Source: an uncultured Alphaproteobacteria bacterium (GTDB lineage Bacteria > Pseudomonadota > Alphaproteobacteria > Paracaedibacterales > CAITNM01). From it: a DNA stretch of 64,000 nt. A program made the position numbers and the translations under genes. The stretch lies in contig CAITNM010000026.1 in the NCBI GenBank assembly GCA_903893805.1, positions 69,664 through 133,663 on the forward strand. The letters run 5' to 3'. Positions 1-64,000 of this stretch are shown here, piece by piece; positions within the stretch are counted from its first letter, which is position 1, and every line of letters starts with the position of its first letter. The notes beneath the pieces were generated by a model. That model did not search any database and was not told the DNA's origin. It saw nothing but the letters and a program-made list of their open reading frames with translations.

Positions 1-1
1 T

Positions 2-409
2 GCTCCTGTGGCTCCTGAAGCTGGATTCTCTGCTTTACTAGCTGGTATGACAAGTTCGTGCCCAATTCAAAGGCATCCTAAAGTGGCTGTTGGTGATGCA
101 GCTTCTCAAGCTTTGATAACATTGGCAGAAGCTACAAGATTCCCTTATGCGATCAATGGTATTAGCTTGACTGGGGACTATGCAACTACGTTTGCTGCAA
201 CCTCTGACATTGTGGATCCGACTGCTGATTCTGCAAGTGCTGGCTTCACAGTTGATGAGCATAGTGTACTTACGATTTTGCATAGTCGTGGTCACACTGA
301 ATTGCCTGCTATTTCGTCTTACCTAGTACCTGGAGGTACTTCTAACATCGTAGTAACAATGGATGCGTCTACGGTTAAGCTTCCAAAACTATCACCTCCA
401 CTAGACTAA
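2..409 (+). CDS. 3' end of a window-truncated ORF; Ala/Thr/Ser-rich putative exported protein, family unclear
   Basis: The frame is open from the window edge to TAA at 407-409; track ORF 8..409 is only the part from the GTG onward. Composition resembles the downstream paralog array. Followed by a CCCCCA/TGGGGG hairpin plus T-run (442-499). Confidence 0.4.
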   Translation, partial: APVAPEAGFSALLAGMTSSCPIQRHPKVAVGDAASQALITLAEATRFPYAINGISLTGDYATTFAATSDIVDPTADSASAGFTVDEHSVLTILHSRGHTELPAISSYLVPGGTSNIVVTMDASTVKLPKLSPPLD

Positions 410-586
410 ACTTATTAAGGAAAAACGATTGAGTTCACCAGCCCCCATAATTTAGGCCATCACGCACTGCGTAGTGTGCCTGGGTTCTGGGGGATTTTCA
501 TCTTCTTAATGACTTCATATCAGCACTTTTTCATTATTCAAAATAAATTATATAATATTTACCAAAAATTTATTATACATTTATCA

Positions 587-623
587 TTTATTAACCTTAT
601 TCCCTCAATATAATAATTGTTAC
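587..623 (+). promoter_or_regulatory. Conserved bipartite upstream module TTTATTAAC-N15-TAATAATTGTTAC, copy 1 (36 nt before the ATG at 660)
   Basis: The same two boxes recur at the same 15-nt spacing at 2331..2367 and 3386..3422, ahead of the paralogs. TATAAT at 609-614 overlaps box 2. Likely promoter/operator. Confidence 0.55.
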
Positions 624-659
624 AAGGATTAACATTTTTACTTACGAAGGAATATAATA

Positions 660-1478
660 ATGAAAACTATTCAAAAAATCACTTTAGGTTTACTTACAGT
701 TGGAGCTTTCACAGCGTCTGGTTTTGCTGCGACAATAATTGATCTTGATGTTGCTACAGGTAGCGCAGAACATAGCGGTCTAATCACTGCAAGCTTAGCT
801 CACAAAACTGGTGCTGGTACTCTTGTTCTAAGTAACGCAGCAAACGCTATTACTGTGTTGGAAATACAAGAAGGTCAAGTTGATATTGCTGCAACTGGTA
901 ACTTTGGTGGAACAGCTTCCTTCACAACAAACGCTGGAAACAAGCTAAATATGGTAGCAGCTGGCGTGTCTGTGCCTGCGCTTACTATGACTATGGCTGG
1001 TTACCTTGACTGTAATGGTTATGCAACCAACTTAGCTGGTGTTCCTGCTGGTGCTGGGGTACTTTCTATTGATGGTGCTGGTCCACTAACAATGACTGTT
1101 GATGCATCTGCAAGTGATACACCAGTTGTTCTTATGGCTAATGCTGTAGTACGCACAGGTGTAAGCTCATCATCTAAAATGCCAAGCTCTGTTACCACAG
1201 TATCAGCTGGTGCTGAGTTAAAAATTATAGATAACACTGTAAGTTGTGCTCCTGGTGTTACAACAGTTCAATCCGGTGGTATTGTTGATGTTGCTGCGCT
1301 TAAATCAGTTCCTGCATATGCAGCACCTACTGCGCTTGCAGCTACGGACTTCTTCAATCGTTGGGATAGTGCAGCATTAGCAGCAGAAGGTTCCTTGAAG
1401 TTTGAATCTGGATCAATACTAAGACTAGGTGATGGTTCAAGCTGGGCACGTAACATAACTGTTGGTACGGCTCTATAA
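660..1478 (+). CDS. Exported PATR-like repeat protein, paralog 1 (272 aa), no translocator domain
   Basis: Signal peptide MKTIQKITLGLLTVGAFTASGFA|A. LAHKTGAGTLVLSNAANAITVLEIQEGQVDI resembles the autotransporter passenger-associated repeat. G/A/T/S/V-rich body. C-terminal GSLKFESGSILRLGDGSSWARNITVG is shared with 2406..3104 and 3462..4208. Confidence 0.8.
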   Translation: MKTIQKITLGLLTVGAFTASGFAATIIDLDVATGSAEHSGLITASLAHKTGAGTLVLSNAANAITVLEIQEGQVDIAATGNFGGTASFTTNAGNKLNMVAAGVSVPALTMTMAGYLDCNGYATNLAGVPAGAGVLSIDGAGPLTMTVDASASDTPVVLMANAVVRTGVSSSSKMPSSVTTVSAGAELKIIDNTVSCAPGVTTVQSGGIVDVAALKSVPAYAAPTALAATDFFNRWDSAALAAEGSLKFESGSILRLGDGSSWARNITVGTAL

Positions 1479-1513
1479 TTTCTACATCACTAAATTAATA
1501 TCATGACACCTAT

Positions 1514-1546
1514 CCCCGGCCAAACACTCTTGGCTGGGGATTTTTA
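1514..1546 (+). terminator. Rho-independent terminator of paralog 1
   Basis: CCCCGGCCA (1514-1522) pairs with TGGCTGGGG (1531-1539) with one G-U pair, followed by ATTTTTAA. Confidence 0.7.
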
Positions 1547-1563
1547 ATGCGGATTCCATAAAA

Positions 1564-1601
1564 CTGGATCCCCACGCCCTAAAGGGCTCTGGATGACGAC
1601 C
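1564..1601 (+). repeat. Dispersed ~40-bp repeat, copy A (CTGGATCCCCACGCCCT-AA-AGGGCTCTGGATGACGA)
   Basis: The 17-nt core AGGGCTCTGGATGACGA is identical in copies at 1564, 2012 and 4369. The 5' half is identical to copy B except for 1 nt. Confidence 0.85.
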
Positions 1602-1705
1602 TACTCTCGTCTTGAGCTGTGGCCGAAGGGACATGGCAATCCAGTGGGTAATATCAATATTGTACATGTGCGACTGGATGGCTAGGCTGATTTCATAGGT
1701 TCACC

Positions 1706-2011
1706 ATGACACGCAATGATCATATGAAACAGCCTGCAGTGTATATTATGGCTAATACACAGAATGGCACGATTTATACAGGAGTAACTTCTGATCTTGT
1801 AAAACGAGCGTATGAGCACAGAAATGGCTTAATTAGTGGCTTCACCAAAGATCATGGCTGCAAGATGCTGGTGTTTTTTGAAATTCATGAAACGATGGAG
1901 TCAGCTATAGTGCGAGAGAAACAAATCAAAAATTACTCGAGAAAAAAGAAGCTTAAGCTTATTGAGAAAATGAATTTAGCATGGTTAGATTTATTTAACG
2001 GAATTGTTTGA
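1706..2011 (+). CDS. GIY-YIG nuclease family protein (UPF0213/YhbQ-like), 101 aa
   Basis: AVYIMANTQNGTIYTGVTSDLVKRAYEHRNG is the GIY-(N10)-YTG motif followed by R..EH. Small stand-alone domain. ATG at 1724 is an alternative start. Confidence 0.8.
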   Translation: MTRNDHMKQPAVYIMANTQNGTIYTGVTSDLVKRAYEHRNGLISGFTKDHGCKMLVFFEIHETMESAIVREKQIKNYSRKKKLKLIEKMNLAWLDLFNGIV

Positions 2012-2050
2012 CTTGATCCCCACGCCCTTTCAGGGCTCTGGATGACGACC
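2012..2050 (+). repeat. Dispersed ~40-bp repeat, copy B, starting at the base after the GIY-YIG stop codon
   Basis: CTTGATCCCCACGCCCTTTCAGGGCTCTGGATGACGACC, in direct orientation relative to copy A. Confidence 0.85.
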
Positions 2051-2205
2051 CTTATTCCCCACTAATTTCCCTTTGGCTTGGGCCTTGGGTCCAGTTTTAT
2101 AGCATCTTCTTGCCAAAAAAATATCCATGGACCAAAACGCTTTCCACCCTTCGTTTCAAGTAAATAAAAATGTATACAACTTTATTATTATTTCTATATT
2201 TACTT

Positions 2206-2243
2206 TTTATTAATAGACGTGGTTTATAACTAATAATTGTTAC
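2206..2243 (+). promoter_or_regulatory. Orphan copy of the bipartite module (TTTATTAAT-N16-TAATAATTGTTAC) with no ORF behind it
   Basis: Box 2 is identical to copies 1 and 2. No SD or ATG follows at the expected +36-39 nt. The functional copy lies about 125 nt downstream. Confidence 0.45.
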
Positions 2244-2330
2244 TATCGTTAATAATTAATTTTTAATAGGGCACACAAAACAACTAATAATAATTCAATT
2301 ATTTATATTTATATTGCTCAGTATTAACTC

Positions 2331-2367
2331 TTTATTAACTATATTAACACAAAATAATAATTGTTAC
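2331..2367 (+). promoter_or_regulatory. Conserved bipartite upstream module, copy 2 (38 nt before the ATG at 2406)
   Basis: TTTATTAAC (2331-2339), N15, then TAATAATTGTTAC (2355-2367). Confidence 0.55.
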
Positions 2368-2405
2368 TAACTTTAAACATTTTTATTTGAAAAGGAATTT
2401 ATATT

Positions 2406-3104
2406 ATGAAAACTATTCAAAAAATTACATTAGCTTTGTTGACAATGGTTAGCGTTTCTTCACTTTCAGCTTCTCAGCTTGAAATTGCAAACGCTGGAGC
2501 GGCTACAGTTGATGCAATAATTACTGGTGATGTCAAAAAAACTGGCGCTGGTGCTTTGACAATTTCTGCTGCTATTGCTGGTGACCTTGAAGTTAACGCT
2601 GGTTCAGTGGTTATAGCCGTAAACGCAGTTGCTTCAAGCCTAGATATGACTGGTGGCGACCTATCATGTGGTGCTTTTAACGTGCCAGCTACTTTGATGA
2701 GCTCACCTGCTACTCTAACTTCTACTGCAGCAGGTAACTTAGGAGTGTTAACTGGTACGCAAAAGATGACTTTAGCAGGTGCTTTTGATAGAACATTAGG
2801 CGCGAATGCTTCAGCAACACCAATGGATATTTCTGGTTATGCAGTAATTGGGGCGGCTGGTTCTGTTCTACCAACAGCTGCTACTGCAGTAAAATCTGGT
2901 GGTAAACTAAAATTTGCTGGTGCAGCGCTTAGTTCAATTGCTGGTGCTACAACTGTTGAATCAGGTGGAGAAGTTGAAGTTGCAGCTGCTGTTGATACCG
3001 TTCCATTAATGGTAGATGCATCTGGATCTCTAGCTTTTGCTTATGGTTCTAAGATCACATTAGGAGCTGCCAGTGTATGGTCAATTCCAGTTACTGCAAG
3101 CTAA
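2406..3104 (+). CDS. Exported PATR-like repeat protein, paralog 2 (232 aa)
   Basis: Its first 9 codons are nearly identical to paralog 1 (MKTIQKITL). Cleavage site LSA|SQ. ITGDVKKTGAGALTISAAIAGDLEVNAGSVVI closely matches the PATR consensus. C-terminal motif GSLAFAYGSKITLGAASVW. Confidence 0.8.
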   Translation: MKTIQKITLALLTMVSVSSLSASQLEIANAGAATVDAIITGDVKKTGAGALTISAAIAGDLEVNAGSVVIAVNAVASSLDMTGGDLSCGAFNVPATLMSSPATLTSTAAGNLGVLTGTQKMTLAGAFDRTLGANASATPMDISGYAVIGAAGSVLPTAATAVKSGGKLKFAGAALSSIAGATTVESGGEVEVAAAVDTVPLMVDASGSLAFAYGSKITLGAASVWSIPVTAS

Positions 3105-3137
3105 TCTTGCTGTAAAATAAGCAATAGAATAAAAGAA

Positions 3138-3166
3138 GGAGTGAGAATTTTTCTCACTCCTTTTCT
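3138..3166 (+). terminator. Rho-independent terminator of paralog 2
   Basis: GGAGTGAGA (3138-3146) pairs perfectly with TCTCACTCC (3152-3160) around a 5-nt loop, followed by TTTTCT. Confidence 0.8.
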
Positions 3167-3385
3167 GAATTTCTACACTTTTACCAGACACTTCTTAAGA
3201 GCCTGATATTGCACCTAAACTTTTAGAATGCAGATTTTTCTGGTGCTAAATTGCCTGTAAAATTATTCGTCCCTTTTGTTGTAACACCTTCCAAAATAAT
3301 TACTGTCATAATTAAAGCATATTAAAATATACATAAAATATATATCTGATTTTATTATTGATAATTTATTATTCTGAATTATCCC

Positions 3386-3422
3386 TTTATTAACTCCATT
3401 ATATTAAAGTAGTAATTGTTAT
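3386..3422 (+). promoter_or_regulatory. Conserved bipartite upstream module, copy 3 (39 nt before the ATG at 3462)
   Basis: TTTATTAAC (3386-3394), N15, then TAGTAATTGTTAT (3410-3422). Confidence 0.5.
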
Positions 3423-3461
3423 AAATTTATACAAAACTATTCTTAAAAATGGAGTATAGAA

Positions 3462-4208
3462 ATGAAAATTATTCAAAAAATACCATTGTGTTTATTCACA
3501 TTGGCAGCAATATTGACTTGGAGCACAGCATCAGCAACGGACTTAGAAATTGACTTTCACGACGGGACGTCAATAGACACAGTTATTACTGGAAAAGTGA
3601 ACTTAGTTGGCTTTGCAGCTTCTGATGAGCTTACCTTGAGCGGTTCCATAACAGACGACGTTAAAATCAGTAGAGGTAACATAAAAACCACCTCTTCAAC
3701 GTCTTTTGGCGCTGACATTATTATGAATGGCGGTAGCCTAGAAACAACAACGGCTATGAGCCTTCCCACACTAGTGATAGATGCAGATAGCACACTTACT
3801 GCCGATGCTGCCGCTACTTTAACTGGCATGGGCGGGGTTAGTAAATTAACTGTTGCTGGTGTTGGGGCAATAACTCCTGATGATTTGAGCGCGGCAACTA
3901 ATGCAGTTGATGTCAGCGGCATTGTACATGTAGGTGCAACTGGTTCTTTGTTGCCTTCAGGTGCAGTGACTGTAAAGAATGCTGGTTTGGTAAAACTTAT
4001 GGGCGTTGTGGCAGACTGTATTCCTGGCGCTATGAAAGTGGAAAGTGGCGGAGCTGTTGAAGTAGATGCGTCACTGGCAGTTCCTGCAGTGGGTGCTGCT
4101 GCTTCTGGTGACCTTTTTGGTACCTTAAGGTTTGACACTGGGTCAAGATTAAAGCTGGGCAATGGTGCAGACTGGGGTCGTGCTGTAACAATTGGTTCAT
4201 ATAGCTAA
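3462..4208 (+). CDS. Exported PATR-like repeat protein, paralog 3 (248 aa)
   Basis: MKIIQKIPL head and ASA|TD cleavage site. Diverged repeat segment ITGKVNLVGFAASDELTLSGSI. C-terminal GTLRFDTGSRLKLGNGADWGRAVTIG is homologous to paralog 1. Confidence 0.75.
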   Translation: MKIIQKIPLCLFTLAAILTWSTASATDLEIDFHDGTSIDTVITGKVNLVGFAASDELTLSGSITDDVKISRGNIKTTSSTSFGADIIMNGGSLETTTAMSLPTLVIDADSTLTADAAATLTGMGGVSKLTVAGVGAITPDDLSAATNAVDVSGIVHVGATGSLLPSGAVTVKNAGLVKLMGVVADCIPGAMKVESGGAVEVDASLAVPAVGAAASGDLFGTLRFDTGSRLKLGNGADWGRAVTIGSYS

Positions 4209-4236
4209 TTTCTTCGCTACATTTTACTATTATTAT

Positions 4237-4272
4237 CCCTGGTTAGTTCGTTCTGGCTGGGGATTTTTATTT
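4237..4272 (+). terminator. Probable rho-independent terminator of paralog 3
   Basis: CCCTGGTTAG pairs with CTGGCTGGGG using several G-U pairs. Related in sequence to the 1514 terminator. Followed by ATTTTTATTTTT. Confidence 0.5.
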
Positions 4273-4368
4273 TTCTGTAATAAGAAATTACCCACTGGAT
4301 AACCACGTCCACTCAATGCCTCGCTATGACGGTTCTTGGTATTTCCAAAAGCAATACGATAATAAGCA

Positions 4369-4408
4369 CTGGATCCCGACGCTCTCTGACGAGGGCTCTG
4401 GATGACGA
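4369..4408 (+). repeat. Dispersed ~40-bp repeat, copy C (solo)
   Basis: CTGGATCCCGACGCTCTCTGACGAGGGCTCTGGATGACGA. The 17-nt core is identical and the 5' half is diverged. Confidence 0.8.
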
Positions 4409-4633
4409 AACTCTGTTTTCACGTTTTCACGCAAATGACAAAGATAACATAGGGTCCAGTTCTGTAACTTCCGCTCAAGCTGCGGATAATTATAGAACAC
4501 AATCGAAACAACATGTGTTCTTAACGCGTTCAATACATCAAAGCTCTATTATAATGTGGTTAATTGATACTTCCCTCTTGTTTTTTAGCATGCATTTGAA
4601 ATAATGAACGGAGTAGTCTTTTAAAAAATCATC

Positions 4634-6049
4634 ATGCGCAGGCAACGTAAAGCTAAAATCATTGCTACTTTAGGTCCATCCTCATCAGACTATGAACAAA
4701 TTAAAGCATTATTTGTAGCAGGCGCCGATGTTTTCCGTCTGAACTTTTCCCATGGTGAACACGAAAGCCACGCGGAAAATTATAAAATTATTCGAAGAAT
4801 CGAACAAGAATACAAGCGACCAATTGGAGTTTTGCTTGATTTACAGGGGCCAAAGCTGCGTATTGGAACTTTTTCAAATACAAAAATTTCCTTAAAAGCT
4901 GGGCAAACTTTCCTTCTTGATTTAGATAGCACTCCTGGTAACAACCACCGTGTGTGCATGCCGCATCCTGAAATTTTTCAAGCCCTTAAAGAAAACATTG
5001 ATTTGCTTTTAGATGACGGCAAGGTTCGGCTCAAAATTACAAAGTGTGGTCATGATTTTGCAGAAACTATTGTTGTGTCAGGCACTGAGCTTTCTAATCG
5101 CAAGGGGGTGAATGTTCCTGATGTGGTGTTGCCAATAGATGCGCTAACTAAAAAAGATATTATCGATTTAAAATTTGGGCTGGAATTGGGCGTTGATTGG
5201 GTTGCGTTGTCGTTTGTGCAGCAACCAAATGACTTGATCATGGCGCGTGAGCTTGTAGGCAAAAAAGCAAAGCTTATTGCTAAAATTGAAAAGCCTATGG
5301 CCATTCAATATTTACAAGAGATTGTTACTTTGTCAGATGCTGTTATGGTTGCGCGGGGAGATTTAGGCGTAGAAATACCTGCAGAAGATGTTCCAGTCAT
5401 ACAGCGTCAAATTATTCGCACCTGTCGTGGGTTAGGAAAGCCCGTTATTGTTGCTACGCAGATGCTAGATTCAATGGTGCACGTGCCAACACCTACTCGA
5501 GCAGAGGCGTCAGATGTTGCAACGGCTATTTATGATGGGGTCGATGCTGTAATGCTTTCAGCTGAATCAGCGTCAGGTGATTACCCTGTAGAAGCTGTTT
5601 CTATGATGGACCGCATTATTCAACGCACCGAAAGAGATCCTTTTTACCAAAAAATGCTTGATGACAGCTACACATTGCCTCCGCCTACTGTTAGTGATGC
5701 AGTAACTACCGCAGCGCGTTCTGCAGTTGGTATTATTGGTAGTGCATTAATGGTTACTTTTACAGAAACAGGGCGCACAGCTTTTCATGCTGCCCGCGAA
5801 CGTCCCCATTGCAACATATTAGCGCTCACGCCAGTTTTAAAAACATCAAGGCAACTTACGTTGGTGTGGGGCGCACATCCTGCTTTGACCGATGATATTT
5901 TTTCAATTGGGCAAATGGTTGAAACTGCATGTACTTTCGCCAAACAAGAAAATTTTGCACAAATAGATGATTACGTTGTGATAACCGCTGGGGTTCCTTT
6001 TGGACAATCAGGCGGCACAAATATGATTCGAATAGCAAAGGTTAGTTAG
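4634..6049 (+). CDS. pyk: Pyruvate kinase
   Basis: KIIATLGPSS, FRLNFSHG, MVARGDLGVEIP and ATQMLDSM motifs; 471 aa. Confidence 0.95.
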   Translation: MRRQRKAKIIATLGPSSSDYEQIKALFVAGADVFRLNFSHGEHESHAENYKIIRRIEQEYKRPIGVLLDLQGPKLRIGTFSNTKISLKAGQTFLLDLDSTPGNNHRVCMPHPEIFQALKENIDLLLDDGKVRLKITKCGHDFAETIVVSGTELSNRKGVNVPDVVLPIDALTKKDIIDLKFGLELGVDWVALSFVQQPNDLIMARELVGKKAKLIAKIEKPMAIQYLQEIVTLSDAVMVARGDLGVEIPAEDVPVIQRQIIRTCRGLGKPVIVATQMLDSMVHVPTPTRAEASDVATAIYDGVDAVMLSAESASGDYPVEAVSMMDRIIQRTERDPFYQKMLDDSYTLPPPTVSDAVTTAARSAVGIIGSALMVTFTETGRTAFHAARERPHCNILALTPVLKTSRQLTLVWGAHPALTDDIFSIGQMVETACTFAKQENFAQIDDYVVITAGVPFGQSGGTNMIRIAKVS

Positions 6050-6054
6050 CAACA

Positions 6055-6987
6055 GTGTGTTACATTATTGGTGGTCCAACAGCTAGTGGAAAGTCAAAAT
6101 TAGCACTTTGGCTTGCGCACCATGTTGATGGTGAAATTATTAATGCCGATAGTCTTCAGCTTTATAAAAGCATTCCAATTTTAAGTGCGGCACCTGACAA
6201 TGCAGAGCTTGCGCAAACCAGACATCATTTGTTTGGAATTTATTATGATGATCAAATATCTACAGTTCAGGCATGGACTCAGCTTGCGCAAGCAACCATT
6301 GAAAATGTTATAAAGCGCCAGAAAAAACCTATTATTGTAGGTGGTACTGGTATGTATTTAAACGCTTTAATTCAAGGGATTTCCCCAATACCTAACATTT
6401 CAACTGACATAAAAAAAGCTGTTCGTGCATTACAAAGTAATTTATCAAAAGAAGATTTTTATGAGCAGGTTATTGGGCATGACCCATCCATTCAGGGTCA
6501 CCTTCATCAAAATGATAGTCAGCGTTTGGGGCGTGCTTTAGAGGTTATATTGCAAACAGGGCAATCTATCAGATATTTCCAAGGAAAAGCTCAGCCCATT
6601 CTCAAGCAGGTAAATAAATTTATTGTGGTTATGCCTGAAAAAGATAGGTTGTACAATCTTATTAATGCTCGCGTTATAAGAATGCTGGACGAAGGCGTTA
6701 TCCAAGAAGTGCAGGCGTTAAAGCAAAAAGTATCGCTTGATGCCCCTGTGTGCAAAGCAATAGGTGTTAAAGAAATTTGGCAGTATTTAGCCAATGAAAC
6801 CACTAAAGAAGAAATGATTTCCTTGCTTCAGCAAGCTACTCGGCAGTATGCTAAACGCCAAATAACATGGTTTAAAAATCAAGTTAATGACGCACTCGTT
6901 ATCACAGACCCATTTGATCCAAGCCAAATTGCTCAATTGGTACGGGGAAAATCAGCGGAATTTGCCCTGGAGAAAACAGCCAGTTAA
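6055..6987 (+). CDS. miaA: tRNA dimethylallyltransferase
   Basis: GTG start 5 nt after the pyk stop. P-loop GGPTASGKS, then GGTGMYL and YAKRQITWFKN. Confidence 0.9.
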   Translation: MCYIIGGPTASGKSKLALWLAHHVDGEIINADSLQLYKSIPILSAAPDNAELAQTRHHLFGIYYDDQISTVQAWTQLAQATIENVIKRQKKPIIVGGTGMYLNALIQGISPIPNISTDIKKAVRALQSNLSKEDFYEQVIGHDPSIQGHLHQNDSQRLGRALEVILQTGQSIRYFQGKAQPILKQVNKFIVVMPEKDRLYNLINARVIRMLDEGVIQEVQALKQKVSLDAPVCKAIGVKEIWQYLANETTKEEMISLLQQATRQYAKRQITWFKNQVNDALVITDPFDPSQIAQLVRGKSAEFALEKTAS

Positions 6988-7918
6988 TCCCTACCATATC
7001 CTTGTTAGTGAAGTGATGTTGCAGCAAACAACTGTAGCTACCGTAAAAGGATATTTTGCTAGATTTCTGGAGCGTTGGCCTACCATTGAAGCTTTGGCTG
7101 CTGCTTCGCAAGATGAGCTTATGCATTGTTGGCAAGGTTTAGGGTACTATTCTCGTGCGCGTAATTTGCATAAAACCGCAAAAATTATTACAGATCAGTA
7201 CCATGGAGTTGTTCCAGAATCTTATCAGAATTTAACAAAGCTTCCTGGATTGGGTCCTTACACGGCTGCAGCTATAGCCAGTATTGCTTTTGGGCAATCA
7301 ATCATTGCCATTGATACCAACGTTAGCCGCGTACTTTGTCGCTTGTTTGCAATTTCATCGGAAGGAAAAATCCAAAAAGCGCAAGTTCAAGAAATAGCAA
7401 ATTCCCTAGCGCACACCAGTGATTCAGGTGCTGTAAGCCAAGCATTAATGGATATAGGCTCGAATCTTTGTAAATCAAAAAATCCCAAGTGCGTTGATTG
7501 CTTTTTAAAAAATGATTGTCTTGCGTTTTCTGGGGATTTGCAAAACGTATTGCCTTTAAAGCAAAAAAAACCAATTCGTCCAAAACGGTATGGACATAGC
7601 TTTGTTATGCGTCATGCAAACCAAGTATGTATTGAGAAACGTCCAGAAAAAGGTTTGCTTGCTAGCTTGTACCAATTTCCTTCTAGTGAATTTTTAAGCG
7701 AGAAAACCATAGCTCAATATCCGATCAAAGCTGAATGGAAGAATATCGGAACTGTTCGCCATATTTTCACTCATTTCGAGTTAGAGCTAACCCTATGGGA
7801 AACATTTGTTCAAAATACAAACAGTGGGTTGTGGACAAAATTAAGCGATTTAGGTAACTACGGTCTGCCCACAATGTTTAAAAAAGCATTGGCTTATGTA
7901 ACGCCTAGCTACAATTAA
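6887..7918 (+). CDS. mutY: A/G-specific adenine DNA glycosylase
   Basis: LLNWYGENQRNLPWR, SEVMLQQT, HhH-GPD (LPGLGPYTAAAI) and Fe-S cluster CKSKNPKCVDCFLKNDC. The 5' end overlaps miaA. Confidence 0.9.
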   Translation: MTHSLSQTHLIQAKLLNWYGENQRNLPWRKQPVNPYHILVSEVMLQQTTVATVKGYFARFLERWPTIEALAAASQDELMHCWQGLGYYSRARNLHKTAKIITDQYHGVVPESYQNLTKLPGLGPYTAAAIASIAFGQSIIAIDTNVSRVLCRLFAISSEGKIQKAQVQEIANSLAHTSDSGAVSQALMDIGSNLCKSKNPKCVDCFLKNDCLAFSGDLQNVLPLKQKKPIRPKRYGHSFVMRHANQVCIEKRPEKGLLASLYQFPSSEFLSEKTIAQYPIKAEWKNIGTVRHIFTHFELELTLWETFVQNTNSGLWTKLSDLGNYGLPTMFKKALAYVTPSYN

Positions 7919-8641
7919 CTAAAGAGAAAAATTCTCTCCTAAATACACACGCCTAACGTCGGGATGATTAATAATGTGCGCCGAATCACCTTCGGTCAGT
8001 ACTCTACCTTCTGCAATAATGTACGCTCTGTCTACAACGTCTAGAGTTTCACGCACGTTATGATCAGTAATTAGAATTCCAATATTATGATTTTTTAGGC
8101 GCATAATAATGTCTTTAACATCTTGTACAGCAATTGGGTCAATACCTGCTAGTGGCTCATCTAAGAATAAAAAGTCTGGTTTAATCGCAAGAGAACGTGC
8201 AATTTCAACTCTGCGTCTTTCCCCACCCGAAAGTGCTACAGAAGGTGCTTCTCTTAAATGGGTAATGCCAAATTCATCTAGCAACTCTTCCAGTCGTTCT
8301 TGTTGGTGATCAGGGTCTGACTCTACACTTTCAAGAGCTGCGCGAATGTTATCTTCAACATTGAGCCCTCGAAAAATTGAGGCGTCTTGCGGCAAGTAGC
8401 TAATGCCCATTCGTGCACGTTTATACATTGGCATATTGGTAATATCGTTATCATCCAAAAAAATACGCCCAGAATCAGGCATGATTAGGCCTGTGATAAT
8501 TGAAAAACATGTTGTCTTCCCAGCACCGTTTGGACCAAGTAAACCAACTGCTTCACCTGAACTTACAGCAAGGTCAATGCCTTTCAGCACCATGCGCTTT
8601 TGAAAGGTTTTCGTTAATTTTTGAGCTCTTAGGGTTCTTAT
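7919..8641 (-). CDS. lptB: LPS export ABC transporter ATP-binding protein LptB; likely non-canonical ATA start at 8641, with the track ATG at 8593 internal
   Basis: GPNGAGKTT, LSGGERRRVEIAR and LFLDEP. The frame upstream of ATG 8593 reads IRTLRAQKLTKTFQKR, which is the conserved LptB N-terminus. An AGGA lies 9 nt before the ATA. Confidence 0.85.
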   Translation of the reverse strand: MRTLRAQKLTKTFQKRMVLKGIDLAVSSGEAVGLLGPNGAGKTTCFSIITGLIMPDSGRIFLDDNDITNMPMYKRARMGISYLPQDASIFRGLNVEDNIRAALESVESDPDHQQERLEELLDEFGITHLREAPSVALSGGERRRVEIARSLAIKPDFLFLDEPLAGIDPIAVQDVKDIIMRLKNHNIGILITDHNVRETLDVVDRAYIIAEGRVLTEGDSAHIINHPDVRRVYLGENFSL

Positions 8642-8645
8642 GTTC

Positions 8646-9128
8646 TTATTCCTTCTTCTTTGGATACACTATACATGTAACCTGATCTTGCTGACTTGCT
8701 TGCATTGTAAAAACATGAGTCTGAATGTCAAGGGTAGCTTTTGTGCCGTGTAATTCATTATTATCTTGAATGAGGACCACATCATCTCCTGTGCAAACAG
8801 CATGATTGGCATTGAAATCATGTGTGCACTCTGTGGCGTATAGTTTAGTACCATCATAATCAATTTCAACCTGTCCCTGGGCTGTAGCATTTGTTAAGTT
8901 CCCCTTTTCGTCAAAAACAGTATGTAGATCATTCGTCTTTAAGGTCACAGGAGAACCTTTAACTACATAAGACACTTTTACATTGCCGCTTGCATCAGCG
9001 TGCTGATGGGATGTGTCATACTGCATTTGATCAGCATTAATTTTGATATCGTTTGTGGAATCTTTTTTTTGAGGTGCCTCGCCAAAACATATACCAACAA
9101 ATAAGGCTAATATAAAATATTTTTTCAC
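8646..9128 (-). CDS. lptA: LPS transport periplasmic protein LptA (OstA-like)
   Basis: Signal peptide, INADQMQYD...ASGNVKV OstA N-terminal repeats, and a position directly upstream of lptB. Confidence 0.8.
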   Translation of the reverse strand: MKKYFILALFVGICFGEAPQKKDSTNDIKINADQMQYDTSHQHADASGNVKVSYVVKGSPVTLKTNDLHTVFDEKGNLTNATAQGQVEIDYDGTKLYATECTHDFNANHAVCTGDDVVLIQDNNELHGTKATLDIQTHVFTMQASQQDQVTCIVYPKKKE

Positions 9129-9187
9129 AATAACTTAGAAGATCGCGTTCTTTTCACAGTGTACCTGGAAATTTGGGGTTTTCAACT

Positions 9188-9688
9188 CTACTGATCTAAC
9201 TGAAATGAGACAGGAATTTCAAACGATACTTCTTTGCCATTAACATTGAACGTCCACTGCTTCATTGTTTTAAGAAGTTCTTCTTCGAATGGAGCTTTGT
9301 CTCCTTTGATAGTTATTACTTCAATATGCTTAACAGTGCCGGTAGAACTCACTAAAAGCTTCACTGAAAAGCTTCCTTCTTCTCCATTGGCTTTAGCATT
9401 AACAGGATAAGTAGGAGCAGGATTATAAATAACAGACGGCGCAGAAGCAAAATTTTCTGTAGTTACTTGGCTAATAACATGAGCGCTTTTTTTCTGCGCT
9501 CTATTAGCAGAATTTTTTTGAGAAGAAACGTTAACATTTTCACCAATACCTTTAGAGGAAGTTAGTAATCTTACGGAAAAGCTGTGTGATATTTTCTGAT
9601 CTGAGCGCTGCGTATATTGTCCAATAGAAAAAGCAAGCAGACCGTGAATGCAAACTGAACCTATGCACAAGTAACGCATTTTTACCAT
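9188..9688 (-). CDS. TonB-family C-terminal domain protein (energy transducer)
   Basis: N-terminal TM segment. C-terminus PAPTYPVNAKANGEEGSFSVKLLVSSTGTVKHIEV matches the TonB_C fold. The start overlaps or abuts the btuB stop. Confidence 0.7.
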   Translation of the reverse strand: MVKMRYLCIGSVCIHGLLAFSIGQYTQRSDQKISHSFSVRLLTSSKGIGENVNVSSQKNSANRAQKKSAHVISQVTTENFASAPSVIYNPAPTYPVNAKANGEEGSFSVKLLVSSTGTVKHIEVITIKGDKAPFEEELLKTMKQWTFNVNGKEVSFEIPVSFQLDQ

Positions 9689-11493
9689 GTTATGCTTATC
9701 CCCGTGTTAATCTGGAATCCGGGACTCCTGTATCCCGGCGGGCTTTCAATCCTGCGCGCTAAAGCATTTTCAACTGCTACATGCCACGTTGCTTGTTCTT
9801 TAAACTTGTATTGAAAATCACCAAAAAATACAGGGTAGCCACCACGCTTAACCGGTGCATAATTTTCAAAATCAGGCTGAACTTGATGCCCTGTATAACG
9901 CCAACCAACGCTTGTCGTAATGTCTTCTTTTTCATAAAAAATTCTACCATTAGCTGTAACTTTTGGGATATTCATAAGGTTTTTTTTCGGCTTCAAACTA
10001 ACTGATTCAGTATACATACATGATAACTGTGTCCCCCACGGACCAATTTGGTTTTTCCAACCAAGCTCAAAACCCTTTTGGAGAGACTTATTAAGGTTAA
10101 CGTACTTATCGTTTTTGTAATCAATTTGCCGTTTATGTTCAGTTCTAAAAAGAAGAACACTAAATGTACCTGCACTCGTTTTTTGAGCAACGCCTAAATT
10201 GCCACCATAAGCTGTTTCATGTTTCAAACTCTTATTGCCGTACTTTTTATCATTTAACATATATAAATTAGGTAATTGAAATCCTGTACCAATGTGAGCT
10301 GAAAACTCAGTATCAATATGTGTTTTTAACAAACTTGAACTAAATGCATAAACAGGGTTGTAATGATCTGCTTTTTGAACGCGTGCCCAGTTTTTCCACT
10401 TAACCGTATCCTTATCTAAATGAATTCCTTGTGCAAAGGCATATTCTTTATTCTTTGTTTGTTTTGCCCCTGTAAAATCAAGTGTATTGTTATGATATTC
10501 CGCAACGGGTTCAAAAACTACTGAATCGTTTTTTATCTTAATTCCAAATTTTGCCTTACCACTACAACTCCGACCGGTGCCATTACTGCCTATATAAGGA
10601 GAAAAATCTTGAGAAATACCTATAGTACTTAAACCCTTTAAGTAAGGCTGTATACGTTCATCTTTCCCTTCTAAATCAAGCTCATAAATCTGCAGCGTTC
10701 TTTTTGATCTAGAATCATATGGACTTACTCGAGATATATCACTTCCTGTGGAGGCTGATTTAATTAACCCCATTTGCAATGTTGCTTTGACATGATGGCT
10801 ATCAAAACTCAGTCGATTTAAAAAATAACGCTTCTCTGTCTCAGGACTTTTTGCAGTTGGGTATTTAGCTTGGTAACGTTTTGGTATGGAATTATTTCCG
10901 TGAAAGGTGTCACCTTCTATATGTTGCTGCAGAAAAAAACCATCCTGAGATTTTTGACGCCACCATAAATGACCAGATTTAGCACAATTGCCCGCACTTA
11001 ATTTCAAGCCTCCGCTCTGACCATCCGGCATAGAAAATGGAATAACATTAACCACACCACCAATAGCTCCGTTGCCATATTCAGCGCAGTGTATGCCTTT
11101 TACAACTTCAACCTTTCCTGTTGAAAGCGGAATAAGGGCAGCATCTGTTTCTGTTTCACTAATGCTAAGACCTGACCAAAGCATTTTAGTGTATTTTGAA
11201 GTTGACCCTTGAATGCTTATGGTAGTTAGTTGCCCAGGGTTGCCATTTGTTGTGGTTGTGACGCCCGGAATATTTTTTAGTTGTTGCTCTTCAAATCCAG
11301 GAGTTGTTACGCGATTAGTGGCTAACGATTCAATAAATTGCCATGCTGAAGGAGGCAGTTCTTTCTTTGCTTTCACAACAATAGGCTCCAACACCACGGT
11401 TGATGCATGCAATGATGCTACAAAAATAATGCATAAAAATAAGCGCAATGAATTGGCCTCCACAGGTTCGCACAATATAAGCGCGTCACCCAT
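9682..11493 (-). CDS. btuB: TonB-dependent outer-membrane receptor, vitamin B12 transporter BtuB-like
   Basis: TonB box/plug (VVLEPIVVKA...GVTTTTNG...ISIQG), C-terminal ...GISITW, and a cobalamin riboswitch immediately upstream. Confidence 0.85.
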   Translation of the reverse strand: MGDALILCEPVEANSLRLFLCIIFVASLHASTVVLEPIVVKAKKELPPSAWQFIESLATNRVTTPGFEEQQLKNIPGVTTTTNGNPGQLTTISIQGSTSKYTKMLWSGLSISETETDAALIPLSTGKVEVVKGIHCAEYGNGAIGGVVNVIPFSMPDGQSGGLKLSAGNCAKSGHLWWRQKSQDGFFLQQHIEGDTFHGNNSIPKRYQAKYPTAKSPETEKRYFLNRLSFDSHHVKATLQMGLIKSASTGSDISRVSPYDSRSKRTLQIYELDLEGKDERIQPYLKGLSTIGISQDFSPYIGSNGTGRSCSGKAKFGIKIKNDSVVFEPVAEYHNNTLDFTGAKQTKNKEYAFAQGIHLDKDTVKWKNWARVQKADHYNPVYAFSSSLLKTHIDTEFSAHIGTGFQLPNLYMLNDKKYGNKSLKHETAYGGNLGVAQKTSAGTFSVLLFRTEHKRQIDYKNDKYVNLNKSLQKGFELGWKNQIGPWGTQLSCMYTESVSLKPKKNLMNIPKVTANGRIFYEKEDITTSVGWRYTGHQVQPDFENYAPVKRGGYPVFFGDFQYKFKEQATWHVAVENALARRIESPPGYRSPGFQINTGISITW

Positions 11494-11524
11494 GGGCTAC
11501 CCTTCTGATCTCTCCCCGAAATCT

Positions 11525-11685
11525 AGAAAAAGTGACACTCTTTTTGCCGGTCTCCTGGCTGGTTGTTCATAGCGACATTTTGACCTTCCCAGATTTCTCT
11601 AGTGGCCCAAAATAAAATGCGCTCCCAACGTACAGTTGCGGGGGCAGCTTCGGATTTTAACCGAATTCCCGAACACAAAAAGTTC
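11525..11685 (-). promoter_or_regulatory. Cobalamin (B12) riboswitch in the btuB leader
   Basis: The minus strand reads GGGAATTCGGTTAAAATCCGAAGCTGCCCCCGCAACTGTA ... GCCACTAGAGAAATCTGGGAAGG ... B12 box AGCCAGGAGACCGGC (11560-11546). This matches the RF00174 core by eye. Confidence 0.9.
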
Positions 11686-11689
11686 TTCA

Positions 11690-11718
11690 ATTTTATATAG
11701 AAAAAAAGTGACCGTCAA
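11690..11718 (-). promoter_or_regulatory. Sigma-70-type promoter for the riboswitch-btuB transcript
   Basis: Minus strand TTGACG (11718-11713), 17 nt, then TAAAAT (11695-11690). The -35 box lies inside the preceding terminator hairpin. Confidence 0.6.
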
Positions 11719-11726
11719 ACGATCAC
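11701..11726 (-). terminator. Rho-independent terminator ending the upstream minus-strand unit
   Basis: Minus strand GTGATCG-TTTGA-CGGTCAC followed by TTTTTTT (A-run 11701-11707 on the plus strand). Confidence 0.75.
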
Positions 11727-11752
11727 TTTTGTAATTTTAGAAGTATGAAGTT

Positions 11753-11932
11753 CTATCCTAGTTCAATCATTTTTGCAAAAGAAAGCAGCTCAGCTAAACA
11801 TGTAAAGCCAGATGAATAAGGTCCTTTATTTAATACAACATCATCAGCAATCACACCTAGGTCATTCAGGTAAGAAACCGCTAAAACTAATTGAAGAGTG
11901 ACTGGAAAGAAGTGGCCGCTAGCACGGATCAA
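11753..11932 (-). other. Unlisted 59-codon ORF (TTG start), possibly the frameshifted 3' part of 11919..12422
   Basis: Hand translation gives (L)IRASGHFFPVTLQLVLAVSYLNDLGVIADDVVLNKGPYSSGFTCLAELLSFAKMIELG*. It overlaps the end of the 167-aa ORF by 14 nt in another frame and runs to the terminator. Confidence 0.3.
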
Positions 11933-12422
11933 TTTCTGAAATTTTACCGTTCTTCACTTTCATATGGCCTGCACAAGCAACAGGAAGAGCAAAACGAAAA
12001 CCATCCCTTCGAAAAAAAAGATCATGACTCAGTTCTGCAAGGCCATAATAGCTTTTTCTAGCAGCAATACAAAGTTGTCCATAAGCATTTAAAGCATAAA
12101 TACTATAATCAGCATCCAAGATTTCTCCACCTTGATAAATTGCCCCTCGCTCAATCGTTACTAAAGAAGAAACGAACAAACTAGGTTGACTGAAATCAGT
12201 AGATGCGCCTGAACGACCAATAATAAAAGGGTTACAAATCCTGAACCGAAAACAACTTACTTCTCTGCACAAATTTTCAAGAATGGCAGAATTTTCTGGA
12301 TCTAAAAATTCAGCATCAACTTTCAACTTAATTGTAACAGGCCTTGCTTCAGGAAGACTCACAAAATGTTCATGGTCAATGTCTACGCCTGAATATACTT
12401 GTGAAACACACAACACAATCAA
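11919..12422 (-). CDS. Hypothetical protein (167 aa), possibly a decaying gene
   Basis: TTG start, no clear SD, no recognisable motif. See the adjacent overlapping ORF. Confidence 0.4.
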   Translation of the reverse strand: MIVLCVSQVYSGVDIDHEHFVSLPEARPVTIKLKVDAEFLDPENSAILENLCREVSCFRFRICNPFIIGRSGASTDFSQPSLFVSSLVTIERGAIYQGGEILDADYSIYALNAYGQLCIAARKSYYGLAELSHDLFFRRDGFRFALPVACAGHMKVKNGKISEIDPC

Positions 12423-12518
12423 TGTAAATAAATTAATTAATTTTATATTTAAAATTCCTGATTGTATTTTGAATAACTTTTATATAGTAATTATATTGGA
12501 AAAATAAAGAAGGAATAC

Positions 12519-13703
12519 TCAACAATATTGCCCAGCAACATAACCTGATGACCAAGCCCATTGAAAATTATATCCACCAAGCCACCCGGTAACATCGACA
12601 ACTTCGCCAATGAAGAATAATCCAGGAACTTTTTTGCTTTCCATGGTTTTGGATGATAATTCGTCAGTATCAACTCCGCCCACAGTAACCTCAGCTTTTT
12701 GGTAACCTTCACTGCCATTAATAGTGATTTTGAATTGATGAATATCATTTGCCATATCAAACAACGTAGTATTTTTAAGGTCAGTAATTGCGCGTCCATA
12801 ATCAGAGTGAGTAGCCATAACTTCTACAAAGCGATTCGCAAAATAGTTCTTCAAAAAATTAGCAACGGTTTGCTTGCTATTTTTATGGGCAACAAATTCT
12901 TGCTTCAAATCAACATCGGGCAATAGGTTAATTACAATTTCTTCCATAGAAAATTTTTCCATATAAGACGAAATCTCTAATATTGCTGGACCGCTTAACC
13001 CACGGTGAGTAAATAATATATTCTCACGAAATTGCACGTCTTTATAAGAAACAACTGAGTTTTGTGAAACACCACTAAGCTGTGCAAATGTAGGAAGAGT
13101 TGATGCTTCAACTTTTAATGGCACCAAAGCCGGTTGTGTGGCCAACACTTTAATGCCAAATTGTCGTGCGATTTGGTAGCCAAAATCAGAAGCACCAATT
13201 TGCGGAATTGATAATCCACCAGTTGCAATAATTACAGACGCGGCATGAATTACGCCTTCTGTGGTTGTGAGCACAAATTGATCATGCTTTTCAATTGCTA
13301 TAACTGTACAATTAAGACGAACATCAACTTGCCCTTGCTGACATTCATCCAGCAGCATGTTAACAATTTGTTTGGATGATCCATCACAAAATAATTGCCC
13401 TAATGTCTTTTCGTGATATGCAATATTGTACGATTCAACTAGGTTTATAAAATCATGCTGGGTGTACCTGGCTAATGCTGATTTTGCAAAATGCTTGTTT
13501 GTGCAAATGTAGTTTTTAGGCGATGCAAAAAGATTGGTAAAGTTGCTGCGCCCACCGCCAGAAATACGAATTTTCTCACCAACTTTAGATGTGTGCTCAA
13601 TAAGCATAACGCGTCGACCACGCTTACCTGCAATTGCAGCTGCCATAAGTCCAGCCGCACCAGCGCCAATGACAATAACATCTTGTTTTGAAATATTACT
13701 CAA
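12519..13703 (-). CDS. NAD(P)/FAD-dependent oxidoreductase, HI0933/YhiN (BaiN-like) family
   Basis: VIVIGAGAAGLMAA...RISGGGRSNFTN at the N-terminus and GGYNFQWAWSSG at the C-terminus. The TTG start overlaps the upstream stop. Confidence 0.85.
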   Translation of the reverse strand: MSNISKQDVIVIGAGAAGLMAAAIAGKRGRRVMLIEHTSKVGEKIRISGGGRSNFTNLFASPKNYICTNKHFAKSALARYTQHDFINLVESYNIAYHEKTLGQLFCDGSSKQIVNMLLDECQQGQVDVRLNCTVIAIEKHDQFVLTTTEGVIHAASVIIATGGLSIPQIGASDFGYQIARQFGIKVLATQPALVPLKVEASTLPTFAQLSGVSQNSVVSYKDVQFRENILFTHRGLSGPAILEISSYMEKFSMEEIVINLLPDVDLKQEFVAHKNSKQTVANFLKNYFANRFVEVMATHSDYGRAITDLKNTTLFDMANDIHQFKITINGSEGYQKAEVTVGGVDTDELSSKTMESKKVPGLFFIGEVVDVTGWLGGYNFQWAWSSGYVAGQYC

Positions 13704-14347
13704 GCTGCCACATCTGAATCAATTAAATATTTGCCTTTCAGGTAGAGCTGTTTATTAATTTGACGTAACCGTAGTTCAATGTGCCCTGAATTAAATTCTT
13801 TAACTTTCATGCCCTTAGTGGCTTTTGCAACTTCGCTTAAAAATGCTTCTTTTTGCATATTGTTATCTTTAGCTTCTAGTTCAAGGAATGTTCCAAAATC
13901 TACAAACTCATCTACGGCAATAACAAATAAATCATCTTCATAAGTTGTGCGTTTTTTGTCCAAAATTAAAAGGGTTTTTAGGTTATTTGTCTTTAAAAAT
14001 TCATCGTAAGTATAAGGTTCTGGACACTTAATAGAAATCATTTTTTCCAAGGTTTCAAATACGTGCGTTGATGAAAATTCAAAAGGCAAAGCCACATTAT
14101 ATTCATGGCACGTTATATGCTCATTCACATTATTTGCGCCCAAGTGATCTGGGTTAAATTTAAAATCCAGTGATTTTCCGTTGCGTAACCTTATGAAAAT
14201 TCCGTCTTGATAAAACAACCCATCAGAAGTATCCAGATATTCATCAACAACTCGTTTTGATGAAATAAACTCTTTGTTTTTTAAAAAATCATTCAAATCA
14301 CTAGGCATTACTTGAAATTTTTTTTCCATTTCGATTGGATTAGTCAT
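13700..14347 (-). CDS. CYTH-domain protein (class IV adenylate cyclase / triphosphatase-like)
   Basis: N-terminal IEMEKKF (ExExK signature) and VDEFVDFGTFLELEA near the C-terminus. Confidence 0.65.
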   Translation of the reverse strand: MTNPIEMEKKFQVMPSDLNDFLKNKEFISSKRVVDEYLDTSDGLFYQDGIFIRLRNGKSLDFKFNPDHLGANNVNEHITCHEYNVALPFEFSSTHVFETLEKMISIKCPEPYTYDEFLKTNNLKTLLILDKKRTTYEDDLFVIAVDEFVDFGTFLELEAKDNNMQKEAFLSEVAKATKGMKVKEFNSGHIELRLRQINKQLYLKGKYLIDSDVAA

Positions 14348-14363
14348 GCATGCTTTCCGCTAT

Positions 14364-14390
14364 AAAAAAAGCAGCTGAAAACTCAGCTGC
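14364..14390 (-). terminator. Rho-independent terminator after the rhodanese gene
   Basis: Minus strand GCAGCTGAGTTTTCAGCTGC followed by TTTTTTT. Confidence 0.8.
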
Positions 14391-14413
14391 CTTCGAAGTA
14401 TTTTTAATCTAGT

Positions 14414-14923
14414 TTATGCTTTAGTTTTGTCAGAGTCAGTCGGCTTATTATTTTCAGTCCACTCTTTAATGCCGCCAGAATAGTGAGCAATATTGGTATA
14501 TCCTAAACCAACAAGACGGTCAGCTAAAGTCATGCTTGCAGGACAACTTACGCTTCCACAATACACAAGAATTTCAGCTGCTTTATTTTTTAATTTAGCC
14601 TTAATATCTTTATCGTCAGCGTTCGCTGCAAGGAAAATAGCTCCTTTAATAGCTTCGTCACCACCACCACGTGCATCAACAATGATTGCTTTTCCAAGTA
14701 ATGCTTCAACTTCATCAATATTTTTTTCTGCAATCACAACTGGTGTTGCTGGTTTTGCATCATCTTTCGCATGCTTTTCTACATGCTTTTTTGCATTATT
14801 AGTTTCTTTAGTGTCTGTTTTAGTTGTTTCTGTTGCTGAAAGATCAGCACCTAAAATCGCTACTACAGCTAGACTAACGGCTGAAAGCAAACGAATCATC
14901 ATGGTACTCATAAAATTCCTCAA
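14414..14923 (-). CDS. Exported rhodanese-domain protein
   Basis: Signal peptide; IVDARGG...LVYCGSVSCPAS...GGIKEW rhodanese fold with an active-site Cys loop. Confidence 0.75.
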   Translation of the reverse strand: MRNFMSTMMIRLLSAVSLAVVAILGADLSATETTKTDTKETNNAKKHVEKHAKDDAKPATPVVIAEKNIDEVEALLGKAIIVDARGGGDEAIKGAIFLAANADDKDIKAKLKNKAAEILVYCGSVSCPASMTLADRLVGLGYTNIAHYSGGIKEWTENNKPTDSDKTKA

Positions 14924-15011
14924 GGCTAAGTGTTTGATTCATTAGCATTAAAGGGCAAAAATAGGCTAAAATCAAGCTGTCAGAAATTGGAAATTTGCAG
15001 GCTGTTCTTTA

Positions 15012-16523
15012 GTGGATCGTAAAGTTGTGTTGTGTATTCTTGATGGGTGGGGAATAGGGCCGGAAGATGCTTACAATGGTATTAAAGCCGCAACCTATTG
15101 GCCAACACTTTTAGAACAATACCCTAACACTCAATTGCAAGCTTCCGATCATTATGTGGGTTTGCCAGACGGGCAAATGGGCAATAGTGAAGTTGGGCAC
15201 ATGACTATAGGTCTTGGTCGAGTGCTGATGCAAGATTTGCCAAAAATTGATCAAGCCATAGCTAGCGGTGAACTCAAAACAAATGAAAAAGTTTTACAAG
15301 CAATAGAGCAACTTAAAAAAACGCAACGCCCTTGCCACCTTATGGGGTTGCTATCACCTGGTGGTGTGCATTCACACATGAATCATATAATTGAAGTCGC
15401 CAAGCTTTTAAGTGATGCTGGAATTACTGTTCACGTGCACGGATTTTTAGACGGGCGTGATACACCACCTAAAAGCGCTGCGAGTTATGTGGGTGAATTT
15501 TTAAACGCAATTGAAGAACATTCAAATATTCATTTAAGCACTTTGGGAGGGCGTTATTTTGCTATGGACAGAGACAACCGTTGGGAAAGAATTGAAGTTG
15601 CTTACAACGCAATAGTGCAAGCAAAGGCACCTAAGTTTTCAAATGCTATTCAGGCTATTAATGATTCTTATGAAGGCAGTATTACAGACGAATTTGTTCT
15701 TCCAATAATTAGTGAAAATTACACAGGAATGCAAAATGGTGATGGGCTCTGGATGATTAACTTTAGGTCAGATCGGGTTCGGCAACTTTTACGTAGCCTT
15801 TTGGTTCAAGAATTTTGTCAGTTTGGCCGTGATAAAAATATTGATTTTGGGCCCACTTTGGCGATGAATGAATATGCACAAGACCTTAATTTACTGATCC
15901 CGTCCGTATTCTCAAAAGATATTATTCAGCAAAGCTTGGGAGAAATTGTTGCAAGCCATGGACTGAAGCAGCTACGCGTAGCAGAAACTGAAAAATATGC
16001 GCATGTTACTTTTTTCTTAAATGGCGGTCGTGAAAAATCTTTTCAAAATGAAGAAAGGATCATGATTCCTTCACCCAAAGTTGCCACTTATGATTTACAG
16101 CCAGAAATGTCAGCAGCTGAAGTGACATTAACCGTTGTCCAAGCAATGGAGCGCAATGATCTTAGTCTTATTGTGGTGAATTATGCCAACACTGACATGG
16201 TCGGGCACACTGGTGTTATTGATGCAATTTATAAAGCTGTAGACTGTGTTGACGCTTGCGTAAAAACTTTAGAACAAAAAGCCATAGAACATAATTGGAC
16301 TCTTCTAATAACAGCCGATCATGGAAATGTAGAGTGCATGCGAGAAAAAGATCATTCGACACCTCATACCGCACACACTTGTAATCCTGTACCGTTTGTA
16401 TTGGTAAATGGTGATGCTAAGCATTTAAATGCGGGCTCTCTTGCTGATATTGCGCCAACAGTTTTAAGCGTAATGGGGATTGCTCAACCAAAAGAAATGA
16501 CAGGTAAATCTCTGCTGTGTTGA
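15012..16523 (+). CDS. gpmI: 2,3-bisphosphoglycerate-independent phosphoglycerate mutase
   Basis: GTG start. ILDGWG, NSEVGHMTIG, DGRDTPP and ITADHGN motifs. Confidence 0.95.
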   Translation: MDRKVVLCILDGWGIGPEDAYNGIKAATYWPTLLEQYPNTQLQASDHYVGLPDGQMGNSEVGHMTIGLGRVLMQDLPKIDQAIASGELKTNEKVLQAIEQLKKTQRPCHLMGLLSPGGVHSHMNHIIEVAKLLSDAGITVHVHGFLDGRDTPPKSAASYVGEFLNAIEEHSNIHLSTLGGRYFAMDRDNRWERIEVAYNAIVQAKAPKFSNAIQAINDSYEGSITDEFVLPIISENYTGMQNGDGLWMINFRSDRVRQLLRSLLVQEFCQFGRDKNIDFGPTLAMNEYAQDLNLLIPSVFSKDIIQQSLGEIVASHGLKQLRVAETEKYAHVTFFLNGGREKSFQNEERIMIPSPKVATYDLQPEMSAAEVTLTVVQAMERNDLSLIVVNYANTDMVGHTGVIDAIYKAVDCVDACVKTLEQKAIEHNWTLLITADHGNVECMREKDHSTPHTAHTCNPVPFVLVNGDAKHLNAGSLADIAPTVLSVMGIAQPKEMTGKSLLC

Positions 16524-17422
16524 ATGTTTTATTCTTGTTCACTTGTTTTTCTGTGCTTCGATGTGAAGTTCATACCGAAGTTTTTGAACAAGTGCAAAAA
16601 TGGCATAACATCCAGCAGCAACTTGCAATTTTGTATAGTCAGCATGCTCAAATGAATGGTGATAAAGCTCATGATAAGCAAGAATTTTTTAATATACAGC
16701 AGCAATTAGGAGCAATCTATCTTGCTCAAAAACGTTATCAACTAGGTTTTGGGACTGCCTTTCTTCCATCTGAAAAAGCTGTATACAACTATGTCAGAAA
16801 AAAAACATTCCTTGCTTTAAAAACAAAAGAGCTTGTGCCCTTATATAAAAAATATGCACAAGGATATCAAAAAAAATATGCTAGTGGGGAATTTGAGAGA
16901 ATTCAAAAACTTATCAAGCAACTAGAAGCGTTGAATGTATTGCACGGAAAATTATTTGAACAACATAGCCAAGCATATGGAATAAAGCACTGGACATATA
17001 CACCAAAAATTAGTGAAATTTCTTCAATTCATCATTGGGTTAAAAAATTACCAGTAGGCAATGCAAGCAAAAAATTAAGTAACTTATTGAATTGGATAAC
17101 GCCAGTCGCAGGAATTAGAGAATCTTCCTCTAAAACGATATGGACACCTCTTGCTGGAGCTATTGTTCTTTGTCCTGATGCTGGAGTTGTAACGTTAATA
17201 GGTCGTTTAGAAAGAGACATAGTTATTTTTATCAAGCAGCATCATTTTACCTACGCTGTCATAGGACTTAACAAATGCCGAGTGAATGTTGGAGATAAAT
17301 TGAAGCAAGGAGAGCCCTTAGGTTTTTGTGCAGATAAAGATCCAAGATTTGTGGAATTACAACTATGGCGTGACGACATCACCCTGGACCCAGAGCCATA
17401 TCACAAGGTTACACAGTTATGA
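16517..17422 (+). CDS. EnvC-like murein hydrolase activator with a degenerate LytM (M23) domain
   Basis: Coiled-coil N-terminal half. C-terminal M23-like fold (VNVGDKLKQGEPLGF) with RFVELQLW in place of the HxH metal site. Conserved alphaproteobacterial gpmI-envC-ctpA context. Confidence 0.6.
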   Translation: MLNVLFLFTCFSVLRCEVHTEVFEQVQKWHNIQQQLAILYSQHAQMNGDKAHDKQEFFNIQQQLGAIYLAQKRYQLGFGTAFLPSEKAVYNYVRKKTFLALKTKELVPLYKKYAQGYQKKYASGEFERIQKLIKQLEALNVLHGKLFEQHSQAYGIKHWTYTPKISEISSIHHWVKKLPVGNASKKLSNLLNWITPVAGIRESSSKTIWTPLAGAIVLCPDAGVVTLIGRLERDIVIFIKQHHFTYAVIGLNKCRVNVGDKLKQGEPLGFCADKDPRFVELQLWRDDITLDPEPYHKVTQL

Positions 17423-18501
17423 AATTATATATAGTTTTCTTTTTTTTATTGGTTGGTTGTTCAAGCCCCTATCAAGATTTACACGATAGTTTAGATGAAA
17501 CCCTAGAAATTATTGATTCGCTGTACCCAGAAAAACCTTCTCATGAGAAACTCCGTCAGGGAATGTTGCATGGGTTAATTCAAGGGGCAGATGCACACGG
17601 AGCTTACTTGAACGAGACACAAATAAGAGTCTTGAGAGAAACTGTTGATGGCGGAGAATTAAAATTAGGAATGCTTCTAACTAAGCATAAAGAAGGTTTG
17701 CAGGTCAAAAAAGTTTTTGAAAAATCAGCATCACATGCAGCTGGAATTAAAGCAGATGATATTTTAATGGAGTTTGATGGATCACCTTTAAAAGATATTC
17801 AGTTGAATGATTTCCTAAATTTTATAAAAGAAAAAAAAACATACAGCATTACGCTTTTAAGAAACAAGAAAAAACTTACGAAAGAAATTGTTCCGGGCCA
17901 CTTCATAGCGCCAACTGCTGAACTAAAATGGTTTGGTAATGTTGCCTGTTTAAAGTTTGGTTGTGTGAGTAAAGAGGCGGCTGACGAGATACGAGAGTAT
18001 TTACAAATAATAAAATCCAATAAAAAACTATCCGGACTAATTCTTGATTTGCGCGATTGCCCAGGAGGCAGTTTTGAAGCAGGAATAGGTATAGCCAGTC
18101 AATTTTTAGATGGACACGTAGTCGTTGAAATGCAAAAAAAAGATGACTTTTCAAAATTTTGCTCTGCTAGTTTCGATATTTTGAATAAACAACCCATGGT
18201 TGTGCTGCAAAATAAAAACACTTGTTCAGCTGCTGAAATTATTGCGGCAGCACTAAAAGCTCACAAACGTGCAACGCTTATTGGTGAAAACACGGCGGGA
18301 GGAGCTACTGCTAAAGAAGTTGTTCATTTTCCAAACCGTAAGGACGGGTTAATTATTTCAATTGCTTTTTTGAATGATCCTCTTGGAAAAAGGATAGGTC
18401 ATGAAGGAGTAGAGCCTGATATACGTATAGAAGAAATAGTGGCGTCTAAAAACAAAGATTTATACATTGAAAAAGCATTGAGTATTTTGTATTCCAAATA
18501 A
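17419..18501 (+). CDS. S41 family C-terminal processing peptidase (CtpA-like) lipoprotein
   Basis: Lipobox LLVGC; PDZ domain (GLQVKKVFEKSASHAAGIKADDILMEFDG); LILDLRDCPGG; catalytic-Ser motif NTCSAAEIIAAAL. Confidence 0.75.
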   Translation: MKLYIVFFFLLVGCSSPYQDLHDSLDETLEIIDSLYPEKPSHEKLRQGMLHGLIQGADAHGAYLNETQIRVLRETVDGGELKLGMLLTKHKEGLQVKKVFEKSASHAAGIKADDILMEFDGSPLKDIQLNDFLNFIKEKKTYSITLLRNKKKLTKEIVPGHFIAPTAELKWFGNVACLKFGCVSKEAADEIREYLQIIKSNKKLSGLILDLRDCPGGSFEAGIGIASQFLDGHVVVEMQKKDDFSKFCSASFDILNKQPMVVLQNKNTCSAAEIIAAALKAHKRATLIGENTAGGATAKEVVHFPNRKDGLIISIAFLNDPLGKRIGHEGVEPDIRIEEIVASKNKDLYIEKALSILYSK

Positions 18502-18697
18502 ATATTAGTAAAAAATTCAATTGACCTAATGGTATGTATCATTATATTATCAAAATATGCATTATCAAGTGCATATACTCTAACCAATCTAAACATAGGG
18601 AATTCAATTATGAACAACTTCTGGCAATTTTCATGGCGTGACATCGCATTAACAAAATCGAATAAACATTTACGAAAAAGTTTACGAGGAACCTATC

Positions 18698-19729
18698 ATG
18701 AAAAACCGTGTATGCATAAAAGTTAGTATAATCTGTTTAATAAGCGCTATCCCAGCTCATTCTGAGTCTGTTTTAGGTCTAACATCTGACCAAATTCTAA
18801 ACATTCTAAAACCTTTCCAAATTACTCAAGATATCGATAAAAAAAGCTTAAATCAGCTTTCAAGATCTTCTGAACTTCATTTCCTTGACTATAAATCATT
18901 ACAAGAAAAAATTACTAAATTTTTAAGTCTCAAAAAACCACTGAAATTTCTATTGGTGGGCTTTCCTTTTAAATCAGCAAATACAGAAAAAAAGGTATTA
19001 GGCCAAGTGCCTGATATGGCTGAACGACGCAGTCTTGAATACCTATATGGCTGCATCAAGTCACTTAAAGAAGCTTATCCCTATGGGGTTGAACTAGTCA
19101 TTTTTTGTGATGGCATTCCTTTTTGCGAATACCTTGGGATTTCAGCTGAAACTGTAAAGTTATACGAACAAGGGTTGCAAAAGCTTGTGCAAGATATGCC
19201 AGGAATAACGTTGGTAACTTCTGATTCTTTACAAGAACAGTTGGCGCTCTCATCAACTCAGCATATTTGCGATGTGATCGATAAATACGCACCCAGTGAT
19301 GAGGATTTTCACAAGCAGCTTGAAACAGATCCTGCCCTTCAAGATAGTTACAAAACTCTTTTAGGGCGTCTTGAAATTGAATTTGATTCTGTGCAAGGTC
19401 GAGAATTCTTAAAAGCTCATGGTCCTTTGTCAAAGATTACCAAAGCTCTTATGGCACGGGAGATGCGCATGCGTCGTTTCCTTGAAGCACAGTTTGATGC
19501 TGAGAACTTCATTCGCCTAACGGTTCATTATTCCAAGGACTTAGGCAAAAAGTTTGGCATTAAGCTTTCACCCAATTCTTTTGTCACTCCTTACCATGGG
19601 GTGCTGGTGGAAGAGGGGGATGGCAATTGGTTCATTCGTTTCCGAAAAGATATAGATCCTCAAATTTTTGAGGAGGTATCTGAAATGGTGAATGGCCTGC
19701 AATGTCAGTACATGCGCCTCAAAAAATAA
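18698..19729 (+). CDS. PvcA/Dit1-family (isonitrile synthase-like) protein with signal-peptide-like N-terminus, paralog 1
   Basis: FLLVGFPFKSANTEKKVLGQVPDMAERRSLEYL...VELVIFCDG parallels the PvcA segment FVLPAFPAKSPNPQKVLG..PDMGE...ICSDG. SD GAGGA lies 7 nt upstream. N-terminus IICLISAIPAHS|E. Confidence 0.75.
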   Translation: MKNRVCIKVSIICLISAIPAHSESVLGLTSDQILNILKPFQITQDIDKKSLNQLSRSSELHFLDYKSLQEKITKFLSLKKPLKFLLVGFPFKSANTEKKVLGQVPDMAERRSLEYLYGCIKSLKEAYPYGVELVIFCDGIPFCEYLGISAETVKLYEQGLQKLVQDMPGITLVTSDSLQEQLALSSTQHICDVIDKYAPSDEDFHKQLETDPALQDSYKTLLGRLEIEFDSVQGREFLKAHGPLSKITKALMAREMRMRRFLEAQFDAENFIRLTVHYSKDLGKKFGIKLSPNSFVTPYHGVLVEEGDGNWFIRFRKDIDPQIFEEVSEMVNGLQCQYMRLKK

Positions 19730-19870
19730 CCTGACGAAAAGAATTTTTTAACACTGCTCTTGGGTAGTGCGGAGAATCTTTGTCTTTTTAACAATTTTAA
19801 AAAACAGCATTTGACTGTTCAGGGCGGCTATTTGCCTTGTTTTAATCAATTTTTTAAAAGGAGAATTATA

Positions 19871-20939
19871 ATGTCTAAAATATTAACGTTGCTAATTCTG
19901 GTGATTTTGGCAGTTCCTATTATGGGCGCTACTACCACGGTAGAGGAATTAGATGTTCCTGCTATATACAAACGAACTTTACCTAAACTGGAGATTGATG
20001 GGCCTGATCTCCCCCTTGTAAGAGCCAACAATATCGTAGACTATTTACAGCTTTTAGGGGGCGGAGGTCCATTAAATAGCGAGGCCCGTGGTGCTTACAT
20101 AGATTACATACTGGGTAAGCTAAGTGCTGATGAACCCATTCAATTTGTGATTTTAGGGTTCCCGTGTAAATCAACCAATGTGGGGAAAAAGGTTTTAAGT
20201 CAGAGGTTTGATATGGGGGATTACCTTGGGCTTATAAGGCTTGAGCACATAGCAGAACAAATTCAAGAGTTTGTTGGAGTACCTTGTGAAGTCCACATTA
20301 TTAACAAAGAGCCATACATACCTGAAATGTTCGCAGAGATTGAAAGAGAGTTAGACACGAGACTGCTTAATTCTGGTGAATACGAGGTAGCCTTTTTAAG
20401 ATTGCGGGGAACCTGCCCGCATTTGCATTGTGGCGCAGATTTGACCAGAGACTATTTGGCGCAAAAAGCGATGGAAGTTTATCATTCAGAAGCGGCAAAA
20501 GTGCAAATTGTAGCTGCTGCAGAAGGGTCAAAACGGTTTTTTTGCCGACGAAATAGATTACCCCATTGTTAATACTGCGCTAAATGGAAAAGGGATAGTA
20601 AGCAAAGCAGCACTTATGAAAGAACGAAAAAGATTAGGACTGTTAATGTCAGGAGTGTACCAACTAGGGGTAACAGTCTTTAGAGAGGTAGTTAGAGCCC
20701 ATGGATTGTATGGTAGCATGTTACGCCTTTCTGTTCATGGAGACGAAACAAAAGTTGGTATAAATTTTGCTAGTAAGCCTGGTATAGATTGTGTGAGCAC
20801 CTGCGTGCCATGGCACGCGGCTTTGCTATGCGCCAGATCTGGTGATGATGTTTCGTTTGATCTTGTGCATGGTGTTCCAGCAGGAGCCATAGTGACTATG
20901 TCGGTAGCTGGTGTTCCACTACCTTATATTTTGAAATAA
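19871..20939 (+). pseudogene. PvcA/Dit1-family paralog 2, interrupted by a +1 frameshift in a T7 run (track ORFs 19760..20572 and 20616..20939)
   Basis: ATG 19871 has SD AAGGAG. FVILGFPCKSTNVGKKVLSQRFDMGD. Removing one T from 20537-20543 joins ...KRFF to ADEIDYPIVNTALNGKGIVSKAALMKERKRLG... in frame. Confidence 0.7.
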
Positions 20940-20947
20940 TCAACACA

Positions 20948-20973
20948 GGGGAGTGCTAAGCACTCCCCTTTTT
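20948..20973. terminator. Hairpin terminator between the convergent pvcA-like and priA genes
   Basis: GGGGAGTG-CTAAG-CACTCCCC followed by TTTTT. Confidence 0.75.
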
Positions 20974-20992
20974 ATAGAGTTAAGCTAGATCT

Positions 20993-22939
20993 CTAATGAA
21001 ACGCTAAGGGATCAATGTCTACAATTAATCTAATGCTATGAGGTTTGCTGATCTGAGAAAACCAGTGACGAATGAAAGATTGTATAGCAAACCCTTTTGG
21101 GTATTTTAATAAAAACCTCCAACGAAATTGATTTTTTAACCTGGAGAGCGGCGCAGGAACAGGACCCATGATAAAAATATTATCATGCTTGGGAGCAGTA
21201 TGCAGAAGCTTTCTGCAAAAACTCAAAATTTCTGCATTATCACGCCCACTTATTAAGAACGAAGCAAGCCTGCCAAAAGGCGGCATGCCATGCTGTTCAC
21301 GATCTTCTAGTTCAAGTTCAACAAAGCTTTCTTGATCCCAGTTGGCCACAGCTTTAATAACTAAATGATCTGGGTCGTAAGTTTGTAAATAAACAGTTCC
21401 TGGTTTTTGTTCTCGCCCACATCGTCCAGCTACTTGGTGCAACTGTTGATACGTTCGTTCAGCACAACGCAAGTCTGGTCCATTAAGCCCCATATCTGCA
21501 TCAACCACCCCTACTAATGTAATGTTTGGGAAGTGATACCCTTTGCTAAGCATTTGGGTTGCAACAATGATATCAAATTGATTGTTTAAAATTCCATCGA
21601 CCATTTCTTGGGTGCGTTTTGGTGTATTCACCAAATCACTAGTCACACTTAAAATCTTAGCGTCAGGTAATAAGCTTGCTAAATCTTCGCTTAACCGCTC
21701 AACACCAGGACCACAGGGACTTAATGTTGCTTGAGAACAGTTAGGGCAAACTTCTGGAATAGGCTGAGTAAAATCGCAATAATGGCAGTGAAGTCGTGGC
21801 TGATTTTTATGCTGAACCAATGCGACGTCGCAAGCGGCGCAGGTAATTTTAAACCCACAATCACTACAAATTGTTAAAGGAGCGTAACCTCGTCTGTTTA
21901 AAAATAATAAGCTTTGCTCTTGATTGATAATGCGTTTTTGAATCTCTTCGAAAAGAGTAGGGTGTAGCCATTGACTAGGGCGTTGTGATTTTTTGAGGCC
22001 ACGCATGGAAAGAATATTTACCATTGGTAATGAAGCATTTCCAAAACGACTGTTAACTTTTATGTGAGAGTATTTTTTCTGCTTAACATTGAAGATTGTC
22101 TCAAGGCTTGGGGTCGCTGAAACTAACACGGTGTGAATATTTTCTTCTTTTCCACGCAAAATTGCCATGTCGCGTGCATGGTAAATAATAACTTCATCTT
22201 GCTTGTATGATGGATCATGCTCTTCATCAACGACTAATAATCCTAGGTTGCTAAATGGCAATAATAAAGCTGATCTTGCGCCTAGCATAATGCAAGGTGA
22301 GCCTTGATGAACTTGGTGCCAAATAACGTTACGTTGTTTAGGGGTAATTTGTGAATGCCATATTAAAGGCTTTTCCCCAAAGCGTTCTTCGAAGCGTTGA
22401 CGAAACTGTGCCGTTAAAGCTATTTCAGGGAGAAGAATTAGGGTTTGTTTACTCATGTCATATGCTTTTGCACTAGCTTCCAGATAAATTTCGGTCTTTC
22501 CACTTCCGGTTACTCCATCTAGCAAACTAATGTGAAATTCACCAAGTTTATTTACAATTTCATTTTTAGCCGTGCTTTGCTCAGGAGTAAGGTTTGGAGC
22601 CTTAAAATTATATTCAGCTGGTACAATGGCAGGTGAGGTTAGTTCTTTGGGCAGCACATGTTTTATAAGTACACCCAAAGGTGTAAGTGTGTACTCAGCA
22701 AATTTTTTTAAAAAACTGACAAAATGCTCAGGCAATACTAAGGGGTAATAGTTCAATATGTTTTTTAAGCTGTGCTTAAAGTTGGAAGTGCTAGGTTCTA
22801 ATGACCAAATGACCCCAACTGTAACACTATTTTTTAAAGGCACTTCCACGAGTTGTCCTACTAGCGGTGAGACATCAAATGGCCATAAATAGGTAAGTGG
22901 TCTGTCTAATATTGAAGGTACTGCAACTTCTACATTCAT
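20993..22939 (-). CDS. priA: Primosomal protein N' (replication restart helicase)
   Basis: DGVTGSGKTEIY, DEEHD and Cys-rich zinc region CSDCGFKITCAACD...CHYCDF...CPNC. Confidence 0.95.
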   Translation of the reverse strand: MNVEVAVPSILDRPLTYLWPFDVSPLVGQLVEVPLKNSVTVGVIWSLEPSTSNFKHSLKNILNYYPLVLPEHFVSFLKKFAEYTLTPLGVLIKHVLPKELTSPAIVPAEYNFKAPNLTPEQSTAKNEIVNKLGEFHISLLDGVTGSGKTEIYLEASAKAYDMSKQTLILLPEIALTAQFRQRFEERFGEKPLIWHSQITPKQRNVIWHQVHQGSPCIMLGARSALLLPFSNLGLLVVDEEHDPSYKQDEVIIYHARDMAILRGKEENIHTVLVSATPSLETIFNVKQKKYSHIKVNSRFGNASLPMVNILSMRGLKKSQRPSQWLHPTLFEEIQKRIINQEQSLLFLNRRGYAPLTICSDCGFKITCAACDVALVQHKNQPRLHCHYCDFTQPIPEVCPNCSQATLSPCGPGVERLSEDLASLLPDAKILSVTSDLVNTPKRTQEMVDGILNNQFDIIVATQMLSKGYHFPNITLVGVVDADMGLNGPDLRCAERTYQQLHQVAGRCGREQKPGTVYLQTYDPDHLVIKAVANWDQESFVELELEDREQHGMPPFGRLASFLISGRDNAEILSFCRKLLHTAPKHDNIFIMGPVPAPLSRLKNQFRWRFLLKYPKGFAIQSFIRHWFSQISKPHSIRLIVDIDPLAFH

Positions 22940-23601
22940 GCTGAAAAAAGGTGATGCAACATGCTAACTGTAATTGGGCGGCGTTGTTGTGCTGAAAGCA
23001 TATCAATTTTTTCTGCCCATTGGCATATTGCTGGAAAATTACGATCAATTCGACGGGCTAAATATTCCAGGATAGAATTATCAACAACTATTCCTTTGTC
23101 TTTCCATATTTTTTCAAGCACACGCTTTAGAGTTTCATCATCTGGACTATGCATTTCTACGCTGATGAATGTTGCTAGCCGTGACCGCCAATCGGCAAGG
23201 GTGACAGGCCACATAGAAGGTGGCTTAGTGGCGCCAATAACAAGAAGTTTGTTTTGTTCTTTAACCAAGTTGTAAAGGTGAAACCACCATACGTCATCAT
23301 CTACCTTATGAGCATCATCAAGAATTAAGACTTGTTGTTCTCCATAAACCAAATCCCATAAATTTGTTGTGAGCGCTTGATTTGCAGTGTTGTAAGCTAG
23401 ATTGTAGTTTTTAGCTAATCCTTGAAAAAGATGAGTTTTACCGCAGCCAGGTTCACCATATATGCAAATAAACTTATCTTTTGTTGCCCCTTGAAGGGCG
23501 GCATGAAAAAGCTCAAAAGCCATCTGGTTGCAGTTAGCCACAACAAAATCAAACAATTCGTAACTTTGAGTATACCCCAAAGGCAACAATCCTTGCTGCA
23601 C
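22936..23601 (-). CDS. hdaA: DnaA regulatory inactivator HdaA-like AAA+ protein
   Basis: IYGEPGCGKTHL Walker A, LILDDAH Walker B, about 220 aa. ATGA overlap with priA. Confidence 0.7.
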   Translation of the reverse strand: MQQGLLPLGYTQSYELFDFVVANCNQMAFELFHAALQGATKDKFICIYGEPGCGKTHLFQGLAKNYNLAYNTANQALTTNLWDLVYGEQQVLILDDAHKVDDDVWWFHLYNLVKEQNKLLVIGATKPPSMWPVTLADWRSRLATFISVEMHSPDDETLKRVLEKIWKDKGIVVDNSILEYLARRIDRNFPAICQWAEKIDMLSAQQRRPITVSMLHHLFSA

Positions 23602-23605
23602 AAAA

Positions 23606-24784
23606 CTACTCTTTCATTAATTGAACGCGATAGCGAAGTACAACCTCAGTTTTTGGTGCCACTTTGACTGGCCAATATACGCTTTGAGTGCTTTCTTGCT
23701 TATGCGCCATACTTTCGCGAATCACTTTACCACGATTTTCGCCAAAAGGAAGCATAACTTTAATGTTTGCTTCCTTTTCGCCAAAGTTGCGAATGGTTAA
23801 TCTATAGGCCGCTTCTATAACTTTTTCAGTAAGCAAGGTCTTAAATTCTGTTTGTTCTAAGTTTCCTTGAATTTGTGTGAGAGGGGAATCTTGACTGGAC
23901 TTAAGTTGAGAGAGCAAAAGCGGTGGAATAGCTAATTGTATATCATCGCCAGATTTCGTGGCTAGCAGGGCGCTTGTGCCTAAAAATCTTAATGTATTGC
24001 TATTGTCACGAATATATATAGTAATGTCACCACTTGCTAAGTCTTGTGCAAGTTTTTCATCAAGTTTGAAGTGTAGCCAAATTTGTAAGGGAATCTGTCT
24101 CTCAACTCCTTGAAGATCATTGAGGTTTTCTTTTCCAACATCTAGTCGATAGTCTTGCCCAGCTTTTTGTTTACGAAACTCTACCCAAGGAATTCGCATG
24201 ACACTACCTTTATGGATGAATTTAGGCGTATCAATAACATATTCATGAAAAGTTTGATTTTTTGCTAAGTCATCGGTTTGTGCGTCAACTAAACGAAGTT
24301 GGATATTTTCAAAACTTGTACCTGATTGATTGTCTATGCTGACAAAGCTGTTAAAATTTTGGATTTCGTCAAACTGTTCGTTCACTTCAACAACATAATG
24401 CATATGCCAACCAATACCAGAAAAAGTATAAGTAATTTCTCCTTGAAAGGGGTGTTTAGAGTTTAAAATCAAATCAACAGCTGTTAATACATCTTTATCT
24501 TTAGAAATAATGTATTCAGGATTTGCGCTGCCTTCTTGACGAAATAAAACTGATTGAGAATCGATAGATCCCGGAACTGTAAACGAGTATTCTTTTTCTC
24601 CGCTAAATTTAATTGGCAAGGTGGCGACACAGCGATCTTTGTAAATAACCAGATTTCCAGTTTTTGTTTCTTTTTTTAATTCTGCATGCTCTTTTTTCTG
24701 GTCAGGTGCTTTTGCGGCCTTCTCTTCTGAATGTCCCGATTGAGAGATCAACATTAAGCACATAATTACAAAAAATATTTTCAT
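23606..24784 (-). CDS. Exported hypothetical protein, DUF4139-like
   Basis: Signal peptide. ITYTFSGIGWHMHYVV...SIDNQSGTSFENIQLRLVDAQ resembles the DUF4139 pattern. ATGA overlap with the murE stop. Confidence 0.5.
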   Translation of the reverse strand: MKIFFVIMCLMLISQSGHSEEKAAKAPDQKKEHAELKKETKTGNLVIYKDRCVATLPIKFSGEKEYSFTVPGSIDSQSVLFRQEGSANPEYIISKDKDVLTAVDLILNSKHPFQGEITYTFSGIGWHMHYVVEVNEQFDEIQNFNSFVSIDNQSGTSFENIQLRLVDAQTDDLAKNQTFHEYVIDTPKFIHKGSVMRIPWVEFRKQKAGQDYRLDVGKENLNDLQGVERQIPLQIWLHFKLDEKLAQDLASGDITIYIRDNSNTLRFLGTSALLATKSGDDIQLAIPPLLLSQLKSSQDSPLTQIQGNLEQTEFKTLLTEKVIEAAYRLTIRNFGEKEANIKVMLPFGENRGKVIRESMAHKQESTQSVYWPVKVAPKTEVVLRYRVQLMKE

Positions 24785-26304
24785 AGTTTTAACCTTGTAA
24801 GAAGTTCTTCAGCCTCTTGCTTATCACTAAAGGAGTGGGTTTTATTTCCAACGATCTGACCGGTTTCGTGACCCTTACCTGCTATTAGAAGGGTATCACC
24901 TTTTTCAAGATGTGCAATAGCATATGCAATAGCTTGCCGTCGATCGGCAATCTCTTGTGCTTTTGAGGTACATTCGCTTAATATTTGTTGACGAATGCTG
25001 GCGGGATTTTCTGATCTGGGATTATCATCTGTTACAATGACTTTGTCTGCCAAACTAGAAGCGATTTTCCCCATCAGAGGGCGCTTAATAATATCACGAT
25101 CCCCGCCACAACCAAACACAACCCAAATATTATTTTTGGTATGCTCTCTTAGCGACTTTAAGGCGCGGTCTAAAGCATCAGGAGAGTGTGCATAGTCAAC
25201 GTAAACATGCCCTCCATTTGATGTTTCGCCAATCAATTCCATTCGACCCATAATTGGTTTCAGTTTTGGAATAATAGCTATAATTTCAGTTATTGTTGTG
25301 CCTGATGCGATAAGCATTCCGATTGCACACAAAGTGTTCTCAACTTGAAAAGTTCCACTAAGATTTAGCACAATGTTGTGATAAGTATTACCATTGTACT
25401 CTAAGTCAAAAGCAATATTTGTAGCTTTCACTTTTACTTTTGTGGCCCTTAAATCTGCAGGTGTATTAATTGCGTAAGTAATAATCTGTGTGTTGCGCTG
25501 TGATGCTAATAATTTAAGGCGCTCAAAATAAGGCGAGCTAGCATTCAGAACAGCTATTTTTCCAGGCGACATGATTTCTGTAAAAAGTTTTGTTTTTGCT
25601 TGGAAATAGTCTTCCATAGTTTTGTGATAGTCTAGATGGTCTTGAGTAAGATTTGTAAATCCAGCTACAGTAATTTGACTGCCATGAATACGAAATTGAT
25701 CTAGTCCATGGCTGGATGCTTCGAATATTACATGATTAATGTTGGCTTCTGACAAATTTTTTAATAAAGAAAAAAATGACAAACTATCATAGGTAGTAAG
25801 AGCAGGGAGTGACGGTAAATTACTTAGGTGATTTTTCGTTTCCAAACCAACCGTTCCAAATGATGCAGCAGAATATCCTAATAATTCCCATAACTGACGC
25901 ACTATGCTAACCACAGAACTTTTCCCATTTGTTCCAGTTACTGCCATTAGTACAGCAGGTTGAATTTTAAAAAATGCTTTTGCCAGCAAACTAAGAGCTA
26001 ATCGTGGGTTAGGATGCTCTATGAAGGCTACTTGATCAGCGAATGAGGCGATGACATCTGCAGTCGCTAATACTACACAAGCACCTTTTTGAATTGCCTC
26101 TTTTGTATTGTAAAGAACCTGTGGACAAGGAATTGCAATGAAAAAATCTCCAGGTTGAGTTTTACGAGAATCGGCACACAGATTATTTATTTTAATATTC
26201 TTTAAAACTAGGAATTTGTAGTCTATTTCTAAAGCTGAACACTTTAGTAAATCAACAAGGACAACTTGCTCAAGATGGTCCAATTTACTGGTCTCCAGCC
26301 TCAT
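24781..26304 (-). CDS. murE: UDP-N-acetylmuramoyl-L-alanyl-D-glutamate--2,6-diaminopimelate ligase
   Basis: VTGTNGKSS, and DDNPRSE (the DNPR motif of mDAP-adding MurE). Confidence 0.9.
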   Translation of the reverse strand: MRLETSKLDHLEQVVLVDLLKCSALEIDYKFLVLKNIKINNLCADSRKTQPGDFFIAIPCPQVLYNTKEAIQKGACVVLATADVIASFADQVAFIEHPNPRLALSLLAKAFFKIQPAVLMAVTGTNGKSSVVSIVRQLWELLGYSAASFGTVGLETKNHLSNLPSLPALTTYDSLSFFSLLKNLSEANINHVIFEASSHGLDQFRIHGSQITVAGFTNLTQDHLDYHKTMEDYFQAKTKLFTEIMSPGKIAVLNASSPYFERLKLLASQRNTQIITYAINTPADLRATKVKVKATNIAFDLEYNGNTYHNIVLNLSGTFQVENTLCAIGMLIASGTTITEIIAIIPKLKPIMGRMELIGETSNGGHVYVDYAHSPDALDRALKSLREHTKNNIWVVFGCGGDRDIIKRPLMGKIASSLADKVIVTDDNPRSENPASIRQQILSECTSKAQEIADRRQAIAYAIAHLEKGDTLLIAGKGHETGQIVGNKTHSFSDKQEAEELLTRLKL

Positions 26305-28024
26305 TACTAAGGGATGTTAGCTGCATCAGCTCCCCCATTTGTTGGGCTCCTTCTTCTTTGAAATCAGATTTAACACCAAGTAAAGGAGCTATGCGCTCAA
26401 TAATTTTTCCGGCTGTTGGCGTCACATTCCAACCGGCAGTCGCATATCCATAAGTTCCTTGTGCTGGTTTGGGATCGTCTAACATAACAATCATTATGTA
26501 TTTAGGATCATTTGCCGGGAATCCGCCAATAAAGGAAGTCGTGCGGTGACGATCTGCATCTGACCCGTATCCACCAAATTTTCCTTTATTTTGATAAGCT
26601 GTGCCTGTCTTAGCAAATACTTGATAACCATCAATATTTGCTTTTTTTGCAGTTCCTTCACATACAATCGTACGCATCATTTGACGAATTGCTTTCGATG
26701 TTTTTTCACTAACGCATGGATTTTTTGAAAATGACTGTGTTCTTTCGTGACGATTTGCAGCTGGAACAAATCTTAGTGTCGGTGTTGGTCTGCAACCGTT
26801 ATTAACAATTCCTGCCATTGCACACAGAGAATGTAGCGGAGTTACTGCAATACCATATCCAAAAGAAACTGACATCATTGCTGTTTCACGCCAATCTTTC
26901 GGAGTTAAAGAGTTTCCAAGTTCAGGTATTTCTAAACTTAGCGAAGTTAATACACCAAATTGCCCCATAAAATGCTTTTGCACTTCTGGACCAAATCTTT
27001 GAGAAATTTTAATCGCAGCAATGTTTGATGAATGGACAAGAGCTTCTACAAGTGTAAGAGGACGATTTTGACCCTTAAAATCAGTAATTTTGAAACGGCC
27101 AATGTGAACTGGATTCGTGGCATCAAAAATTGAAGTTAGGGTGGAAGTTCCTGTTTCAAGCGCAATAGCGGCATTAAGAATTTTAAATGTTGACCCTTGT
27201 TCATACACCCCTAATGTATTGCGATTGAATCCACATTCAAGATTTTTCATTTGACGATTAGGGTCATAATCAGGAAGAGAAACCATAGCGATAATCTCTC
27301 CAGTTTTCACGTCCATAACCATAGCATTTGCTGCAACTGCTTTGAATTGCTCTATAGCAGAAACTAATTCATTATGAACTGCGTGTTGCACACGAAGATC
27401 CAAAGATAATTTTAAATCACCTTCTTTTGTAGTCAACATGACATCAAAAGATTGTTCAATGCCACTCACGCCATAACCATCAATATCGCAGCGCCCAATT
27501 ACGTGACAGGCTAAAGTGCCATGAGGATAAACACGTTTTTGATCGGGCTGTAAGTATATTCCAGGAATCCCAAGAGAATGCACAGCTTCTTGCATTTTAG
27601 GAGATGCATGCCGCTCAATCCAAACAAATCCCTGGTTAGATTGCAGTTTTTGCAGCACATTTTCATATCTTAAATGAGGGAAAAGTTTACACAGTTTATC
27701 AGCGGCTTCTTTAGCATCGATAATTACTTTTGGATTAGCATATACAGACGCTGTAACTAGCTGAGTAGCTAAAATTATCCCGTTTCTATCAACAATGTTT
27801 TGGCGAAGTTGACATTCTTGTTGTTGGCAGCCTGTAATGCAAGTGGGGGTTCTAATAACCATCACATCCACTAATCGTATGGTGATTGCTAGAAAAGCTA
27901 CACAGGCTATTGCGGTAGCGCTAAGTGTGCGTTGACGTGCTGTGTGCAATAATTCTTGATGCTGAGAAAATCTCCAGCCACTGAGATGTCGCCACAAGCT
28001 TTTGATCATGACCTTAGGCTGCAT
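26285..28024 (-). CDS. ftsI: Penicillin-binding protein 3 / peptidoglycan D,D-transpeptidase FtsI
   Basis: N-terminal TM segment; STFK, SSN and KTGT motifs; dcw cluster position. Confidence 0.9.
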   Translation of the reverse strand: MQPKVMIKSLWRHLSGWRFSQHQELLHTARQRTLSATAIACVAFLAITIRLVDVMVIRTPTCITGCQQQECQLRQNIVDRNGIILATQLVTASVYANPKVIIDAKEAADKLCKLFPHLRYENVLQKLQSNQGFVWIERHASPKMQEAVHSLGIPGIYLQPDQKRVYPHGTLACHVIGRCDIDGYGVSGIEQSFDVMLTTKEGDLKLSLDLRVQHAVHNELVSAIEQFKAVAANAMVMDVKTGEIIAMVSLPDYDPNRQMKNLECGFNRNTLGVYEQGSTFKILNAAIALETGTSTLTSIFDATNPVHIGRFKITDFKGQNRPLTLVEALVHSSNIAAIKISQRFGPEVQKHFMGQFGVLTSLSLEIPELGNSLTPKDWRETAMMSVSFGYGIAVTPLHSLCAMAGIVNNGCRPTPTLRFVPAANRHERTQSFSKNPCVSEKTSKAIRQMMRTIVCEGTAKKANIDGYQVFAKTGTAYQNKGKFGGYGSDADRHRTTSFIGGFPANDPKYIMIVMLDDPKPAQGTYGYATAGWNVTPTAGKIIERIAPLLGVKSDFKEEGAQQMGELMQLTSLSNEAGDQ

Positions 28025-28409
28025 GATGAACCTCTTGTGATGAAGCTTTTATTGAAGCAGTTTCTTGTTGGGGTGTTACAGCATTGACGGCATCCATTAA
28101 CGCTTCAATAGGGTCTTGTGATACTTTTACTTCTTTCGTTTGCCTAGGCAATTCGCCAATGGTAACAATTTGATTTGGTTTCAGAGCACTAAAGTTAAGG
28201 TGAGTTATAGCGAGCTTTTGCAAACGTGCTGGGTCATTAAGGTGGGTTAATTCAGCCTTTAAAACATGAATAGATTCTTTAGTTTCAGAAATACTTTTGA
28301 CAACCTGCTTATGGCTTTTTTCTAAGGCCATAACCTGGTACTTCACCCGGAATAGCCCAAGACCAACACAAAATGCCATGAGAGCCAAAAAAAACTGAGA
28401 TCTTCGCAT
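28014..28409 (-). CDS. ftsL: Cell division protein FtsL-like
   Basis: Small bitopic protein (TM plus coiled coil) located between rsmH and ftsI. Confidence 0.7.
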   Translation of the reverse strand: MRRSQFFLALMAFCVGLGLFRVKYQVMALEKSHKQVVKSISETKESIHVLKAELTHLNDPARLQKLAITHLNFSALKPNQIVTIGELPRQTKEVKVSQDPIEALMDAVNAVTPQQETASIKASSQEVHHAA

Positions 28410-29308
28410 TAGCGCTTAACCTCTTTAACGAAACCACGCAATTTACCTGAACGACAACGAGGGTTTGACCTAATTTCTCCTAAAGAAGGAGCAATAGCTT
28501 TACGATTGATAGAAGAGTACGTGCACAGTAAATCCTGATGGTTGAATGCCATCTTGCTGTGATTTTTTACCAGACGATCTTCTAATGCGTGAAATGCTAC
28601 CGTGATGAGCCGACCCCCTATCGGCAAAAGCTGATTGCTCAGCTGTAAAGCACGCTCTATCTCTATTAACTCATTATTCACAAAAATACGCAAGCCTTGA
28701 AATGCAAGGGTTGCAGGGTCAAAACCATCTTGACCTGGCACAATTTTTCTGATCAACGTGGCTAGGTCTTGTGTTGTTTCAAATGGCTTCGTTATTCTGG
28801 CTGCAATAATTGCTTTTGCAATTTGTCTAGATCTGGGTTCTTCCCCATATACATATAAAATTTCGGCAATATCTTTTTCTTTGAATGTATTAACAACCTC
28901 TGCGGCGGTGTATGTAGAACCCACCCCCATGCGCATATCAAGGGGGCCATTTTGACGGAAAGAAAATCCTCGATGAGCTTCATCGACCTGATAGCTTGAG
29001 ATACCAAAGTCAAAAACAATGCCATCCATTGATTCTGGACTTAAGTATTTGTCCATTTCACTGAAACAGCTATGAATAATCTCAAAACGATCACCAAATT
29101 CTTGGCTGAAAAATTGTGCACGTTTTACAGCATCACTATCTCGATCGAATGCAATAACCTTAGCAGCACCCTTGTTTAAAATAGCACGCGTGTATCCTCC
29201 ACCACCGAAAGTACCATCCACATAGATTTTTCCAGGGGATGGGTTTAGGGTTTCAATCATTTCCTTGCAAAGTACAGGAATGTGGTTTGGTTGAAGATCA
29301 ATTGCCAT
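28409..29308 (-). CDS. rsmH: 16S rRNA (cytosine1402-N4)-methyltransferase
   Basis: HIPVL...YVDGTFGGGGY...DFGISSYQVD. Confidence 0.9.
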   Translation of the reverse strand: MAIDLQPNHIPVLCKEMIETLNPSPGKIYVDGTFGGGGYTRAILNKGAAKVIAFDRDSDAVKRAQFFSQEFGDRFEIIHSCFSEMDKYLSPESMDGIVFDFGISSYQVDEAHRGFSFRQNGPLDMRMGVGSTYTAAEVVNTFKEKDIAEILYVYGEEPRSRQIAKAIIAARITKPFETTQDLATLIRKIVPGQDGFDPATLAFQGLRIFVNNELIEIERALQLSNQLLPIGGRLITVAFHALEDRLVKNHSKMAFNHQDLLCTYSSINRKAIAPSLGEIRSNPRCRSGKLRGFVKEVKR

Positions 29309-29429
29309 TGGGCTTTTAAGTATAGTTTCTATTGCATGTTGTAGGATTCACGGGTAGCATAAGTAAAGGATTTCGTCAATATTATTGTTGTTTAAAAGAA
29401 ATTTTTAATATTTTTTTATTGAAATCGCT

Positions 29430-31292
29430 ATGCAGCCCAATACCGAAGAAAAACCACCAGTGGATACTCTAACTTCTTTGGAAGTCGGGGTAAATATCAT
29501 TAAAGATGTGGTAAAAACACTGCCTAATAAACCCGGGGTTTATCGGATGCTTAGTGCTTCTTTGAAAGTGCTATACATTGGTAAGGCCAAAGACTTGAAA
29601 AAGCGGGTGGTTTCTTATTCTCATGTGGACAGGCTTCCTAATCGTCTTAAGCGTATGGTTAGTGAGCTTCGGGCAATAGAAATTGTTACGACCTCAACAG
29701 AAGTAGAAGCGTTACTTTTAGAGAGCAACCTGATTAAAAAGTTGCAGCCTAGGTATAATGTTTTACTAAAAGATGATAAGTCTTTTCCTTATGTATTGTT
29801 AACGGCACACGATTATCCTCGAGTCCTTAAACATCGAGGTCCCAAAACGGAAAAAGGGACGTATTTTGGTCCGTTTGCGAATGCAGCTGCAGTTGAAGAA
29901 ACTATCCTAACAATGCAGAGATTATTTCAAATGAGAAACTGTTCGGATAGCTATTTTGAAAACCGAAATCGCCCGTGTTTACAGTATCACATTAAGCGAT
30001 GTACAGCTCCGTGCGTTGGAAAAATATCTGTTGGCGAGTATAAAGAATCAGTGCAGTCTGCTAAGGCATTTTTAACAGGGAAAAGCGATACAGTTCAACG
30101 GCAGTTAGCTGAAAAAATGCACGAGGCTTCAGAAATATTGGATTTTGAAAGAGCAGCTCAGTATCGTGACAGCATTCGTTTGCTTACACAAATTCAGGCG
30201 CGTCAACGGATTAATGTGGCAGGTGTTGACCATGCAGATGTGTTCGCCCTGGCACAGCTGAGTGGACGCACAGTTGTGCAAGGTTTCTTTTTTCGTCACG
30301 GCCATAATTATGGCACAGAAACTTTTGAGATGGCGCATACAGAAGGAGCAACTCAAGAAGAGCAAATGATTGCTTTTCTTAGTCAGTTTTACGTTGAGCA
30401 CGAGCCGCCTGTGATGATTCTTTGCAACCTTCTTCCAGAAGATGTTGAAGTGCTCAGCATGAGCTTGTATCAGCAATATGGGATAAAAGTAACGATAGAG
30501 TGCCCTCAAAACGGAGTAAAACTAGACTTGGTCGAGCATGCGCTTAAGAATGCAAAAGAACATCTTGAAAGGCGTTACAACAGCGAGCTAACTCACCAGA
30601 AGCAATTTGGGTTTTTTCAAGAATTTCTAAACATTCCAAGCATTGATTCCGTTGAGGTTTATGACAACAGTCATTTGCAAGGATCTTCTGCTTATGGAGT
30701 ATTAATTTGCGCAACTCGAAAAGGCTTTGATAAATCTCGTTATCGTAAATTTTCAATTCGAGAAATGAAGAAAGATTTTGGTGGTGATGATATTGCGATG
30801 ATGCGTGAAGTGATGAGTCGACGGCTAAGCCATAAAGACGAATGGCCACTGCCAGATGTATTGCTTATTGATGGTGGACAAGCGCAGGTCAATGCAGTGG
30901 CTGCAATTCTTGAAGAACATAACATTGAATTGCCAGTTGCTGGGATTGCTAAAGGAGCAGTTCGTAATGCGGGTGATGAAACTTTTTATTTTCCTAATCA
31001 GTCATCTCGAAAATTGCCCAAGGACAGCCCTTTGTTATATTTTTTGCAAGTTATTCGCGATGAATCACATCGATTTGCCATAGGTACCCATCGTGCTGGA
31101 CGACAAAAAATTCTTGTGAAGTCTCAGCTTGATGATATTCCAGGTATTGGCGCTAAGCGTAAGAAAATGCTGCTGCAACATTTTGGATCAGCTGCAGGAG
31201 TCGGACGTGCAAGTGTTGACGACTTGATGAATATATCAGGAATTAATCGCTTGGTAGCAGAGAAAATTTACTATTTTTTTCATCAAAGCTGA
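29430..31292 (+). CDS. uvrC: Excinuclease ABC subunit C
   Basis: N-terminal GIY-YIG (GVYRML...LYIGKAKDLKKRV), UVR domain and C-terminal HhH. Confidence 0.95.
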   Translation: MQPNTEEKPPVDTLTSLEVGVNIIKDVVKTLPNKPGVYRMLSASLKVLYIGKAKDLKKRVVSYSHVDRLPNRLKRMVSELRAIEIVTTSTEVEALLLESNLIKKLQPRYNVLLKDDKSFPYVLLTAHDYPRVLKHRGPKTEKGTYFGPFANAAAVEETILTMQRLFQMRNCSDSYFENRNRPCLQYHIKRCTAPCVGKISVGEYKESVQSAKAFLTGKSDTVQRQLAEKMHEASEILDFERAAQYRDSIRLLTQIQARQRINVAGVDHADVFALAQLSGRTVVQGFFFRHGHNYGTETFEMAHTEGATQEEQMIAFLSQFYVEHEPPVMILCNLLPEDVEVLSMSLYQQYGIKVTIECPQNGVKLDLVEHALKNAKEHLERRYNSELTHQKQFGFFQEFLNIPSIDSVEVYDNSHLQGSSAYGVLICATRKGFDKSRYRKFSIREMKKDFGGDDIAMMREVMSRRLSHKDEWPLPDVLLIDGGQAQVNAVAAILEEHNIELPVAGIAKGAVRNAGDETFYFPNQSSRKLPKDSPLLYFLQVIRDESHRFAIGTHRAGRQKILVKSQLDDIPGIGAKRKKMLLQHFGSAAGVGRASVDDLMNISGINRLVAEKIYYFFHQS

Positions 31293-31532
31293 AGACTGAT
31301 TAAATCACTGAACGTAATAATATTACTTTATTTTCATATTATTTATAAAATTAATGCAATATTAAAGTTTTTTGCACCAAAATAAAGATGTAAAAAACAT
31401 TTTAAAATAAAGTGACTTTGAAACTTCTCTTTTTTAGAGAGTTCTTAGCAAAGGAAGTAAATTGACTATCAAGTATTGCTAAGTTGTCATCTTCAAAAGT
31501 GTCGTTAGAGCCCCTTTATTTGAGGAGGCCAC

Positions 31533-33083
31533 ATGATTAGCCCAAATCTTAAATTAATTTTTATCTGCACGCTGTTAGCATCATCAAGAGTTATTTCAAT
31601 GGATAGTGGTATAATGCCACCAGATGACTCATCTACTGCAGTACCAAGAAATGGCAGCATTGCATCAGCAACAGATGACCCTTTTGGAAAATTAATGAGA
31701 ACGTTAAATTTTTTGAGCGTGTCCAAGGGAAAGATTGAGCCATGGAAAAATGCTATTTCTGCATATCAGCAATCATTATCTGATAATGCAGAAATATCAA
31801 CATTAGCAAGCATAAGAGAAAGAATTCTAGGAGAACCTTTAGCAAAGCGTAAAATGGCGATGGTTAACAGAGCGTTCAGTAGTTTGACAAATGACTCTAC
31901 TGCTCCGGTGGCTTTTACTCCCAAGCCTTGTGCTCCTATGCAAATTATTGTATTTCAAACTCCCGCAACGAGAGAAAGACCTGCACTCAGTAGTGAAACA
32001 CGAAAACGTGTTACAGCAAAACCTCCTATACTTTCAAGTGTAATGGAGGGAAGAGATTCCCTTGTTGGTAAAGAAGCTATTCCTGCACAGGCCATTAAGG
32101 CGCATATGATGAATTTTATTGCTGGGCAAGATACTGCTCTTGAAGCGCTTAGCTTTTTAGCACATCGCTTTTTGTGTAATAAATTATTGCTTGATAGGGA
32201 CGGTATGCCTGCTAGTAAACCATCACACTGCATATTAACGGGTCCAACAGGATGTGGAAAAAGTGAGAGTCTTAAGCAATTGGGGCTATTTTTAGGTGTG
32301 CCTATCCTGAATATTAATGCACGAAGCCTAACTGATGAAGGATTTAAAGGGCAAAATTTCAGCGAATGTGTTTCTAGTTTTTGTGAAGAAAACGGAAATC
32401 CAAAATCGGCCATTATTGCAATCGATGAAATTGATAAGCTTGCAGCACGAGGAGATGATGAAGCACGAAATTTTGGTAGAGCAGTTCAACGTGTTCTGTT
32501 ATCGCCTTTAGACGGTAATTCTATTTCATTAAAAAGAAAACGATTTGATCTTACAAATTGGTGGTTTATTGGAACGGGTGCTTTTTCTGATTTGAAAGGT
32601 CGACATGACGTAGAAGGGGAGCGCACATCAACGGCTAGAACTCAACAAGATATTATTAGTGCTGGTTTTGAACCTGAATTCGTTGGTCGTTTTCCTTCAG
32701 TTATTGCCTTCAAAGGTCACACAATTGCGACAATGATGGACGTCATTGAGCGTGATGGATCTCCCTTAAGGAAAATACAAAATGAATTTAAGCGTTTTTA
32801 TGGGGTAAATCTTACTGTTGAAGCGGCAGCCTTACGACGTCTAGCGTCCACAAGCATCGAAATAAATCTTGGAGTAAGAAGCTTAGACACAATTCTAAAC
32901 ATGGCATTGCAACCTTTTTATGGACAAGCAATGGAGCTAATAGCAGTAGAGGGCGAGACATCATTAGTTGCAACTTTAAAGGATATTATGCCTGCTATTG
33001 AGCAATTTAAGAAAGATAATAAAGAAGCTCCTAAAGATCGTTTTGCAGGAATGTCAGAAGAGGTAAGAAGAATGTGGATCTAG
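31533..33083 (+). CDS. Orphan ClpX-like AAA+ ATPase with a novel ~210-aa N-terminal region; no zinc-binding domain, no IGF loop
   Basis: SD GAGGAGG. GPTGCGKS, pore-loop position EGFKGQN (ClpX has AGYVGED), IIAIDEIDKL, FIGTGAF and PEFVGRFP. Hydrophobic N-terminus LKLIFICTLLASS. Confidence 0.75.
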   Translation: MISPNLKLIFICTLLASSRVISMDSGIMPPDDSSTAVPRNGSIASATDDPFGKLMRTLNFLSVSKGKIEPWKNAISAYQQSLSDNAEISTLASIRERILGEPLAKRKMAMVNRAFSSLTNDSTAPVAFTPKPCAPMQIIVFQTPATRERPALSSETRKRVTAKPPILSSVMEGRDSLVGKEAIPAQAIKAHMMNFIAGQDTALEALSFLAHRFLCNKLLLDRDGMPASKPSHCILTGPTGCGKSESLKQLGLFLGVPILNINARSLTDEGFKGQNFSECVSSFCEENGNPKSAIIAIDEIDKLAARGDDEARNFGRAVQRVLLSPLDGNSISLKRKRFDLTNWWFIGTGAFSDLKGRHDVEGERTSTARTQQDIISAGFEPEFVGRFPSVIAFKGHTIATMMDVIERDGSPLRKIQNEFKRFYGVNLTVEAAALRRLASTSIEINLGVRSLDTILNMALQPFYGQAMELIAVEGETSLVATLKDIMPAIEQFKKDNKEAPKDRFAGMSEEVRRMWI

Positions 33084-33095
33084 AAAAAACTATAC

Positions 33096-33869
33096 TTACT
33101 TGGCGCTTATTTTTATAAGCGCCATTGTAATTGCAGACACACAAACAATTGCGGGACCTGTAGGCAAATCAAAATAGAGACTTGCGCCAATACCGATTAA
33201 ACTTGAAAAGCAGCTAATCAGTATGGCTGATGTAATCATTTCAGATGGCGTTTTTGAGCGATATCTAGCAGCAGCTGCTGGAATAATTGTAAGTGCTGGC
33301 GCAAATAATGCCCCTAACATTTTCATGACAATTCCCATAATTATTGCATACGAAACAAGCACCATTAGACGTATTATTTTTGATGGAAATCCTTGAACTT
33401 TTGCAAGATCAGCATCAAAGCTTGTCATTAAAATTGCTGACCAATATTTAGCAACAAACCCCCATAAAGCGAGAAGTGCTGCAACAAGAAGAACAATATC
33501 AGACAAGCTGGTACTAAGTAAATCACCAAACAGCAATGTATTTGGGTCAAGGTTTGCTCTTGGAAACAGTGAAATAATTAATATGCTGAAAGAAAGGCAA
33601 CTGTACGAAATAACAGCCAATGATACATCACTTTGTTTTGATGATTTGTGTGCAACAAAATATGCAATGCATAAACATACTAAAATGGCACCAAGGGCAT
33701 ATGGTACTTGTAAAAGTATGCTGAAGCACACACCCAGTAGTGAAGCGTGGGCCAACGTATCTCCAAAGAAAGCAAGTCCATTCCAAAGACCTATGCAGCC
33801 CAAAGGTGCAGTAATTAAACTGGCTAAAAGCGCAGAAACAATTATGAAAATTACGAATGAATCAATCAT
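33096..33869 (-). CDS. znuB: Zinc/manganese ABC transporter permease (ABC-3 family, ZnuB-like)
   Basis: FFGDTLAHASLLGV motif, multi-TM. Start taken at MIDSF (33869); the track start at 33905 is also possible. Confidence 0.8.
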   Translation of the reverse strand: MIDSFVIFIIVSALLASLITAPLGCIGLWNGLAFFGDTLAHASLLGVCFSILLQVPYALGAILVCLCIAYFVAHKSSKQSDVSLAVISYSCLSFSILIISLFPRANLDPNTLLFGDLLSTSLSDIVLLVAALLALWGFVAKYWSAILMTSFDADLAKVQGFPSKIIRLMVLVSYAIIMGIVMKMLGALFAPALTIIPAAAARYRSKTPSEMITSAILISCFSSLIGIGASLYFDLPTGPAIVCVSAITMALIKISAK

Positions 33870-34551
33870 AATGGTGATGATCGTGACGATGTTGATACGG
33901 AGCAAAACCAGGGAATAGTTTTTGCACTTCTTGGACCTGACGTACTTTTTCAGGTGTTCCTTGGCAGCAAACGTGATGATTCAAACAAATCACATGATCT
34001 GTGCAATCAAACACAAAATGCAAATCATGAGAAATAAGCACAATAGCCATATTGTATTCATTTTTCAGTTCTATCAGCTTGCTGTAAAATGCAGACTGCC
34101 CATCGGCATCAATTCCTTGCGTGGGCTCGTCTAAAATTAGGACATCTGGTCTTTTCAAAACAGCGGCATTAAAAAGAACCTTTTGCAATTCCCCGCCCGA
34201 TAAAGCATGAATTGATCTATTCATTAAAAGAGAAATATCAAATGGGTATTCAATTTTTTGTTGCCCGCATAGACTTAGAAATGTCCGCACCGTCATTGGC
34301 ATAAACCGATTCGCATGAAGCTTTTGTGGAACATATCCCATTTGTATATTTTTTTTTCGGTTAATAGAACCAGCAGTGGGTTCAATTAGTCCCAAAATCA
34401 GTCGCACCAGAGTGGTTTTGCCAGCGCCGTTTGGGCCAATTATTGTTGTGACGCTATTTGGCGAAATGCCAAAATTGATATCATGCAATAAAGTTTTGCT
34501 TTGTGATTCTTGTTTAAGAGTATATTCAACGGACTTTAATGAAATTAACAT
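33862..34551 (-). CDS. znuC: Zinc ABC transporter ATP-binding protein ZnuC-like
   Basis: GPNGAGKTT, LSGGELQ, ILDEPTQGID and His-rich tail HRHDHHHYD. Start taken at MLISLK, which forms a TAATG overlap with the mraY stop; the track start is 34608. Confidence 0.8.
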   Translation of the reverse strand: MLISLKSVEYTLKQESQSKTLLHDINFGISPNSVTTIIGPNGAGKTTLVRLILGLIEPTAGSINRKKNIQMGYVPQKLHANRFMPMTVRTFLSLCGQQKIEYPFDISLLMNRSIHALSGGELQKVLFNAAVLKRPDVLILDEPTQGIDADGQSAFYSKLIELKNEYNMAIVLISHDLHFVFDCTDHVICLNHHVCCQGTPEKVRQVQEVQKLFPGFAPYQHRHDHHHYD

Positions 34552-35639
34552 TAGCGAATTTTCAATGTTGCAAGACCAACTAAGGCGAGAATAGATGCAA
34601 TAATCCAAAAACGTATAACGACGGTAGATTCAGCCCATCCCAATTTTTCAAAATGATGATGAATAGGAGCCATTAGAAAAATACGTTTTTTTGTAAGTTT
34701 GTAGTATACAACTTGCAAAATGACAGACACAGCTTCTAACACAAACAAACCACCAATAATACACAATACAAATTCATGTTTTGTGATCAACGCAATGGTG
34801 CCTAATGCGCCTCCAGCAGCAAGTGATCCCGTATCTCCCATAAATACTTTTGCAGGAGGCGCGTTAAACCATAAAAAGCCCAATCCTGCACCAATAAGAC
34901 TGCCTAAAAAGATGCATACTTCTCCGACATTTGCCACATAATGTAGTTGTAGATAAGGCGCAAAAATGTGGTTGCCCACAAGGTAAGCAATAATTGTAAA
35001 ACACACAGAACATATCATCACCGGGACAATCGCTAGCCCATCAAGCCCATCGGTTAAGTTAACAGCATTTGATGATCCTACAATCACAAGCACAGCCCAC
35101 GGATAAAAAAACCAACTTAAGTTAACAATGAAATCTTTGAAAAAAGGAAATGTTAAGCTATGCGAAAGGCTTGCATCTGTATAATGAGCTGATGCATATG
35201 CAACAATTATTGCGAGTGTGGTCTGTCCAAGCAATTTTGTTTTTCCCGAAATTCCATGATGGGAATTTTTAGTGAGTTTTTTGTAATCATCCATGGCACC
35301 TAGAGCTCCAAATCCAAGAGTAACAAGTAGCACTATCCATAAAAATGCATTTGCCAAATCTCCCCATACCAAAGTACTTATAGAAACAGCGAGTAAAATC
35401 AAACACCCTCCCATAGTAGGGGTTCCTTTTTTTGTCACAAGATGAGATTCAGGACCATCGCTACGAATAGGCTGGCCTTGTTTTTGCTTTGACTTAAGCC
35501 AGGCAATAATAGGTTTCCCCAAACAAAAGCTAATTATTAAAGCGGTTAAAATGGCTCCCATAGTGCGAAAAGTAATATATCGCAGAAGGTTGAAAACCTT
35601 AAAATCACCAAAAATATGAAGACAGAAAAATTGTAACAT
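34551..35639 (-). CDS. mraY: Phospho-N-acetylmuramoyl-pentapeptide transferase
   Basis: [18 protein letters not shown] and [12 protein letters not shown]-like motifs; 10-TM profile. Confidence 0.95.
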
Positions 35640-35643
35640 TGCG

Positions 35644-36579
35644 CTAACTATGTCGGTTGGTTGTTATTGAGTGATTGAAAGAAAGGCTTTTATACTCTTT
35701 GGACAGAAAACCGCGTTGCCATTCAATTCCAGAAATTCGGTCTGCAGGCATCTGTGAGTTTTTACCATGCACAATAGTTGCTTCGTTAGGAAAAAATGTT
35801 AATACAAAGTTCGCATACATTTCATATTCTGAAAAGACCTGACTAGAAATTTCAGGGGTATTTAAAACATCCTGCCATGGTTTGTCATGCAATTTTTCTA
35901 GCCTATTTTTCATGGCTTTGAGCTTTGATTTGTCAAAAAACATATGCTGACTATTGAAATCAAGATTGTAATATTTTTCAAGTTTTAATACTGATTCGAC
36001 CATAAGCTTGCAGTCTAACACATACTTATTACAGACATTGAAAACAGCTTTATCTTCCCGAAGAAATATTTGAGTTTGCAACAAAACTGTATCGGCATCA
36101 ATCACTAGGTAATAATCTGAGGTAATGACGGTATCTGCGTTCAGCTTAATGAGCTGTTGTTTTAAATATCCTGACAAATCGTTGCTTCGAGCAAGTTGGG
36201 GAATAACTTTTGTTTCTTCCACAAACTCGCAGCCTTTTTCTAAGGCTACATTCCTTAACTTTTCAGACTCTGGGCAAATTAAATAAATTTTATTGATAGG
36301 GTGCATTATCAACCCTTTCGCAGCATCAATTGCATGACGAATTGTTGGTAAATCTTTTTCAATGCACAAAAAAACAACGTCAATTTTAGTCTGACATAAC
36401 GGAACATGGTTGTTAGAATAGCGGTCTCTTTTAAAAGACAAAAGCTTCATGAAAAGCTTTCTTTTGTAAATATGCCACTTTGTATCTTCAATCGGTAACT
36501 CTTCAGGTGTTGTTATAAGCCAAACACTTAAAATTGTTATGGAAATCAGCAGTGATAGTAAAGCCAAAAAGCGCTTCAT
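35644..36579 (-). CDS. Membrane-anchored GT-A-like putative glycosyltransferase (DUF6492-like), paralog B
   Basis: N-terminal TM segment; [11 protein letters not shown]...; [14 protein letters not shown]...[10 protein letters not shown] (DxD). Full-length paralog of 36583..37524. Confidence 0.5.
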
Positions 36580-36582
36580 ATA

Positions 36583-37524
36583 TTATTGCCCTGTCATGCC
36601 TTCAATTGTTAAAAAGCTATGCATCGTCATGCTTTTGTATTTGCAGCTTAAATATTCTCGTGCATAACTAATGCTGGAAAGTCCATTGCGTGGAAAAAGC
36701 ACGTTACTTCCTAAAACAAGCTCAATTTCATTTTCAAAGCATTGCGCCACAAAGTTGCCATACAGTTCATATTCGGAAAAGCCACCCTCAGGAATGTTCA
36801 AGGTATCAAGTGCATCTTGCCATGGAAGTCCATGCAGATTTTGCAAATGTTGTTTTAAAGCTTTTAATTTTGTTTTGCAAATCAGCATATGGTGGCTAGT
36901 GAAATCAACATTATGAAATTTATCAAACCCCAAGGCAATTTTCACCATTTGTTTTCGATCAAGCCAATAATCATGCAAAATATTCAGAACTTCTTTATTT
37001 TCTGTTACAAAAATCTGAGGGCGAATCAAAATTGTGTCTGCGTCAATAATAAGGAAATGTTCGCATGTCCCAACTTTATCAGCATTAAGCTTTAAATATT
37101 GCTGTTTAATCCATCCCTTTCGATTGGTATTATTCGAAAATGTAGGCAGTACCGTATCTTCTAAAACAAATACACAATTCTTTTCTTGAGCAATTTTGCG
37201 CAATATTATAGATTCTGGTGCGATCAGATAAATATTGGAAATAGGCTGCAAAATATTGCCACGCACCGAATCAATAGTTAGTACTAAAGTTTCAGCATCT
37301 TTTTCAATAACAGGAATGACCACGTCAATTGGCATCTTGCTTAAGGGGACATGCAAGTTACAAAAAGGGTCACGTTTTATTTTTAAATATGCGTAATGAA
37401 TGTAGCGTAAAAATTGTTGATATTTTGAGTCTTGTTTAGGTAAATAAGTAGGATGACACGCGTAATACACAAAGCACATTGCGCAAATTAGGATTGCAAA
37501 AGCACATTGAGTAATTCTTTTCAT
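36583..37524 (-). CDS. Membrane-anchored GT-A-like putative glycosyltransferase (DUF6492-like), paralog A
   Basis: N-terminal TM segment; IDVVIPVIEKD...; KGWIKQQYLKLNAD...HFLIIDADTI (DxD). Confidence 0.5.
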   Translation of the reverse strand: MKRITQCAFAILICAMCFVYYACHPTYLPKQDSKYQQFLRYIHYAYLKIKRDPFCNLHVPLSKMPIDVVIPVIEKDAETLVLTIDSVRGNILQPISNIYLIAPESIILRKIAQEKNCVFVLEDTVLPTFSNNTNRKGWIKQQYLKLNADKVGTCEHFLIIDADTILIRPQIFVTENKEVLNILHDYWLDRKQMVKIALGFDKFHNVDFTSHHMLICKTKLKALKQHLQNLHGLPWQDALDTLNIPEGGFSEYELYGNFVAQCFENEIELVLGSNVLFPRNGLSSISYAREYLSCKYKSMTMHSFLTIEGMTGQ

Positions 37525-37550
37525 ATTTTATGCTTATGCGTTTATTGACA

Positions 37551-39704
37551 TTAATTTTGTTTTTTTAAAAAACTAATGTGAATGCGCTTTTCCTCGGCCA
37601 AATCGAACTCAACAACTGCTTGTTCGCCTTCCGTATCAATAACGTCACCATAACCAAACTTTTGATGAAATACGCGATTACCTATTTCAAAATGCTGCGC
37701 TTGATATTCAACAAAGCTTGCTGGTCGACGAAGTAATTCAGAATTAGCCTGTTGTCTTGATTCATGGCCATTGGCTTGAACATGCTTTACATGAGCTGTA
37801 GGCAATTCACTTAAAAATCGTGATGGTAGACCAACTTGCCATCCTTGGTAAGGCAGACGACGACGCAATGCATAAGAAATTGTAGCTTTTAATTTGGCAC
37901 GGCTAATGCCTACGTACCCCAAACGACGCTCTTCTTCTAGTCCAGCTGGACCATTTTCTTGGATGCTTCTTGGGTGAGGAAATAAGTTTTCTTCCCATCC
38001 TGGCAAAAACACAAAATCAAACTCAAGACCTTTAGCGCCATGCAAGGTCATAATACTTAAACAATCACCGGCAGACTGGTTGTTATTATCTGTCACCAAG
38101 CTGACATGGTCTAAAAATCCTGGAAGAAACTCAAATTCTTCTATAGCATGCACAAATTCTTTTAAATTTTCCAATCGTCCAGCTGCATCTGGTGATTTTT
38201 CTTCTAGCCACATTGCTGTGTACCCTGATTCATCAAGCAAAGCTTTAACAACATCTACGTGCGGTTGTGTATCAAGCATGCTGCGCCATCTTTGCAAGTC
38301 ATCAAAAAATTGACGCAAATTTGCTTTGCCACTATTTTTTCCGTTTTCCATTGCATAGAGCAACGCGGCTCTTGGAAGAGAAATATTGTGCTCTCTAGCG
38401 ATTGCATGCATGTTCTGCAGAGCAGTCGCTCCAATGCCTCGCTTGGGCACATTAATGATACGTTCAAAAGCCAAGCCGTCATCTGGTTGAGCCAATATTC
38501 TTAAATATGCCAGTGCATCCTTAATTTCTTGACGTTCATAAAAACGTAGTCCGCCTACAACACGATAGGGCGTGCCTGTTTTTAAACAGCGCTCTTCAAA
38601 GTCACGAGTTTGATAACTGGCTCTCACCAATATGGCCATAGAACTTAAGTTATGTCCTTTGCGTTGATAGTCTTCAACTTCATCGATGACAAAGCGGGCT
38701 TCATTCTCGCTATCCCACGTTCCCTTAACAAGCACGAATTCACCGCCTTGCTTTTCAGTCCACAATTCTTTACCCAAACGATCTCTGTTATTTGCAATAA
38801 GACCGGAGGCTGCTCCTAGTATGTGATTAGTAGAACGGTAATTTTGTTCAAGGCGAATAGTGGTCGCATTCGTGTAATCTTTTTCAAATTTCAAAATATT
38901 GGCAATTTCTGCGCCGCGCCATCCATAAATAGATTGGTCGTCATCACCCACACAACATAAGTTTCCATGACCGTCAGCTAAAAGGCGCAACCATAAATAT
39001 TGAGCCGCGTTTGTATCTTGATACTCATCTACCATTAGATAGCAAAACTGTTGCTGGTAACTATTTAAAATTTCTGGATTTTGTTGGAATAGCACGAGGC
39101 AATTTAGTATTAAATCACCAAAATCCATCGCGTTTAATATTTTTAATCGTTCTTGATATTGACGATATAACTGCACAGTGAGTTCTTGTGGATTGCCAGC
39201 ACGATCAGGTGTTTTTGCTTTATCTTTCCATCGATTAATGACTCCTGCCACCATTTTGGCAGGCACTTGTTTTTCATCAATGTTTTCAGCTCTTAGCAAC
39301 TGCTTAATTAAGCGCAACTGGTCATCTGAATCAATAATTGTAAAATTTGAACTGTACCCTAAAGCATCAGCATTTTTGCGCAGTATACGCATAGAAAGTG
39401 AGTGAAACGTGCCAAGCCACATGCCATCAACGCTTCGTTCTAACAAACGTTGAATTCGTTCACGCATCTCCTGAGCAGCTTTATTGGTAAAAGTTACCGC
39501 TAAAATATTTTGAGATCCACACAAGTTTTGCTCAAGGATATGGGCAAGTCGAGTAGTCAACACGCGGGTCTTCCCAGTTCCAGCACCTGCCAAAATAAGC
39601 AAGGGGCCTTCACTATGAAGAACTGCCTGTTGTTGTTTAGAATTTAAAGCCTCAAGGTAAGAAGGTGCTGAAGCAACGTTCAAGCTAGCCTCAGCAAGTG
39701 CCAT
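37551..39704 (-). CDS. uvrD: ATP-dependent DNA helicase, UvrD/PcrA family
   Basis: AGAGTGKT, DEYQDTN, YRSTNHIL and MTLHGAKGLEF motifs. Confidence 0.9.
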   Translation of the reverse strand: MALAEASLNVASAPSYLEALNSKQQQAVLHSEGPLLILAGAGTGKTRVLTTRLAHILEQNLCGSQNILAVTFTNKAAQEMRERIQRLLERSVDGMWLGTFHSLSMRILRKNADALGYSSNFTIIDSDDQLRLIKQLLRAENIDEKQVPAKMVAGVINRWKDKAKTPDRAGNPQELTVQLYRQYQERLKILNAMDFGDLILNCLVLFQQNPEILNSYQQQFCYLMVDEYQDTNAAQYLWLRLLADGHGNLCCVGDDDQSIYGWRGAEIANILKFEKDYTNATTIRLEQNYRSTNHILGAASGLIANNRDRLGKELWTEKQGGEFVLVKGTWDSENEARFVIDEVEDYQRKGHNLSSMAILVRASYQTRDFEERCLKTGTPYRVVGGLRFYERQEIKDALAYLRILAQPDDGLAFERIINVPKRGIGATALQNMHAIAREHNISLPRAALLYAMENGKNSGKANLRQFFDDLQRWRSMLDTQPHVDVVKALLDESGYTAMWLEEKSPDAAGRLENLKEFVHAIEEFEFLPGFLDHVSLVTDNNNQSAGDCLSIMTLHGAKGLEFDFVFLPGWEENLFPHPRSIQENGPAGLEEERRLGYVGISRAKLKATISYALRRRLPYQGWQVGLPSRFLSELPTAHVKHVQANGHESRQQANSELLRRPASFVEYQAQHFEIGNRVFHQKFGYGDVIDTEGEQAVVEFDLAEEKRIHISFLKKQN

Positions 39705-39713
39705 CTAAAATCC

Positions 39714-39938
39714 TCAGTTTAATCCAAAATTTTGGAAACGCTTACTAAATTTACTTAACTGACCACCAGAGTCAATAAGTCTATGACCACCACCGGTCCA
39801 TGCTGGATGGGACTTTGGATCGATATCTAATTGTAAGGTATCGCCCTCTTTACCCCAGGTACTTCTGGTTTCAAAAGTTGTTCCATCAGTCATTTTAACT
39901 GTGATAGCGTGATAGTTAGGGTGTATATCTTTTTTCAT
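39714..39938 (-). CDS. rpmE: 50S ribosomal protein L31 (Cys-free type)
   Basis: [10 protein letters not shown]...HPAWTGG; true start at Met 29 of the track ORF 39714..40022. Confidence 0.9.
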
Positions 39939-40029
39939 CTTAATGTCTTCCCTTCGCGAAAAAGAATATATATATCTATACTCAAGACAAAAAATAATGC
40001 AATGTTTTTCTGCAAGAATCAAAGGATTT

Positions 40030-41118
40030 ATGATGAGTATTTTTAAAAAATCAACTATTTTGACCTTTATTAGCCTTGGTGTGCTTTATTCAAGCGCCGA
40101 AGAATCAATTCGTCAAAACGAAGTCGTTATTGATGCTCTTCAAAAACAATTAGATTCCATGCAGTCAAAAGGCGAAAAGGAAGAGGCAGTTAAGGCTTTG
40201 CAATCTCACATTGATAGCGTTATTGAACAACAAAATAAACTTTTGGCACAAAAAATTACAGTTAATACAGGCGAAAATCTAGCAGATCAAACTATTTTAG
40301 CAGCTTCAACTGTTGTTGATAGCGATTCAGACGCAAGATTGCGTCGTATTGTTCAAGAAGAATTAGCCAAATCTGGAATAGCTCCTAAGCCTTCTAGTCC
40401 ATATGACACAACACACACTCCAACACCTGTAGAACTTGATGCCACAAAATCTGCAGAAATGAACGCACCGGCATTACCTGAGCAAAAATCAGAAGCTATG
40501 GGACAATATGAATTAGCTCTTGAGCTATACAATAAAGGGGCATACAAAGAGGCTGCTGCAGGTTTTGGTCGCATTATAAAGACCTATTCAAAAGATCCAA
40601 TCGCTGCAAAAGCTCTGGTCCACTTAGCTTATTGTCTCGAAAAACAAGGTGATACAGAAGGCGCTTCAATTGTTTGTGAAGCGGCATTAAAGAAGAGTTT
40701 AGATGATCCGCATCAAGTTGATTGTCAACTCATGCGATTGCGATATGCAAAAGCAAAAGGTAATGATGCTGATGCTGCCCAAATTCTAAAAACCTTAAAA
40801 AGCTTACCTTTGACTGATGAACAACAGCAAGAGGTAGATAAAGCTCAAGGGAAAAAGAGTAAAGCTCCTACGCCGACTGAAGCACCTCAACCAAAAGCGC
40901 CTACTAAAGCTTCTCCGGCTATAGCACCAGGTAGCCCGGTCGCACCGGCTAAGGCACTGAAACCTTCAGCGATTGCCGCTGAAGTGCCTCAACCAAAAAT
41001 TTTAGCTAAAGATCCAGTAGCTCCAGTTATAGTGGCAAGTGGCCCAACCGCACCGACTAAGGCTCCCCAGTCTGTGGTGGTTCTGAGTAAAGAATCTCAG
41101 ACTGTAGCAGGTGCTTAG
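40030..41118 (+). CDS. YbgF/CpoB-like TPR protein with a Pro/Ala-rich C-terminal tail
   Basis: Signal peptide [23 protein letters not shown], coiled coil, TPR-like segment [20 protein letters not shown]...[16 protein letters not shown], and a tail of APxP/KAP repeats. Confidence 0.55.
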
Positions 41119-41369
41119 CTAATTACCCTGTTTGATCGGCTTCTTCTTGTTGCGGTAGCTAAGAATGTCCCATTTCTTTTTATTAAAAATTTATGAATAT
41201 GGAATGGGGCCATAGTTTAAGTAGCCAATTTTCTTTATAACTTGACAAAATCACTCTCAATTCACATATTTAAATTACCTGAACTTTCGTAATGTGTGTC
41301 ATGGATTATTCGTTTCAAAACTAAGTAACTGCGCAATTTGCGTTTTTCAACTATTGAAACGAGAATTTT

Positions 41370-42791
41370 ATGACGACAATACAAATCAATCAGCTTGGTA
41401 TTTCATTTGCCCACAAAACTTGTTTTGAGGGGTTTTCAACGCATGTGCATGGCGGAGATCGTATTGCAATTATTGGTCAAAATGGCTGTGGAAAATCGAC
41501 ATTACTAAAAACTTTGCTTAATCAGGTTGAGCCAAGTAGCGGATCAATTCATATTTCTGATGACGTTATTTTTGGGTATGTGCCTCAAGTTATTTGCGAA
41601 TTTGAAACCTTAAGCGGTGGTCAACGTCTAAATGAGGCATTAACGCAGGCGCTGTGTGTTAGTCCAAATGTTTTGCTGCTTGATGAACCAACGAATCATC
41701 TTGATGGTAATAACAGAAAATCATTAATGCGCATGTTGCGGCAACACGCTGGAACTTTAATTGTGGTCACCCATGATGTTGAATTTCTAAACACGTGTGT
41801 TGATACGCTTTGGCATATTGATAATGGTAAGGTGCATGTTTTTACAGGCAATTACGATTATTACATGCGTGAGGTTCACATTCAGCGCGCATCACTTGAA
41901 CATGAATTGTTACGCTTAGATCGGCAGAAAAAAGATACGCATCAAGCGTTAATGAAAGAACAAGAGCGTGCTAAAAAAAGTAATATGAAAGGTGAAAAAT
42001 CTATTCAAGAACGTAAATGGCCAACGATTGTTTCTAGCGCAAAAGCAAATCGTGCAACTGAAACATCTGGAAAAAAGAAAAAAGCGATTAAAGAAGGAAA
42101 AGATGATTTGCTTGAAAAGCTATCAACTTTGCGTTTACCCGAAGTGATTACGCCAAAATTTTCTATAAAAGCGGCGGATATAAGTGATCGTATTTTAGTG
42201 TCAATAAGTGATGGCGTAGTTGGTTATAAAGATAATAAAACTGTTGTCCAAAATATAAATTTTTCACTGAGTGCCAAAGCTAGAATTGCACTTCAAGGCG
42301 ATAATGGCAGCGGAAAATCAACGTTAATTAAAGCTATTTTGGGAGACCAAAACATAATAAAAACCGGTGATTGGTATATGCCTAATGATATAGGTTACCT
42401 TGATCAACATTACGCAACACTTGATGCAGAAAAATCTGTGCTAGAAACAGTGAGTGAATTGGTTCCTGAATGGAATCATACTGAAGTGCGTCGTCACCTT
42501 AATGATTTTTTATTTCGCAAAAATGAAGAAGTTCATGCAAAAGTTCATCAACTATCAGGGGGAGAAAAAGTAAGGCTAAGCCTTACGCAAATTGCAGCAA
42601 AAACTCAAAAGCTTTTGATACTAGATGAAATTACCAACAACGTAGATTTATTAACGAAAGAGCATTTGTTGGAATTTCTAAATGTATATCCAGGCAGCTT
42701 TATTATTGTGTGCCATGACGAAGGATTTTTAGAAAAACTAAATCTGGATGATACATATCTAGTGAAAGAAAAATCATTGAAACTACTGTGA
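41370..42791 (+). CDS. ABC-F family ATPase, short Vga/Msr-like (ARE-type) architecture
   Basis: Two NBDs (GQNGCGKST/LSGGQR/LLLDEPTNHLD and GDNGSGKST/LSGGEKVRL/LILDEITNNVD), no TM segments, a very short Q-loop-to-signature spacing in NBD1, and a Lys-rich linker. Confidence 0.8.
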   Translation: MTTIQINQLGISFAHKTCFEGFSTHVHGGDRIAIIGQNGCGKSTLLKTLLNQVEPSSGSIHISDDVIFGYVPQVICEFETLSGGQRLNEALTQALCVSPNVLLLDEPTNHLDGNNRKSLMRMLRQHAGTLIVVTHDVEFLNTCVDTLWHIDNGKVHVFTGNYDYYMREVHIQRASLEHELLRLDRQKKDTHQALMKEQERAKKSNMKGEKSIQERKWPTIVSSAKANRATETSGKKKKAIKEGKDDLLEKLSTLRLPEVITPKFSIKAADISDRILVSISDGVVGYKDNKTVVQNINFSLSAKARIALQGDNGSGKSTLIKAILGDQNIIKTGDWYMPNDIGYLDQHYATLDAEKSVLETVSELVPEWNHTEVRRHLNDFLFRKNEEVHAKVHQLSGGEKVRLSLTQIAAKTQKLLILDEITNNVDLLTKEHLLEFLNVYPGSFIIVCHDEGFLEKLNLDDTYLVKEKSLKLL

Positions 42792-43520
42792 ATTTCTTGT
42801 TTCAAGCCAACGGGAAATAAGTTTTTCTACTTGCGTGTGGGACGTAGTAATAACTTTACGATTAACATTTCCCTTTTGATTTAGTGAAATTGCTCCGATG
42901 AAATTTACACCTAGCGATATGACAAGGCTTTTATCTTGAATAGGTTCTTCATTCATAAAATTTCTGTAGGCTTGTTTTTCACTTTCAAGCAAAACAAACA
43001 CCATTGATAAACCATTGTAATTCGCGGCGCGTAAAATTTCTTTAACAAGCCGATCTTTGCCCATGGTGTATTGGTTAGGCTCAAATCGATGTTGTGCACC
43101 AAGTTTTTGTTTTAAACTTTCATATGCTATGCGTGCTGCTGCATTTTGAATTAAAGTGTCACGAAATAATAAATCTTTGGCAATTTCATCGTGTCCTTTG
43201 TCCCATACGTGCAAGTGATGAGTGCGTGGATCACCTTTTGCAAACAAGCGTCTAAGTGGCATGCCGTATTCACCTAATGCGCCATACCCAACTGCAGCTA
43301 AGGATTCATTCAATTGATTGACCTTAGAAATATCTTCAACTTCAATGGTAATATCGATGATTGGTTTTGCCATAAGATTAGGCACTGATGTGCTGCCTTT
43401 GTGGTAAATATTGATGGCTAAATCACCAAAGATTTCTTTTAAAATTTTGGCTTCTTGAGAAAATAGTTGAGGCCATTGCGGGTTATAATCCGAAAGTGTA
43501 ATTTCTCGCATGTTGACCAT
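42783..43520 (-). CDS. GrpB (UPF0157) family protein with a C-terminal extension
   Basis: YNPQWPQLFSQEA...HKGSTSVPNLMAKPIIDI is the GrpB signature. Confidence 0.7.
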   Translation of the reverse strand: MVNMREITLSDYNPQWPQLFSQEAKILKEIFGDLAINIYHKGSTSVPNLMAKPIIDITIEVEDISKVNQLNESLAAVGYGALGEYGMPLRRLFAKGDPRTHHLHVWDKGHDEIAKDLLFRDTLIQNAAARIAYESLKQKLGAQHRFEPNQYTMGKDRLVKEILRAANYNGLSMVFVLLESEKQAYRNFMNEEPIQDKSLVISLGVNFIGAISLNQKGNVNRKVITTSHTQVEKLISRWLETRNSQ

Positions 43521-43647
43521 TTAACTGACATTTATATCTTCATCGTATTTTTTAAAGATTCTCAACACAAGACAATTTAAAGATACAGACAAAAAATAGT
43601 TGAATCTTTCCGGAATTTCTTTATATTATATCAATGTTTTAATTTGT

Positions 43648-44604
43648 ATGTTTATATTCGTGAAATCATATATAAAATATCTATTGTTTATTTCTTTATT
43701 TCTTTCAAAAATTTTCCCCGTAGGAGAGTTCATTGAAGGTGCTGTTATTATTGTGGGCAACAATCGCACGGCAGGGCTGATGCTGAAAGAAATAGCCCCA
43801 ATTGTTAAGCAATCAGAGGCTGATTTTACTTATGAGAATATACCTTTTTTTCAAGAAAAACGAGTTATCAGTATAGATACAGAGCCTTGCGTTACGGATA
43901 ATGAGCATATACAAGCAGATTTTATAACCACTCAAGTGTTTGCTTCAGCTTCTCAAGACACAGTTATATTTGAGTGGTTTCCTCCTGCATCAAAAGATAC
44001 AGTTACAAATCCTAAAGCTACACATTATATGACTGAAGCTTTAAAAAAAGCATTTGCAATTTTAAAACCAGGAGGATATTTATTTATTGATAACCACCCG
44101 TTTTTTGCTCTAACAGGAGCAAATGAAATAGCTACGCAAATACACAACCCCTTTGCATTAATTTTAGGAATAGATGAATACGCTAAAATTCAAGCTGCTA
44201 TTGGTGATCCCCATTACAAGCCTGAGAGAGGCTTCACTTTTTATTCAGAGGAAGCCTTTTTTAATTCTTTAAAGCTTGTTGGAACCATATTTAAACAAGA
44301 CGAGACAACCATAAGAAACACTCTAAAAAGTTTAACTGATGCAGCATATAATCATCTGGTGGCTCATGCAATTAATAACTTATTGGAGACTATCTTACAA
44401 AACCCCCAAGGTTATATGTTTCTTTGGGGATATCATGCTTATGCACGAGCAACTCTTATGAAAAAATGTTTAGAAAAAATAGGATTTGATATTAGTGGTG
44501 CTCAAGTTGAATTTATTGAAGAAAATCCCTTTAACAAACGTAAATGGGCTTGCTTGATACGGGCAGTTAAACCTGTGAATAATGCGAATTTATTAGTCAA
44601 CTAA
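43648..44604 (+). CDS. Hypothetical protein, weakly class-I-methyltransferase-like
   Basis: ALKKAFAILKPGGYLFID resembles a post-motif-II MTase segment. The start is uncertain (track TTG 43600, ATG 43648). Confidence 0.35.
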   Translation: MFIFVKSYIKYLLFISLFLSKIFPVGEFIEGAVIIVGNNRTAGLMLKEIAPIVKQSEADFTYENIPFFQEKRVISIDTEPCVTDNEHIQADFITTQVFASASQDTVIFEWFPPASKDTVTNPKATHYMTEALKKAFAILKPGGYLFIDNHPFFALTGANEIATQIHNPFALILGIDEYAKIQAAIGDPHYKPERGFTFYSEEAFFNSLKLVGTIFKQDETTIRNTLKSLTDAAYNHLVAHAINNLLETILQNPQGYMFLWGYHAYARATLMKKCLEKIGFDISGAQVEFIEENPFNKRKWACLIRAVKPVNNANLLVN

Positions 44605-44607
44605 AAA

Positions 44608-45987
44608 TTACACCATTAGTTCTGGTTTTACATGTTTCTCAAACTCGGAACGGCTCAACAAACCTAACTGTTCTGCTGCATCTGCTAGAGTTATATCTTC
44701 TTCAAACGCTTTTTTGGCAACTTTAGCAGCATTGTCATAGCCAATAATGGGATTTAGGGCTGTTACCAACATTAAAGATTTGTCTAAATTGTCTTGTAGC
44801 TTTGCTGCATTAACAGTAATGCCTTCTAGGCAATTGTGAGAAAAGCTGTTGCTAGCATCTGCTAACAGCTCAATTGATTCAAGCAAGTTGTGGATAATAA
44901 CAGGCTTGAAGACATTAAGCTGAAAATGTCCTTGGAAGCCAGCAATAGTAACGGTTGTATTATTACCCATAACTTGGCAACAAACCATGGTCATTGCTTC
45001 GGCTTGAGTAGGGTTAATTTTCCCGGGCATTATCGACGAACCCGGTTCATTTTCAGGCAGCTGTAATTCTCCCAAACCACACCGAGGGCCAGACGCTAGA
45101 AACCGAATATCATTGGCAATTTTCATTAAGCTTGTAGCGATAACATTTAAAATACCTGAAACTTCAACAAGGGTGTCGTGACATGCTAAAGCTTCAAATT
45201 TATTTGTGGCGCTAACAAAAGGTAGCTTAGTATAGCTTGCAACAGCTTTAGCAAAAGCATCAGAAAAGCCTTCTGGGCAATTAATGCCAGTGCCTACAGC
45301 TGTACCCCCTTGGGCTAATTGTAAAAGCCGTGGCATGACGCAATCAAGGCGATCTAGGTTGTTACTTATTTGCATAACAAAGGCAGAAAATTCTTGAGAT
45401 AGTTTGATGGGGGTCGCGTCTTGTAAATGCGTTCTCCCTACTTTTATGTATTTTTCAAATTCTCGGGATTTTTTCTGAAATGCATTTTGCAAATTACTAA
45501 GGGCTGGTTTTAGGTCGTTTGATATGGCAAGCACGGTTGCAATATGCATAGCGGTTGGAAAACTGTCATTTGATGATTGTCCATAATTAACATGGTCATT
45601 CGGATGTACAGGTTGCTTTGAGCCTAGTGGAGAGCCCAGCAATTCATTCGCTCGGTTTGCTATAACCTCGTTAAGGTTCATATTTGTTTGAGTTCCAGAA
45701 CCAGTTTGCCAAATGACCAAGGGAAAATGATCGATAAATTTTTCATCAATAATTTCATCGCAAGCTTGCATAATAGGAGTTGCTAAGCCTTCATCAATTT
45801 TTCCAAGAGTGAAATTTGTCAGCGCAGCACATCGTTTTAAGATAGCAAAGGCCTTAATAAAAAGCGGCGACATTTTGTTGTTGCCAATTTTAAAATTTTT
45901 TCTGGATCGTTCGGTTTGAGCTCCCCAGTACGCATCGCCTGGAACCTCAACTGGCCCCATAGAGTCATGTTCTGTACGTGTTTTCAT
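44608..45987 (-). CDS. fumC: Class II fumarate hydratase
   Basis: [13 protein letters not shown] signature; 459 aa. Confidence 0.95.
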
Positions 45988-46448
45988 AGACTCGCTTCTA
46001 GCACTTTTAGGACATCATCCACATGGCCTTTAACGCTTACTTTACGCCATATGTGAGCAACCTCACCTGTTGGGTTAATTAAAAAAGTAGAGCGCTCAAT
46101 GCCAAAATATTTTTTGCCATACATGCTTTTTTCAACCCACACACCAAAAGCGTCGCAGAGCTTTCCATCAGCATCGCTCAAAAGATCAAATGGAAAATTG
46201 TATTTTGAAATAAAATTGGTGTGGCTTTTAGAAGAGTCTTTGGAAATTCCAAAAACTGTGCAGTCTAGTTTTTTCAAACGATCGTTAGAATCGCGAAAAT
46301 CGCAAGATTCTTGAGTGCACCCAGGGGTATTATCTTTTGGATAAAAGTATAATACCGCCCAGTGACTCTTTAATTGATCTGATGAAACAATCACATCATG
46401 CTGATTAGGAATAGCAAAAGAAGGAAGTGTATCGCCAATCTTTATCAT
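45984..46448 (-). CDS. bcp: Thioredoxin-dependent peroxiredoxin Bcp
   Basis: [16 protein letters not shown]. Confidence 0.9.
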
Positions 46449-46449
46449 G

Positions 46450-48351
46450 CTATTCCATCATCTGGGCGAGCATTTCTTGATTGATTTCAATGCTATGTCG
46501 TTCTTTTAAAGCATTAACTGTTGCAGCAGAAACATCTTCTTGGATCATGTTCTTCATACTGTTAACAAGTTTTTGTTTTTCTTCTTTTGTTGTCTTTGAA
46601 TTGCCAGTTTTTTGCAACATTACAACAGTAAAGCCACCTTTGTCGTTGTGGCCGGCAATGGCGGTTTCAGGCGCCAACATAAACGCTTTTTCAGCTAATG
46701 AAGCGGGCAAAATATCAGCTGATTTCCTGCCCTGCTTACTAATTTCAATTCTTGAAAGAGCGTGATTTGTAGACAAATTAACGTCATGTTTATTCGCCAA
46801 ACTTGTTAGAGCATTTAATGACTTTGCTTCAGATGCTATCGTTGAAGCAAGTTTTGATGCTGATTCAAGTTTTTGCTCTGTTTCCCAGTCTCGCTGAATT
46901 TTTTTTGCAATGTTTGTAAATGCTGGCGCATGAGCTGGGCTTACTTTATCTACACCTAAAACAAAAGCACCTTCGCCTGGAACATCAACGAAACCACTAT
47001 CTAGACCTTGCTCAACTGAAAATGCTTTTTCAAGTATTGCTAACTGCAAACCAGTTGGCTTGGAAAATACTAGTTTGCCTTCAGCATTTCTACCTTTTGC
47101 ATCGATGTTTTCAAATGTTTGAACAGTCAATTTCATTTTAGCGCCAACGTCACCTAATGTTTGACCTGCGGCAATTGCATCGTCAATTTGGCTGCGAATT
47201 TCATCAAGCTTGCCTGATTTTTGCTCTTGAATAAGTAGCGATTCAATCTCATTTTTAGCTTCTTCAAATGTTGCCGTGCGAGGGTGCTCAATTTTAGTTA
47301 CTTGGAAAATATGGAAGCCAAATCCAGTTGGAATAATTTTTGTGCATTCGCCAGGTTTAAGAGCGAAAACTGCTTTTGCCGCAAACTCAGGAATCTGTTC
47401 TTTAACAACTAAGCCTGGTTGCTCAAGTTCTCCATCGGGAATTTCTTTTGCAATTTTGGCAAGGGACACACCTTTTTTAGCCAGTGCAAAGGCTTTTTGG
47501 GCTTTGTCTTCTTGCGCATAAGTTAGGCGCATTAAATTGCGTCTTTCCGGGAATTTTAAATTTTCTCTTTGTGTATTGTATGATTTGCGAATTTGCTCAT
47601 CTGTAATGCCAAGAATATGGCGTAATACTTTGGTATCGAGAACAATAACAGTAATGTTACGCAGTTCAGGAACCATATATCTTTCTTTATATTGTTCGTA
47701 GAAACTTTCAAGCTGTTCAGTCGTTGCGGAGTATTCGAGTTTCATTTTATATGCATCAATTTCAACAAGCGTAAAAATCTTTTCGTGCGTTAGAGCATCA
47801 ATCAAAGTATTTTGGTAAAACTCAGGCAGACTTGCTCCTAAAGCAATGCTGGACAGTAATTGCTGACTTTGCATGCTGTAACGTGCTTCTTTTAAGAAAG
47901 TACGTTCGCTCATGCTTTGTTGGTGTAGCACACTTAAAAATTTCTTTGCATCGAATTTTCCATCGGTCTGGAAAGCAGGCATATTATGAATTTGATCTTT
48001 TAAAAGATCATCAGAAGCTCCCAAATCCATACGTTCAAGTTCATCGCTAAGGACCAGCTGACTAACAAGCCTATTGATTACAGAGGTATGCATACCAATG
48101 GCTTTCAATTGTTGTGCTGTAACTTTTCCTTTTGTCATCTCATTAATGCGAGCGCTTTCTTTTTGTAAATGGTGAGAAAGTTCCTCTTGACTAATGTCAT
48201 GCTTACCAACTTTCACAACAGGTCGGTGAGCAAAAAATTTATAGACAACATCGCCAATGCCCCACAGTCCAAAGCTTAAAACAATAAGCCAAAGCAATAT
48301 TTTAACAAACCACTTGTGGGCATGATCCCGAAATACTTGTAGCATATACAC
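46450..48351 (-). CDS. ppiD: Periplasmic chaperone / peptidylprolyl isomerase PpiD-like
   Basis: N-terminal TM anchor, SurA-N-like region and parvulin-like segment FGFHIFQV; 633 aa. Confidence 0.7.
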   Translation of the reverse strand: MYMLQVFRDHAHKWFVKILLWLIVLSFGLWGIGDVVYKFFAHRPVVKVGKHDISQEELSHHLQKESARINEMTKGKVTAQQLKAIGMHTSVINRLVSQLVLSDELERMDLGASDDLLKDQIHNMPAFQTDGKFDAKKFLSVLHQQSMSERTFLKEARYSMQSQQLLSSIALGASLPEFYQNTLIDALTHEKIFTLVEIDAYKMKLEYSATTEQLESFYEQYKERYMVPELRNITVIVLDTKVLRHILGITDEQIRKSYNTQRENLKFPERRNLMRLTYAQEDKAQKAFALAKKGVSLAKIAKEIPDGELEQPGLVVKEQIPEFAAKAVFALKPGECTKIIPTGFGFHIFQVTKIEHPRTATFEEAKNEIESLLIQEQKSGKLDEIRSQIDDAIAAGQTLGDVGAKMKLTVQTFENIDAKGRNAEGKLVFSKPTGLQLAILEKAFSVEQGLDSGFVDVPGEGAFVLGVDKVSPAHAPAFTNIAKKIQRDWETEQKLESASKLASTIASEAKSLNALTSLANKHDVNLSTNHALSRIEISKQGRKSADILPASLAEKAFMLAPETAIAGHNDKGGFTVVMLQKTGNSKTTKEEKQKLVNSMKNMIQEDVSAATVNALKERHSIEINQEMLAQMME

Positions 48352-48424
48352 ATAACATTTATAGATTTCAACTTACTAACACTACTGAAAAACTGCGAGT
48401 TCGGCAAGATTAAGCATTAGGGAG

Positions 48425-49105
48425 ATGGCAATGCAAAAATGGATTGTGGCAAATTGGAAGATGAATGGTTCTAAAAACCTTCTTAATGAATATAAAAATG
48501 CTTTTAAAAGCATTGAAAATCTTATAGTTTGCCCTCCTTTTATTTACTTAGAAGAATCTGCTGATCTCATTTTTGGAGCACAAAACGTTAATCAGCTAGC
48601 CAAAGGGGCTTGCACCGGTGAGATTAGCGTTCAAATGTTGGTTGAACGTGAGGTGAAATATTGTTTGGTTGGGCATTCGGAAAGACGTCAGCAGTTTCAT
48701 GAAACCAATAATATAGTTCGTTCAAAAGCTGAAGCTTGTTTAGGGGCGAACATTACCCCGATTATTTGCATAGGTGAAACCCTAGAACAATACGAGGCGA
48801 ATCAAACCACTGAAGTGCTTGAACGGCAGTTAGCTGAGTGTTCACCAAGTGAGTCAGGCTTTTGGATAGCTTATGAGCCTGTGTGGGCAATTGGCACGGG
48901 CAAGACTCCAACTACCGATGAAATTTCAGCTGTGCACTTTATGTTAAGAAAAAAATTACCGAACACCACATTATTGTATGGTGGATCGGTTAATGATGAT
49001 AATGCAGCGACGATCATTGCTATACCAAACGTTGACGGTGTCTTAGTTGGTGGTGCTAGCTTGGATGTAGCTGCCGTTGCAGTTATTTTGAAACATGCCA
49101 GATAA
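48425..49105 (+). CDS. tpiA: Triose-phosphate isomerase
   Basis: ANWKMNG, GHSERR and AYEPVWAIGTG. Confidence 0.9.
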   Translation: MAMQKWIVANWKMNGSKNLLNEYKNAFKSIENLIVCPPFIYLEESADLIFGAQNVNQLAKGACTGEISVQMLVEREVKYCLVGHSERRQQFHETNNIVRSKAEACLGANITPIICIGETLEQYEANQTTEVLERQLAECSPSESGFWIAYEPVWAIGTGKTPTTDEISAVHFMLRKKLPNTTLLYGGSVNDDNAATIIAIPNVDGVLVGGASLDVAAVAVILKHAR

Positions 49106-49150
49106 AAAAAATATGCTAAAATCAAAAAAAAAATTTGTGAAAAAATAATT

Positions 49151-50098
49151 ATGACAGTCGCATTTGTGTATCCAGGTCAAGGCTCCCAAGTTATTGGAAT
49201 GGCGAAAGATTTATATGATAATTTTGCCGTTGCTAAAAATGTGCTTGATGCTGTTTGTGATGTTCTAAAGCAAGACCTGAAAACGATAATGTTTGAAGGA
49301 CCTGCCGATGAATTAACATTAACAGAAAACACGCAGCCGGCGTTACTTGCCGCAAGCATGATGGCGCAAAAAGTGTTAGAAGCAGAACTTGAAAAACCTA
49401 TTCAGAATTTGGCGAGTGCTGTGGCTGGGCACTCTTTGGGTGAATATTCAGCATTAACGGCAGCAGGTGCTTTTTCATTAGAGAATGCAGCTGTTCTTGT
49501 AAGATTACGCGGCAATGCAATGCAAAAGGCAGTGCCAGTTGGGCAAGGGGCTATGGCAGCAATTCTTGGGCTTGAAATGGATCAGGTAGAAGAGCTTTTG
49601 CGTAATGTGCCAAATAAAAATTGGGTTGCACAGATTGCTAATGATAATTCCCCAGGGCAAATAGTGGTGAGCGGTCATACCGAAGCAATTACATGGATTA
49701 TTGAACAAGCAAAAGAAAAAGGCGCAAAGCGAGCACTTTCGCTGCCTGTAAGTGCTCCGTTTCATAGCTTACTTATGGAGTCAGCAGCACTAGTGATGGA
49801 GAAAGCTTTAAGCACTGTGAATACGAACCAACCAAAGGTTAACGTGTATGCAAACGTGACAGCCATGACTATAGAGCATCCTGCAGAAATCGCACCGCTT
49901 TTGGTAGCGCAGATTACTGGCAGAGTACGTTGGACAGAATCGATTGCTAACATGCATAAGCATGGAATTAATACTTTCGTTGAAATAGGCACTGGTAAAG
50001 TGCTTTCAGGACTGATTAAGCGTATCGCTCCAGAGGCTTCCGTATATAATTTTGGCAATAAAGATGAATTACAAACCATTACAGCTTTATGGGCGTAA
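49151..50098 (+). CDS. fabD: Malonyl-CoA:ACP transacylase
   Basis: FVYPGQGSQ, GHSLGEYSAL and SAPFHS. Confidence 0.9.
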   Translation: MTVAFVYPGQGSQVIGMAKDLYDNFAVAKNVLDAVCDVLKQDLKTIMFEGPADELTLTENTQPALLAASMMAQKVLEAELEKPIQNLASAVAGHSLGEYSALTAAGAFSLENAAVLVRLRGNAMQKAVPVGQGAMAAILGLEMDQVEELLRNVPNKNWVAQIANDNSPGQIVVSGHTEAITWIIEQAKEKGAKRALSLPVSAPFHSLLMESAALVMEKALSTVNTNQPKVNVYANVTAMTIEHPAEIAPLLVAQITGRVRWTESIANMHKHGINTFVEIGTGKVLSGLIKRIAPEASVYNFGNKDELQTITALWA

Positions 50099-50106
50099 TG
50101 CATTAA

Positions 50107-50394
50107 GTGTTATTATTTGATGATATACCTCCATTTGCGCAAAAAAACGAGATAGGATTTGCATTTTGGGTAAGGGTTACACCAAAGGCTTCTAAGAATC
50201 GTATTGGAGATTTGATGGAAGCAACCATGGGGCGAAAAATGCTTAAGGTGTATGTAACATCTGTGCCTGCAGATAATCTAGCTAATATTGCAGTTGTTGA
50301 AGTGTTGTCTGATTATTTGCATAAGTCGAAATCAAAAATTCAAATTATTAGTGGTCATACAATGCGTGAAAAGCGCATTCAGGTTTTGATGTAA
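50107..50394 (+). CDS. DUF167 (YggU) family protein
   Basis: VRVTPKASKNRI...LKVYVTSVPADNLANIAV...ISGHTMREKRIQV. GTG start is uncertain. Confidence 0.65.
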   Translation: MLLFDDIPPFAQKNEIGFAFWVRVTPKASKNRIGDLMEATMGRKMLKVYVTSVPADNLANIAVVEVLSDYLHKSKSKIQIISGHTMREKRIQVLM

Positions 50395-50506
50395 GGCAGT
50401 GATATTATTGATTGAATCAACTACTTTGTGGCCGTATATAGTATTGCGGCCATTTTCCCATCCAGCGTTTACCTATTAGTAAGGTTTTCTATGTACTATA
50501 AGACTT

Positions 50507-51910
50507 ATGAAAATAGGAGCAAACATAGAAGCAAGGGTATCAGCTACCCTAGCCATGACTCCCAGGCTGCAGCAAGCTATTCGTTTGTTGCAACTGTCGG
50601 TAACCGAACTTAGTGTTTATGTAAATGAACAGGTGTCGGAAAATCCTCTATTAACTATTGAAACAGGTGACGAGTCATTGCCTACTCTTCAAGAAGACCC
50701 ACAGGAATTTTCTTTAGATTGCGATGATGAAACCCCAAATGATAGTTTGCAGTTCGAAGAGCGTGATCCAATGCAAGAGGGTAACGCTCAAAATCCTCGT
50801 CTTCGTTGTGAGCAAACTCTTCAAGAGTATTTACAGTTACAATTATCATTAGTAGCAACTAATAACGATGAATATTTAACGGGATTAGTTCTAATTAATT
50901 GCTTGAATGCTTATGGCTATCTTGAAGTTGGTGCACAAGAAATTGCAAATCAATTTGGAGCAGAGCTCGAGCTTGTTGAAAAAATGATCGCTACTATGCA
51001 AAAATTTGACCCTATAGGAATTTTTTCAAGAAATGTTGAGGAGTGTTTAAGAGTACAGCTCCAGGAAAAAAAAGCTTTAACTCCAGAAATGGATCTTGTT
51101 CTTCAAAATCTAGCGGGATTACTTCAAGGTAGTCCTAGTGTGTTGGCTCGAAAGTGTAAATTAAGCATTGAGAATTTGCAAAAGTGTTTATCTAAGTTGC
51201 GAGAATTAAATCCACGTCCTGCTTCAGGATTTTTAACAAATACATACGATGACAACGTTATTCCTGACGGATTTATTCACAAAAAGGCTGATAATACTTT
51301 TGTTTTTGAGCTAAATATTCATACTCTTCCTCAGGTGCTTTTGAACAGTCCTTACTACCACGAGTTGCGTGGTAAGCTGACGAAACCTGATGAAAAGCAG
51401 TTCTTGCAAGCGAAATTTGCTCATGCAAACTGGTTGATGCAGGCTCTCAACCAACGGTTAGTTACTTTGAAACGAGTGGCTAGTGCTATTACCCAACATC
51501 AACAAGAATTTTTTTCAAAGGGTATGCATGGGTTGAAATCTTTGACCTTAAAAACAATTGCTGATCAACTTGATATGCATGAAAGCACAGTAAGTCGTAT
51601 CACAACGGCAAAGTACGTTAGTACTCCACGAGGAACTTTTGAATTAAAATTTTTCTTCAGTCAGTCCATAACTTCAATTTCTGAAGGACAGGAAGACGTT
51701 TCAGCAAAGTCCGTTCAAAATGCGATTGCTGATTTTGTTAACAATGAGTCGCAAACCTCTCCGTTATCTGATGAACAATTGGTTGGAAAATTGGGCGAAA
51801 AAGGAATGCTTGTAGCCAGAAGAACTATATCTAAGTATCGCAAAATCTTGAAAATTCCATCATCTCAAGAAAGGCGTAATTACTATACCTTAGGTCTTAA
51901 GAAGGCATGA
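50507..51910 (+). CDS. rpoN: RNA polymerase sigma-54 factor
   Basis: LTPRLQQAIRLLQLS region I, HTH, and RpoN box ARRTISKYR. Confidence 0.95.
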   Translation: MKIGANIEARVSATLAMTPRLQQAIRLLQLSVTELSVYVNEQVSENPLLTIETGDESLPTLQEDPQEFSLDCDDETPNDSLQFEERDPMQEGNAQNPRLRCEQTLQEYLQLQLSLVATNNDEYLTGLVLINCLNAYGYLEVGAQEIANQFGAELELVEKMIATMQKFDPIGIFSRNVEECLRVQLQEKKALTPEMDLVLQNLAGLLQGSPSVLARKCKLSIENLQKCLSKLRELNPRPASGFLTNTYDDNVIPDGFIHKKADNTFVFELNIHTLPQVLLNSPYYHELRGKLTKPDEKQFLQAKFAHANWLMQALNQRLVTLKRVASAITQHQQEFFSKGMHGLKSLTLKTIADQLDMHESTVSRITTAKYVSTPRGTFELKFFFSQSITSISEGQEDVSAKSVQNAIADFVNNESQTSPLSDEQLVGKLGEKGMLVARRTISKYRKILKIPSSQERRNYYTLGLKKA

Positions 51911-51912
51911 TA

Positions 51913-53004
51913 CTAACGATCATCTAGCAGAGTGGTTAGCCAATATGCGCTTACAAAAGTTACAATTGGTGGAATCCATGCTGCTGCTATTATCGGAATT
52001 TTATGAGCTATTCCATAAGCGTGGATGATGTGTTCAAAAAAATGCATCAAAAAAGAAAATATAATGCTAGCTCCAATAATCATGCTGAACGATTTGTTTC
52101 TTGTTGGAACCAAACAAAAACTTGCAGCTAGAAATATAAAACCAATCATCATGCCAATTTTTGCAATCTGTTGATGCCATAGCATAGCGTATGAACTAGC
52201 ATTTAGCCCTGCGGTTTCTAACATTTTAATAAATGCAGGTGTTTGAAAAAAAGAAATTGTTTCAGGTGGGGCGGTTGATTGTTGAATTTGTTCCATGGTG
52301 ATAGTTGTTGACTCAACATGGTCCTCAAGGTTTTCTTGGTGATGATCAGAAATAATATTGACGTTATGCATATGCCATTTTTGATTTTCTAGTTCAGCAA
52401 CTTCAGCATCAACTCGCCTTAAAAAATCTCCATTTTTACTAAACTGGAAAATCATTAAATGTTTAAATTGTTTTTGCATAACGTTGAAGTTTTTTGCGTG
52501 AATAATATTTTGAGAGTCAGAAAAATTCTCTCTAAGCCATAGACCTGTATCAGTAAATGAAACGCTATATGGTTTTTTTTGGAAAATTTTTTCCTCTAAA
52601 ATAACCATTCTTCCAAAAAGTGCTGATCGAACAGGGTCAAGTACGACAATATTTAACAATCCTAAAAAAACAACCACAATCGATATGCCGCTTAAAAATT
52701 GCAATCGAGATACTCCAAAGCTAAACATCACAACAAAATTTTGTGATTGAGCTAGTCGTAGAAAGCATGCAAGAGCAGCAAAAAAAGTAATTGATGGCAA
52801 CAGTTGATCCAGAATTTTTGGCAATTTTAAAAATGCTATTTGAAAAAGAATTGAAAAAGGCACGTCATGTTGCATGGTGCGTTTTGTAAGGTCGATCATT
52901 TCAAAAAGGCTAATAACTAAAGCTACAGTTAAAAAAATAAGCCCAAACCAAAATAAAAAATTTCGACTGATATACCCATTGATGGTTGAGATTAAATACC
53001 ACAT
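51913..53004 (-). CDS. lptG: LPS export ABC permease LptG
   Basis: YjgP/YjgQ family topology; second gene of an overlapping lptF-lptG pair. Confidence 0.8.
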   Translation of the reverse strand: MWYLISTINGYISRNFLFWFGLIFLTVALVISLFEMIDLTKRTMQHDVPFSILFQIAFLKLPKILDQLLPSITFFAALACFLRLAQSQNFVVMFSFGVSRLQFLSGISIVVVFLGLLNIVVLDPVRSALFGRMVILEEKIFQKKPYSVSFTDTGLWLRENFSDSQNIIHAKNFNVMQKQFKHLMIFQFSKNGDFLRRVDAEVAELENQKWHMHNVNIISDHHQENLEDHVESTTITMEQIQQSTAPPETISFFQTPAFIKMLETAGLNASSYAMLWHQQIAKIGMMIGFIFLAASFCLVPTRNKSFSMIIGASIIFSFLMHFFEHIIHAYGIAHKIPIIAAAWIPPIVTFVSAYWLTTLLDDR

Positions 53005-54125
53005 CGTTCAAGCAGCCTCTGTATGGTGTGATGAAATTTTTCATATCTTAAAGCAATGAATGCTAGCACTAGAGATGTGATAACTAGACCATATGCAAGC
53101 ATTGCTGAAAATTGGAATCGAAGCTGCAATTGCAACAAGTTTAATATTAGCCACTGAAAAAGTACTCCAGCCAAAATAAGGTAAAAAATTCGTTTGCGAC
53201 GTAATCGCCTTGAAGGACGATTAACCACCATTGCTAATGCTACCATCAGCATATTTATTAAACATAAAAATGGTAATAGAATTCTCTGATGTCCTTCTGC
53301 AGCCATGCGTTTTTGTAATTTTAAATTTTCTGAATTTTCACCGGTTACCTGAAAAAGTTCTCGTATGTCTTTTTCATAAGGTTTTAAGTTTCGTGTATTC
53401 ACAATCGTTGTGAATGCATCAAAATTGTAGATAAGTTCATCAAATTCAAATGATTGCACTGTTTTTTTACTGTCTTTTTCTTGCCTAGTTCCATTATGCA
53501 GAATTAAAACATATTGATCGTTTATCTTCTTCAATATCCCTTCTTTAGCAAATATGGTGTACGGTTTTTTTGATTTCCCATCTGCATGCTCACCTGTATC
53601 ATGGATAAAAACTCCCTCAAACTCTTTTGCTGATCTGCGTTTTTCTACAAAAATTGTTAAGCTTTTTATAACATTGAAAGACCCATCTCTCACGATTGAT
53701 GAAGAAAATTGATTGCGAAGCTGAAATTCTTGGGCGCGGAATGCTCTATAGGCGTTTGGAATAGTGAAAATATTTAAAAAAAGTAATGTTAGCGTTAATG
53801 TTCCAGCCAAAGCCATTCCAGGATGAAGAATTTGCCATGGGCTTTTTCCCAGGGCCTGCATAACTTGTAATTCATTATCAAGGGTTAACTTTCCAAATGC
53901 TATTAGTGCCCCAATCAACGTACAAACAGGAGCTACCTTTACAAACATATCAGGCAGTAAATATACAATTAATGAGAAATAGCCTTGTAAAGAGACGTTG
54001 TGATGTACGATTACTTCAATGAACTTTAATGACTGCGTCAACCAAAGCAATACAACCAAAATTGTAGCTAAAACACCGATTGACGCGCAAAGACGTTTTA
54101 AAATATATGACGACGTGATAAACAT
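52992..54125 (-). CDS. lptF: LPS export ABC permease LptF
   Basis: YjgP/YjgQ family topology; first gene of the pair. Confidence 0.8.
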   Translation of the reverse strand: MFITSSYILKRLCASIGVLATILVVLLWLTQSLKFIEVIVHHNVSLQGYFSLIVYLLPDMFVKVAPVCTLIGALIAFGKLTLDNELQVMQALGKSPWQILHPGMALAGTLTLTLLFLNIFTIPNAYRAFRAQEFQLRNQFSSSIVRDGSFNVIKSLTIFVEKRRSAKEFEGVFIHDTGEHADGKSKKPYTIFAKEGILKKINDQYVLILHNGTRQEKDSKKTVQSFEFDELIYNFDAFTTIVNTRNLKPYEKDIRELFQVTGENSENLKLQKRMAAEGHQRILLPFLCLINMLMVALAMVVNRPSRRLRRKRIFYLILAGVLFQWLILNLLQLQLRFQFSAMLAYGLVITSLVLAFIALRYEKFHHTIQRLLERCGI

Positions 54126-54164
54126 ATATCTATATGTACAATTAATTTTTGGCTTTTTCTAGGC

Positions 54165-55487
54165 ATGTTTGCATTTATCCCTCTAGTGTTCTTTTTGAAT
54201 TTGTCGTTTTGTCCTGCATATTCAAGTATAAAATCTGATCAAGCCTTGATTGCGGCTGTAGTGAATCAGCATGCCATTACTGAGCGTGAGCTTGAGTTGC
54301 GTTTAGATTTCGCACTGGCCACTCTTAACATGCCAAATACTAAAGAGTCAAAAGATGCAATGCGACATCAGGTATTGCAAAACTTAATCGTTGAAAAATT
54401 GCAAGAATCCTCAGCAAAAGAAGCAGAGATTAAAATTTCGGAAAAAGAAATAGATAAATCGTTAGAAAATCTTGCTCAAGAAAATGGTATGACCATAGAG
54501 CAAATGAAAGAGCGCTTTAAAACTATGGGAATAAAAATTGAAACTCTTAGAAGTAGAATGCATGCACAGGTCATTTGGTCTAGATTTATTCGTGCCTTGT
54601 TTGGGAGTCAGGTGCGTGTAACGAATAGTGATGTTGAAAAAGAGTTAGAAAAAGTTAAGCGCACATTGGAAACAGATCAATATGAATTGGTTGAGATTGT
54701 TTTGCTAATAGACGAAAAAAATCGTGCAAAAAGCAAGCAAGATGCTGATCGTTTGTATGCACAAGTGAATAAGCCAATGACGAATTTCCGTTTGGTTGCT
54801 CAGCAATTTGGTGCACAAAGTGGTTATGTTGGTTGGAGAACTATCCGTCAAATGGATGATGAAGTGGCTAAAATTGTTCAAAATTCATCAGTAGGTGATG
54901 TAACAAGGCCTATTGAAACTCAGAATACTTATAAAATTGTTAAGCTTCTGGATAAGAAATTGGCTGGACAAGGATCATTTCGTAGCCGAAAAATTTCAGT
55001 GGCTAAGGTAGGAATTCAACTTCCAGAAGAAATGAATGAAGAAAATATGATGATTTTAGAAGCTGTAGTTGCTCATCTAAAAAATGCACGAGGCTGTAAA
55101 GAGTTTCAGCAAGTAGGAAAAGATGCAAATGGACAAACAGAAATAATAGAAAAACAACCAATGACGACTTTCCCGGAACCTTTGCAAGTTATTCTGGATA
55201 AAGTTGGAGTTAACCAAGTCGCAGGGCCAATTCAAGATGAGAAAGGTGCAAGCTTGTACATGGTTTGTTCTGTTGAAAACCCTGAAAAAGACTTATTGCC
55301 TACAAAAGCAGAAATTAAAGAAGGCCTTGAACAAAGAGAATTTTCAAGACAGGCTGGTCGACTGCTCAATAAGCTTATGGCAACTGCACGGATAGCAATT
55401 ACTAATGAAGATACCAAAGAAATTAAATATGGCCTTAAGAAAGTTGAGTCTGCTGGATCTGAGCCAGTTCCATCACCCGCTCCCTAA
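54165..55487 (+). CDS. surA: SurA-like periplasmic chaperone / peptidylprolyl isomerase
   Basis: Signal peptide, SurA N-terminal-like helical region and a parvulin-like domain. The 3' end overlaps the convergent ptsP by 53 nt. Confidence 0.65.
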   Translation: MFAFIPLVFFLNLSFCPAYSSIKSDQALIAAVVNQHAITERELELRLDFALATLNMPNTKESKDAMRHQVLQNLIVEKLQESSAKEAEIKISEKEIDKSLENLAQENGMTIEQMKERFKTMGIKIETLRSRMHAQVIWSRFIRALFGSQVRVTNSDVEKELEKVKRTLETDQYELVEIVLLIDEKNRAKSKQDADRLYAQVNKPMTNFRLVAQQFGAQSGYVGWRTIRQMDDEVAKIVQNSSVGDVTRPIETQNTYKIVKLLDKKLAGQGSFRSRKISVAKVGIQLPEEMNEENMMILEAVVAHLKNARGCKEFQQVGKDANGQTEIIEKQPMTTFPEPLQVILDKVGVNQVAGPIQDEKGASLYMVCSVENPEKDLLPTKAEIKEGLEQREFSRQAGRLLNKLMATARIAITNEDTKEIKYGLKKVESAGSEPVPSPAP

Positions 55488-57186
55488 TGCTTAGGTGAGC
55501 GGCCTTATAAGCAAAAGGAGTATCGCTCAAACAATCGCTCATGCAGTCTTGAATAGACCAAATATCTAAGCTTTGCACCATATTTTCAATAGCTTCAACA
55601 GAATTAGGATTGATTGAAAAATGGCGCAACCCTATTCCTAGCAAAGCCATTGCTTCCAGAGGTCGGCTTGCCATTTCACCGCACAGGCTTACACTAACGT
55701 TCTTTGCATTGGCCTGGTCTATAATCGTCTTTAACATTTGCATAAAAGCCTTGGAAAGAAAATCATAACGTCGACTCATAACCGCATCAGCTCGATCAAT
55801 GGCGTAAAAAAATTGAAATAAATCATTACTTCCAATGGAAATAAAATCAACTAAATCTAAAAACTGATTGAGCTGGAATAGAACTGATGGCACTTCAATC
55901 ATTGCGCCAATACGGATAATTTTAGGTACTTCATGACCTAAATTTTTTTCGCGATCTAGCTCTTTTTGTATGAGAGCTCGCACAAAGCGCATTTCCTGCG
56001 CTTCACTAATCATCGGAAACATTATATGCAATGGTAAATCTGGATAATCACAGCTTGCACGGGCCCGAATCATTGCCCGTAATTGCAGACGTATGAGCGA
56101 CGGTCTTTGCAAAGTAAATCTTGAGTTTCTCCATCCTTTTTGAGTATTTTTAAAGCTTTTGTGAAGCGATTGAAATGTTTTATCTCCTCCAACGTCAAGT
56201 GCTCGAAAAACAACAGATTTTTTTTTGGCCTTATTCATGACTTGCAAGTACAGCCTAGTTTGTGTTTCCACATCAGGCCACCGCTCACTCATCATAAATG
56301 GAATTTCTGTCCTGTATAACCCAACTCCTTTGATTGTAGAGCGTTCAAGACATTCTAAGTCTTCGCTCAAATTTGCATTGATAAGTAAATGTACTGGCGT
56401 TCCGTCTCGTGAAATAACAGTTCCATTATTAGCTGCGTCAGAGGGTTTACTAAACTGTGGTTTTTTAGAAGTATCATAATTTGCGATTACCGCACTTGGA
56501 GGACGTACATAAATACGTCCTAAATCACCATCAACCAACAGTTCATCGTGATTGTTTATAAATTTTTTTAACTCAATTACTCCGCCAACAACTGGAATTC
56601 CTCTGGATCGCGCAATAATCATTCCATGAGATAAAAAGCTATTATCTTCTACTACCATGGCCACTAAGTTTGCTTGATCAAATTGCATCATTTCAACTGG
56701 AGAAATAGTTTTTGCACACAAAACAATAGGTTTTTTTTCGCTAAGATAAATAGCTTTTCCTTCTAAGCACTGACGAACAAGTTGAGTGATTCCCTTAACC
56801 TCTTGAAAGCGTGCATGCCAAAAGCTATCGCCGCCAAAAGCTATATCTATATCTTCTAAAACTTTATCAAGTGCATGTGTAATGATTAAATTGTCGTCAA
56901 TTTTATCAATGACTCGTTGTTGCCAGGCAGGATCTTGCAGTAAGGTTTTTTGTACTAATATCAATTCCTGATTTTGCTCTTGCCGAATTGCAATATTGCT
57001 ATCGCATAATTCTACAGCTTTATTCACAGCTTGAAGAAAAATTTTTACCTTTTGTTCAATTGATAACTGAATATCACCGGCGTACTTTGGGTCATACATA
57101 TATGCATGTCCATGAGCGATGCCTAAATTTAGGCTCATTCCTTCAATAGTGATTTGAGGTTGAGTAAATGAAGTTATAGACTTCAT
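55435..57186 (-). CDS. ptsP: Phosphoenolpyruvate-protein phosphotransferase (PTS enzyme I), no GAF domain
   Basis: Phospho-His region [26 protein letters not shown], and [10 protein letters not shown] in the PEP-utilising barrel. Confidence 0.85.
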
Positions 57187-58175
57187 GAGCAGGGAAGGCC
57201 TAGGTATTCATATCCTGTGGGTGTTAAAACTCTCCCGCGGCTTGTTCGTTGTATAAGTCCGAGCTGAATTAAATAAGGCTCTACGACTTCTTCAATAGTG
57301 TCTGTTTGCTCAGCAAGGTATGCTGCTAATGTTTCAACGCCGACCGGACCGCCATTATAGTGCTTAGCCATTGCTTGTAGATAGCGTAAATCTTGTTGAT
57401 CTAGTCCTTTTTGATCAACTTCTAGTCGTGTTAATGTCTGATTTGCTGTTTGTTTGTTGATGTGATTGTTTGCATAGATCATTGCAAAATCGCGTATACG
57501 CCTTAAAAGGCGACCAGAAATTCTAGGAGTCCCACGACATCTTGATGAAATTTCTAAAGCAGCATCAGCATCAATGCTCACGTTTAAAATCTTAGCGGCT
57601 CTTTGAATAATTTCTGCAAGTTCATGATGATCATAAAACTGCAAGCGTAAAGGAATGCCAAATCGTTCCCTTAGCGGTTGTGTTAGCAGACCTGATCGTG
57701 TAGTTGCTCCTACTAAGGTAAATCTCGGCAGATCTAATCGTATTGATCGTGCTGCTGGGCCTTCGCCGATCATAACGTCAAGCTTAAAATCTTCAATTGC
57801 TGAATAAAGCACTTCTTCAACTGCAGGATTCAACCGATGGATTTCATCAATGAATAATACATCATTCGGCTGTAAATTTGTGAGAATTGCTGCCAAATCT
57901 CCAGCTTTTGAAATTACCGGCCCTGATGTGGTTTTGAACCCAACACCCATCTCGCGTGCAATAATTTGTGCAAGAGTTGTTTTTCCTAGGCCAGGTGGTC
58001 CATGCAAAAGAACATGATCAAGTGCTTCTTCACGTTTTTTTGCAGCATTTATGTAAACAAGCAGATTTTCTCGTAACGCTTGTTGACCAATAAAATCATT
58101 AAGAATTGTTGGCCGAATGGTTGCTTCCCAATCGTCCTCAAATGATAACTCAGCATCAACCAAACGTTCAGCCAT
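57183..58175 (-). CDS. ruvB: Holliday junction branch migration helicase RuvB
   Basis: [19 protein letters not shown] and the RuvB C-terminal domain. Confidence 0.95.
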
Positions 58176-58785
58176 AACGGACCTGGAATTCTTGTAAGGA
58201 TAATCTCACTAATGTTTCAAGAATAATAGGAGGAGCCATTTTTTGGCTAGCTTTTACAACGGCAGTTTCAGCGTCATTCTTACTATATCCTAAATTCACT
58301 AAGGCAGAGATCGCGTCATCAATTTCTCTTGATGCAGGGATGTTCATGCTAACGTCCTTGGCAGATATGCCAAAAATAATTGGTAAATCTTTTTTTCCTT
58401 TAAGCTCCAACACAATGCGACTTGCAAGTTTTGGCCCGACTCCATCTGCTCTTGAAAGTATGTTGCTTTTTTGGTTGATGATTGCATCACCAATATCCGT
58501 GGCGGTTAAGCTTGATAAAATTGAAAGCGCTACTTTGGCCCCAACACCCTGTACCTGCGTGAGGATGCGAAACCAATCAACTTCTTGCTCATCAAGGAAT
58601 CCACACAAATGCGGTTGTTCATTGCGCATTACTGTTTCCGTCCACAGAACCAAAGGGGATTTTAATTCAGGTAATTGATGTAACGTTCTTTTTGAAACCA
58701 AGACTCTATACGCTACACCCATTACATCAACAAGTAGGGCGTCTTCATAAATACGGTCTAAAATACCTGTTAATTTAGCGATCAC
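58168..58785 (-). CDS. ruvA: Holliday junction DNA-binding protein RuvA
   Basis: MIAKLTG..., HhH motifs ([22 protein letters not shown]); overlaps ruvB. Confidence 0.9.
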
Positions 58786-58859
58786 AATAGATTTAATTTT
58801 TTACCCTTGTCGAAGTCTACCACAAAAAATAGATAATTTAGGAATTTTTCCCAAATTTG

Positions 58860-59117
58860 TTATTGCGCTAATGAAGTGTTGTCGAAGTCATGAAATCCAG
58901 CAATTTTTAAAATGATTTTTCTCAAATGTACTGGGGCATTTTGTGCGGATAAAACCCATCCCTGAATTTCAGCATCGGTATATTCAAGTAAATTTTCATA
59001 CGCTTTGATATCATCATTAGAGCAATTTTCAAGCGCATGTGCGGCAAAAGAAGACAAGATGAAATCTCCTTCTTTTGTGCCACGATAGTGGCTTTTGTAT
59101 ATGAGTTTTTTTAGCAT
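58860..59117 (-). CDS. sdhE: Succinate dehydrogenase FAD assembly factor SdhE (SDHAF2/YgfY family)
   Basis: MLKKLIYKSHYRGTKEGDFIL (RGxxE motif), about 85 aa. The track ORF extends to 59213, but the upstream part is unlikely to be coding. Confidence 0.7.
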   Translation of the reverse strand: MLKKLIYKSHYRGTKEGDFILSSFAAHALENCSNDDIKAYENLLEYTDAEIQGWVLSAQNAPVHLRKIILKIAGFHDFDNTSLAQ

Positions 59118-59374
59118 GCCTATAACTATATAGTAAGAATTGGAATGGTTTCTAATAATCTTTTGAAAGCGCACGTTGGCAGTTGGTTTTTTGCTATAAG
59201 CTAGCCCTCTCAAGTAAAGCTAAATATTGACTAAAGTGAAAATATTTAGTACTCTCTCATGTAACTAAAAACTATTTTGAGTGTTTTTCACTTAAAATGA
59301 TGATGGTATCCTCCTGGAATGCTTGATGCTTTCAGGGCGATTGCTGTTTGTAACAACTTTAAGGTAAAGAGGAA

Positions 59375-60907
59375 ATGAGTAAGACAGACAATTCAACGCC
59401 AGAGTTTACGGGCTTACGTGCTCGACTTTGGCCAATTCACGCACATGAGCTAAAAAAGTTTATCCCTCTAGGCATTATTATGTTTTGCCTATTGTTTAAC
59501 TACACTATTCTTCGTGATACGAAGGATTCTTTAGTAGTTAACTCAGCGGGCGCGGGAGCCATTACGTTTTTGAAGCTATACTGCGTTACACCGGCAGCGA
59601 TATTATTCGTTGTTTTGTACGCAAAGCTGACAAACGCTATGTCACGTGAAAATGTATTCTACGCTGTAGTTGCGCCATTCATAATATTTTTTGGTATTTT
59701 TGGATTCGTAATTTACCCAAATCTTCACATGCTTCATCCTTCAGTTGAATCAATTCAAGCGCTACATGCTGCTTATCCTAATTTAAGTGGATTCATTGAT
59801 TTGTACGCATACTGGGCATTTTCTTTGTTCTATGTTCTTTCTGAAATTTGGGGAAGTGCAATGATTGCGTTAATGTTCTGGCAATTTGCTAACCATGTTG
59901 TGCGCTTGCGTGAATCAAAGCGTTTCTACGGGTTATTTGCTGTTATTGGAAATGCAGCGTTAGTAGTTTCTGGACCTACAGTTATGTACTGTTCTGAGCA
60001 TATTAAGCACATGGTCCCAGAAGGCGTGGATCCTTGGCAAATAACATTATACCTTCTTATGTCTGCAGTTGTAGTCATGGGCTTGGTTGCTATGTATACA
60101 TACCGTTGGATGCACAAAGAAGTGTTAACTAACAAGTTGTATTTCAACCCAGAAGAAGAAGGCGCGCCAAAGAAGAAGAAAAAAGAAAAGCCAGGTCTTA
60201 TGGAGAGCTTTAAAATTATTGTTCAGTCACCTGAGCTTGGTTTGATTGCCCTTTTGATTATGGCTTACGGCGTAACTATTAACTTGGTTGAAGTTCAATG
60301 GAAAAACCAATTAGGTTTATTTTGTTCTGGAAATAAAGGACTTTTCAACTATTACATGGGCATTTTGTCTACTGCTACTGGTATTTTCACAATTCTATTT
60401 GGACTCTTTGTTGGCTCAAATATTTTGAGAAAAGTAAGCTGGGCAAAAGCTGCGATGATTACTCCTTTGGTAATTTTGGTTGGCGGCGGAGCATTCTTCT
60501 GCTTCATCCTAGCTGAAGGTATGATGGAACCATTTTTGCAGTTCTTTAATACTCATGCGATTGCTGCTGCAATGTTTATTGGTTTAGGTATCGTTGTTGT
60601 GTCAAAGGCTATTAAATACATTTTGTTCGATCCCACAAAGGAAATGGCTTACATTCCATTGGATGATGAGCTAAAGACAAAAGGTAAGGCTGCTGTTGAC
60701 GTTATTGGTGGTCGTGCTGGTAAAGCCGGCGGTGCTTTTGTGCAAAACATGTTATTAATTGCTTTTGCAACTAAAGACGTTGTTTCAATTGCACCAATTG
60801 CATTTGCAGTGTTTGCTGTAGTTGCAGTGGCTTGGTTATATGCTGTTAAAGCACTTTCAGTGAAAGTGACCGCGGCAACTGCCAAGAAAAAACTAGAACA
60901 AGCATAA
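59375..60907 (+). CDS. tlc: ATP/ADP translocase (Tlc/Npt family nucleotide transporter)
   Basis: LWPIHAHELKKFIPLGIIMFCLLFNYTILRDTKDSLVV is the hallmark N-terminus. About 12 TM segments, 510 aa, SD AAGAGGA. Confidence 0.95.
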   Translation: MSKTDNSTPEFTGLRARLWPIHAHELKKFIPLGIIMFCLLFNYTILRDTKDSLVVNSAGAGAITFLKLYCVTPAAILFVVLYAKLTNAMSRENVFYAVVAPFIIFFGIFGFVIYPNLHMLHPSVESIQALHAAYPNLSGFIDLYAYWAFSLFYVLSEIWGSAMIALMFWQFANHVVRLRESKRFYGLFAVIGNAALVVSGPTVMYCSEHIKHMVPEGVDPWQITLYLLMSAVVVMGLVAMYTYRWMHKEVLTNKLYFNPEEEGAPKKKKKEKPGLMESFKIIVQSPELGLIALLIMAYGVTINLVEVQWKNQLGLFCSGNKGLFNYYMGILSTATGIFTILFGLFVGSNILRKVSWAKAAMITPLVILVGGGAFFCFILAEGMMEPFLQFFNTHAIAAAMFIGLGIVVVSKAIKYILFDPTKEMAYIPLDDELKTKGKAAVDVIGGRAGKAGGAFVQNMLLIAFATKDVVSIAPIAFAVFAVVAVAWLYAVKALSVKVTAATAKKKLEQA

Positions 60908-60946
60908 TCAATAGCTGTTAAAAAACTATTATTAAGCTAGTATGAG

Positions 60947-60973
60947 GGGGTGCCTAAAGCACCCCTTTTTTTT
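60947..60973 (+). terminator. Rho-independent terminator of tlc
   Basis: GGGGTGC-CTAAA-GCACCCC followed by T8. Confidence 0.85.
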
Positions 60974-63931
60974 ATGAAATTAGATTACGAAAATTTATAT
61001 TCCCAACATGGGTTAAACGAATTGCATGAATGCTTTTTACAGTTTGTAAAAGCAAAGAATTCTAATTTTGACTTTTCACTAATTGAAACTGCTGAATATT
61101 TAGAAGAATTTTTATGTGAACAGTTTGATTTAGAGCAAGCTTTGCTCGCTGTATATAAGAATGTTTCTGCACATGGACTGATTGCCTATGCTAAAAGGCA
61201 ATTTATTCAGCGTCATGCTTTGAAAGCGTTTCCTAATCCACAAGATGATTGGCAGCATCTTTACACATTTACCGATGTGGTGATGTTTGCTAAAGCTGCG
61301 TGTGATGCGCTGGGAAACTCAAAATCTAATTTAGATGATTTATCAAAATATGCTGCGTGGGCTGTGCTTACACTACAGGGAAAGCAAAAGCATAAAGATG
61401 ATTCGTTGTTTCATGTTTCTGAAAAAATTGACCCTAATTTTGCTTTGCGAAATGTCAGCGAAGTAGATGGCGCATATGTGACAACAACACCTAGAAAACG
61501 CGAAGGCTTTGGTTTAACTGATGCTGGTTTTTCAAATTCTCAATCTGCAAGTGAAGCACATTACTGTATCTTGTGTCACAACCAAGGTAAGGATAGTTGC
61601 CGTACAGGGTTAGCGCAAAATCCCAAAAAATCTGGTTGTCCATTAGGCCTAAAAATTTCACAAATGCACGCTCTAAAGCGCAGTGAATTAAACATTGCAG
61701 CGCTTGCAGTGATTATGATCGATAACCCTATGGTTGCAGCTACAGGTCACCGTATTTGTAATGATTGTATGAAATCATGCATTTTTCAAAAACAAACCCC
61801 GGTGAATACGCCAGGAGTTGAAACCAATATTTTAAATGCAGTGCTCAGTTTGCCTTATGGGTTTGAAATTTATAGTTTGCTCACTCGGTGGAACCCTTTG
61901 AATTTTGAGCAGCCATTGCCTGCTGCAGAAACGGGTTATCAAATATTGGTTGCGGGGCTTGGGCCTGCAGGTTTTAGTTTGTCCCATTACCTAGAGCGTG
62001 ATGGCCATAAGGTCGTTGGAATTGATGGGGCAAAGCTTGAACCATTGCCAGCTCTGCTTTTAGAAAAAACTCTAATTAAAGATAGCAATATTCTTTTTGA
62101 AAAACTTGATGAGCGTATTTTAAGTGGGTTTGGTGGAGTTGCCGAATACGGCATTACGGTGCGTTGGAATAAAAATTATTTGAAAATATTAAGGTTGTTA
62201 TTAGAGCGCAGAAGCAATATTAAATTTTTTGGATCAACCCGTTATGGTGGCCAGATAAATGAAAGTAATTATAAAGCATTGGGGTTTGATGCTGTTGCTT
62301 TGTGCACAGGGGCAGGGGCTCCTAAGTTACCAAATATTCCAGGTGTTCTAACACCTGGAGTACGTTTAGCTAGTGATTTTTTAATGGCGTTGCAATTAAC
62401 GGGAGCCGCAAAAAAAGATTCTTTAGCGAACTTGCAAATATTAGGACCAATTTTAGTGATTGGCGGCGGCTTAACCGCAATTGATACAGCTACAGAAGCC
62501 AAAGCGTACTACACGGTTCAAGCGAAAAAATTTAAGCAGCGCTACAATCAGTTGTTAAAAATTTATGGAGAGACAGAGCTTAAAAAATGGTGGACAACTC
62601 AAGATCATGTTGATGCTGAGCAGCTGTTGAACTTTGAAACTGCAGATGTGCGGATTATTTATAGGGCAGATATAACCAATGCGCCAAGTTATGCATTGAA
62701 TCATGAAGAAATTGAAAAAGCCTTAGAAGAAGGAATTATTTTTGAGCCTAACTTGGTGCCATTGCGCATTGAAAAAGATGATGCAGGGCAGGTTAAAGGT
62801 TTATGGGGAAAACATGGAGACATTGAAGAGTTTTTACCGGCGCGATGCATTATTATGGCAGTTGGCACTCATCATGAACCCTTAAGTGAAAACCATGCCA
62901 GCTTTGGTGATGCAAATCCAACTTACGCGGGCAGTGTGGTCAAAGCTATCGCTAGTGCCAAAAATGGTTATAAAGCGATTAGCCAGGACTTAAAATCTAA
63001 GTCTCCTTTGCCTAAGGTTGAGCTGTCAGAGTTGCTGACTGCAAAAGTAGTGGCTGTTTCCAGACTTGCTAAAAACCTTGTTCAAATTGAAATCATGGCG
63101 CCTCTTGCAGCTGCAGCATTTCAGCCTGGCCAATTTTATCGTCTTCAAAATTTTGAATCCCTTGCACCTATTGTGAATGACACTCGCTTGGCTATGGAAG
63201 CTTTGGCGCTTACTCCGGTTAAGGTTGATAAAGTAAGCGGAATCATTACATTTGTAATTGTGGAAATAGGGTGCTCATCATTATTAGCGCAACACCTGAA
63301 ACCTGGTGAGCTGATCAGCTTAATGGGCCCTACGGGAACACCCACTGAATTACCGATTAACAAGAACATTTTGCTTGTTGGTGGCGGACATTTTAATTTA
63401 GCTCTTATACACTTGGCTCAAGCTTTAAAAGAAAAGGGCAACACAGTGCATTGGGTGGCAGGGTACCGTTCAAGTGCTGATAGAACGCATGTAGAAGACA
63501 TTGAAAATGCTGCACATAGAATGTGGTGGTATTACGCAGAAGCAGCGTATGGTGAACAGCAGGGCAATGTTATAGATGGGTTGCACTACTTAAAAAATCA
63601 AAATATATTGCCGTCTATTGATTGGCTGTTTGTTATGGGTTCAACGCTTATGCAAGAAGCAATTGCCAAGGAACTCATTCAGCTTAAAAATTCATTGAAT
63701 CCAGCAGTTAAAACAATTGCGAATATCAATATTCCAATGCAGTGTATGATGCAAGGTATATGTGGTCAGTGTCTTATTGTTAGTGAAAATGGCACTCAGT
63801 TTTGTTGTAAAAATCAGGAAATTAGCATTCAAGAAATGCCATTTGATACGCTGCAAAACCGCAGCAAACAAAATAGCTTATTGGAAAAAATATCACGACT
63901 TTGGCTCAGCCATATAACTGAAATTAACTAG
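60974..63931 (+). CDS. Large multidomain flavo-iron-sulfur oxidoreductase (GltD-like NAD(P)/FAD domain fused to a PyrK/FNR-like domain with a C-terminal Cys cluster)
   Basis: Cys clusters CILCHNQGKDSC and CNDCMKSC; Rossmann ILVAGLGPAGFS and VIGGGLTAIDTA; FNR-like QPGQFYRL...LMGPTGTP; CMMQGICGQCL. Start moved to ATG 60974 because the 60950 GTG lies inside the tlc terminator. Confidence 0.7.
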   Translation: MKLDYENLYSQHGLNELHECFLQFVKAKNSNFDFSLIETAEYLEEFLCEQFDLEQALLAVYKNVSAHGLIAYAKRQFIQRHALKAFPNPQDDWQHLYTFTDVVMFAKAACDALGNSKSNLDDLSKYAAWAVLTLQGKQKHKDDSLFHVSEKIDPNFALRNVSEVDGAYVTTTPRKREGFGLTDAGFSNSQSASEAHYCILCHNQGKDSCRTGLAQNPKKSGCPLGLKISQMHALKRSELNIAALAVIMIDNPMVAATGHRICNDCMKSCIFQKQTPVNTPGVETNILNAVLSLPYGFEIYSLLTRWNPLNFEQPLPAAETGYQILVAGLGPAGFSLSHYLERDGHKVVGIDGAKLEPLPALLLEKTLIKDSNILFEKLDERILSGFGGVAEYGITVRWNKNYLKILRLLLERRSNIKFFGSTRYGGQINESNYKALGFDAVALCTGAGAPKLPNIPGVLTPGVRLASDFLMALQLTGAAKKDSLANLQILGPILVIGGGLTAIDTATEAKAYYTVQAKKFKQRYNQLLKIYGETELKKWWTTQDHVDAEQLLNFETADVRIIYRADITNAPSYALNHEEIEKALEEGIIFEPNLVPLRIEKDDAGQVKGLWGKHGDIEEFLPARCIIMAVGTHHEPLSENHASFGDANPTYAGSVVKAIASAKNGYKAISQDLKSKSPLPKVELSELLTAKVVAVSRLAKNLVQIEIMAPLAAAAFQPGQFYRLQNFESLAPIVNDTRLAMEALALTPVKVDKVSGIITFVIVEIGCSSLLAQHLKPGELISLMGPTGTPTELPINKNILLVGGGHFNLALIHLAQALKEKGNTVHWVAGYRSSADRTHVEDIENAAHRMWWYYAEAAYGEQQGNVIDGLHYLKNQNILPSIDWLFVMGSTLMQEAIAKELIQLKNSLNPAVKTIANINIPMQCMMQGICGQCLIVSENGTQFCCKNQEISIQEMPFDTLQNRSKQNSLLEKISRLWLSHITEIN

Positions 63932-64000
63932 TTTTATAACGAGGGCAAAAATGCAAAAACTTCCTTCTAAAGACACTGTTTCTACCTTAGGGGAACGATG

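What the first reader, a model, noticed from the sequence alone, without database searches (positions are those of the whole stretch)
1..4280. Tandem array of monocistronic, exported PATR-like mini-proteins that lack any translocator barrel
Three complete paralogs (272, 232 and 248 aa), plus a truncated Ala/Thr/Ser-rich ORF at the window edge, sit head-to-tail. Each has its own conserved upstream module and its own hairpin terminator. All three start with nearly the same 9 codons (MKTIQKITL / MKIIQKIPL) and carry an AxA-type signal-peptidase site. Next comes a segment (ITGDVKKTGAGALTISAAIAGDLEVNAGSVVI; LAHKTGAGTLVLSNAANAITVLEIQEGQVDI) that reads like the passenger-associated transport repeat of autotransporters (consensus roughly KtGaGtLtLsg..N....G.t.v.aGtL). 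The rest is a G/A/T/S/V-rich body and a shared C-terminal motif (GSLxFxxGSxxxLGxxxxW....T). At 232-272 aa there is no room for a beta-barrel domain. They therefore look like passenger-only beta-solenoid proteins whose export or anchoring route is unexplained. Conserved heads and tails with diverged middles suggest a diversifying surface or secreted antigen family in an intracellular bacterium.
Basis: partly seen in the sequence, partly recalled or inferred. Interest (0 to 1): 0.8.

Follow-up and report, generated by a model that had tools for sequence, protein, structure and literature searches.

The report
Barrel-less mini beta-helix exported protein family
Three neighbouring genes in a Finniella-like protist endosymbiont encode small exported beta-helix proteins related to autotransporter passenger domains but lacking any membrane barrel; they belong to an undescribed family that diversifies by swapping sequence blocks, and how they leave the periplasm is unknown.

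Summary
The three ORFs (660-1478, 2406-3104, 3462-4208, + strand) are real paralogs, 30-36% identical. Each has a conserved upstream module, a near-identical signal peptide, a shared C-terminal motif and its own terminator.

Two details of the finding are wrong. The truncated ORF at 2-409 is the tail of an unrelated 537-aa protein. A GIY-YIG ORF flanked by REP-like repeats separates copies 1 and 2.

AlphaFold2 gives a confident all-beta solenoid (pLDDT 85). The weak PDB matches are right-handed beta-helices, with autotransporter passengers on top. Pfam PATR stays below threshold on the window proteins. However, the family profile reaches multi-unit members with the same signal peptide and C-terminal cap that do pass the PATR threshold. 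It also reaches giant PATR proteins, including one true autotransporter.

No core-family member tested has a barrel. The same ~230-aa module also sits at the C-terminus of NHL-propeller proteins. Named genomes holding the family are Ca. Finniella/Odyssella MAGs (Paracaedibacteraceae).

Between close genomes the promoter and signal peptide are 93-100% identical, while body blocks fall to ~50%. Synonymous divergence rises 4- to 40-fold in those blocks, which points to block replacement by recombination. Positive selection was not shown.

Verdict: a new barrel-less variant of PATR beta-helix proteins. Final location and export route remain open.

The parts
2..409 (+). C-terminal 133 codons (plus stop) of a separate 537-aa exported protein (P0328). 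It is not a member of the mini-helix family.
   Evidence: Identical to the C-terminus of P0328 in alignment A4. No family HMM hit; hhalign probability 0.3. AF2 of P0328 gives an N-terminal beta-helix resembling the Ssp and IcsA passengers, followed by a ~290-aa alpha/beta domain.
442..493 (+). Terminator-like hairpin that ends the upstream 537-aa gene
   Evidence: -31.5 kcal/mol, z -4.4, followed by a T-run
587..659 (+). Upstream module of copy 1: TTTATTAAC box (587-595), AATAATTGTTAC (612-623), TTAACA, and Shine-Dalgarno GAAGGAA (646-652)
   Evidence: Repeat families D2-D4; motif specificity; alignment of 19 upstream regions from 6 genomes; 93-98% identical to the L001 ortholog
660..1478 (+). 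Copy 1, 272 aa: signal peptide, PATR-like segment (residues 45-75), beta-helix body, C-terminal cap (residues 244-272)
   Evidence: identical to P0002; AF2 pLDDT 85; mosaic divergence
1512..1547 (+). Intrinsic terminator of copy 1
   Evidence: 12-bp stem plus T-run; -21.7 kcal/mol, z -4.8
1563..2050 (+). Insert between copies 1 and 2: GIY-YIG ORF (1706-2011) bracketed by 39-nt REP-like direct repeats (1563-1601 and 2011-2050)
   Evidence: Pfam PF01541 E 4.4e-15; repeats; the same repeat occurs in related loci, without the GIY-YIG gene in L001
2228..2405 (+). Upstream region of copy 2, with a duplicated module: a partial copy at 2228-2271 and the full module at 2331-2405, including AATAATTGTTAC at 2356-2367
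   Evidence: (D4); the duplication is also present in L001
2406..3104 (+). Copy 2, 232 aa; best PATR-like segment (residues 45-70)
   Evidence: PATR 23.8 bits, below the cut-off of 27; P0028
3136..3162 (+). Palindromic terminator hairpin after copy 2
   Evidence: -20.9 kcal/mol, z -4.7
3386..3461 (+). Upstream module of copy 3 (TTTATTAAC at 3386-3394; variant AGTAATTGTTAT at 3411-3422; Shine-Dalgarno GGAG)
   Evidence: 82-90% identical to L010
3462..4208 (+). Copy 3, 248 aa; no PATR hit but a full-length family member
   Evidence: (identical to P0001)
4235..4270 (+). Intrinsic terminator of copy 3, homologous to the terminator of copy 1
   Evidence: (D19); -16.3 kcal/mol, z -5.2
4368..4410 (+). 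Third copy of the REP-like repeat
   Evidence: (D6, D9)

Best explanation
The three genes encode the minimal, one-unit members of an undescribed protein family. Named genomes that hold it are Finniella/Odyssella-like Paracaedibacteraceae.

Family architecture: [conserved Sec signal peptide MKTIQKLTLGLL...] - [~170-aa PATR-type beta-helix unit] x n - [~55-aa C-terminal cap ...G(S/A)xLxLGxGxxWARxITVGxxx-COOH].

Proposed mechanism:
- Each gene is transcribed on its own, from a conserved promoter-like module to its own terminator.
- The product is exported by Sec, the signal peptide is cleaved, and the mature ~21-25 kDa chain folds into a right-handed beta-solenoid.
- That solenoid is homologous to the stalk of PATR-type autotransporter passengers. 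There is no linker or barrel, so transport cannot be autonomous type V secretion.
- The invariant C-terminal cap is proposed to act like an autochaperone: a folding nucleus or helix cap, and possibly a docking or sorting element. It is kept at the extreme C-terminus whether the module stands alone, is repeated, or carries an NHL beta-propeller head.
- The sides of the helix are the variable, functional face. They are renewed by replacing sequence blocks through recombination between alleles or paralogs. The conserved 5' end (promoter plus signal peptide) and 3' end (cap plus terminator) would serve as homology arms.

Most likely role: envelope-exposed or released host-interaction (adhesin-like) proteins of a protist endosymbiont.

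Shown: paralogy, fold, homology to PATR proteins, absence of a barrel, modular architectures, mosaic divergence.

Inferred: signal-peptide cleavage, the role of the cap, surface or secreted location, function.
For: - Paralogy and conserved ends: (column identity 0.76 for the head, 0.53 for the tail, 0.33-0.45 for the middle).
- Fold: AF2 pLDDT 85, pTM 0.84, 22 short strands and no helices. The best Foldseek PDB hits are TibA (probability 0.84), tapirin, Ag43, IcsA, tailspikes and pectate lyases.
- Homology to PATR proteins: the profile search finds 368 representatives. They include P0087 (28 PATR repeats, E 8e-209) and P0095 (PATR x14 plus PF03797 barrel, E 3e-54).
- Bridging members: P0119, P0155 and P0136 have the family's signal peptide and cap and pass the PATR cut-off with 34-39 bits against 27. 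They repeat profile positions ~22-195 and end with positions 197-254.
- NHL-propeller proteins carry the module at the extreme C-terminus.
- No barrel, lipobox or known sorting motif in any core member examined.
- Real genes: dN/dS 0.2-0.5; about 100 full-length representatives; 3-5 copies in each of 5 related genomes.
- Own promoter-like module and terminator for each gene.
- Mosaic evolution: nucleotide identity is 93-100% in the module and signal peptide but ~50% in body blocks. Different blocks have different nearest relatives. dS is 0.03-0.23 in conserved blocks against 0.93-1.69 in replaced blocks. Housekeeping neighbours have dS 0.11-0.16 and dN/dS 0.09.
- Taxonomy: all genome hits are Ca. 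Finniella, Ca. Odyssella or Alphaproteobacteria MAGs. All characterised Holosporales are obligately host-associated (PMC11909080).
Against: - No experimental or computational result places the proteins outside the periplasm.
- No outer-membrane translocation route is known for a barrel-less, non-lipidated beta-helix with a Sec signal, other than type II secretion or dedicated channels.
- No conserved partner gene lies next to the genes.
- Pfam PATR is below its cut-off on all three window proteins and on all 27 close homologs; only 4 of 27 reach E <= 0.01.
- Foldseek matches are weak: best E 0.024, TM 0.32.
- Per-repeat scores against giant PATR proteins are modest, 12-36 bits. These proteins are rich in G/A/T/S, so part of the signal could be compositional.
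- dN/dS never exceeds 1, so diversifying selection is not demonstrated.
- No expression data.
Confidence: 0.6

Rival explanations
1. Periplasm-resident beta-helix proteins. They are exported by Sec but never cross the outer membrane. They would act as envelope structural, binding or chaperone-like components, as other periplasmic parallel beta-helix proteins such as AlgG and NosD do. Their variability would reflect relaxed constraint plus recombination.
For: - A Sec-type signal peptide is the only targeting feature found.
- No barrel, lipobox, TPS domain, or PEP-CTERM/T9SS-type end.
- No adjacent secretion genes.
- Periplasmic beta-helices NosD and AlgG appear among the weak fold matches.
- dN/dS < 1 everywhere.
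Against: - The relatives found with recognisable anchors end in an autotransporter barrel (verified for P0095) or in what look, by sequence inspection, like PEP-CTERM or T9SS-type ends; these anchors are typical of surface proteins.
- Multi-copy arrays with block-wise allele replacement and a 10- to 20-fold higher dN than neighbouring genes are typical of exposed proteins.
- NHL-head fusions look like display architectures.
Confidence: 0.25
2. Subunits of an extracellular or envelope polymer. The conserved head and tail would be stacking interfaces that let solenoid monomers join end to end into fibres. This would be analogous to curli CsgA or bactofilin-type beta-solenoid polymers, with export through a dedicated channel encoded elsewhere.
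For: - The conserved termini flank a variable lateral surface.
- The proteins are small Sec-dependent beta-solenoids.
- Multi-unit members look like covalent concatenations of the same unit.
Against: - Most of the conserved 'head' is the signal peptide itself (residues 1-16). It would be cleaved off, and the mature N-terminus is not conserved.
- No curli or Fap-like genes are nearby.
- CsgA appears only as a negligible fold match, and that match was to the neighbouring 537-aa protein (E 1.7).
- No amyloid-type imperfect repeats.
Confidence: 0.08
3. Decayed remnants of classical autotransporters (passenger-only pseudogene fragments), or chance ORFs in G/A/T/S-rich sequence.
For: - Fragmented, pseudogenised type Va autotransporters are reported in Brucella (PMC8111173; title and abstract only).
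- A distant relative, P0095, is a full autotransporter.
Against: - About 100 representative sequences share the same complete architecture, from the start codon to the C-terminal cap.
- There is no barrel remnant downstream. A terminator follows each stop within 30-35 nt.
- The barrel of P0095 gives no hit among 1298 ORFs of the window and 13 related loci. This was a single-sequence query, so sensitivity is low.
- dN/dS is 0.2-0.5.
- The promoter-like module and Shine-Dalgarno sequence are conserved across genomes.
- The AF2 model is confident.
Confidence: 0.03

Closest known systems
PATR-type classical (type Va) autotransporter passengers (IcsA, TibA, Ag43, Brucella BmaC; Pfam PF12951 plus PF03797)
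   Same: - Sec signal peptide.
- Right-handed beta-helix built from PATR-like repeats.
- The family profile hits such proteins, for example P0095 with 14 PATR repeats and a barrel.
- The best structural matches are TibA, Ag43 and IcsA passengers.
   Different: - No alpha-helical linker and no 12-stranded barrel, so no self-translocation.
- 232-272 aa instead of more than 800 aa.
- One PATR-like unit that falls below Pfam's cut-off.
- A family-specific ~55-aa C-terminal cap ends the protein.
- A family-specific, highly conserved signal peptide, with no match to Pfam's extended signal peptide (ESPR) model.
Barrel-less PATR / 'autotransporter-associated beta strand repeat' (TIGR02601) proteins that use other anchors (PEP-CTERM, T9SS C-terminal domain)
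   Same: A PATR beta-helix without an autotransporter barrel. Such proteins appear among the distant hits of the family profile (C-termini that look like PEP-CTERM or T9SS-type ends, judged by sequence inspection).
   Different: - Those proteins end in a recognisable sorting signal (a transmembrane helix plus basic tail, or a T9SS domain) and are usually giant.
- The proteins here end in a soluble beta-strand cap with no hydrophobic anchor.
- They sit in an alphaproteobacterial endosymbiont lineage.
- TIGR02601 scores 16-18 bits against a cut-off of 19.85.
Variable surface-protein gene families with constant ends (Mycoplasma Vsp/Vlp with a conserved 5' region and signal peptide; Anaplasma Msp2/P44 with conserved flanks and a variable core; chlamydial Pmp) - analogy from general knowledge
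   Same: Multi-copy family. The 5' region, signal peptide and C-terminal end are nearly invariant, while the central part is replaced block by block.
   Different: - No sequence or fold relationship.
- No expression-site or silent-cassette organisation; every copy has its own promoter-like module and terminator.
- No invertase or simple-sequence-repeat phase-variation switch was seen.
- Within-strain switching was not shown.
Curli CsgA and other small secreted beta-solenoids (type VIII secretion)
   Same: A small Sec-dependent beta-solenoid protein that has no barrel of its own.
   Different: No CsgA-type repeats, no csgG/E/F-like neighbours, and no meaningful fold or sequence match.

Membership tests
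Pfam PF12951 PATR (passenger-associated transport repeat) | At least one repeat scoring above the gathering cut-off of 27 bits | tested here: not met
   Copy 1 scores 17.1 bits, copy 2 scores 23.8 bits and copy 3 has no hit. Only 4 of 27 close homologs reach E <= 0.01 and none reaches the cut-off. Multi-unit members of the same family (P0119, P0155, P0136) do pass with 34-39 bits. The relationship therefore holds at family level only.
NCBIfam TIGR02601 autotransporter-associated beta strand repeat | Score of at least 19.85 bits | tested here: not met
   17.6 bits (copy 1), 16.3 bits (copy 2), none for copy 3
Classical autotransporter (type Va secretion) | C-terminal 12-stranded beta-barrel translocator (Pfam PF03797) covalently linked to the passenger | tested here: not met
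   - No PF03797 hit at E <= 10.
- The proteins end 25-30 residues after the last helix rung.
- A terminator follows each stop codon.
- No barrel was found in any core-family representative tested.
Classical autotransporter (type Va secretion) | N-terminal Sec signal peptide | tested here: met
   The n-region is MK(T/I)IQK, followed by an uncharged stretch of 19-21 residues with mean hydropathy about 1.8-2.3 over its first 13 residues, and small residues at -3/-1 (GFA, LSA, ASA). This rests on heuristics only because SignalP was not available.
Classical autotransporter (type Va secretion) | Right-handed parallel beta-helix passenger | tested here: met
   The AF2 model has pLDDT 85 and contains only short strands. 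The top PDB matches are beta-helix passengers, but they are weak: E 0.024, TM 0.32. Handedness was not measured directly.
Two-partner secretion substrate (TpsA, type Vb) | N-terminal TPS domain (Pfam PF05860) and an adjacent TpsB gene | tested here: not met
   No such Pfam hit. The neighbours are pyk, miaA, mutY, an ABC ATPase, TonB and a TonB-dependent receptor.
Exosortase / PEP-CTERM or T9SS-sorted PATR proteins | C-terminal sorting domain (a PEP motif plus transmembrane helix plus basic tail, or a T9SS C-terminal domain) | tested here: not met
   The C-termini are ...WARNITVGTAL...WSIPVTAS and ...WGRAVTIGSYS, with no hydrophobic helix. No NCBIfam or Pfam sorting-domain hit.
Bacterial lipoprotein | Lipobox [LVI][ASTVI][GAS]C at the end of the signal peptide | tested here: not met
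   By sequence inspection, copies 1 and 2 have no Cys in the signal peptide. Copy 3 has IPLC at residues 7-10, which does not fit the lipobox and lies too close to the N-terminus.
New family defined here (mini PATR-helix with C-terminal cap) | Signal peptide MK(T/I)IQK(I/L)(T/P)L, plus a full-length match to the 255-position family profile, plus the C-terminal motif G(S/A)xLxLGxxxxWxxx(I/V)T(V/I) at the extreme C-terminus | tested here: met
   All three window proteins match the family HMM end to end, with E 1e-93, 9e-64 and 4e-93. All three carry both motifs.

The most novel reading that the evidence does not exclude
The ~55-aa C-terminal cap (...GSxLKLGxGxxWARxITVGxAL-COOH) is a new kind of sorting or docking signal. 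It would let Sec-exported PATR beta-helices reach and stay on the cell surface, alone or carrying NHL-propeller heads, without a covalently attached barrel. The route would be a trans-acting outer-membrane partner (a 'split' autotransporter-like or otherwise unknown pathway) in Holosporales endosymbionts. The gene family would then act as a recombining, modular surface-display system facing the protist host.
Probability: 0.2. Interest if true: 0.8.

Novelty: new variant of a known kind. Interest (0 to 1): 0.5.

Why it matters
Autotransporter-type beta-helices are thought to need either a covalently linked barrel or a recognised alternative anchor to reach the surface. This family is widespread in metagenomes: 368 representatives at 50% identity match the profile, and about 100 have the full architecture. 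It keeps the passenger-like helix but ends in a short soluble cap.

If the proteins are surface-exposed or secreted, a still-unknown outer-membrane route or docking partner must exist. If they stay in the periplasm, PATR helices have a role outside type V secretion.

The family is also a candidate host-interaction factor for Paracaedibacteraceae. According to a recent review, the mechanisms of their interaction with hosts are still poorly understood (PMC11909080). Finally, it gives a clean natural example of block-wise allele replacement between constant promoter/signal-peptide and cap/terminator ends.

Tried and rejected
- **Fourth paralog at 2-409: rejected.** No HMM, hhalign or tblastn similarity. 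It is the tail of P0328.
- **Further copies or pseudogene fragments in the 64-kb window:** none by hmmsearch or by tblastn at E <= 10.
- **Sequence search of the PDB with the family profile:** only chance antibody hits, E > 0.6.
- **Defence-system models (PADLOC):** no hits for the three proteins.
- **Rfam and tRNA scans of 1-4700 (Rfam) and 1-6000 (tRNA):** only sub-threshold hits on the terminator hairpins. There is no riboswitch or sRNA explanation for the conserved leader.
- **Exact-sequence contig look-up of copy 1:** failed.
- **Adjacent partner genes:** the window neighbours are housekeeping genes. The contexts of the NHL-fused members show no conserved partner.
- **Barrel search:** phmmer with the barrel of P0095 against 1298 ORFs of the window plus 13 loci found nothing. 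Sensitivity is low for a single-sequence query.
- **Sigma-70 promoter scan:** the best hit (629-658) ends 1 nt before the ATG and cannot serve this ORF. A TTAAC(T/C)-N15-AATAAT arrangement inside the conserved module is my own reading of alignment A3 and is unverified.
- **Positive selection:** whole-gene and block-wise dN/dS all stay below 1, so I do not claim it.
- **Antisense ORF 3557-4162 (201 aa):** judged a by-product of the GCN/GGN-rich sense frame, because the sense frame carries the family HMM match.
- **Literature:** no paper in the library links autotransporters or PATR to Paracaedibacter, Odyssella or Finniella. The Holospora genomics paper only used PF12951 as a search model.

Full report
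**1. What is in the sequence**

The + strand of window 1-4280 holds three complete ORFs: 660-1478 (272 aa), 2406-3104 (232 aa) and 3462-4208 (248 aa).
- They align end to end at 30-36% identity with 46 invariant columns. These are concentrated in the first nine residues (MKTIQKITL / MKIIQKIPL) and in the last ~30 (G-L-F--GS---LG----W----T).
- Each ORF is preceded by a conserved AT-rich module: a TTTATTAAC box, AATAATAATTGTTAC, TTAACA and an AAGGA-type ribosome-binding site.
- The 12-mer AATAATTGTTAC occurs exactly three times in the 64-kb window, each time upstream of copy 1 or copy 2. The only other match within one mismatch is unrelated; 0.78 matches are expected by chance. Copy 3 carries a variant.
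- Each ORF is followed within ~30 nt by a strong hairpin plus T-run: -21.7, -20.9 and -16.3 kcal/mol, z -4.7 to -5.2.

**2. Corrections to the observation**

The truncated ORF at the window edge (2-409) is not a paralog.
- It gives no hit to a family HMM, hhalign probability is 0.3, and tblastn finds nothing.
- It is identical to the C-terminus of a separate 537-aa protein, P0328.

Copies 1 and 2 are not adjacent.
- They are separated by 927 nt that hold a 101-aa GIY-YIG ORF (1706-2011; Pfam E 4e-15).
- That ORF is bracketed by 39-nt direct repeats.

A strict AxA signal-peptidase site exists only in copy 3. The other two copies have GFA and LSA.

**3. Where it comes from**

- A word-indexed search of 5.8 billion proteins with the three-protein profile found only 27 clusters. 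All are 158-307 aa, unnamed and without Pfam domains.
- A scan of GTDB representative genomes found ten loci. All are in MAGs labelled Candidatus Finniella inopinata, Ca. Finniella sp., Ca. Odyssella sp. or Alphaproteobacteria bacterium. These belong to Paracaedibacteraceae (Holosporales), whose characterised members are obligate symbionts of protists (PMC11909080).
- The closest MAG (L001, L010) shares 97-98% amino-acid identity in pyk and miaA.
- Each related genome carries 3-5 copies at two loci. One locus lies downstream of the 537/545-aa protein. The other lies upstream of pyk-miaA-mutY, often with Fic-domain genes interleaved.
- In the window and its closest relative the two loci appear to be joined.
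- The window's neighbours are housekeeping genes: pyk, miaA, mutY, an ABC ATPase, TonB and a TonB-dependent receptor.

**4. Fold**

- AlphaFold2 with the 27-sequence alignment gives a confident model of copy 1: pLDDT 85, pTM 0.84. It consists of 22 short strands and no helices, with low confidence only in the signal peptide.
- Foldseek against the PDB returns only weak matches (best E 0.024, TM 0.32), and most of them are parallel beta-helices. The TibA passenger comes first, followed by tapirin, Ag43, IcsA, phage tailspikes and pectate lyases.
- A sequence search of the PDB found nothing.

**5. Relation to PATR and autotransporters**

On the window proteins, Pfam PATR scores 17.1 and 23.8 bits against a cut-off of 27, with no hit on copy 3. 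TIGR02601 is also below its cut-off. Only 4 of 27 close homologs reach E <= 0.01. By the database's own criterion, membership is therefore not met.

An exhaustive HMMER search of 1.84 billion representatives with the family profile found 368 proteins. They sort into a coherent series:
- **(a) One-unit proteins.** About 100 proteins of 216-307 aa carry the family's signal peptide and C-terminal motif.
- **(b) Multi-unit proteins.** These are 340-781 aa with the same signal peptide and the same C-terminal cap. Profile positions ~22-195 are repeated two to six times. Three of them (P0119, P0155, P0136) pass Pfam's PATR cut-off with 34-39 bits.
- **(c) NHL-propeller fusions.** These are 367-936 aa, and the ~230-aa family module including its cap forms the extreme C-terminus.
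- **(d) Distant giants of 1000-4500 aa.** They carry up to 28 bona fide PATR repeats. One is a verified classical autotransporter (P0095: PATR x14 plus PF03797, E 3e-54). Others end, by sequence inspection, in what look like PEP-CTERM or T9SS-type signals.

The window proteins are thus the minimal (n = 1) members of a PATR-derived beta-helix family. In this family the usual anchor is replaced by a short soluble cap.

No core member tested has a barrel. The barrel of P0095 finds nothing among 1298 ORFs of the window and 13 related loci, though this was a low-sensitivity test. The 'decayed autotransporter' reading is therefore rejected.

**6. Evolution**

- Against the closest genome, the family orthologs are 67-69% identical, whereas neighbouring housekeeping genes are 95-98% identical. 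dN is ~0.22 against 0.01-0.02, dS is ~0.46 against 0.11-0.16, and dN/dS is ~0.5 against 0.09.
- The divergence is mosaic. The upstream module and signal peptide are 93-100% identical in nucleotides, then identity drops abruptly to ~50% in blocks. The blocks are 1050-1400 in copy 1, 3526-3700 and 3826-3900 in copy 3, and the whole body of copy 2.
- Different blocks have different nearest relatives. Copy 1 residues 26-130 are 81-87% identical to P0009-P0011, but residues 131-243 are only 43% identical. Copy 3 shows the converse pattern.
- Synonymous divergence jumps in the same blocks: 0.18-0.23 to 0.93 in copy 1, 0.17 to 1.69 in copy 3, and 0.03 to 1.24 in copy 2.
- At the other locus, dS reaches 0.6-0.76 where uvrD next door has 0.06-0.12.

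This is the signature of block replacement by recombination with diverged alleles or paralogs. It is not the signature of in-place positive selection, and dN/dS never exceeds 1. The conserved 5' and 3' ends are plausible homology arms, but that is an inference.

**7. How it most likely works**

Shown:
- independent promoter-like module and terminator for each gene;
- a Sec-type N-terminus;
- a beta-solenoid fold;
- homology to PATR helices;
- no barrel, lipobox, TPS domain or known C-terminal sorting domain;
- a cap that is kept at the extreme C-terminus in every architecture.

Inferred:
- The proteins are exported by Sec, cleaved near residues 22-25, and fold as soluble beta-helices.
- The C-terminal cap acts as a folding nucleus or helix cap, by analogy with the conserved autochaperone end of autotransporter passengers. 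It may also serve as a docking or sorting element.
- The variable helix sides are the working surface.
- Their homology to surface proteins, multi-copy arrays, rapid block-wise turnover and NHL-head fusions make an exposed or released host-interaction role the most likely (confidence ~0.6 for the overall picture).

Rivals:
- Periplasmic residence is the main rival (~0.25). No outer-membrane route can be named and no partner gene is linked.
- A fibre-subunit reading is weak (~0.08). The conserved 'head' is mostly the cleavable signal peptide.

**8. Comparison with what is known, and novelty**

- The closest known things are PATR-type type Va passengers and barrel-less PATR proteins with PEP-CTERM or T9SS anchors. 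The family works like their stalk but fails the defining membership tests: the barrel, the PATR cut-off and the sorting domains.
- The pattern of constant ends and a variable core recalls mycoplasma Vsp/Vlp or Anaplasma Msp2 by analogy only.
- I found no description of this family in Pfam, NCBIfam or the searchable literature.
- I rate it a new variant of a known kind, of moderate interest. It would be of higher interest if the cap proves to be a new sorting signal.

**9. Seen in passing**

- The neighbouring 537-aa protein is itself a barrel-less, passenger-like protein. Its AF2 model (pLDDT 82) has an N-terminal beta-helix matching the Ssp autotransporter (Foldseek E 1.3e-6, probability 1.0) and the IcsA C-terminal passenger fragment. 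A ~290-aa alpha/beta domain follows, and that domain also occurs as a stand-alone exported protein.
- A 39-nt REP-like repeat is dispersed across these genomes, often beside the family genes.

Noticed in passing
window 2-409 (full-length homolog at L007:8142-9779; protein P0328): The edge ORF is the tail of a 537-545-aa lineage-specific exported protein. It lies directly upstream of a mini-helix gene in the related genomes examined (L001, L003, L006-L008). Its AF2 model (pLDDT 82) has an N-terminal beta-helix that matches the Ssp autotransporter passenger (8e7f, E 1.3e-6) and the IcsA C-terminal passenger fragment. Instead of a linker and barrel it continues into a ~290-aa alpha/beta domain, which also occurs as stand-alone 305-325-aa proteins. 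This is a second barrel-less, autotransporter-like family.
   Followed up: partly
window 1563-1601, 2011-2050, 4368-4410; also L001:9654 and 10392, L002:9736, L005, L011-L013: A 39-nt REP-like repeat, ACTGGATCCCCACGCCCT(N)AGGGCTCTGGATGACGACC, contains a small GCCCT/AGGGC hairpin. It is dispersed across the related genomes and is often next to the beta-helix genes. Two copies bracket the GIY-YIG ORF in the window.
   Followed up: partly
window 1706-2011 (+): A 101-aa stand-alone GIY-YIG domain ORF (Pfam E 4.4e-15) is inserted between copies 1 and 2. It is absent from the same position in the closest relative, L001, which suggests a mobile or recently acquired small nuclease gene.
   Followed up: partly
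L002:11691-13100 (-), L004:1372-2562 (-), L005:8372-9559 (-), L009:113-1303 and 3707-5116 (-), L013:6697-7800 (-): In relatives, Fic/DOC-domain genes are interleaved with or adjacent to the mini-helix arrays, and one lies near an NHL-fused member. They are possible toxin or effector genes sharing the variable locus.
   Followed up: no
window 2228-2271: A second, partial copy of the upstream module (AATAATTGTTAC...TTAATAGGG) lies 124 nt before the real module of copy 2 and has no ORF behind it. It is conserved in L001. It is either a remnant of a lost copy or a second regulatory site.
   Followed up: no
window 1-64000 versus L002, L003, L005, L007: Gene order differs between genomes exactly at the mini-helix loci. 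In relatives, one locus sits between the 545-aa gene and TPR/uvrD, and the other sits before pyk. In the window the two are joined, and TPR/uvrD lie about 35 kb away. The family loci may coincide with rearrangement breakpoints.
   Followed up: no
window 3557-4162 (-): A 201-aa antisense ORF lies inside copy 3. It is conserved in relatives only because it overlaps the sense gene, and is probably not a gene.
   Followed up: partly

What the first reader, a model, noticed from the sequence alone, without database searches (positions are those of the whole stretch)
18698..20939. Two tandem PvcA/Dit1-family (isonitrile synthase-like) genes with signal-peptide-like N-termini and no partner enzyme
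Both ORFs carry the family core (FLLVGFPFKSANTEKKVLGQVPDMAE.../...FVILGFPCKSTNVGKKVLSQRFDMGD...), matching PvcA FVLPAFPAKSPNPQKVLG..PDMGE. Known members are cytoplasmic and work with a PvcB-type Fe/2OG dioxygenase or, in yeast, the Dit2 P450. Neither partner is nearby: the flanks are ctpA and priA. Both proteins also begin with hydrophobic Sec-like leaders (IICLISAIPAHS|E; LLILVILAVPIMG|ATT) behind good SD sequences. An exported or host-delivered isonitrile synthase-like enzyme pair in an endosymbiont is not a described system. They could modify host or envelope tyrosine/amine substrates, or may have been repurposed.
Basis: partly seen in the sequence, partly recalled or inferred. Interest (0 to 1): 0.7.

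Follow-up and report, generated by a model that had tools for sequence, protein, structure and literature searches.

The report
Exported isonitrile-synthase-like gene pair in endosymbiont
A protist endosymbiont carries two adjacent genes of the isonitrile-synthase (PvcA/Dit1) family that, unlike all studied members, have export signals, lack the usual partner enzyme, and recur as the same pair in unrelated intracellular bacteria, which points to an undescribed version of this chemistry working outside the bacterial cytoplasm.

Summary
Gene 1 (18698-19729) is a full-length PF05141 protein that keeps every family-invariant residue and folds like the solved isonitrile synthases PIsnA and PvcA. 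Gene 2 (19871-20939) is not a recent duplicate. It is an old, divergent paralog ("B type") that has lost the DG and HG motifs. In this genome one extra base (20535-20543) splits it, and the same allele occurs in an independent assembly, so it is real.

The A+B pair, on one strand and -4 to 143 nt apart, recurs in Finniella-like Holosporales, Dependentiae/Babeliales and other symbiont MAGs. Canonical loci instead have one gene followed by a TauD/PvcB dioxygenase. No dioxygenase or P450 motif occurs in this window or in any fetched symbiont locus.

Sec-type leaders are specific to the A and B clades (36/44 A-clade representatives versus about 2/83 canonical ones). Two relatives fuse the A domain to an amino-acid transporter whose inferred topology puts it in the periplasm.

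Best reading: an exported, probably two-subunit, isonitrile- or N-formyl-forming enzyme that uses host-derived substrates. Export is inferred from sequence only, and the chemistry is untested. This is a new variant of a known kind, of moderately high interest.

The parts
18521..18548 (+). Promoter-like site (TTGACC, 16 nt spacer, TATATT) in the 196-nt gap after ctpA
   Evidence: 10 of 12 consensus matches. This is a consensus match only, not shown to function.
18686..18690 (+). Shine-Dalgarno-like GAGGA, 7 nt before the gene 1 ATG
   Evidence: Read directly.
18698..19729 (+). Gene 1, the 'A-type' PvcA/IsnA-family protein (343 aa), presumed catalytic subunit
   Evidence: PF05141 E=2.9e-39. AF2 pLDDT 89.8, with top PDB matches PIsnA 9dhm/9dh4 and PvcA 3e59 at E~1e-18 and TM 0.72-0.83. 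Keeps all residues invariant across A-type and canonical proteins. dN/dS 0.09-0.25.
18698..18763 (+). Leader of gene 1 (MKNRVCIKVSIICLISAIPAHS | ES): n-region charge +3, 10-14-residue hydrophobic core, A-H-S before an acidic mature end
   Evidence: Residues 1-22 have pLDDT <50 and the folded domain starts at about residue 25. No alternative downstream start lies before the catalytic core. The leader is conserved in orthologs.
19820..19839 (+). Weak hairpin followed by a T-run in the 141-nt A-B spacer; a possible attenuator of uncertain significance
   Evidence: 8 pairs, 4 of them G-C.
19859..19863 (+). Shine-Dalgarno-like AGGAG, 7 nt before the gene 2 ATG
   Evidence: Read directly.
19871..20572 (+). 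Gene 2, 5' part: 'B-type' divergent PF05141 paralog, truncated here to 233 aa by the frameshift
   Evidence: PF05141 E=1.6e-12 on profile positions 5-64. The identical product P0078 occurs on many public contigs. Carries the B-type hallmark Y-x3-[LI]-P-x-[LI] (YKRTLPKL) found in 15 of 16 B proteins.
19871..19927 (+). Leader of gene 2 (MSKILTLLILVILAVPIMG | ATTTVEE)
   Evidence: In the AF2 model of the intact ortholog, residues 3-24 have pLDDT <50.
20535..20543 (+). Frameshift site: GG followed by T7. One extra base relative to L001 and L002 moves the frame by +1.
   Evidence: Removing one base restores a 355-aa protein collinear with the L001 and L002 orthologs.
20544..20939 (+). Gene 2, 3' part in the +1 frame (ORF call 20616-20939, 107 aa); carries the RLSVH...K.G...PWH motifs
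   Evidence: PF05141 E=0.004 on profile positions 211-256. dN/dS of this part against L001 is 0.16, so no long decay is visible. No leader and no SD precede the internal ATG.
20947..20969 (.). Bidirectional intrinsic terminator hairpin (10 pairs, 7 G-C) between gene 2 and the convergent priA
   Evidence: found on both strands; T-run on the + strand.

Best explanation
The locus is a two-gene operon (promoter-like site, gene 1, gene 2, terminator) encoding a distinct, export-signal-bearing branch of the PvcA/IsnA/Dit1 isonitrile-synthase family.

Gene 1 ('A') keeps the complete conserved residue set and the fold of solved isonitrile synthases. It is most likely the catalyst. The family's known chemistry condenses an amino group, classically that of L-Tyr or L-Trp, with the C2 carbonyl of ribulose-5-phosphate. 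The product is an alpha-isocyano acid, which without a decarboxylating dioxygenase stays as such or hydrates to the N-formyl amino acid, as for Dit1.

Gene 2 ('B') is an ancient paralog that keeps the fold but has lost invariant motifs. It most likely serves as a non-catalytic or modified partner subunit.

Both proteins are taken across the inner membrane by Sec-type leaders. B is released into the periplasm after cleavage; A is either cleaved or membrane-tethered. The reaction therefore takes place outside the cytoplasm. There, an obligate intracellular bacterium living free in host cytoplasm can draw on host small molecules that pass the outer membrane.

In this particular lineage B carries a recent one-base frameshift. 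Either A now works alone, as it does in some relatives, or a small amount of full-length B is restored by slippage on the T7 run.

Shown: family membership, fold, the A/B pairing across phyla, absence of a nearby dioxygenase or P450, clade-specific leaders, and the reality of the frameshift.
Inferred: export and topology, A-B association, substrates, product, and use of host metabolites.
For: Family and fold.

Conserved pairing: the A+B pair lies on one strand in the window and in L001-L010, L013, L014, L016, L017, L029 and L036, in either order, with gaps of -4 to 143 nt. A, B and canonical proteins each form a bipartition with 100/100 bootstrap support, and the A and B subtrees are roughly congruent.

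Partner enzyme: canonical loci L018, L020, L021 and L023-L028 have TauD directly downstream. No symbiont locus or window ORF matches a TauD HMM, and none has a P450 motif.

Leaders: every A and B protein has a positive n-region followed by a hydrophobic core, and canonical proteins have none. Among 50%-identity representatives, 36 of 44 A-clade proteins pass a leader heuristic. Of 93 others, 12 pass, and 10 of those 12 are themselves B-type or A-like. In this genome the gene 1 leader scores among known envelope proteins and above the cytoplasmic enzymes. B leaders end in small-x-small sites before acidic mature ends.

Fusion: a BrnQ-A fusion occurs in two organisms (P0087, P0088). Family-averaged hydropathy and K/R distribution fit 11 transmembrane helices, N-terminus in and C-terminus out, which places A in the periplasm.

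Selection: both genes are under purifying selection.
Against: No dedicated signal-peptide or topology predictor was available, and no experiment exists.

Ribulose-5-phosphate is a cytoplasmic metabolite, so an extracytoplasmic reaction needs an unproven external supply.

Dependentiae A proteins have 15-19-residue cores followed by a basic cluster, which would also fit a cytoplasm-facing anchor.

The 11-helix count for BrnQ rests on hydropathy alone. A second helix within residues 267-300 would flip the parity.

In one relative the pair sits next to zwf-gnd, the genes that make cytoplasmic ribulose-5-phosphate.

Gene 1 scores only 85 bits against the 600-bit cut-off of the NCBIfam PvcA equivalog model, so substrate and product cannot be transferred.

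B is broken here, independently in L003, and A is fragmentary in Holospora curviuscula. The system is therefore dispensable in some lineages.
Confidence: 0.5

Rival explanations
1. The N-terminal segments are membrane anchors that hold the enzymes on the cytoplasmic face (N-terminus out, C-terminus in). The pair would then be an ordinary cytoplasmic isonitrile or N-formyl synthase, tethered to the membrane near amino-acid importers and using the bacterium's own ribulose-5-phosphate.
For: The substrates are cytoplasmic (established knowledge of PvcA/IsnA). Dependentiae A proteins have long cores followed by K/H/K/K clusters. The pair lies next to zwf-gnd and near transketolase in L033. A BrnQ fusion would also suit coupling to uptake if BrnQ had 12 helices.
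Against: All n-regions are positively charged, and the Holosporales A and all B proteins are acidic or neutral after the core, which is the opposite of what an N-out anchor needs. B leaders have short cores and AXA-like sites typical of cleaved signal peptides. The K/R pattern of the BrnQ loops fits 11 helices, not 12.
Confidence: 0.2
2. In this lineage the locus is decaying. Gene 2 is a plain pseudogene and the pair no longer works as a system; gene 1 persists alone or is next to go.
For: The frameshift is fixed and widely sampled. There is an independent frameshift in L003 and a fragmented copy in Holospora curviuscula L022. The 3' fragment has no leader or SD. Some relatives carry A without B (L011, L012, L015).
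Against: Gene 1 is under clear purifying selection, and it is more conserved between strains than its flanks (dS 0.05-0.09 against 0.16-0.75). The gene 2 region after the frameshift still shows dN/dS of 0.16 against L001. The break sits beside a T7 run, where losing one U in the mRNA or a +1 ribosomal slip would restore the frame (inference).
Confidence: 0.2
3. The proteins are secreted beyond the periplasm into the host cell. They act there as effectors that convert host tyrosine or another amine, together with host ribulose-5-phosphate, into an isonitrile or N-formyl compound.
For: Both have Sec leaders. The clade is restricted to intracellular symbionts whose neighbourhoods are rich in eukaryote-like domains (SET, MYND, F-box, LRR, WD40). 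Substrates are abundant in host cytosol (established knowledge). Gene 2 is a divergence hot spot relative to its flanks, as host-facing proteins often are.
Against: No secretion-system genes lie in the window or beside the pair. Dependentiae A proteins and the BrnQ fusions are membrane-tethered and cannot leave the cell.
Confidence: 0.1

Closest known systems
PvcA (Pseudomonas aeruginosa, PDB 3E59) and IsnA/PIsnA (PDB 9DH4, 9DHM): L-Tyr/L-Trp isonitrile synthases
   Same: Same Pfam family, and the same fold by Foldseek (TM 0.72-0.83 for gene 1). All motifs shared by A-type and canonical proteins are kept in gene 1 (FPxKSxN, PDMAER, DG, R, RLxxH, KxG, TPxHG).
   Different: Canonical proteins have no leader and are followed by a TauD-type dioxygenase (PvcB/IsnB). 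Here there is a Sec-type leader, no dioxygenase and a divergent paralog as the constant neighbour. Gene 1 reaches only 85 of the 600 bits needed for the NCBIfam PvcA equivalog.
Dit1 with Dit2 (yeast spore-wall N,N'-bisformyl dityrosine pathway)
   Same: A single-domain PF05141 enzyme working without a TauD dioxygenase. Its product is N-formyl tyrosine, destined for an extracellular wall layer (PMC7345447; PMC5974471).
   Different: Dit1 sits in the spore cytosol and pairs with the P450 Dit2 (PMC7345447; PMC5974471). Here there is no P450 motif in the window, and the proteins themselves carry export signals.
AmbI1/AmbI2 and WelI1/WelI2 (two IsnA homologs in cyanobacterial hapalindole-type clusters)
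   Same: Two PF05141 paralogs are encoded together (listed as bacterial isonitrile synthases in PMC5974471; the cluster layout is from my own knowledge).
   Different: Those clusters also encode an IsnB-type dioxygenase (I3) and sit in large natural-product clusters, and to my knowledge no leaders have been reported for them. Here one paralog is strongly degenerate at invariant positions.
ICS-DOX and ICS-NRPS fusion architectures (IsnAB of Vibrio, XanB, CrmA)
   Same: The ICS domain can be fused to other modules (PMC5974471).
   Different: The fusion seen in this clade is to an amino-acid transporter (PF05525 BrnQ). It is not among the three architectures catalogued in that survey.

Membership tests
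Pfam PF05141 DIT1_PvcA (isocyanide synthase family) | Profile match above the gathering score | tested here: met
   Gene 1 scores 135.6 bits and the gene 2 5' ORF 47.9 bits against a cut-off of 26.4. The intact gene 2 ortholog scores 63.7 bits.
Pfam PF05141 DIT1_PvcA (isocyanide synthase family) | Fold of solved members (PvcA 3E59, PIsnA 9DH4/9DHM) | tested here: met
   Gene 1 model: E 2.3e-18, TM 0.73/0.80. B ortholog model: E 7.5e-11, TM 0.57/0.65.
Pfam PF05141 DIT1_PvcA (isocyanide synthase family) | Family-invariant residues (FPxKSxN, PDxAE, DG, RLxxH, KxG, TPxHG) | tested here: met
   All are present in gene 1. Which of them contact substrate could not be checked, because no coordinates or paper for 9DH4 were available.
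Pfam PF05141 DIT1_PvcA (isocyanide synthase family), gene 2 as an active enzyme | The same invariant residues in gene 2 | tested here: not met
   The DG motif is replaced (IINKEPY), HG becomes HA, and PDMAER becomes FDMGDY. FPxKSxN, RLSVH, KxG and PWH are kept. The gene is also frameshifted in this genome.
L-tyrosine isonitrile synthase PvcA (NCBIfam NF045653 equivalog) | Score at or above the equivalog cut-off (600 bits) | tested here: not met
   Gene 1 scores 85 bits and the gene 2 ortholog 22 bits. A Pseudomonas control (L026) scores 406 bits.
Canonical PvcA/PvcB or IsnA/IsnB vinyl-isonitrile system | Adjacent Fe/2OG (TauD, PF02668) dioxygenase | tested here: not met
   An HMM built from the TauD genes of the canonical loci finds nothing in the window or in any symbiont locus. 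Pfam scans of the window's main ORFs (not every ORF scanned) show none. The rest of the genome could not be searched.
Dit1/Dit2 dityrosine system | Adjacent cytochrome P450 (Dit2-like) | tested here: not met
   There is no FxxGxRxCxG motif in any ORF of the window or the loci, and no P450 Pfam hit.
Isonitrile synthase activity | Amino acid plus ribulose-5-phosphate gives an isonitrile | not testable with these tools
   This needs enzyme assays.
Sec-exported (signal-peptide or signal-anchor) proteins | Positive n-region, hydrophobic h-region, small residues at -3/-1, folded domain starting after the leader | tested here: inconclusive
   The heuristic features are met, and AF2 leaves residues 1-22 and 3-24 unstructured. 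No SignalP, TMHMM or experiment was available.

The most novel reading that the evidence does not exclude
A and B form an extracytoplasmic isonitrile or N-formyl amino-acid synthase that intracellular symbionts of protists (Holosporales, Dependentiae and others) have exchanged among themselves. It would work at the envelope, in some lineages physically fused to an amino-acid transporter, on host-supplied ribulose-5-phosphate and amino acids. Its product would be a metal-binding or enzyme-inhibiting isonitrile that protects the bacterium or manipulates the host. That would be the first isonitrile chemistry outside the cytoplasm and a new class of symbiont-host interaction factor.
Probability: 0.25. 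Interest if true: 0.8.

Novelty: new variant of a known kind. Interest (0 to 1): 0.62.

Why it matters
All characterised members of this enzyme family are cytoplasmic and work with a dioxygenase, a P450 or an NRPS-like module. A branch that is exported, paired with a degenerate paralog, and confined to obligate intracellular bacteria of protists would change where and on what this chemistry is thought to act.

It would also give a concrete, testable candidate for host-interaction chemistry in Holosporales and Dependentiae. Almost nothing is known about effector chemistry in these groups: the 2025 Holosporales review names only a type VI system as a candidate and does not mention this family.

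The prediction is directly testable by expressing the mature A protein, with and without B, and probing for isonitriles.

Tried and rejected
1. I looked for a third conserved gene by all-against-all clustering of ORFs within 6 kb of the pair in 31 loci. Only the paralog recurs. An ABC ATPase appears in 4 loci at varying distances and I judged it coincidental.

2. I looked for PvcB or P450 in the window with a purpose-built TauD HMM, a P450 motif and Pfam scans. None was found.

3. I tried to find the paper behind PDB 9DH4/9DHM (PIsnA), to get the substrate-contacting residues. It is not in the held library.

4. I tried to settle the BrnQ topology from a solved structure, but none exists in the PDB copy. 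My first argument, that the fused BrnQ lacks helix 12, was dropped when stand-alone BrnQ proteins of these lineages turned out to be equally short, about 390 aa. I replaced it with family-averaged hydropathy and K/R parity.

5. I considered that the frameshift is a sequencing error. I rejected this because an independent assembly is identical and the truncated product is widespread.

6. I considered that the leaders are artefacts of upstream ORF extension. I rejected this because they are conserved, start with Met plus basic residues, and are included by independent gene calls. I did note that 7 of 16 B proteins have a Met right after the leader, so a shorter cytoplasmic isoform cannot be excluded.

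7. I checked gene 1 for a lipobox or twin-arginine motif. Neither is present (read).

8. An Rfam scan found nothing in the locus.
Full report
WHAT IS THERE

Between a ctpA-like S41/PDZ protease gene (17419-18501) and a convergent priA (20993-22939) lie two same-strand genes.

Gene 1 (18698-19729, 343 aa) matches Pfam PF05141 DIT1_PvcA at E=2.9e-39 over almost the whole profile.

Gene 2 starts at ATG 19871 behind an AGGAG and would end at 20939, but it is split. The 5' ORF stops at 20572 (233 aa) and the rest continues in the +1 frame. Against the relatives L001 and L002, the window has CGG+T7 where they have CG+T7, which is one extra base at 20535-20543. Removing one base gives a 355-aa protein collinear with the intact orthologs.

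The break is real. The exact 233-aa product (P0078) is indexed in 67 blocks of the public collection, and an independent metagenome contig (L035) is 100% identical to the window over 5013 bp.

A promoter-like site (18521-18548) precedes gene 1, and a strong bidirectional terminator (20947-20969) follows gene 2.

WHO CARRIES IT

The closest genomic loci are MAGs labelled Candidatus Finniella inopinata and Candidatus Odyssella sp. They share 97% protein identity for gene 1 and the same synteny. These are Paracaedibacteraceae (Holosporales), which are cytoplasmic endosymbionts of protists. The window also encodes a TLC ATP/ADP translocase (59375-60907, E=4.5e-173), which fits an obligate intracellular organism.

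THE PAIR IS THE UNIT

An HMM built from gene 1 homologs finds two hits side by side in almost every symbiont locus: the window, L001-L010, L013, L014, L016, L017, L029 and L036. One hit is strong ('A', the gene 1 type) and one is weak ('B', the gene 2 type). They are always on one strand, in either order, and -4 to 143 nt apart.

The hosts include Holosporales, Dependentiae/Babeliales and other alphaproteobacterial or unclassified MAGs. Their neighbourhoods carry eukaryote-like domains such as SET, MYND, F-box, LRR and WD40.

In a neighbour-joining tree, A, B and canonical proteins each form a bipartition with 100/100 bootstrap support. A groups with the canonical enzymes, and B is a separate long-branched lineage. 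The Finniella sequences fall among Dependentiae-type sequences in both the A and B subtrees. This suggests that the pair moved as a unit between these symbiont groups. That is an inference from a simple distance tree.

B proteins share a hallmark Y-x3-[LI]-P-x-[LI] motif just after the leader, seen in 15 of 16.

NO USUAL PARTNER

In all canonical loci fetched that extend past the synthase gene (Actinobacteria, Pseudomonas, Bacteriovoracaceae), the single PF05141 gene is followed directly by a TauD-family dioxygenase. An HMM built from those dioxygenases finds nothing in the 64-kb window or in any symbiont locus within 10 kb. No ORF carries the P450 haem-loop motif, and Pfam scans of the window's main ORFs show neither. 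No other gene recurs next to the pair. The rest of the genome could not be searched.

WHAT THE PROTEINS LOOK LIKE

Gene 1 gives a confident AF2 model (pLDDT 89.8). Its best PDB matches are PIsnA with L-Tyr or with its isonitrile product (9DH4, 9DHM) and PvcA (3E59), at E about 1e-18 and TM 0.72-0.83. It keeps every residue that is invariant across A-type and canonical sequences.

It is nevertheless far from the NCBIfam PvcA equivalog, at 85 bits against a 600-bit cut-off. Substrate and product therefore cannot be transferred by homology.

The intact B ortholog also folds like PIsnA and PvcA, but less closely (pLDDT 83.7; E 7.5e-11; TM 0.5-0.65). It has replaced family-invariant positions: DG becomes NK/EP-type residues, HG becomes HA, and PDMAER becomes FDMGDY. 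Different B lineages have lost different positions. That pattern suits a non-catalytic or re-purposed partner better than a second equivalent synthase.

Both genes are under purifying selection, with dN/dS of 0.09-0.25 for gene 1 and 0.21-0.34 for gene 2. This includes the part of gene 2 after the frameshift (0.16 against L001), so the break is recent or is partly bypassed.

EXPORT SIGNALS

Every A and B protein examined starts with a positively charged n-region and a hydrophobic core of 7-24 residues. Canonical proteins have nothing of the kind.

B leaders look like cleaved Sec signal peptides, for example ...FTWA|MEHVP...IFA|MEHVP and ...LNHA|SESP. Holosporales A leaders do too: gene 1 reads MKNRVCIKVSIICLISAIPAHS|ES. 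Dependentiae A proteins have longer, anchor-like cores followed by a basic cluster.

In the AF2 models the leaders are unstructured, and the folded domains begin right after them. Within this genome, the gene 1 N-terminus ranks among known envelope proteins (CtpA, LptA, TonB-dependent receptor, DUF4139, whose leader ends ...SGHS|EE) and above the cytoplasmic enzymes.

A search of 1.84 billion representatives found 1778 family members. About 48 of them form the A clade. By a simple leader rule, 36 of 44 full-length A-clade representatives are positive. Of 93 other family members, 12 are positive, and 10 of those 12 turn out to be B-type or A-like. That leaves about 2 of 83 canonical proteins.

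Two organisms encode the A domain fused to the C-terminus of a BrnQ branched-chain amino-acid transporter (P0087, P0088). Stand-alone BrnQ proteins of these lineages have the same length as the fused part. Family-averaged hydropathy, together with alternating K/R-rich and K/R-poor loops, fits 11 helices with the N-terminus inside. This places the A domain outside the membrane. The count is an inference and could be wrong by one helix.

MOST LIKELY MECHANISM

I think the locus encodes an exported, probably two-subunit enzyme. A would carry out isonitrile-synthase-type chemistry outside the cytoplasm, either free in the periplasm or tethered to the inner membrane. B would be its partner. With no dioxygenase, the product would be an alpha-isocyano acid or its N-formyl hydration product, as for Dit1 (PMC7345447; PMC5974471).

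The obvious difficulty is that ribulose-5-phosphate is a cytoplasmic metabolite. For bacteria living free in host cytoplasm, host small molecules could reach the periplasm through porins. That step is speculative. A role in metal binding or in inhibiting host enzymes would match what isonitriles do elsewhere (fungal isocyanides are copper-responsive, PMC5974471), but nothing here tests it.

In this lineage B is frameshifted. Either A acts alone, as in L011, L012 and L015, or frame-restoring slippage on the T7 run yields some full-length B. The second option is an untested inference.

RIVALS

(a) The leaders could be cytoplasm-facing membrane anchors, with the bacterium's own substrates used. 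This is favoured by substrate logic, by the basic clusters in the Dependentiae A proteins and by the zwf-gnd neighbours in L033. It is disfavoured by the charge pattern of the n-regions, by the cleavable-looking B leaders and by the BrnQ parity.

(b) The locus could be decaying. There are frameshifts here and in L003, and fragments in Holospora curviuscula. Against this stand the strong constraint on gene 1 and its unusually high conservation between strains.

(c) The proteins could be true secreted effectors acting in the host. This is possible for the cleaved forms but not for the tethered ones.

NOVELTY

Surveys of this family list single-domain, dioxygenase-fused and NRPS-fused architectures, as well as paired AmbI1/I2-type genes, and do not mention signal peptides. 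I found no paper linking the family to Holosporales or Dependentiae.

I rate this a new variant of a known kind. The family and fold are known. The localisation signals, the conserved A/B pairing, the transporter fusion, the missing tailoring enzyme and the restriction to symbionts are new.

Noticed in passing
window 18598-20939 compared with L001 and L002: Divergence is mosaic. Against L002 the flanks are 95-97% identical and gene 1 is 97-99%, but gene 2 is only 75-87% (dS 0.53 against 0.16-0.28 in the flanks). Against L001 the flanks are about 80-88% and gene 1 is 94-99% (dS 0.09 against 0.43-0.75). This suggests recombination that homogenises gene 1 and swaps or diversifies gene 2.
   Followed up: partly
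L008 3291-5411 (P0087) and P0088: A BrnQ (PF05525) amino-acid transporter is fused in frame to the A-type PF05141 domain, replacing the leader. It occurs in two organisms that are 75% identical, and a leader-bearing B gene lies about 560 nt downstream.
   Followed up: partly
L033 5873-8166: In a Dependentiae-like MAG, the genes for glucose-6-phosphate dehydrogenase and 6-phosphogluconate dehydrogenase lie divergently next to the B-A pair, with transketolase nearby. These enzymes make ribulose-5-phosphate, the family's co-substrate.
   Followed up: no
L003 about 11700-11760; L022 9890-10752: Gene 2 of L003 has an independent frameshift at a different site (near CPHLxCGADL). The only copy in Holospora curviuscula is split into fragments. 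Loss of the system therefore recurs.
   Followed up: partly
B-type proteins of L005, L006, L007, L008, L014, L017 and L029: Seven of 16 B proteins have a Met immediately after the predicted leader (for example ...A|MEHVP). This could allow a second, leaderless isoform from an internal start.
   Followed up: no
window 11528-11695 (-) and 9682-11493 (-): A cobalamin riboswitch (Rfam RF00174, 100.6 bits) lies directly upstream of a TonB-dependent receptor gene. A TonB C-terminal domain protein (9188-9688) lies downstream. This is probably a B12 uptake unit.
   Followed up: no
window 59375-60907 (+): A TLC-family ATP/ADP translocase (PF03219, E=4.5e-173), a marker of energy parasitism in obligate intracellular bacteria.
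   Followed up: no
window 660-1478, 2406-3104, 3462-4208 (+): Three paralogous Ala/Gly/Thr-rich proteins with near-identical signal peptides (MKTIQKITL...) and no Pfam match at E<=1e-5. They are interspersed with a small GIY-YIG gene (1706-2011), and a similar fragment lies at the window start (8-409). They may be a variable surface-protein family.
   Followed up: no
window 19098-19433 (-): A 111-aa antisense ORF inside gene 1 is also open in L001 and L002. It is most likely a by-product of gene 1's very low divergence rather than a gene.
   Followed up: no
window 35644-36579 and 36583-37524 (-): Two adjacent DUF6492 paralogs with N-terminal hydrophobic segments lie just downstream of mraY.
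   Followed up: no
window 31533-33083 (+): A 516-aa protein with a Clp/Hsp100-type AAA_2 ATPase domain has a signal-peptide-like N-terminus (MISPNLKLIFICTLLASSRVIS...), which is an unusual combination.
   Followed up: no
whole window compared with the literature: The window's G+C is about 38.5%, but the published Ca. Finniella inopinata genome is listed at 44%. The MAG label 'Finniella inopinata' on the closest relative (L002) may therefore be loose, and the organism is better called a Finniella-related Paracaedibacteraceae lineage.
   Followed up: no

Follow-up and report, generated by a model that had tools for sequence, protein, structure and literature searches.

A ClpX-like AAA+ unfoldase family of protist endosymbionts that has lost the ClpP-docking loops and carries a predicted Sec signal peptide

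The 64-kb stretch of alphaproteobacterial DNA analyzed here (the window) encodes, at 31533-33083 on the plus strand, a 516-aa protein with an ATG start that belongs to the ClpX/HslU clade of AAA+ unfoldases and, within it, to a family specific to Paracaedibacteraceae. The AAA+ fold of this clade is accompanied by intact ATPase motifs, and we give an even chance to the proposal that the protein is an exported, ClpP-independent unfoldase, which runs on host ATP and probably acts on host proteins. A GAGGAGG Shine-Dalgarno (SD) sequence (31522-31528) lies ahead of the ATG, and because an in-frame stop is found three codons upstream of it, the N-terminus cannot be extended; the mis-called N-terminus that the original prediction had considered is thereby excluded. 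That prediction started at 31293, which is the end of uvrC, and described a 240-nt AT-rich spacer with a strong SD sequence. Such a region is present (31293-31532; 27% GC vs 38.6% for the whole window), but what was called a spacer is a conserved regulatory leader (see below). All features of the gene and its leader given in the following are on the plus strand.

The ClpX-like nature of the AAA+ core was confirmed by Pfam (AAA_2, E 2e-14), NCBIfam, a sequence search of the PDB with phmmer (ClpX match, E 3e-18), and Foldseek on the AlphaFold model, for which ClpX accounted for each of the best 50 matches (E values down to 9e-20 and target-normalised TM scores of 0.62-0.82). The NCBIfam scores were below the equivalog thresholds for ClpX (88.3 bits vs a cut-off of 359, and 68 bits vs 370.75) and below that for HslU (TIGR00390; 62.8 bits vs 362.45). 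Every motif quoted at the outset was found, namely GPTGCGKS (Walker A, residues 237-244), SLTDEGFKGQNF (265-276), IIAIDEIDKL (Walker B, 294-303), FIGTGAF (345-351), PEFVGRFP (the arginine-finger motif, 381-388), and GVRSL (sensor 2, 447-451). Homology to ClpX, which had been placed between residues ∼215 and 516, is real but extends from ∼180-186 to ∼470 instead. It covers a large subdomain (residues 186-395; 32088-32717), in which all 26 members of the family alignment have K243, D298/E299, and R386 and where dN/dS is ∼0.08, and a small (lid) subdomain (residues 396-470; 32718-32942), in which R449 of sensor 2 is invariant and to which Pfam assigned a weak ClpB_D2-small match. The pore-1 motif is GFKG (residues 270-273), as had been noticed, and G[FY]KG family-wide, compared with GYVG in ClpX.

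Loss of ClpX features was judged from a multiple alignment with zinc-finger-bearing ClpX proteins. The C4 zinc-binding domain is missing, as predicted: there was no Pfam match to PF06689 at E <= 1, and the N-terminus did not align with the zinc-finger ClpX proteins. The IGF loop was rightly reported absent as well. At the site of the ClpX IGF/LGF loop, 21 residues are deleted, and the residual loop between the sensor-1 strand (342-351) and the arginine finger (355-373, KGRHDVEGERTSTARTQQD) is polar; inspection for a cryptic hydrophobic IGF-like tripeptide in it, a finding that would have spoken against the prediction, yielded none. A further 11 residues are deleted at the site of the ClpX RKH loop. 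A local phmmer alignment of FIGTGAF to GIGFGAT, which would make this segment the equivalent of the ClpX IGF, is an artefact; in the model, the segment is part of the central β-strand (342-349), and in the multiple alignment, it matches FICGGAF of ClpX. Judging from these deletions, the protein is probably unable to dock on ClpP, its usual protease partner.

In sequence and fold, ClpX is the nearest relative of the window protein (22-28% identity; NF003745/TIGR00382). In both, there is just one AAA+ module, which contains Walker A/B, the sensor-1 strand, a PEFxGR arginine finger, a GxRxL sensor 2, and an aromatic pore-1 loop in equivalent position, and both are devoid of an HslU-type insertion. 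Parts of the window protein that ClpX does not have are the signal peptide, the N-domain of four helices, the linker rich in proline, and the C-terminal extension, which ends in [ML][YW]x. HslU (ClpY) is of the same AAA+ clade, and, like the window protein, it has no IGF loop and only a short link between sensor 1 and the arginine finger. In contrast to HslU, the window protein has no I-domain (nothing is inserted between residues 244 and 294), carries a signal peptide, has no hslV neighbor, and differs in the sequence of its tail, that of E. coli HslU presumably being ...RFIL. HslU docks on, and activates, its peptidase via its C-terminal tail (PMC11475706).

The ∼210 N-terminal residues had been regarded as unrelated to ClpX and as beginning with a hydrophobic, signal- or anchor-like segment. 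Except for the part from residue ∼180-186 onward, which is already homologous to ClpX, this was correct. Residues 1-23 (MISPNLKLIFICTLLASSRVISM; 31533-31601) are predicted to be a Sec signal peptide, which is kept in every complete family member; signal-like N-termini were found in all copies, distant paralogues included. For this prediction, 19 copies were inspected and compared by simple statistics; the cleavage site was judged by eye, and other proteins of the same window served as internal controls. The predicted N-terminus displays the hallmarks of a Sec (type I) signal, that is, a basic n-region, a hydrophobic core of 7-15 residues, and a c-region that is polar and has small residues at positions -1/-3. 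Across the 19 copies, uncharged stretches have a median length of 11 residues and the 19-residue hydropathy is 1.48, which resembles SurA and CtpA of the window and not its inner-membrane anchors FtsI, PpiD, and DUF6492 (hydropathy 2.1-2.6); the true anchors in the window are longer (16-26 residues) and of higher hydropathy. Lysine and arginine were counted 32 times before the core and 16 times within the 15 residues after it, aspartate and glutamate 13 vs 67 times. The signal region is of low pLDDT, and so is the acidic start of the mature protein (31602-31676; pLDDT <50), in which the family alignment shows a conserved motif, hydrophobic-P-P-x-D-D-S. A lipoprotein signal was rejected (no [ASG]-C lipobox; the cysteine is not conserved), as was a Tat signal (no twin arginine). 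Of the two roles put forward originally, a membrane-tethered unfoldase and a secreted effector, the N-terminal features favor export over a tether with the ATPase in the cytoplasm, and a signal of the Sec type argues against one-step delivery by a type IV or type VI system. Surveys of Holosporales list Sec along with type IV pili (incomplete) and a type VI system (reduced), with type II unmentioned (PMC9992710). The signal peptide with its acidic flank in every copy had been overlooked in the initial reading of the sequence, and so had the HbYX-like end of the protein, the loss of the RKH loop, the TLC translocase of the window, and the promoter and leader ahead of the gene.

The mature N-terminal region contains a family-specific four-helix bundle with a TPR-like first hairpin (N-domain, residues 49-120; 31677-31892), which, modeled alone by AlphaFold, reached a pLDDT of 83.5. 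When its profile was searched against 1.84 billion proteins, only family members and TPR proteins were retrieved, the latter via a stretch of ∼30 residues (TPR_12-type). Hhalign gave a probability of only 10.9% against a TPR protein, Pfam found no TPR match in the ClpX-like protein, and the isolated N-domain had no significant Foldseek match in the PDB (best E 0.59). One family member (P0009) contains the N-domain twice. In the window protein, the domain is followed by a proline-rich disordered linker (residues 121-185; 31893-32087; 14% proline; pLDDT 27-33), the fastest-evolving segment of the protein (dN/dS 0.43-0.53). At the other end, the AAA+ module is followed by a family-specific C-terminal extension with a DNKE motif (residues 471-513; 32943-33071), which is mosaic: that of the window is nearer to the L007 copy (72% identity) than to the L002 copy (59%), whereas the whole protein shows the reverse order. 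Compared with orthologues, the overall dN/dS of the coding sequence is 0.20-0.25; relative to the core, evolution is three to six times faster in the N-domain, linker, and C-terminal extension. The core is under strong purifying selection, which also acts on the N-domain and tail. Cysteines C215, C233, and C241, the last within the Walker A loop, are invariant or nearly so in the family.

The protein ends in M-W-I-COOH (33072-33080), an HbYX-like tripeptide. Among 35 distinct complete tails of the family, 34 follow the pattern [ML]-[YWF]-x (28 Tyr, 5 Trp, and 1 Phe), with M, I, L, S, or V as the last residue and also T in a locus-encoded copy, whereas the sequence just before the tail falls into three unrelated classes. 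The pattern is missing from the ClpX-type matches outside the family (P0048-P0063). Proteasomal ATPases have been predicted from a conserved tail, [LVIMGAPFYW][FY]x>, with variable residues before it, and then validated (Forouzan et al; PMC3493965); by chance, 0.72% of bacterial proteins have an HbYX-like terminus (PMC11475706). With its tryptophan, the tail of the window protein is outside the published F/Y pattern; of the 34 fitting family tails, 29 carry Y or F. The proposed likeness to HbYX ATPases (PAN, Rpt2/3/5, archaeal Cdc48 and AMA, and Mpa) comprises a hexameric unfoldase, a substrate-recognizing N-domain, and hydrophobic-aromatic-x at the extreme C-terminus preceded by variable residues; AAA clade and N-domain folds are different. 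A function of the tail as a PDZ ligand was also considered and is weakened by the variants ending in serine or threonine (MYS, LWS, and MYT), which are poor ligands for want of the hydrophobic residue that PDZ domains require at the last position.

The family comprises 47 clusters at 90% identity, is uncharacterized, and is confined to Finniella/Odyssella-like Holosporales, which are endosymbionts of protists. Its members are set apart by a wide gap in score (family matches E < 1e-76; ClpX-type matches E about 1e-19), although several were named "ClpX" by IMG pipelines, and they retain signal peptide, N-domain, tail, and leader down to 38% identity. Most of the genes occupy one chromosomal slot (uvrC/znuBC-mraY) with stable synteny. 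At some loci, two to three tandem paralogues with diversified N-domains are found, and there are up to three copies per genome; in one group of paralogues, an RND pump gene always comes next downstream. The gene had been described as a free-standing orphan with no protease gene nearby. The latter holds, in that a Pfam search of all ORFs in the 64-kb window with 150 aa or more detected neither clpP nor lon nor hslV, that tblastn with ClpP and HslV probes (the HslV query being an approximate E. coli sequence) found no match in the window or in loci L001-L023, and that hslV adjoins the family gene at none of about 25 copies. "Orphan", on the other hand, does not describe a member of a conserved family with stable synteny and paralogues. 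Downstream, a terminator-like hairpin with a 10-bp stem (33101-33124, plus strand) separates the gene from the convergent znuB. A functional tie to znuBC/mraY was rejected, the genes being convergent and their functions unrelated. A role as substitute for the type VI ATPase ClpV was rejected as well; type VI genes are found upstream at one locus only (L026), and such a role would not fit because a signal peptide clashes with recycling of a sheath in the cytoplasm. Elsewhere, the window encodes a TLC-type ATP/ADP translocase (59375-60907, plus strand; PF03219, E 4.5e-173), an S41/PDZ C-terminal processing peptidase (17419-18501), and SurA-type chaperones.

The region between uvrC and the ATG carries a CtrA-box-like site, TTAATGCAATATTAA (TTAA-N7-TTAA; 31351-31365). 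In each of the 24 family copies for which sufficient upstream sequence existed, orthologues and paralogues alike, TTAA-N7-TTAA occurred exactly once at 133-184 nt ahead of the ATG, and seven of these copies contain TTAACCAT. The alphaproteobacterial CtrA consensus is TTAACCAT and TTAA-N7-TTAAC (PMC4426382); the copy in the window lacks the final C, and most copies lack the terminal C of the 9-mer. Because the motif is not enriched across the window (4 found vs 5.9 expected), the case for a CtrA-box-like site rests on its positional conservation. A putative -10-like box, AATAAAGA (31381-31388), follows ∼17 nt after the second TTAA; in an alignment of upstream regions, it reads TATAAT or TATAAA in orthologues and keeps its position while the flanks diverge. 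A simple sigma-70 scan of the spacer called no plus-strand promoter. In CtrA-activated promoters of Alphaproteobacteria, the site overlaps the -35 region, and the 3' half of TTAA-N7-TTAA likewise overlaps the likely -35 region here.

From a transcription start placed at about 31395, a structured 5' leader of about 140 nt would extend to the ATG (31395-31532). Its helices are P1 (31397-31402/31497-31502), P2 (31412-31416/31486-31490), the P3 hairpin (31422-31443), the variable stem P4 (31445-31482), and P5 (31510-31529). In 12 orthologues, whose synonymous coding sites are saturated, mean column identity of the leader was 80%. RNAalifold predicted 29 pairs, and 97.7% of the cells were paired, compared with 41-52% when the partners were slid. 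Most helices are invariant, and support from covariation comes from helix 4, with three compensatory pairs, and from the paralogues. The leader gave no Rfam match at E <= 1 (31200-31620 searched), and within the roughly 463 kb searched with its covariance model, all matches lay ahead of family genes. A metagenome scan with the invariant leader pattern (22 specified bases over 25 nt) retrieved only six loci, which scored the same as the known ones and hence contributed little further diversity. P5 is a hairpin that sequesters the SD sequence by pairing the anti-SD GCCCCUU (31510-31516), across a loop, with GAGGAGG plus C (31522-31529). It is invariant in orthologues, and the SD core was paired in the minimum-free-energy structure of 17 of 19 gene copies, including paralogues with other arms (CCUCU/GGAGG and CCCCUUU/GGAGGGG). 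A multi-helix 5' domain followed by an SD-pairing hairpin is also the layout of translational riboswitches and SD-sequestering RNA thermometers. A leader peptide was rejected because the 17-codon GTG ORF in the region is broken by 1-nt indels in orthologues.

We propose that the family descends from ClpX/HslU and remains an active hexameric AAA+ unfoldase, which would have severed its ties to the ClpX system by losing the zinc domain that binds adaptors, the RKH loops for tag recognition, and the ClpP-docking IGF loops. Made with a cleavable Sec signal peptide, its ATPase would end up beyond the inner membrane, most probably released or exposed to the host cytoplasm, where the endosymbiont lives (the entry for Finniella in a review table is "Cytoplasm") and where ATP is available. 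The ATP/ADP translocase encoded in the window implies that host ATP gets as far as the periplasm, too. The TPR-like four-helix domain, on its flexible proline-rich tether, may select substrates or adaptors; the ring would thread them with its aromatic-lysine pore loop, and the hydrophobic-aromatic-x tail may plug the ring onto a partner. Expression would be tied to the cell cycle or to differentiation by the CtrA-type promoter, with the structured leader, which hides the ribosome-binding site, as a possible second gate. Restriction of the family to endosymbionts, the fast-evolving N-domain, linker, and C-terminal extension, the tandem paralogues, and the duplicated N-domain all count for a host-facing role. 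Against host-directed export count the stable housekeeping neighborhood, which is no effector island, and against release into the host that no outer-membrane route is known for the protein; conserved cysteines, including the one within Walker A, are unusual for passage through an oxidizing periplasm and count against export in general. As to the partner, a tentative and rather improbable idea is that the exported unfoldase caps the host proteasome, with its HbYX-like tails docking into the pockets of the 20S α-ring. The N-domain would then pick host proteins to be fed to the host protease, be it for amino-acid harvest or for removal of host defense factors. To our knowledge, Alphaproteobacteria have no 20S proteasome, so that of the host would be the only one available.

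The protein may instead be exported but stay in the periplasm, remodeling envelope proteins on host ATP or feeding them to a partner, either a PDZ protease that binds the C-terminus or an outer-membrane channel for Sec-exported proteins by analogy to PTEX. We regard this as unlikely. It is compatible with the features of the signal peptide and with the TLC translocase, by virtue of which host ATP would cross the outer membrane into the periplasm; it requires no outer-membrane route for the ClpX-like protein itself; and the S41/PDZ peptidase, the SurA-type chaperones, the RND pump gene next to one paralogue group, and the syntenic, housekeeping-like location suit it. The tails ending in serine or threonine would serve a PDZ partner poorly, though, the free cysteines, one in the P-loop, are as awkward for residence in the periplasm as for passage through it, and fast-evolving recognition parts together with tandem paralogues look more like interaction with a host. 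We know of no periplasmic ATP-dependent unfoldase; such an enzyme, running on host-supplied ATP, would be as unprecedented as a proteasome cap.

Anchoring in the inner membrane by an uncleaved N-terminus, with the ATPase in the bacterial cytoplasm, would trivially explain the ATP supply and provide the reducing compartment that conserved cysteines suit. The protein could then work alone, like Msp1 or a protease-less FtsH, or dock HslV via its tail as HslU does, with which it has the absence of IGF, the short sensor-1-to-arginine-finger link, and a conserved tail in common. This is nonetheless quite doubtful, given that the charges are reversed for an N-out/C-in anchor (lysine and arginine before the core, the acidic flank after it), that a transmembrane helix would need a longer core than the ∼11 residues present, that there is neither an hslV gene beside any of about 25 family copies nor an I-domain, and that the HslU model gives 63 bits vs a cut-off of 362. 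Hardly credible is a diverged housekeeping ClpX, or a decaying copy of it, with the odd features owing to drift in a reduced genome. Proteins of endosymbionts do evolve fast, and the pipeline names would agree; but purifying selection acts strongly on the core and also on the N-domain and tail, family-specific parts including the leader persist between members as little as 38% identical, the score gap to ClpX-type proteins is wide, all three features coupling ClpX to ClpP or its substrates are cleanly deleted, and a genome may hold three copies.

AAA+ proteins that bear a signal peptide and act outside the cytoplasm of their producer have precedents in Plasmodium HSP101 (PTEX) and torsinA (ER lumen), and copies of FtsH in phytoplasmas are predicted to face outward (PMC6981957). 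All of these, including phytoplasma FtsH/AAA+ proteins, draw ATP from another compartment or from the host. They differ from the window protein in belonging to unrelated AAA+ clades (HSP101 is of the two-ring ClpB type, the second is a torsin, and FtsH has a protease domain), and their producers are eukaryotic or wall-less; no ClpX derivative from a Gram-negative bacterium is among them.

The periplasm and the exterior contain no ATP, for which reason ATP-dependent unfoldases are generally regarded as restricted to the cytoplasm of bacteria. An energy-parasitic endosymbiont lifts this constraint, and the family resembles a ClpX motor that has been refitted for use beyond the inner membrane. 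Irrespective of export, the conserved leader is a candidate for a new cis-regulatory RNA; it is linked to a putative CtrA-type promoter, and the lineage that carries it has dimorphic life stages. If export holds true, we would know of no earlier ClpX-type machine with a demonstrated activity outside the cytoplasm of a bacterium, and the protein would represent a new class of host-directed proteins in Holosporales, whose effectors are essentially unknown; it would also allow the question of whether bacteria can cap the proteasome of a eukaryote to be tested directly.

Pfam recognized only generic AAA domains in the AAA+ protein (AAA_2, E 2e-14), and its scores against the NCBIfam models of ClpX (88 bits versus a cut-off of 359) and HslU (63 bits versus 362) place its sequence outside both families as defined. 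The closest solved structures by sequence were ClpX (E 3e-18), then HslU (E 2e-14). From 26 family sequences (the protein and its relatives), AlphaFold gave a model (mean pLDDT 75, at least 90 across much of the core) whose top 50 Foldseek matches were ClpX chains without exception (E down to 9e-20). When five family members were aligned with ClpX-type hits, three of these with a zinc finger, the zinc domain of ClpX was lacking in the family, the RKH loop was removed by an 11-residue deletion and the IGF/LGF loop by a 21-residue deletion. On this alignment, all three ClpX features for substrate recognition or ClpP coupling are absent. Pore-1 reads G[FY]KG in the family versus GYVG in ClpX. The original prediction had listed the missing zinc domain, the missing IGF loop and the deviant pore-1 motif; these were borne out, and every motif it quoted was found at its position. 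Although polar, the residual loop at the IGF position (residues 355–373) shows strong conservation among family members. The phmmer pairing of FIGTGAF with GIGFGAT of ClpX was rejected as a local-alignment artefact because the segment forms the central β-strand (342–349) in the model and aligns with FICGGAF of ClpX in the multiple alignment.

No family member departs from Walker A K243, Walker B D298/E299, the arginine finger R386 or sensor-2 R449, and dN/dS of the core versus orthologues is ∼0.08, which together argue for a working ATPase rather than a relic. On this evidence, the protein is predicted to work like a ClpX-type threading motor; that it is an active motor of the ClpX clade unable to use ClpP is highly probable. 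It is ClpX-like in mechanism, yet no member of the ClpX family, and the earlier observation with its structural interpretation is, as a whole, supported and can be extended. Among those ORFs of the 64-kb window that reach 150 aa, Pfam found no match to ClpP, Lon or HslV, in agreement with the claim that neither clpP nor lon is nearby. Probing the window and the relatives' loci L001–L023 with ClpP and HslV (tblastn) was likewise negative, an outcome that weighs less than a positive would. The designation "orphan" thus holds with respect to a protease gene in the window, but not with respect to relatives, as a family of 47 clusters exists.

The ORF (31533–33083, forward strand, 516 codons) is preceded by the Shine-Dalgarno sequence GAGGAGG and by an in-frame stop three codons 5′ of the ATG, which makes a longer N-terminus impossible. 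A 240-nt intergenic region (31293–31532) lies directly 3′ of uvrC (29430–31292), and a terminator-like hairpin with a 10-bp stem (33101–33124) separates the gene from convergent znuB. Every complete family copy starts with K/R, ∼11 uncharged hydrophobic residues and a polar stretch mostly ending A/S-x, followed by an acidic segment in which a hydrophobic-P-P-x-D-D motif is conserved. In 19 family copies compared with proteins encoded in the same window, the 19-residue hydropathy (median 1.48) was akin to that of SurA and a CtpA-like peptidase, and unlike the values for FtsI, PpiD and the DUF6492 proteins, whose membrane anchors have 16–26 uncharged residues and score 2.1–2.6. In these copies, 32 K/R precede the hydrophobic core and 16 follow it, versus 13 D/E before and 67 after, a distribution that leaves the N-terminus on the inner side and puts the body outside. 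From these sequences, we infer a cleavable Sec signal peptide; export of the protein is probable. The N-terminus had rightly been called unrelated to ClpX, with a hydrophobic, signal-like start, but its charge distribution and hydropathy favour export over the membrane tether that had been one of the candidate roles.

Residues 49–120 form a four-helix domain (N-domain; pLDDT 83.5 when modelled alone), connected by a proline-rich linker (121–185) that is disordered in the AlphaFold model. No PDB structure matched the N-domain significantly, and among 1.84 billion representative proteins the domain occurred in the family only; its first hairpin weakly resembles one TPR unit. One 661-aa member (P0009, locus L029, 1476–3461) carries the N-domain twice in tandem.

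Searching 5.8 billion proteins yielded 47 family clusters (E <1e-76, 38–92% identity), the next hits being ClpX-type proteins at E ∼1e-19. Genome records with members come from Candidatus Finniella inopinata (92% identity) and other Finniella, from Odyssella and from unnamed MAGs of Alphaproteobacteria. These lie within the Holosporales (family Paracaedibacteraceae), a group of obligate protist endosymbionts; database names are automatic only ("AAA family ATPase," "ClpX," once "HslU"). In the main lineage, the chromosomal slot is kept down to 45% identity (priA-hda-murE-ftsI-ftsL-rsmH, uvrC, the AAA+ gene, znuB-znuC-mraY, two DUF6492 genes, uvrD). In the window, the cell-division/cell-wall cluster is interrupted by uvrC, the AAA+ gene and znuBC, which part rsmH-ftsL-ftsI-murE from mraY (24781–29308 and 34551–35639). 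The two DUF6492 genes between mraY and uvrD (35644–37524, reverse strand) are tandem paralogues of 311 and 313 aa, each with a membrane anchor at its N-terminus; most syntenic relatives examined have the pair in this place, and L029 lacks it. Elsewhere in the window are two adjoining DIT1_PvcA genes (18698–20572, forward strand; isonitrile/dityrosine-type synthase), the second matching only the start of the profile, ORFs of 167–334 aa without any Pfam match (660–4208, 11919–12422, 16517–17422 and 43600–44604) and a 993-aa ORF (60950–63931) whose sole match is a central Pyr_redox_2.

Other lineages carry two to three tandem copies elsewhere (L020, 10001–13376; L023, 10001–15224; L011, 2601–7930); each copy examined has a signal peptide, an N-domain and an HbYX-like tail to itself. 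Neighbours of the L020 copies include genes for an Exo_endo_phos protein and for a NUDIX protein of 1575 aa. In one MAG, a second family copy is followed by an RND pump gene; in the second paralogue group (P0024/26/27), a same-strand AcrB-type RND transporter gene is always next (L010, 11908–14931; L021, 2053–4992; L022, 1953–4943). At L009 (10001–11600), the gene is split into ORFs of 356 and 115 aa, which makes it a frameshifted pseudogene unless the assembly is in error. At L026 (902–8551), type VI secretion genes (TssK/VasE, TssL/DotU, TssM/IcmF, TssA/ImpA_N) come directly upstream of the family gene, and UPF0102 and BON-domain genes follow, an arrangement not conserved at other family loci.

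The AT-rich stretch before the gene had been taken for a spacer with a strong Shine-Dalgarno; the latter is present, but a conserved box and a five-helix leader make it no mere spacer. About 140 nt are nearly identical among orthologues despite saturated synonymous sites; in the window and before all family genes of L001–L035, conservation of the region is far above that of the coding sequence for N-domain and linker. Exactly one TTAA-N7-TTAA lies 133–184 nt before the ATG in 24/24 copies, paralogues included (all those with enough upstream DNA), and 7 of these regions contain TTAACCAT; both correspond to consensus CtrA sites of Alphaproteobacteria (PMC4426382). The checked tandem copies have their own CtrA-box-like site (five in L023 and L020, three in L011). 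The motif is not enriched across the window (4 found versus 5.9 expected), so it is the conserved position that carries the argument. About 17 nt downstream lies a −10-like box. A sigma-54 gene (rpoN) is present (50507–51910, forward strand); a strict sigma-54 promoter motif was not found in the spacer.

The presumed transcript folds into five helices, with 97.7% paired cells in the leader alignment versus 41–52% when partners were slid. The three compensatory pairs all come from helix 4, the variable one; helices 1, 2 and 5 show no variation and are therefore uninformative either way. In the last hairpin, GCCCCUU pairs with GAGGAGG; paralogues have both arms changed with pairing kept (CCUCU/GGAGG, CCCCUUU/GGAGGGG), and the Shine-Dalgarno core is paired in the minimum-energy fold of 17/19 copies. 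A covariance model matched only in front of family genes (∼463 kb searched), and Rfam gave no match. We read the region as a candidate CtrA-type promoter plus translational control leader.

Beyond the lid subdomain, the family carries a 45-residue extension, and [ML]-[YWF]-x closes 34 of the 35 distinct complete tails (Tyr 28, Trp 5, Phe 1), an end absent from ClpX-type hits outside the family. The last residue is M, I, L, S or V, also T among locus-encoded copies. Because the tripeptide is conserved while the stretch just before it takes three unrelated forms (...EEVRRMWI, ...ESIRHMYM, ...PPFGMYI), selection acts on the tripeptide itself. The window's extension (32943–33080, …GMSEEVRRMWI) is a mosaic, 72% identical to that of L007 (whole protein 57%) and 59% to that of L002 (whole protein 80%), which suggests recombination between tail types. 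The HbYX motif of PAN, Rpt, Cdc48 and AMA, which docks in 20S α-ring pockets, is defined by the same conservation signature. This criterion earlier predicted new proteasomal ATPases successfully (PMC3493965). [quoted passage not shown] To our knowledge, this alphaproteobacterium has no 20S of its own; putative docking on the host 20S proteasome is unlikely. That the last residue varies, with S and T among its forms, speaks against a PDZ ligand. The window does encode a periplasmic S41 C-terminal processing peptidase with a PDZ domain (17419–18501, forward strand) that might conceivably read hydrophobic C-termini; its gene, however, is a common housekeeping one and lies 13 kb off.

The window encodes a TLC ATP/ADP translocase (59375–60907, forward strand; PF03219, E 4.5e-173), which marks the organism, by gene content, as an energy parasite importing host ATP across the inner membrane. 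As this ATP must cross the outer membrane first, the periplasm should hold ATP, which disposes of the objection usually raised against export of an AAA+ protein. The host cytoplasm, the cell surface and the periplasm are possible sites. The host side is favoured because the recognition parts evolve at three to six times the pace of the motor (dN/dS: N-domain 0.24, linker 0.43–0.53, C-extension 0.40) and because some lineages have multiplied the gene into tandem copies whose N-domains are diversified. Against it stands that no outer-membrane route is known for the group, for which published surveys list Sec, incomplete type IV pili and a reduced type VI system, and also that three conserved cysteines, one in the P-loop, seem ill-suited to an oxidising periplasm. 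Action in or at the host cytoplasm is predicted only tentatively, at somewhat less than even chance.

In the mechanism we propose, an exported, ClpP-independent hexameric unfoldase would run on host ATP; a tethered TPR-like domain would choose the client, aromatic-lysine pore loops would draw it through the ring, C-terminal tails would fasten the ring to a partner, and synthesis would be limited to a particular cell-cycle or developmental state. The architecture and likely location of such a AAA+ protein would be without precedent, and the candidate leader RNA attached to its gene is previously undescribed.

Follow-up and report, generated by a model that had tools for sequence, protein, structure and literature searches.

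A ClpX-like AAA+ ATPase with a putative Sec-type signal peptide and no ClpP-docking loop in Holosporales bacteria

The window analysed here, a stretch of 64,000 nucleotides taken as a whole, belongs to a lake-water metagenome-assembled genome (MAG) of 1.57 Mb in 47 contigs and encodes a ClpX-like AAA+ ATPase, referred to below as P0001, whose features are collected in Table 1. The gene is preceded by uvrC (29430-31292, + strand) and followed by the convergently oriented genes of a ZnuB/ZnuC-like ABC-3 Zn/Mn transporter (33096-34608, - strand). An earlier note on this DNA had drawn attention to a very AT-rich spacer and a strong Shine-Dalgarno sequence ahead of the start codon. Both are present (27% GC over the 240 nt of positions 31293-31532, and the motif GAGGAGG), but the spacer itself is typical of the intergenic DNA of this genome, as the intergenic region at 29309-29429 likewise has a GC content of 27%. 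The order uvrC, ClpX-like gene, znuB-znuC is kept on the ortholog contigs of Candidatus Finniella inopinata, at 92% identity, and the same order was found in an Odyssella-labelled MAG and in other Alphaproteobacteria MAGs (related Holosporales). This core conserved synteny, together with a GC content matching that of the genome, speaks against a mobile-element or phage origin of the gene, which is not supported. The Candidatus Finniella lineage is placed in the Paracaedibacteraceae of the Holosporales, which are obligate symbionts of protists (PMC11909080).

Several further observations concern the gene and the rest of the window. An antisense open reading frame of 152 aa lies within the ClpX-like gene (31955-32413, - strand) and is 85-92% conserved in the orthologs; most likely, it is a by-product of the constrained coding on the sense strand and no gene. 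Two adjoining DUF6492 proteins are encoded beside a glycosyltransferase family 4 gene (35644-37524, - strand), and these genes possibly form an envelope glycan cluster. Directly after the gene for an ATP/ADP translocase (NTT) lies another (60950-63931, + strand) whose 993-aa product combines a Pyr_redox_2 with a Fer4_20 domain and is similar to dihydropyrimidine dehydrogenase or to the small subunit of glutamate synthase.

Table 1. Features of the ClpX-like gene and its product, with two further genes of the same genome; positions are those of the window unless a contig is given.
Feature	Position	Strand	Basis or remark
Shine-Dalgarno sequence GAGGAGG, 4 nt ahead of the start codon	31522..31528	+	sequence
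CDS, ClpX-like AAA+ ATPase P0001, 516 aa	31533..33083	+	ORF; orthologs with conserved synteny
Sec-type signal-peptide-like segment, residues 1-25	31533..31607	+	hydrophobicity kept in 40 of 47 family members; low confidence in the AF2 model
Small four-helix N-terminal domain, residues 48-122	31674..31898	+	conserved motifs; AF2 helices
Disordered Pro-rich linker, residues 123-177	31899..32063	+	pLDDT <50 at 121-174; length varies among homologs
ClpX-like AAA+ large and small domains, residues 178-516	32064..33080	+	Foldseek matches to ClpX hexamers; PRK05342/TIGR00382 sub-threshold
Walker A GPTGCGKS, residues 237-244	32241..32264	+	invariant in the family
Pore-1 loop SLTDEGFKGQNF, G(F/Y)KG instead of ClpX GYVG	32325..32360	+	alignments; also in group B
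Walker B IIAIDEID, residues 294-301	32412..32435	+	family alignments
Sensor-1 strand NWWFIGTGAF, residues 342-351	32556..32585	+	alignment; DSSP strand 342-349 in the AF2 model
PEFVGRFP, residues 381-388, arginine finger R386	32673..32696	+	R386 invariant
Sensor-2 GVRSL, residues 447-451, R449	32871..32885	+	nearly invariant
C-terminal tail, ending ...RRMWI in P0001	33018..33080	+	most superfamily members end ...P(P/E)(F/Y)GMY
Intrinsic-terminator-like 10-bp hairpin, between the ClpX-like gene and convergent znuB	33101..33124	+	
ATP/ADP translocase NTT (TLC)	59375-60907	+	PF03219, E 4.5e-173
Group B paralog, 620 aa, TTG start, same genome	G000:C20, L006:661-2523	+	GFKG pore-1; C-terminal PPFGMYT

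Comparison of the P0001 sequence with known unfoldases revealed a ClpX-like ATPase core. All of the ClpX motifs listed in the earlier note were recovered from the reading frame, with SLTDEGFKGQNF aligning with the ClpX segment TLTEAGYVGEDV, and they follow the same order as in ClpX: Walker A, an aromatic pore-1 loop, Walker B, sensor-1, PEF-GR, and sensor-2. In an alignment of 44 family sequences, these ATPase motifs are invariant or nearly so throughout the family. Pfam assigns the protein to AAA_2/AAA, and the nearest NCBIfam models are those of ClpX, although their whole-protein scores lie far under the cut-offs (68 bits for TIGR00382 against a curated cut-off of 370.75, and 88 for PRK05342 against 359); sub-threshold NCBIfam matches to HslU, ClpA-D2, and ClpB-D2 were also obtained. 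The AlphaFold2 (AF2) model of P0001 was built from the 44-sequence family alignment and reached a pLDDT of 75.6. Its top Foldseek matches were all chains of ClpX hexamers (E ~1e-19, TMt 0.72-0.79), these being the proteins of E. coli, Neisseria, and M. tuberculosis and that of human mitochondria. The beginning of the AAA+ domain lies near residue 178, and its alpha0 helix IAGQDTAL (residues 196-203) matches VIGQDHAK of ClpX. At the level of the fold, P0001 thus falls within the ClpX/HslU clade, possessing Walker A and B, sensor-1, the arginine finger, and sensor-2 on a ClpX-like fold. HslU, ClpA-D2, and ClpB-D2 share a related AAA+ fold and pore-loop-driven translocation, but P0001 is nearer to ClpX in both alignment and structure, and none of them carries a signal peptide or the N-terminal domain of P0001.

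Despite this similarity, P0001 departs from ClpX in the elements through which ClpX meets its partners and substrates. Its N-terminal region holds no CxxC motif, so that the absence of the C4 zinc-binding domain (ZBD) reported in the earlier note was borne out, and for the whole family, as was that of the IGF loop: the segment between sensor-1 and PEFVGR is shorter than in ClpX by ~40 aa in all 44 aligned family members. Our alignment further revealed that the RKH loop is absent from every family member, where the corresponding stretch, SLKRKRFDLTN, falls 6 aa short of that in ClpX. At the pore-1 loop, the family carries G(F/Y)KG and not GYVG, in agreement with the note, thereby retaining the aromatic residue while replacing valine by lysine. 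In the structures of ClpXP, the IGF loops occupy pockets of ClpP, Tyr153 and Val154 of the ClpX pore-1 loop grip the substrate, and ssrA tags are recognised by the RKH loops (PMC7112952). Since the IGF loops are missing, P0001 should be unable to dock ClpP, and the earlier suggestion that docking is unlikely is therefore well in line with the established ClpXP structure (PMC7112952); similarly, the loss of both the RKH loop and the ZBD should leave the ATPase without recognition of ssrA tags or ClpX adaptors.

A cryptic IGF loop was considered as well and rejected. A local HMMER alignment had placed IGTGAF of P0001 opposite the IGF of ClpX. In the MAFFT family alignment, however, this hexapeptide corresponds to sensor-1, and in the AF2 model it is a buried beta strand and not a loop. 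These results bear directly on the proposal that P0001 is a second cytoplasmic ClpXP-type protease adaptor that docks ClpP by some other contact, for which one could cite the match of its AAA+ core to ClpX and the ClpP encoded on contig C16 of the same genome. With IGF loops missing family-wide, the only candidate for one buried in the sensor-1 strand, and a putative export signal that speaks against a cytoplasmic site, we consider this proposal highly improbable. The genome also encodes a canonical ClpX of 420 aa on contig C40 (659 bits), complete with C4 zinc finger and IGF loop, just as the note had expected of a bona fide clpX elsewhere. The label 'orphan' that the note gave to the gene does not hold, given this genuine ClpX, its ClpP, and the membership of the gene in a conserved syntenic family. 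The possibility that P0001 is the sole ClpX with a mis-called N-terminus was rejected on the same grounds (canonical ClpX and ClpP encoded elsewhere), and also on account of the strong Shine-Dalgarno sequence and the conservation of the N-terminal segment in homologs.

What P0001 has gained relative to ClpX lies mostly at its N-terminus, where a Sec-type signal-peptide-like segment and a helical domain are added; a C-terminal GMY tail is a further addition of the family. The earlier note described about 210 aa of unrelated N-terminal sequence; the region is indeed non-ClpX, but it is shorter (~175 aa) and displays a conserved family architecture of putative signal peptide, four-helix domain, and linker. 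In the AF2 model, the four helices of the domain (residues 50-60, 69-81, 91-99, and 105-122) were predicted with a pLDDT of ~85, and its conserved motifs are DxPFxKLM, PWKxAI, and TLxxIRxRIL. Foldseek found no structural match to the domain in the PDB or the ESM Atlas (best E 0.54), and searches of Pfam, PADLOC, and the Atlas gave no significant match to the N-terminal domain. The four-helix domain is carried on a flexible linker, as is the ZBD of ClpX, and it may possibly serve as a module for the recognition of substrates or partners in place of the ZBD.

The note's description of the extreme N-terminus as a hydrophobic signal- or anchor-like segment was upheld, and its anatomy resembles that of a signal peptide. 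In P0001, an n-region with K7 is followed by the h-region LIFICTLLA and a small c-region, while across the family the N-termini combine an n-region of charge +1/+2 with an 11-residue, uniformly hydrophobic h-region and then small residues and D/E. As judged by composition and alignment, such a signal-peptide-like segment is present in 40 of 47 family members, as compared to none of 128 proteins made up of canonical ClpX and further AAA matches. Over ~45 homologs, the segment is conserved in its hydrophobicity and not in its sequence, and this combination of varying residues with retained hydrophobicity is what one would expect of a signal peptide that functions. A clear AXA site is absent from some family members, P0001 included; textbook AXA signal peptides (SIA|AD, ALA|AD, AFA|TE) were found in the group C relatives described below. 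The short h-region and the N-terminal placement of the positive charges point to a predicted cleaved Sec signal peptide, and because this putative signal peptide is conserved, the ATPase may be exported by Sec.

The membrane-tethered and the secreted roles that the note had put forward both remain as readings, but they are no longer on an equal footing, as the h-region of ~11 aa is too short for a membrane span and tethering is thereby less likely than export. In no 19-residue KD window does the segment rise above 1.8, and its hydrophobic moment is 0.03-0.26 versus 0.33 in the AAA domain; being both too short and not amphipathic, it is less likely to be a membrane anchor. The same properties weigh on the idea that P0001 is a stand-alone unfoldase or remodelling chaperone of the cytoplasm, ClpP-independent, with a membrane-bound N-terminus or uncleaved anchor, an AAA+ ring facing the cytoplasm, and an N-terminal helical domain selecting cytoplasmic substrates. 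Such a protein would find plentiful ATP, the conservation of the hydrophobic segment would be accounted for, and remodelling of complexes is conceivable for an unfoldase that does not dock ClpP, given that ClpX alone remodels MuA complexes. Nevertheless, the low hydrophobic moment disfavours an amphipathic membrane-binding helix just as the short h-region (KD <=1.8) disfavours a transmembrane one, the N-terminal positive residues favour an N-in/C-out orientation that would leave the AAA domain outside the cytoplasm, and the group C relatives carry textbook AXA cleavage sites; overall, we regard a cytoplasmic chaperone as rather unlikely.

The distribution of P0001 is narrow, its small family having been found only in bacteria that inhabit protists. 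We identified ~48 close homologs, the full-length family is confined in GTDB to its own genus, and it was not found in 400 other Alphaproteobacteria genomes. Some genomes hold two to three family copies, and tandem triplets occur in G007 and GCA_965184335; in both of these, the triplet lies beside an engA GTPase gene and a gene for a PQQ beta-propeller protein (L026, GCA_965184335, 8001-13224; L020, G007 C40). Measured against two relatives, the dN/dS of the ClpX-like gene is ~0.20-0.25, as compared to 0.02-0.07 for neighbouring housekeeping genes, and the gene is therefore under purifying selection while evolving at the rate of an accessory gene. These selection data contradict the reading of P0001 as a decaying, non-functional ClpX paralog, which could otherwise appeal to the deviation of its motifs from canonical ClpX; with all catalytic motifs intact, a constant syntenic position across species, and multi-copy expansions in relatives, decay is improbable in the extreme. 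In metatranscriptomes, two short contigs of a relative (~90-95% identity) covered the 5' end of the gene, a signal too weak for a claim of expression.

Beyond its own family (group A), P0001 has more distant relatives at ~24-30% identity, which we assigned to groups B and C. The group B gene of the same genome adjoins those for NAD kinase and 6-phosphofructokinase and has orthologs throughout the genus, while group C comprises other Holosporales families (e.g. L027, L028, and L029). Group B resembles P0001 in its GFKG pore-1 loop and its signal-peptide N-terminus but differs in the remaining N-terminal region, whereas group C displays the canonical GYVG pore-1 loop and has a more extended insertion ahead of Walker B. 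The ZBD, the RKH loop, and the IGF loop are lacking in all three groups, and most members end in ...P(P/E)(F/Y)GMY. From their sequences, the P0001 family and groups B and C are a Holosporales-specific superfamily of ClpX-like ATPases with predicted signal peptides. When the AAA core was analysed by maximum likelihood, the canonical ClpX proteins formed a well-supported clade (99/97) apart from all of the signal-peptide groups, with groups A and B as sisters (100/100) and group C separate (87/94). This tree, built without an HslU outgroup and hence unrooted, is compatible with a single origin of the superfamily by duplication of ClpX, which is thus possible.

Taken together, the ClpX-like core, the missing docking loop, and the putative signal peptide lead us to favour, tentatively and at somewhat short of an even chance, a ClpP-independent, ClpX-derived hexameric unfoldase that is exported by Sec with a cleavable signal peptide and is active outside the cytoplasm. 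We infer the export, location, ATP supply, and substrates of the ATPase as follows. Sec would carry it over the inner membrane, where the signal peptide would be cleaved; given the intact motifs and the aromatic pore-1 residue, the protein would bind and hydrolyse ATP and thread polypeptides through its central pore. Substrates would probably be chosen via the new N-terminal helical domain, independently of ClpP, ClpX adaptors, and ssrA recognition. The site of action would be the periplasm or cell envelope, or else the host cytosol after further export, and there the ATPase would unfold or remodel proteins.

AAA+ unfoldases are regarded as cytoplasmic (or matrix) machines that use the cell's own ATP, and such motors are normally precluded beyond the inner membrane, where ATP is lacking. 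The exported unfoldase favoured here might be supplied with ATP from the host, entering the periplasm of these ATP-importing symbionts. The window itself encodes an NTT, which 58 of 61 relatives also carry, and NTT/TLC transporters reside in the inner membrane and take up ATP from the periplasm. Host ATP must therefore reach the periplasm, which would make an unfoldase located in the envelope feasible; the presence of ATP in this compartment is thus deduced from NTT biology. As for the outer membrane, no route for a folded hexamer was identified in the genome, which encodes a secretin and TolC with nothing linking either of them to the ClpX-like ATPase. The most novel form of the proposal, in which a Sec-exported unfoldase runs on host ATP in the periplasm, envelope, or host cytosol and its N-terminal domain picks host or envelope proteins with no ClpP involved, is speculative, and we rate it as rather unlikely.

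It is surprising to find a putative signal peptide on a motor derived from ClpX, in a family confined to intracellular symbionts that import ATP. Its occurrence on an ATPase of such energy parasites suggests either a periplasmic remodelling motor that the ATP of the host drives or an unfoldase secreted to act on the host, and with either role intracellular bacteria would have a novel means of manipulating proteins. If true, this would place an AAA+ unfoldase in a compartment from which no such machine is known, and it would show that a lineage can co-opt a housekeeping protease subunit, freed from ClpP, for symbiosis.
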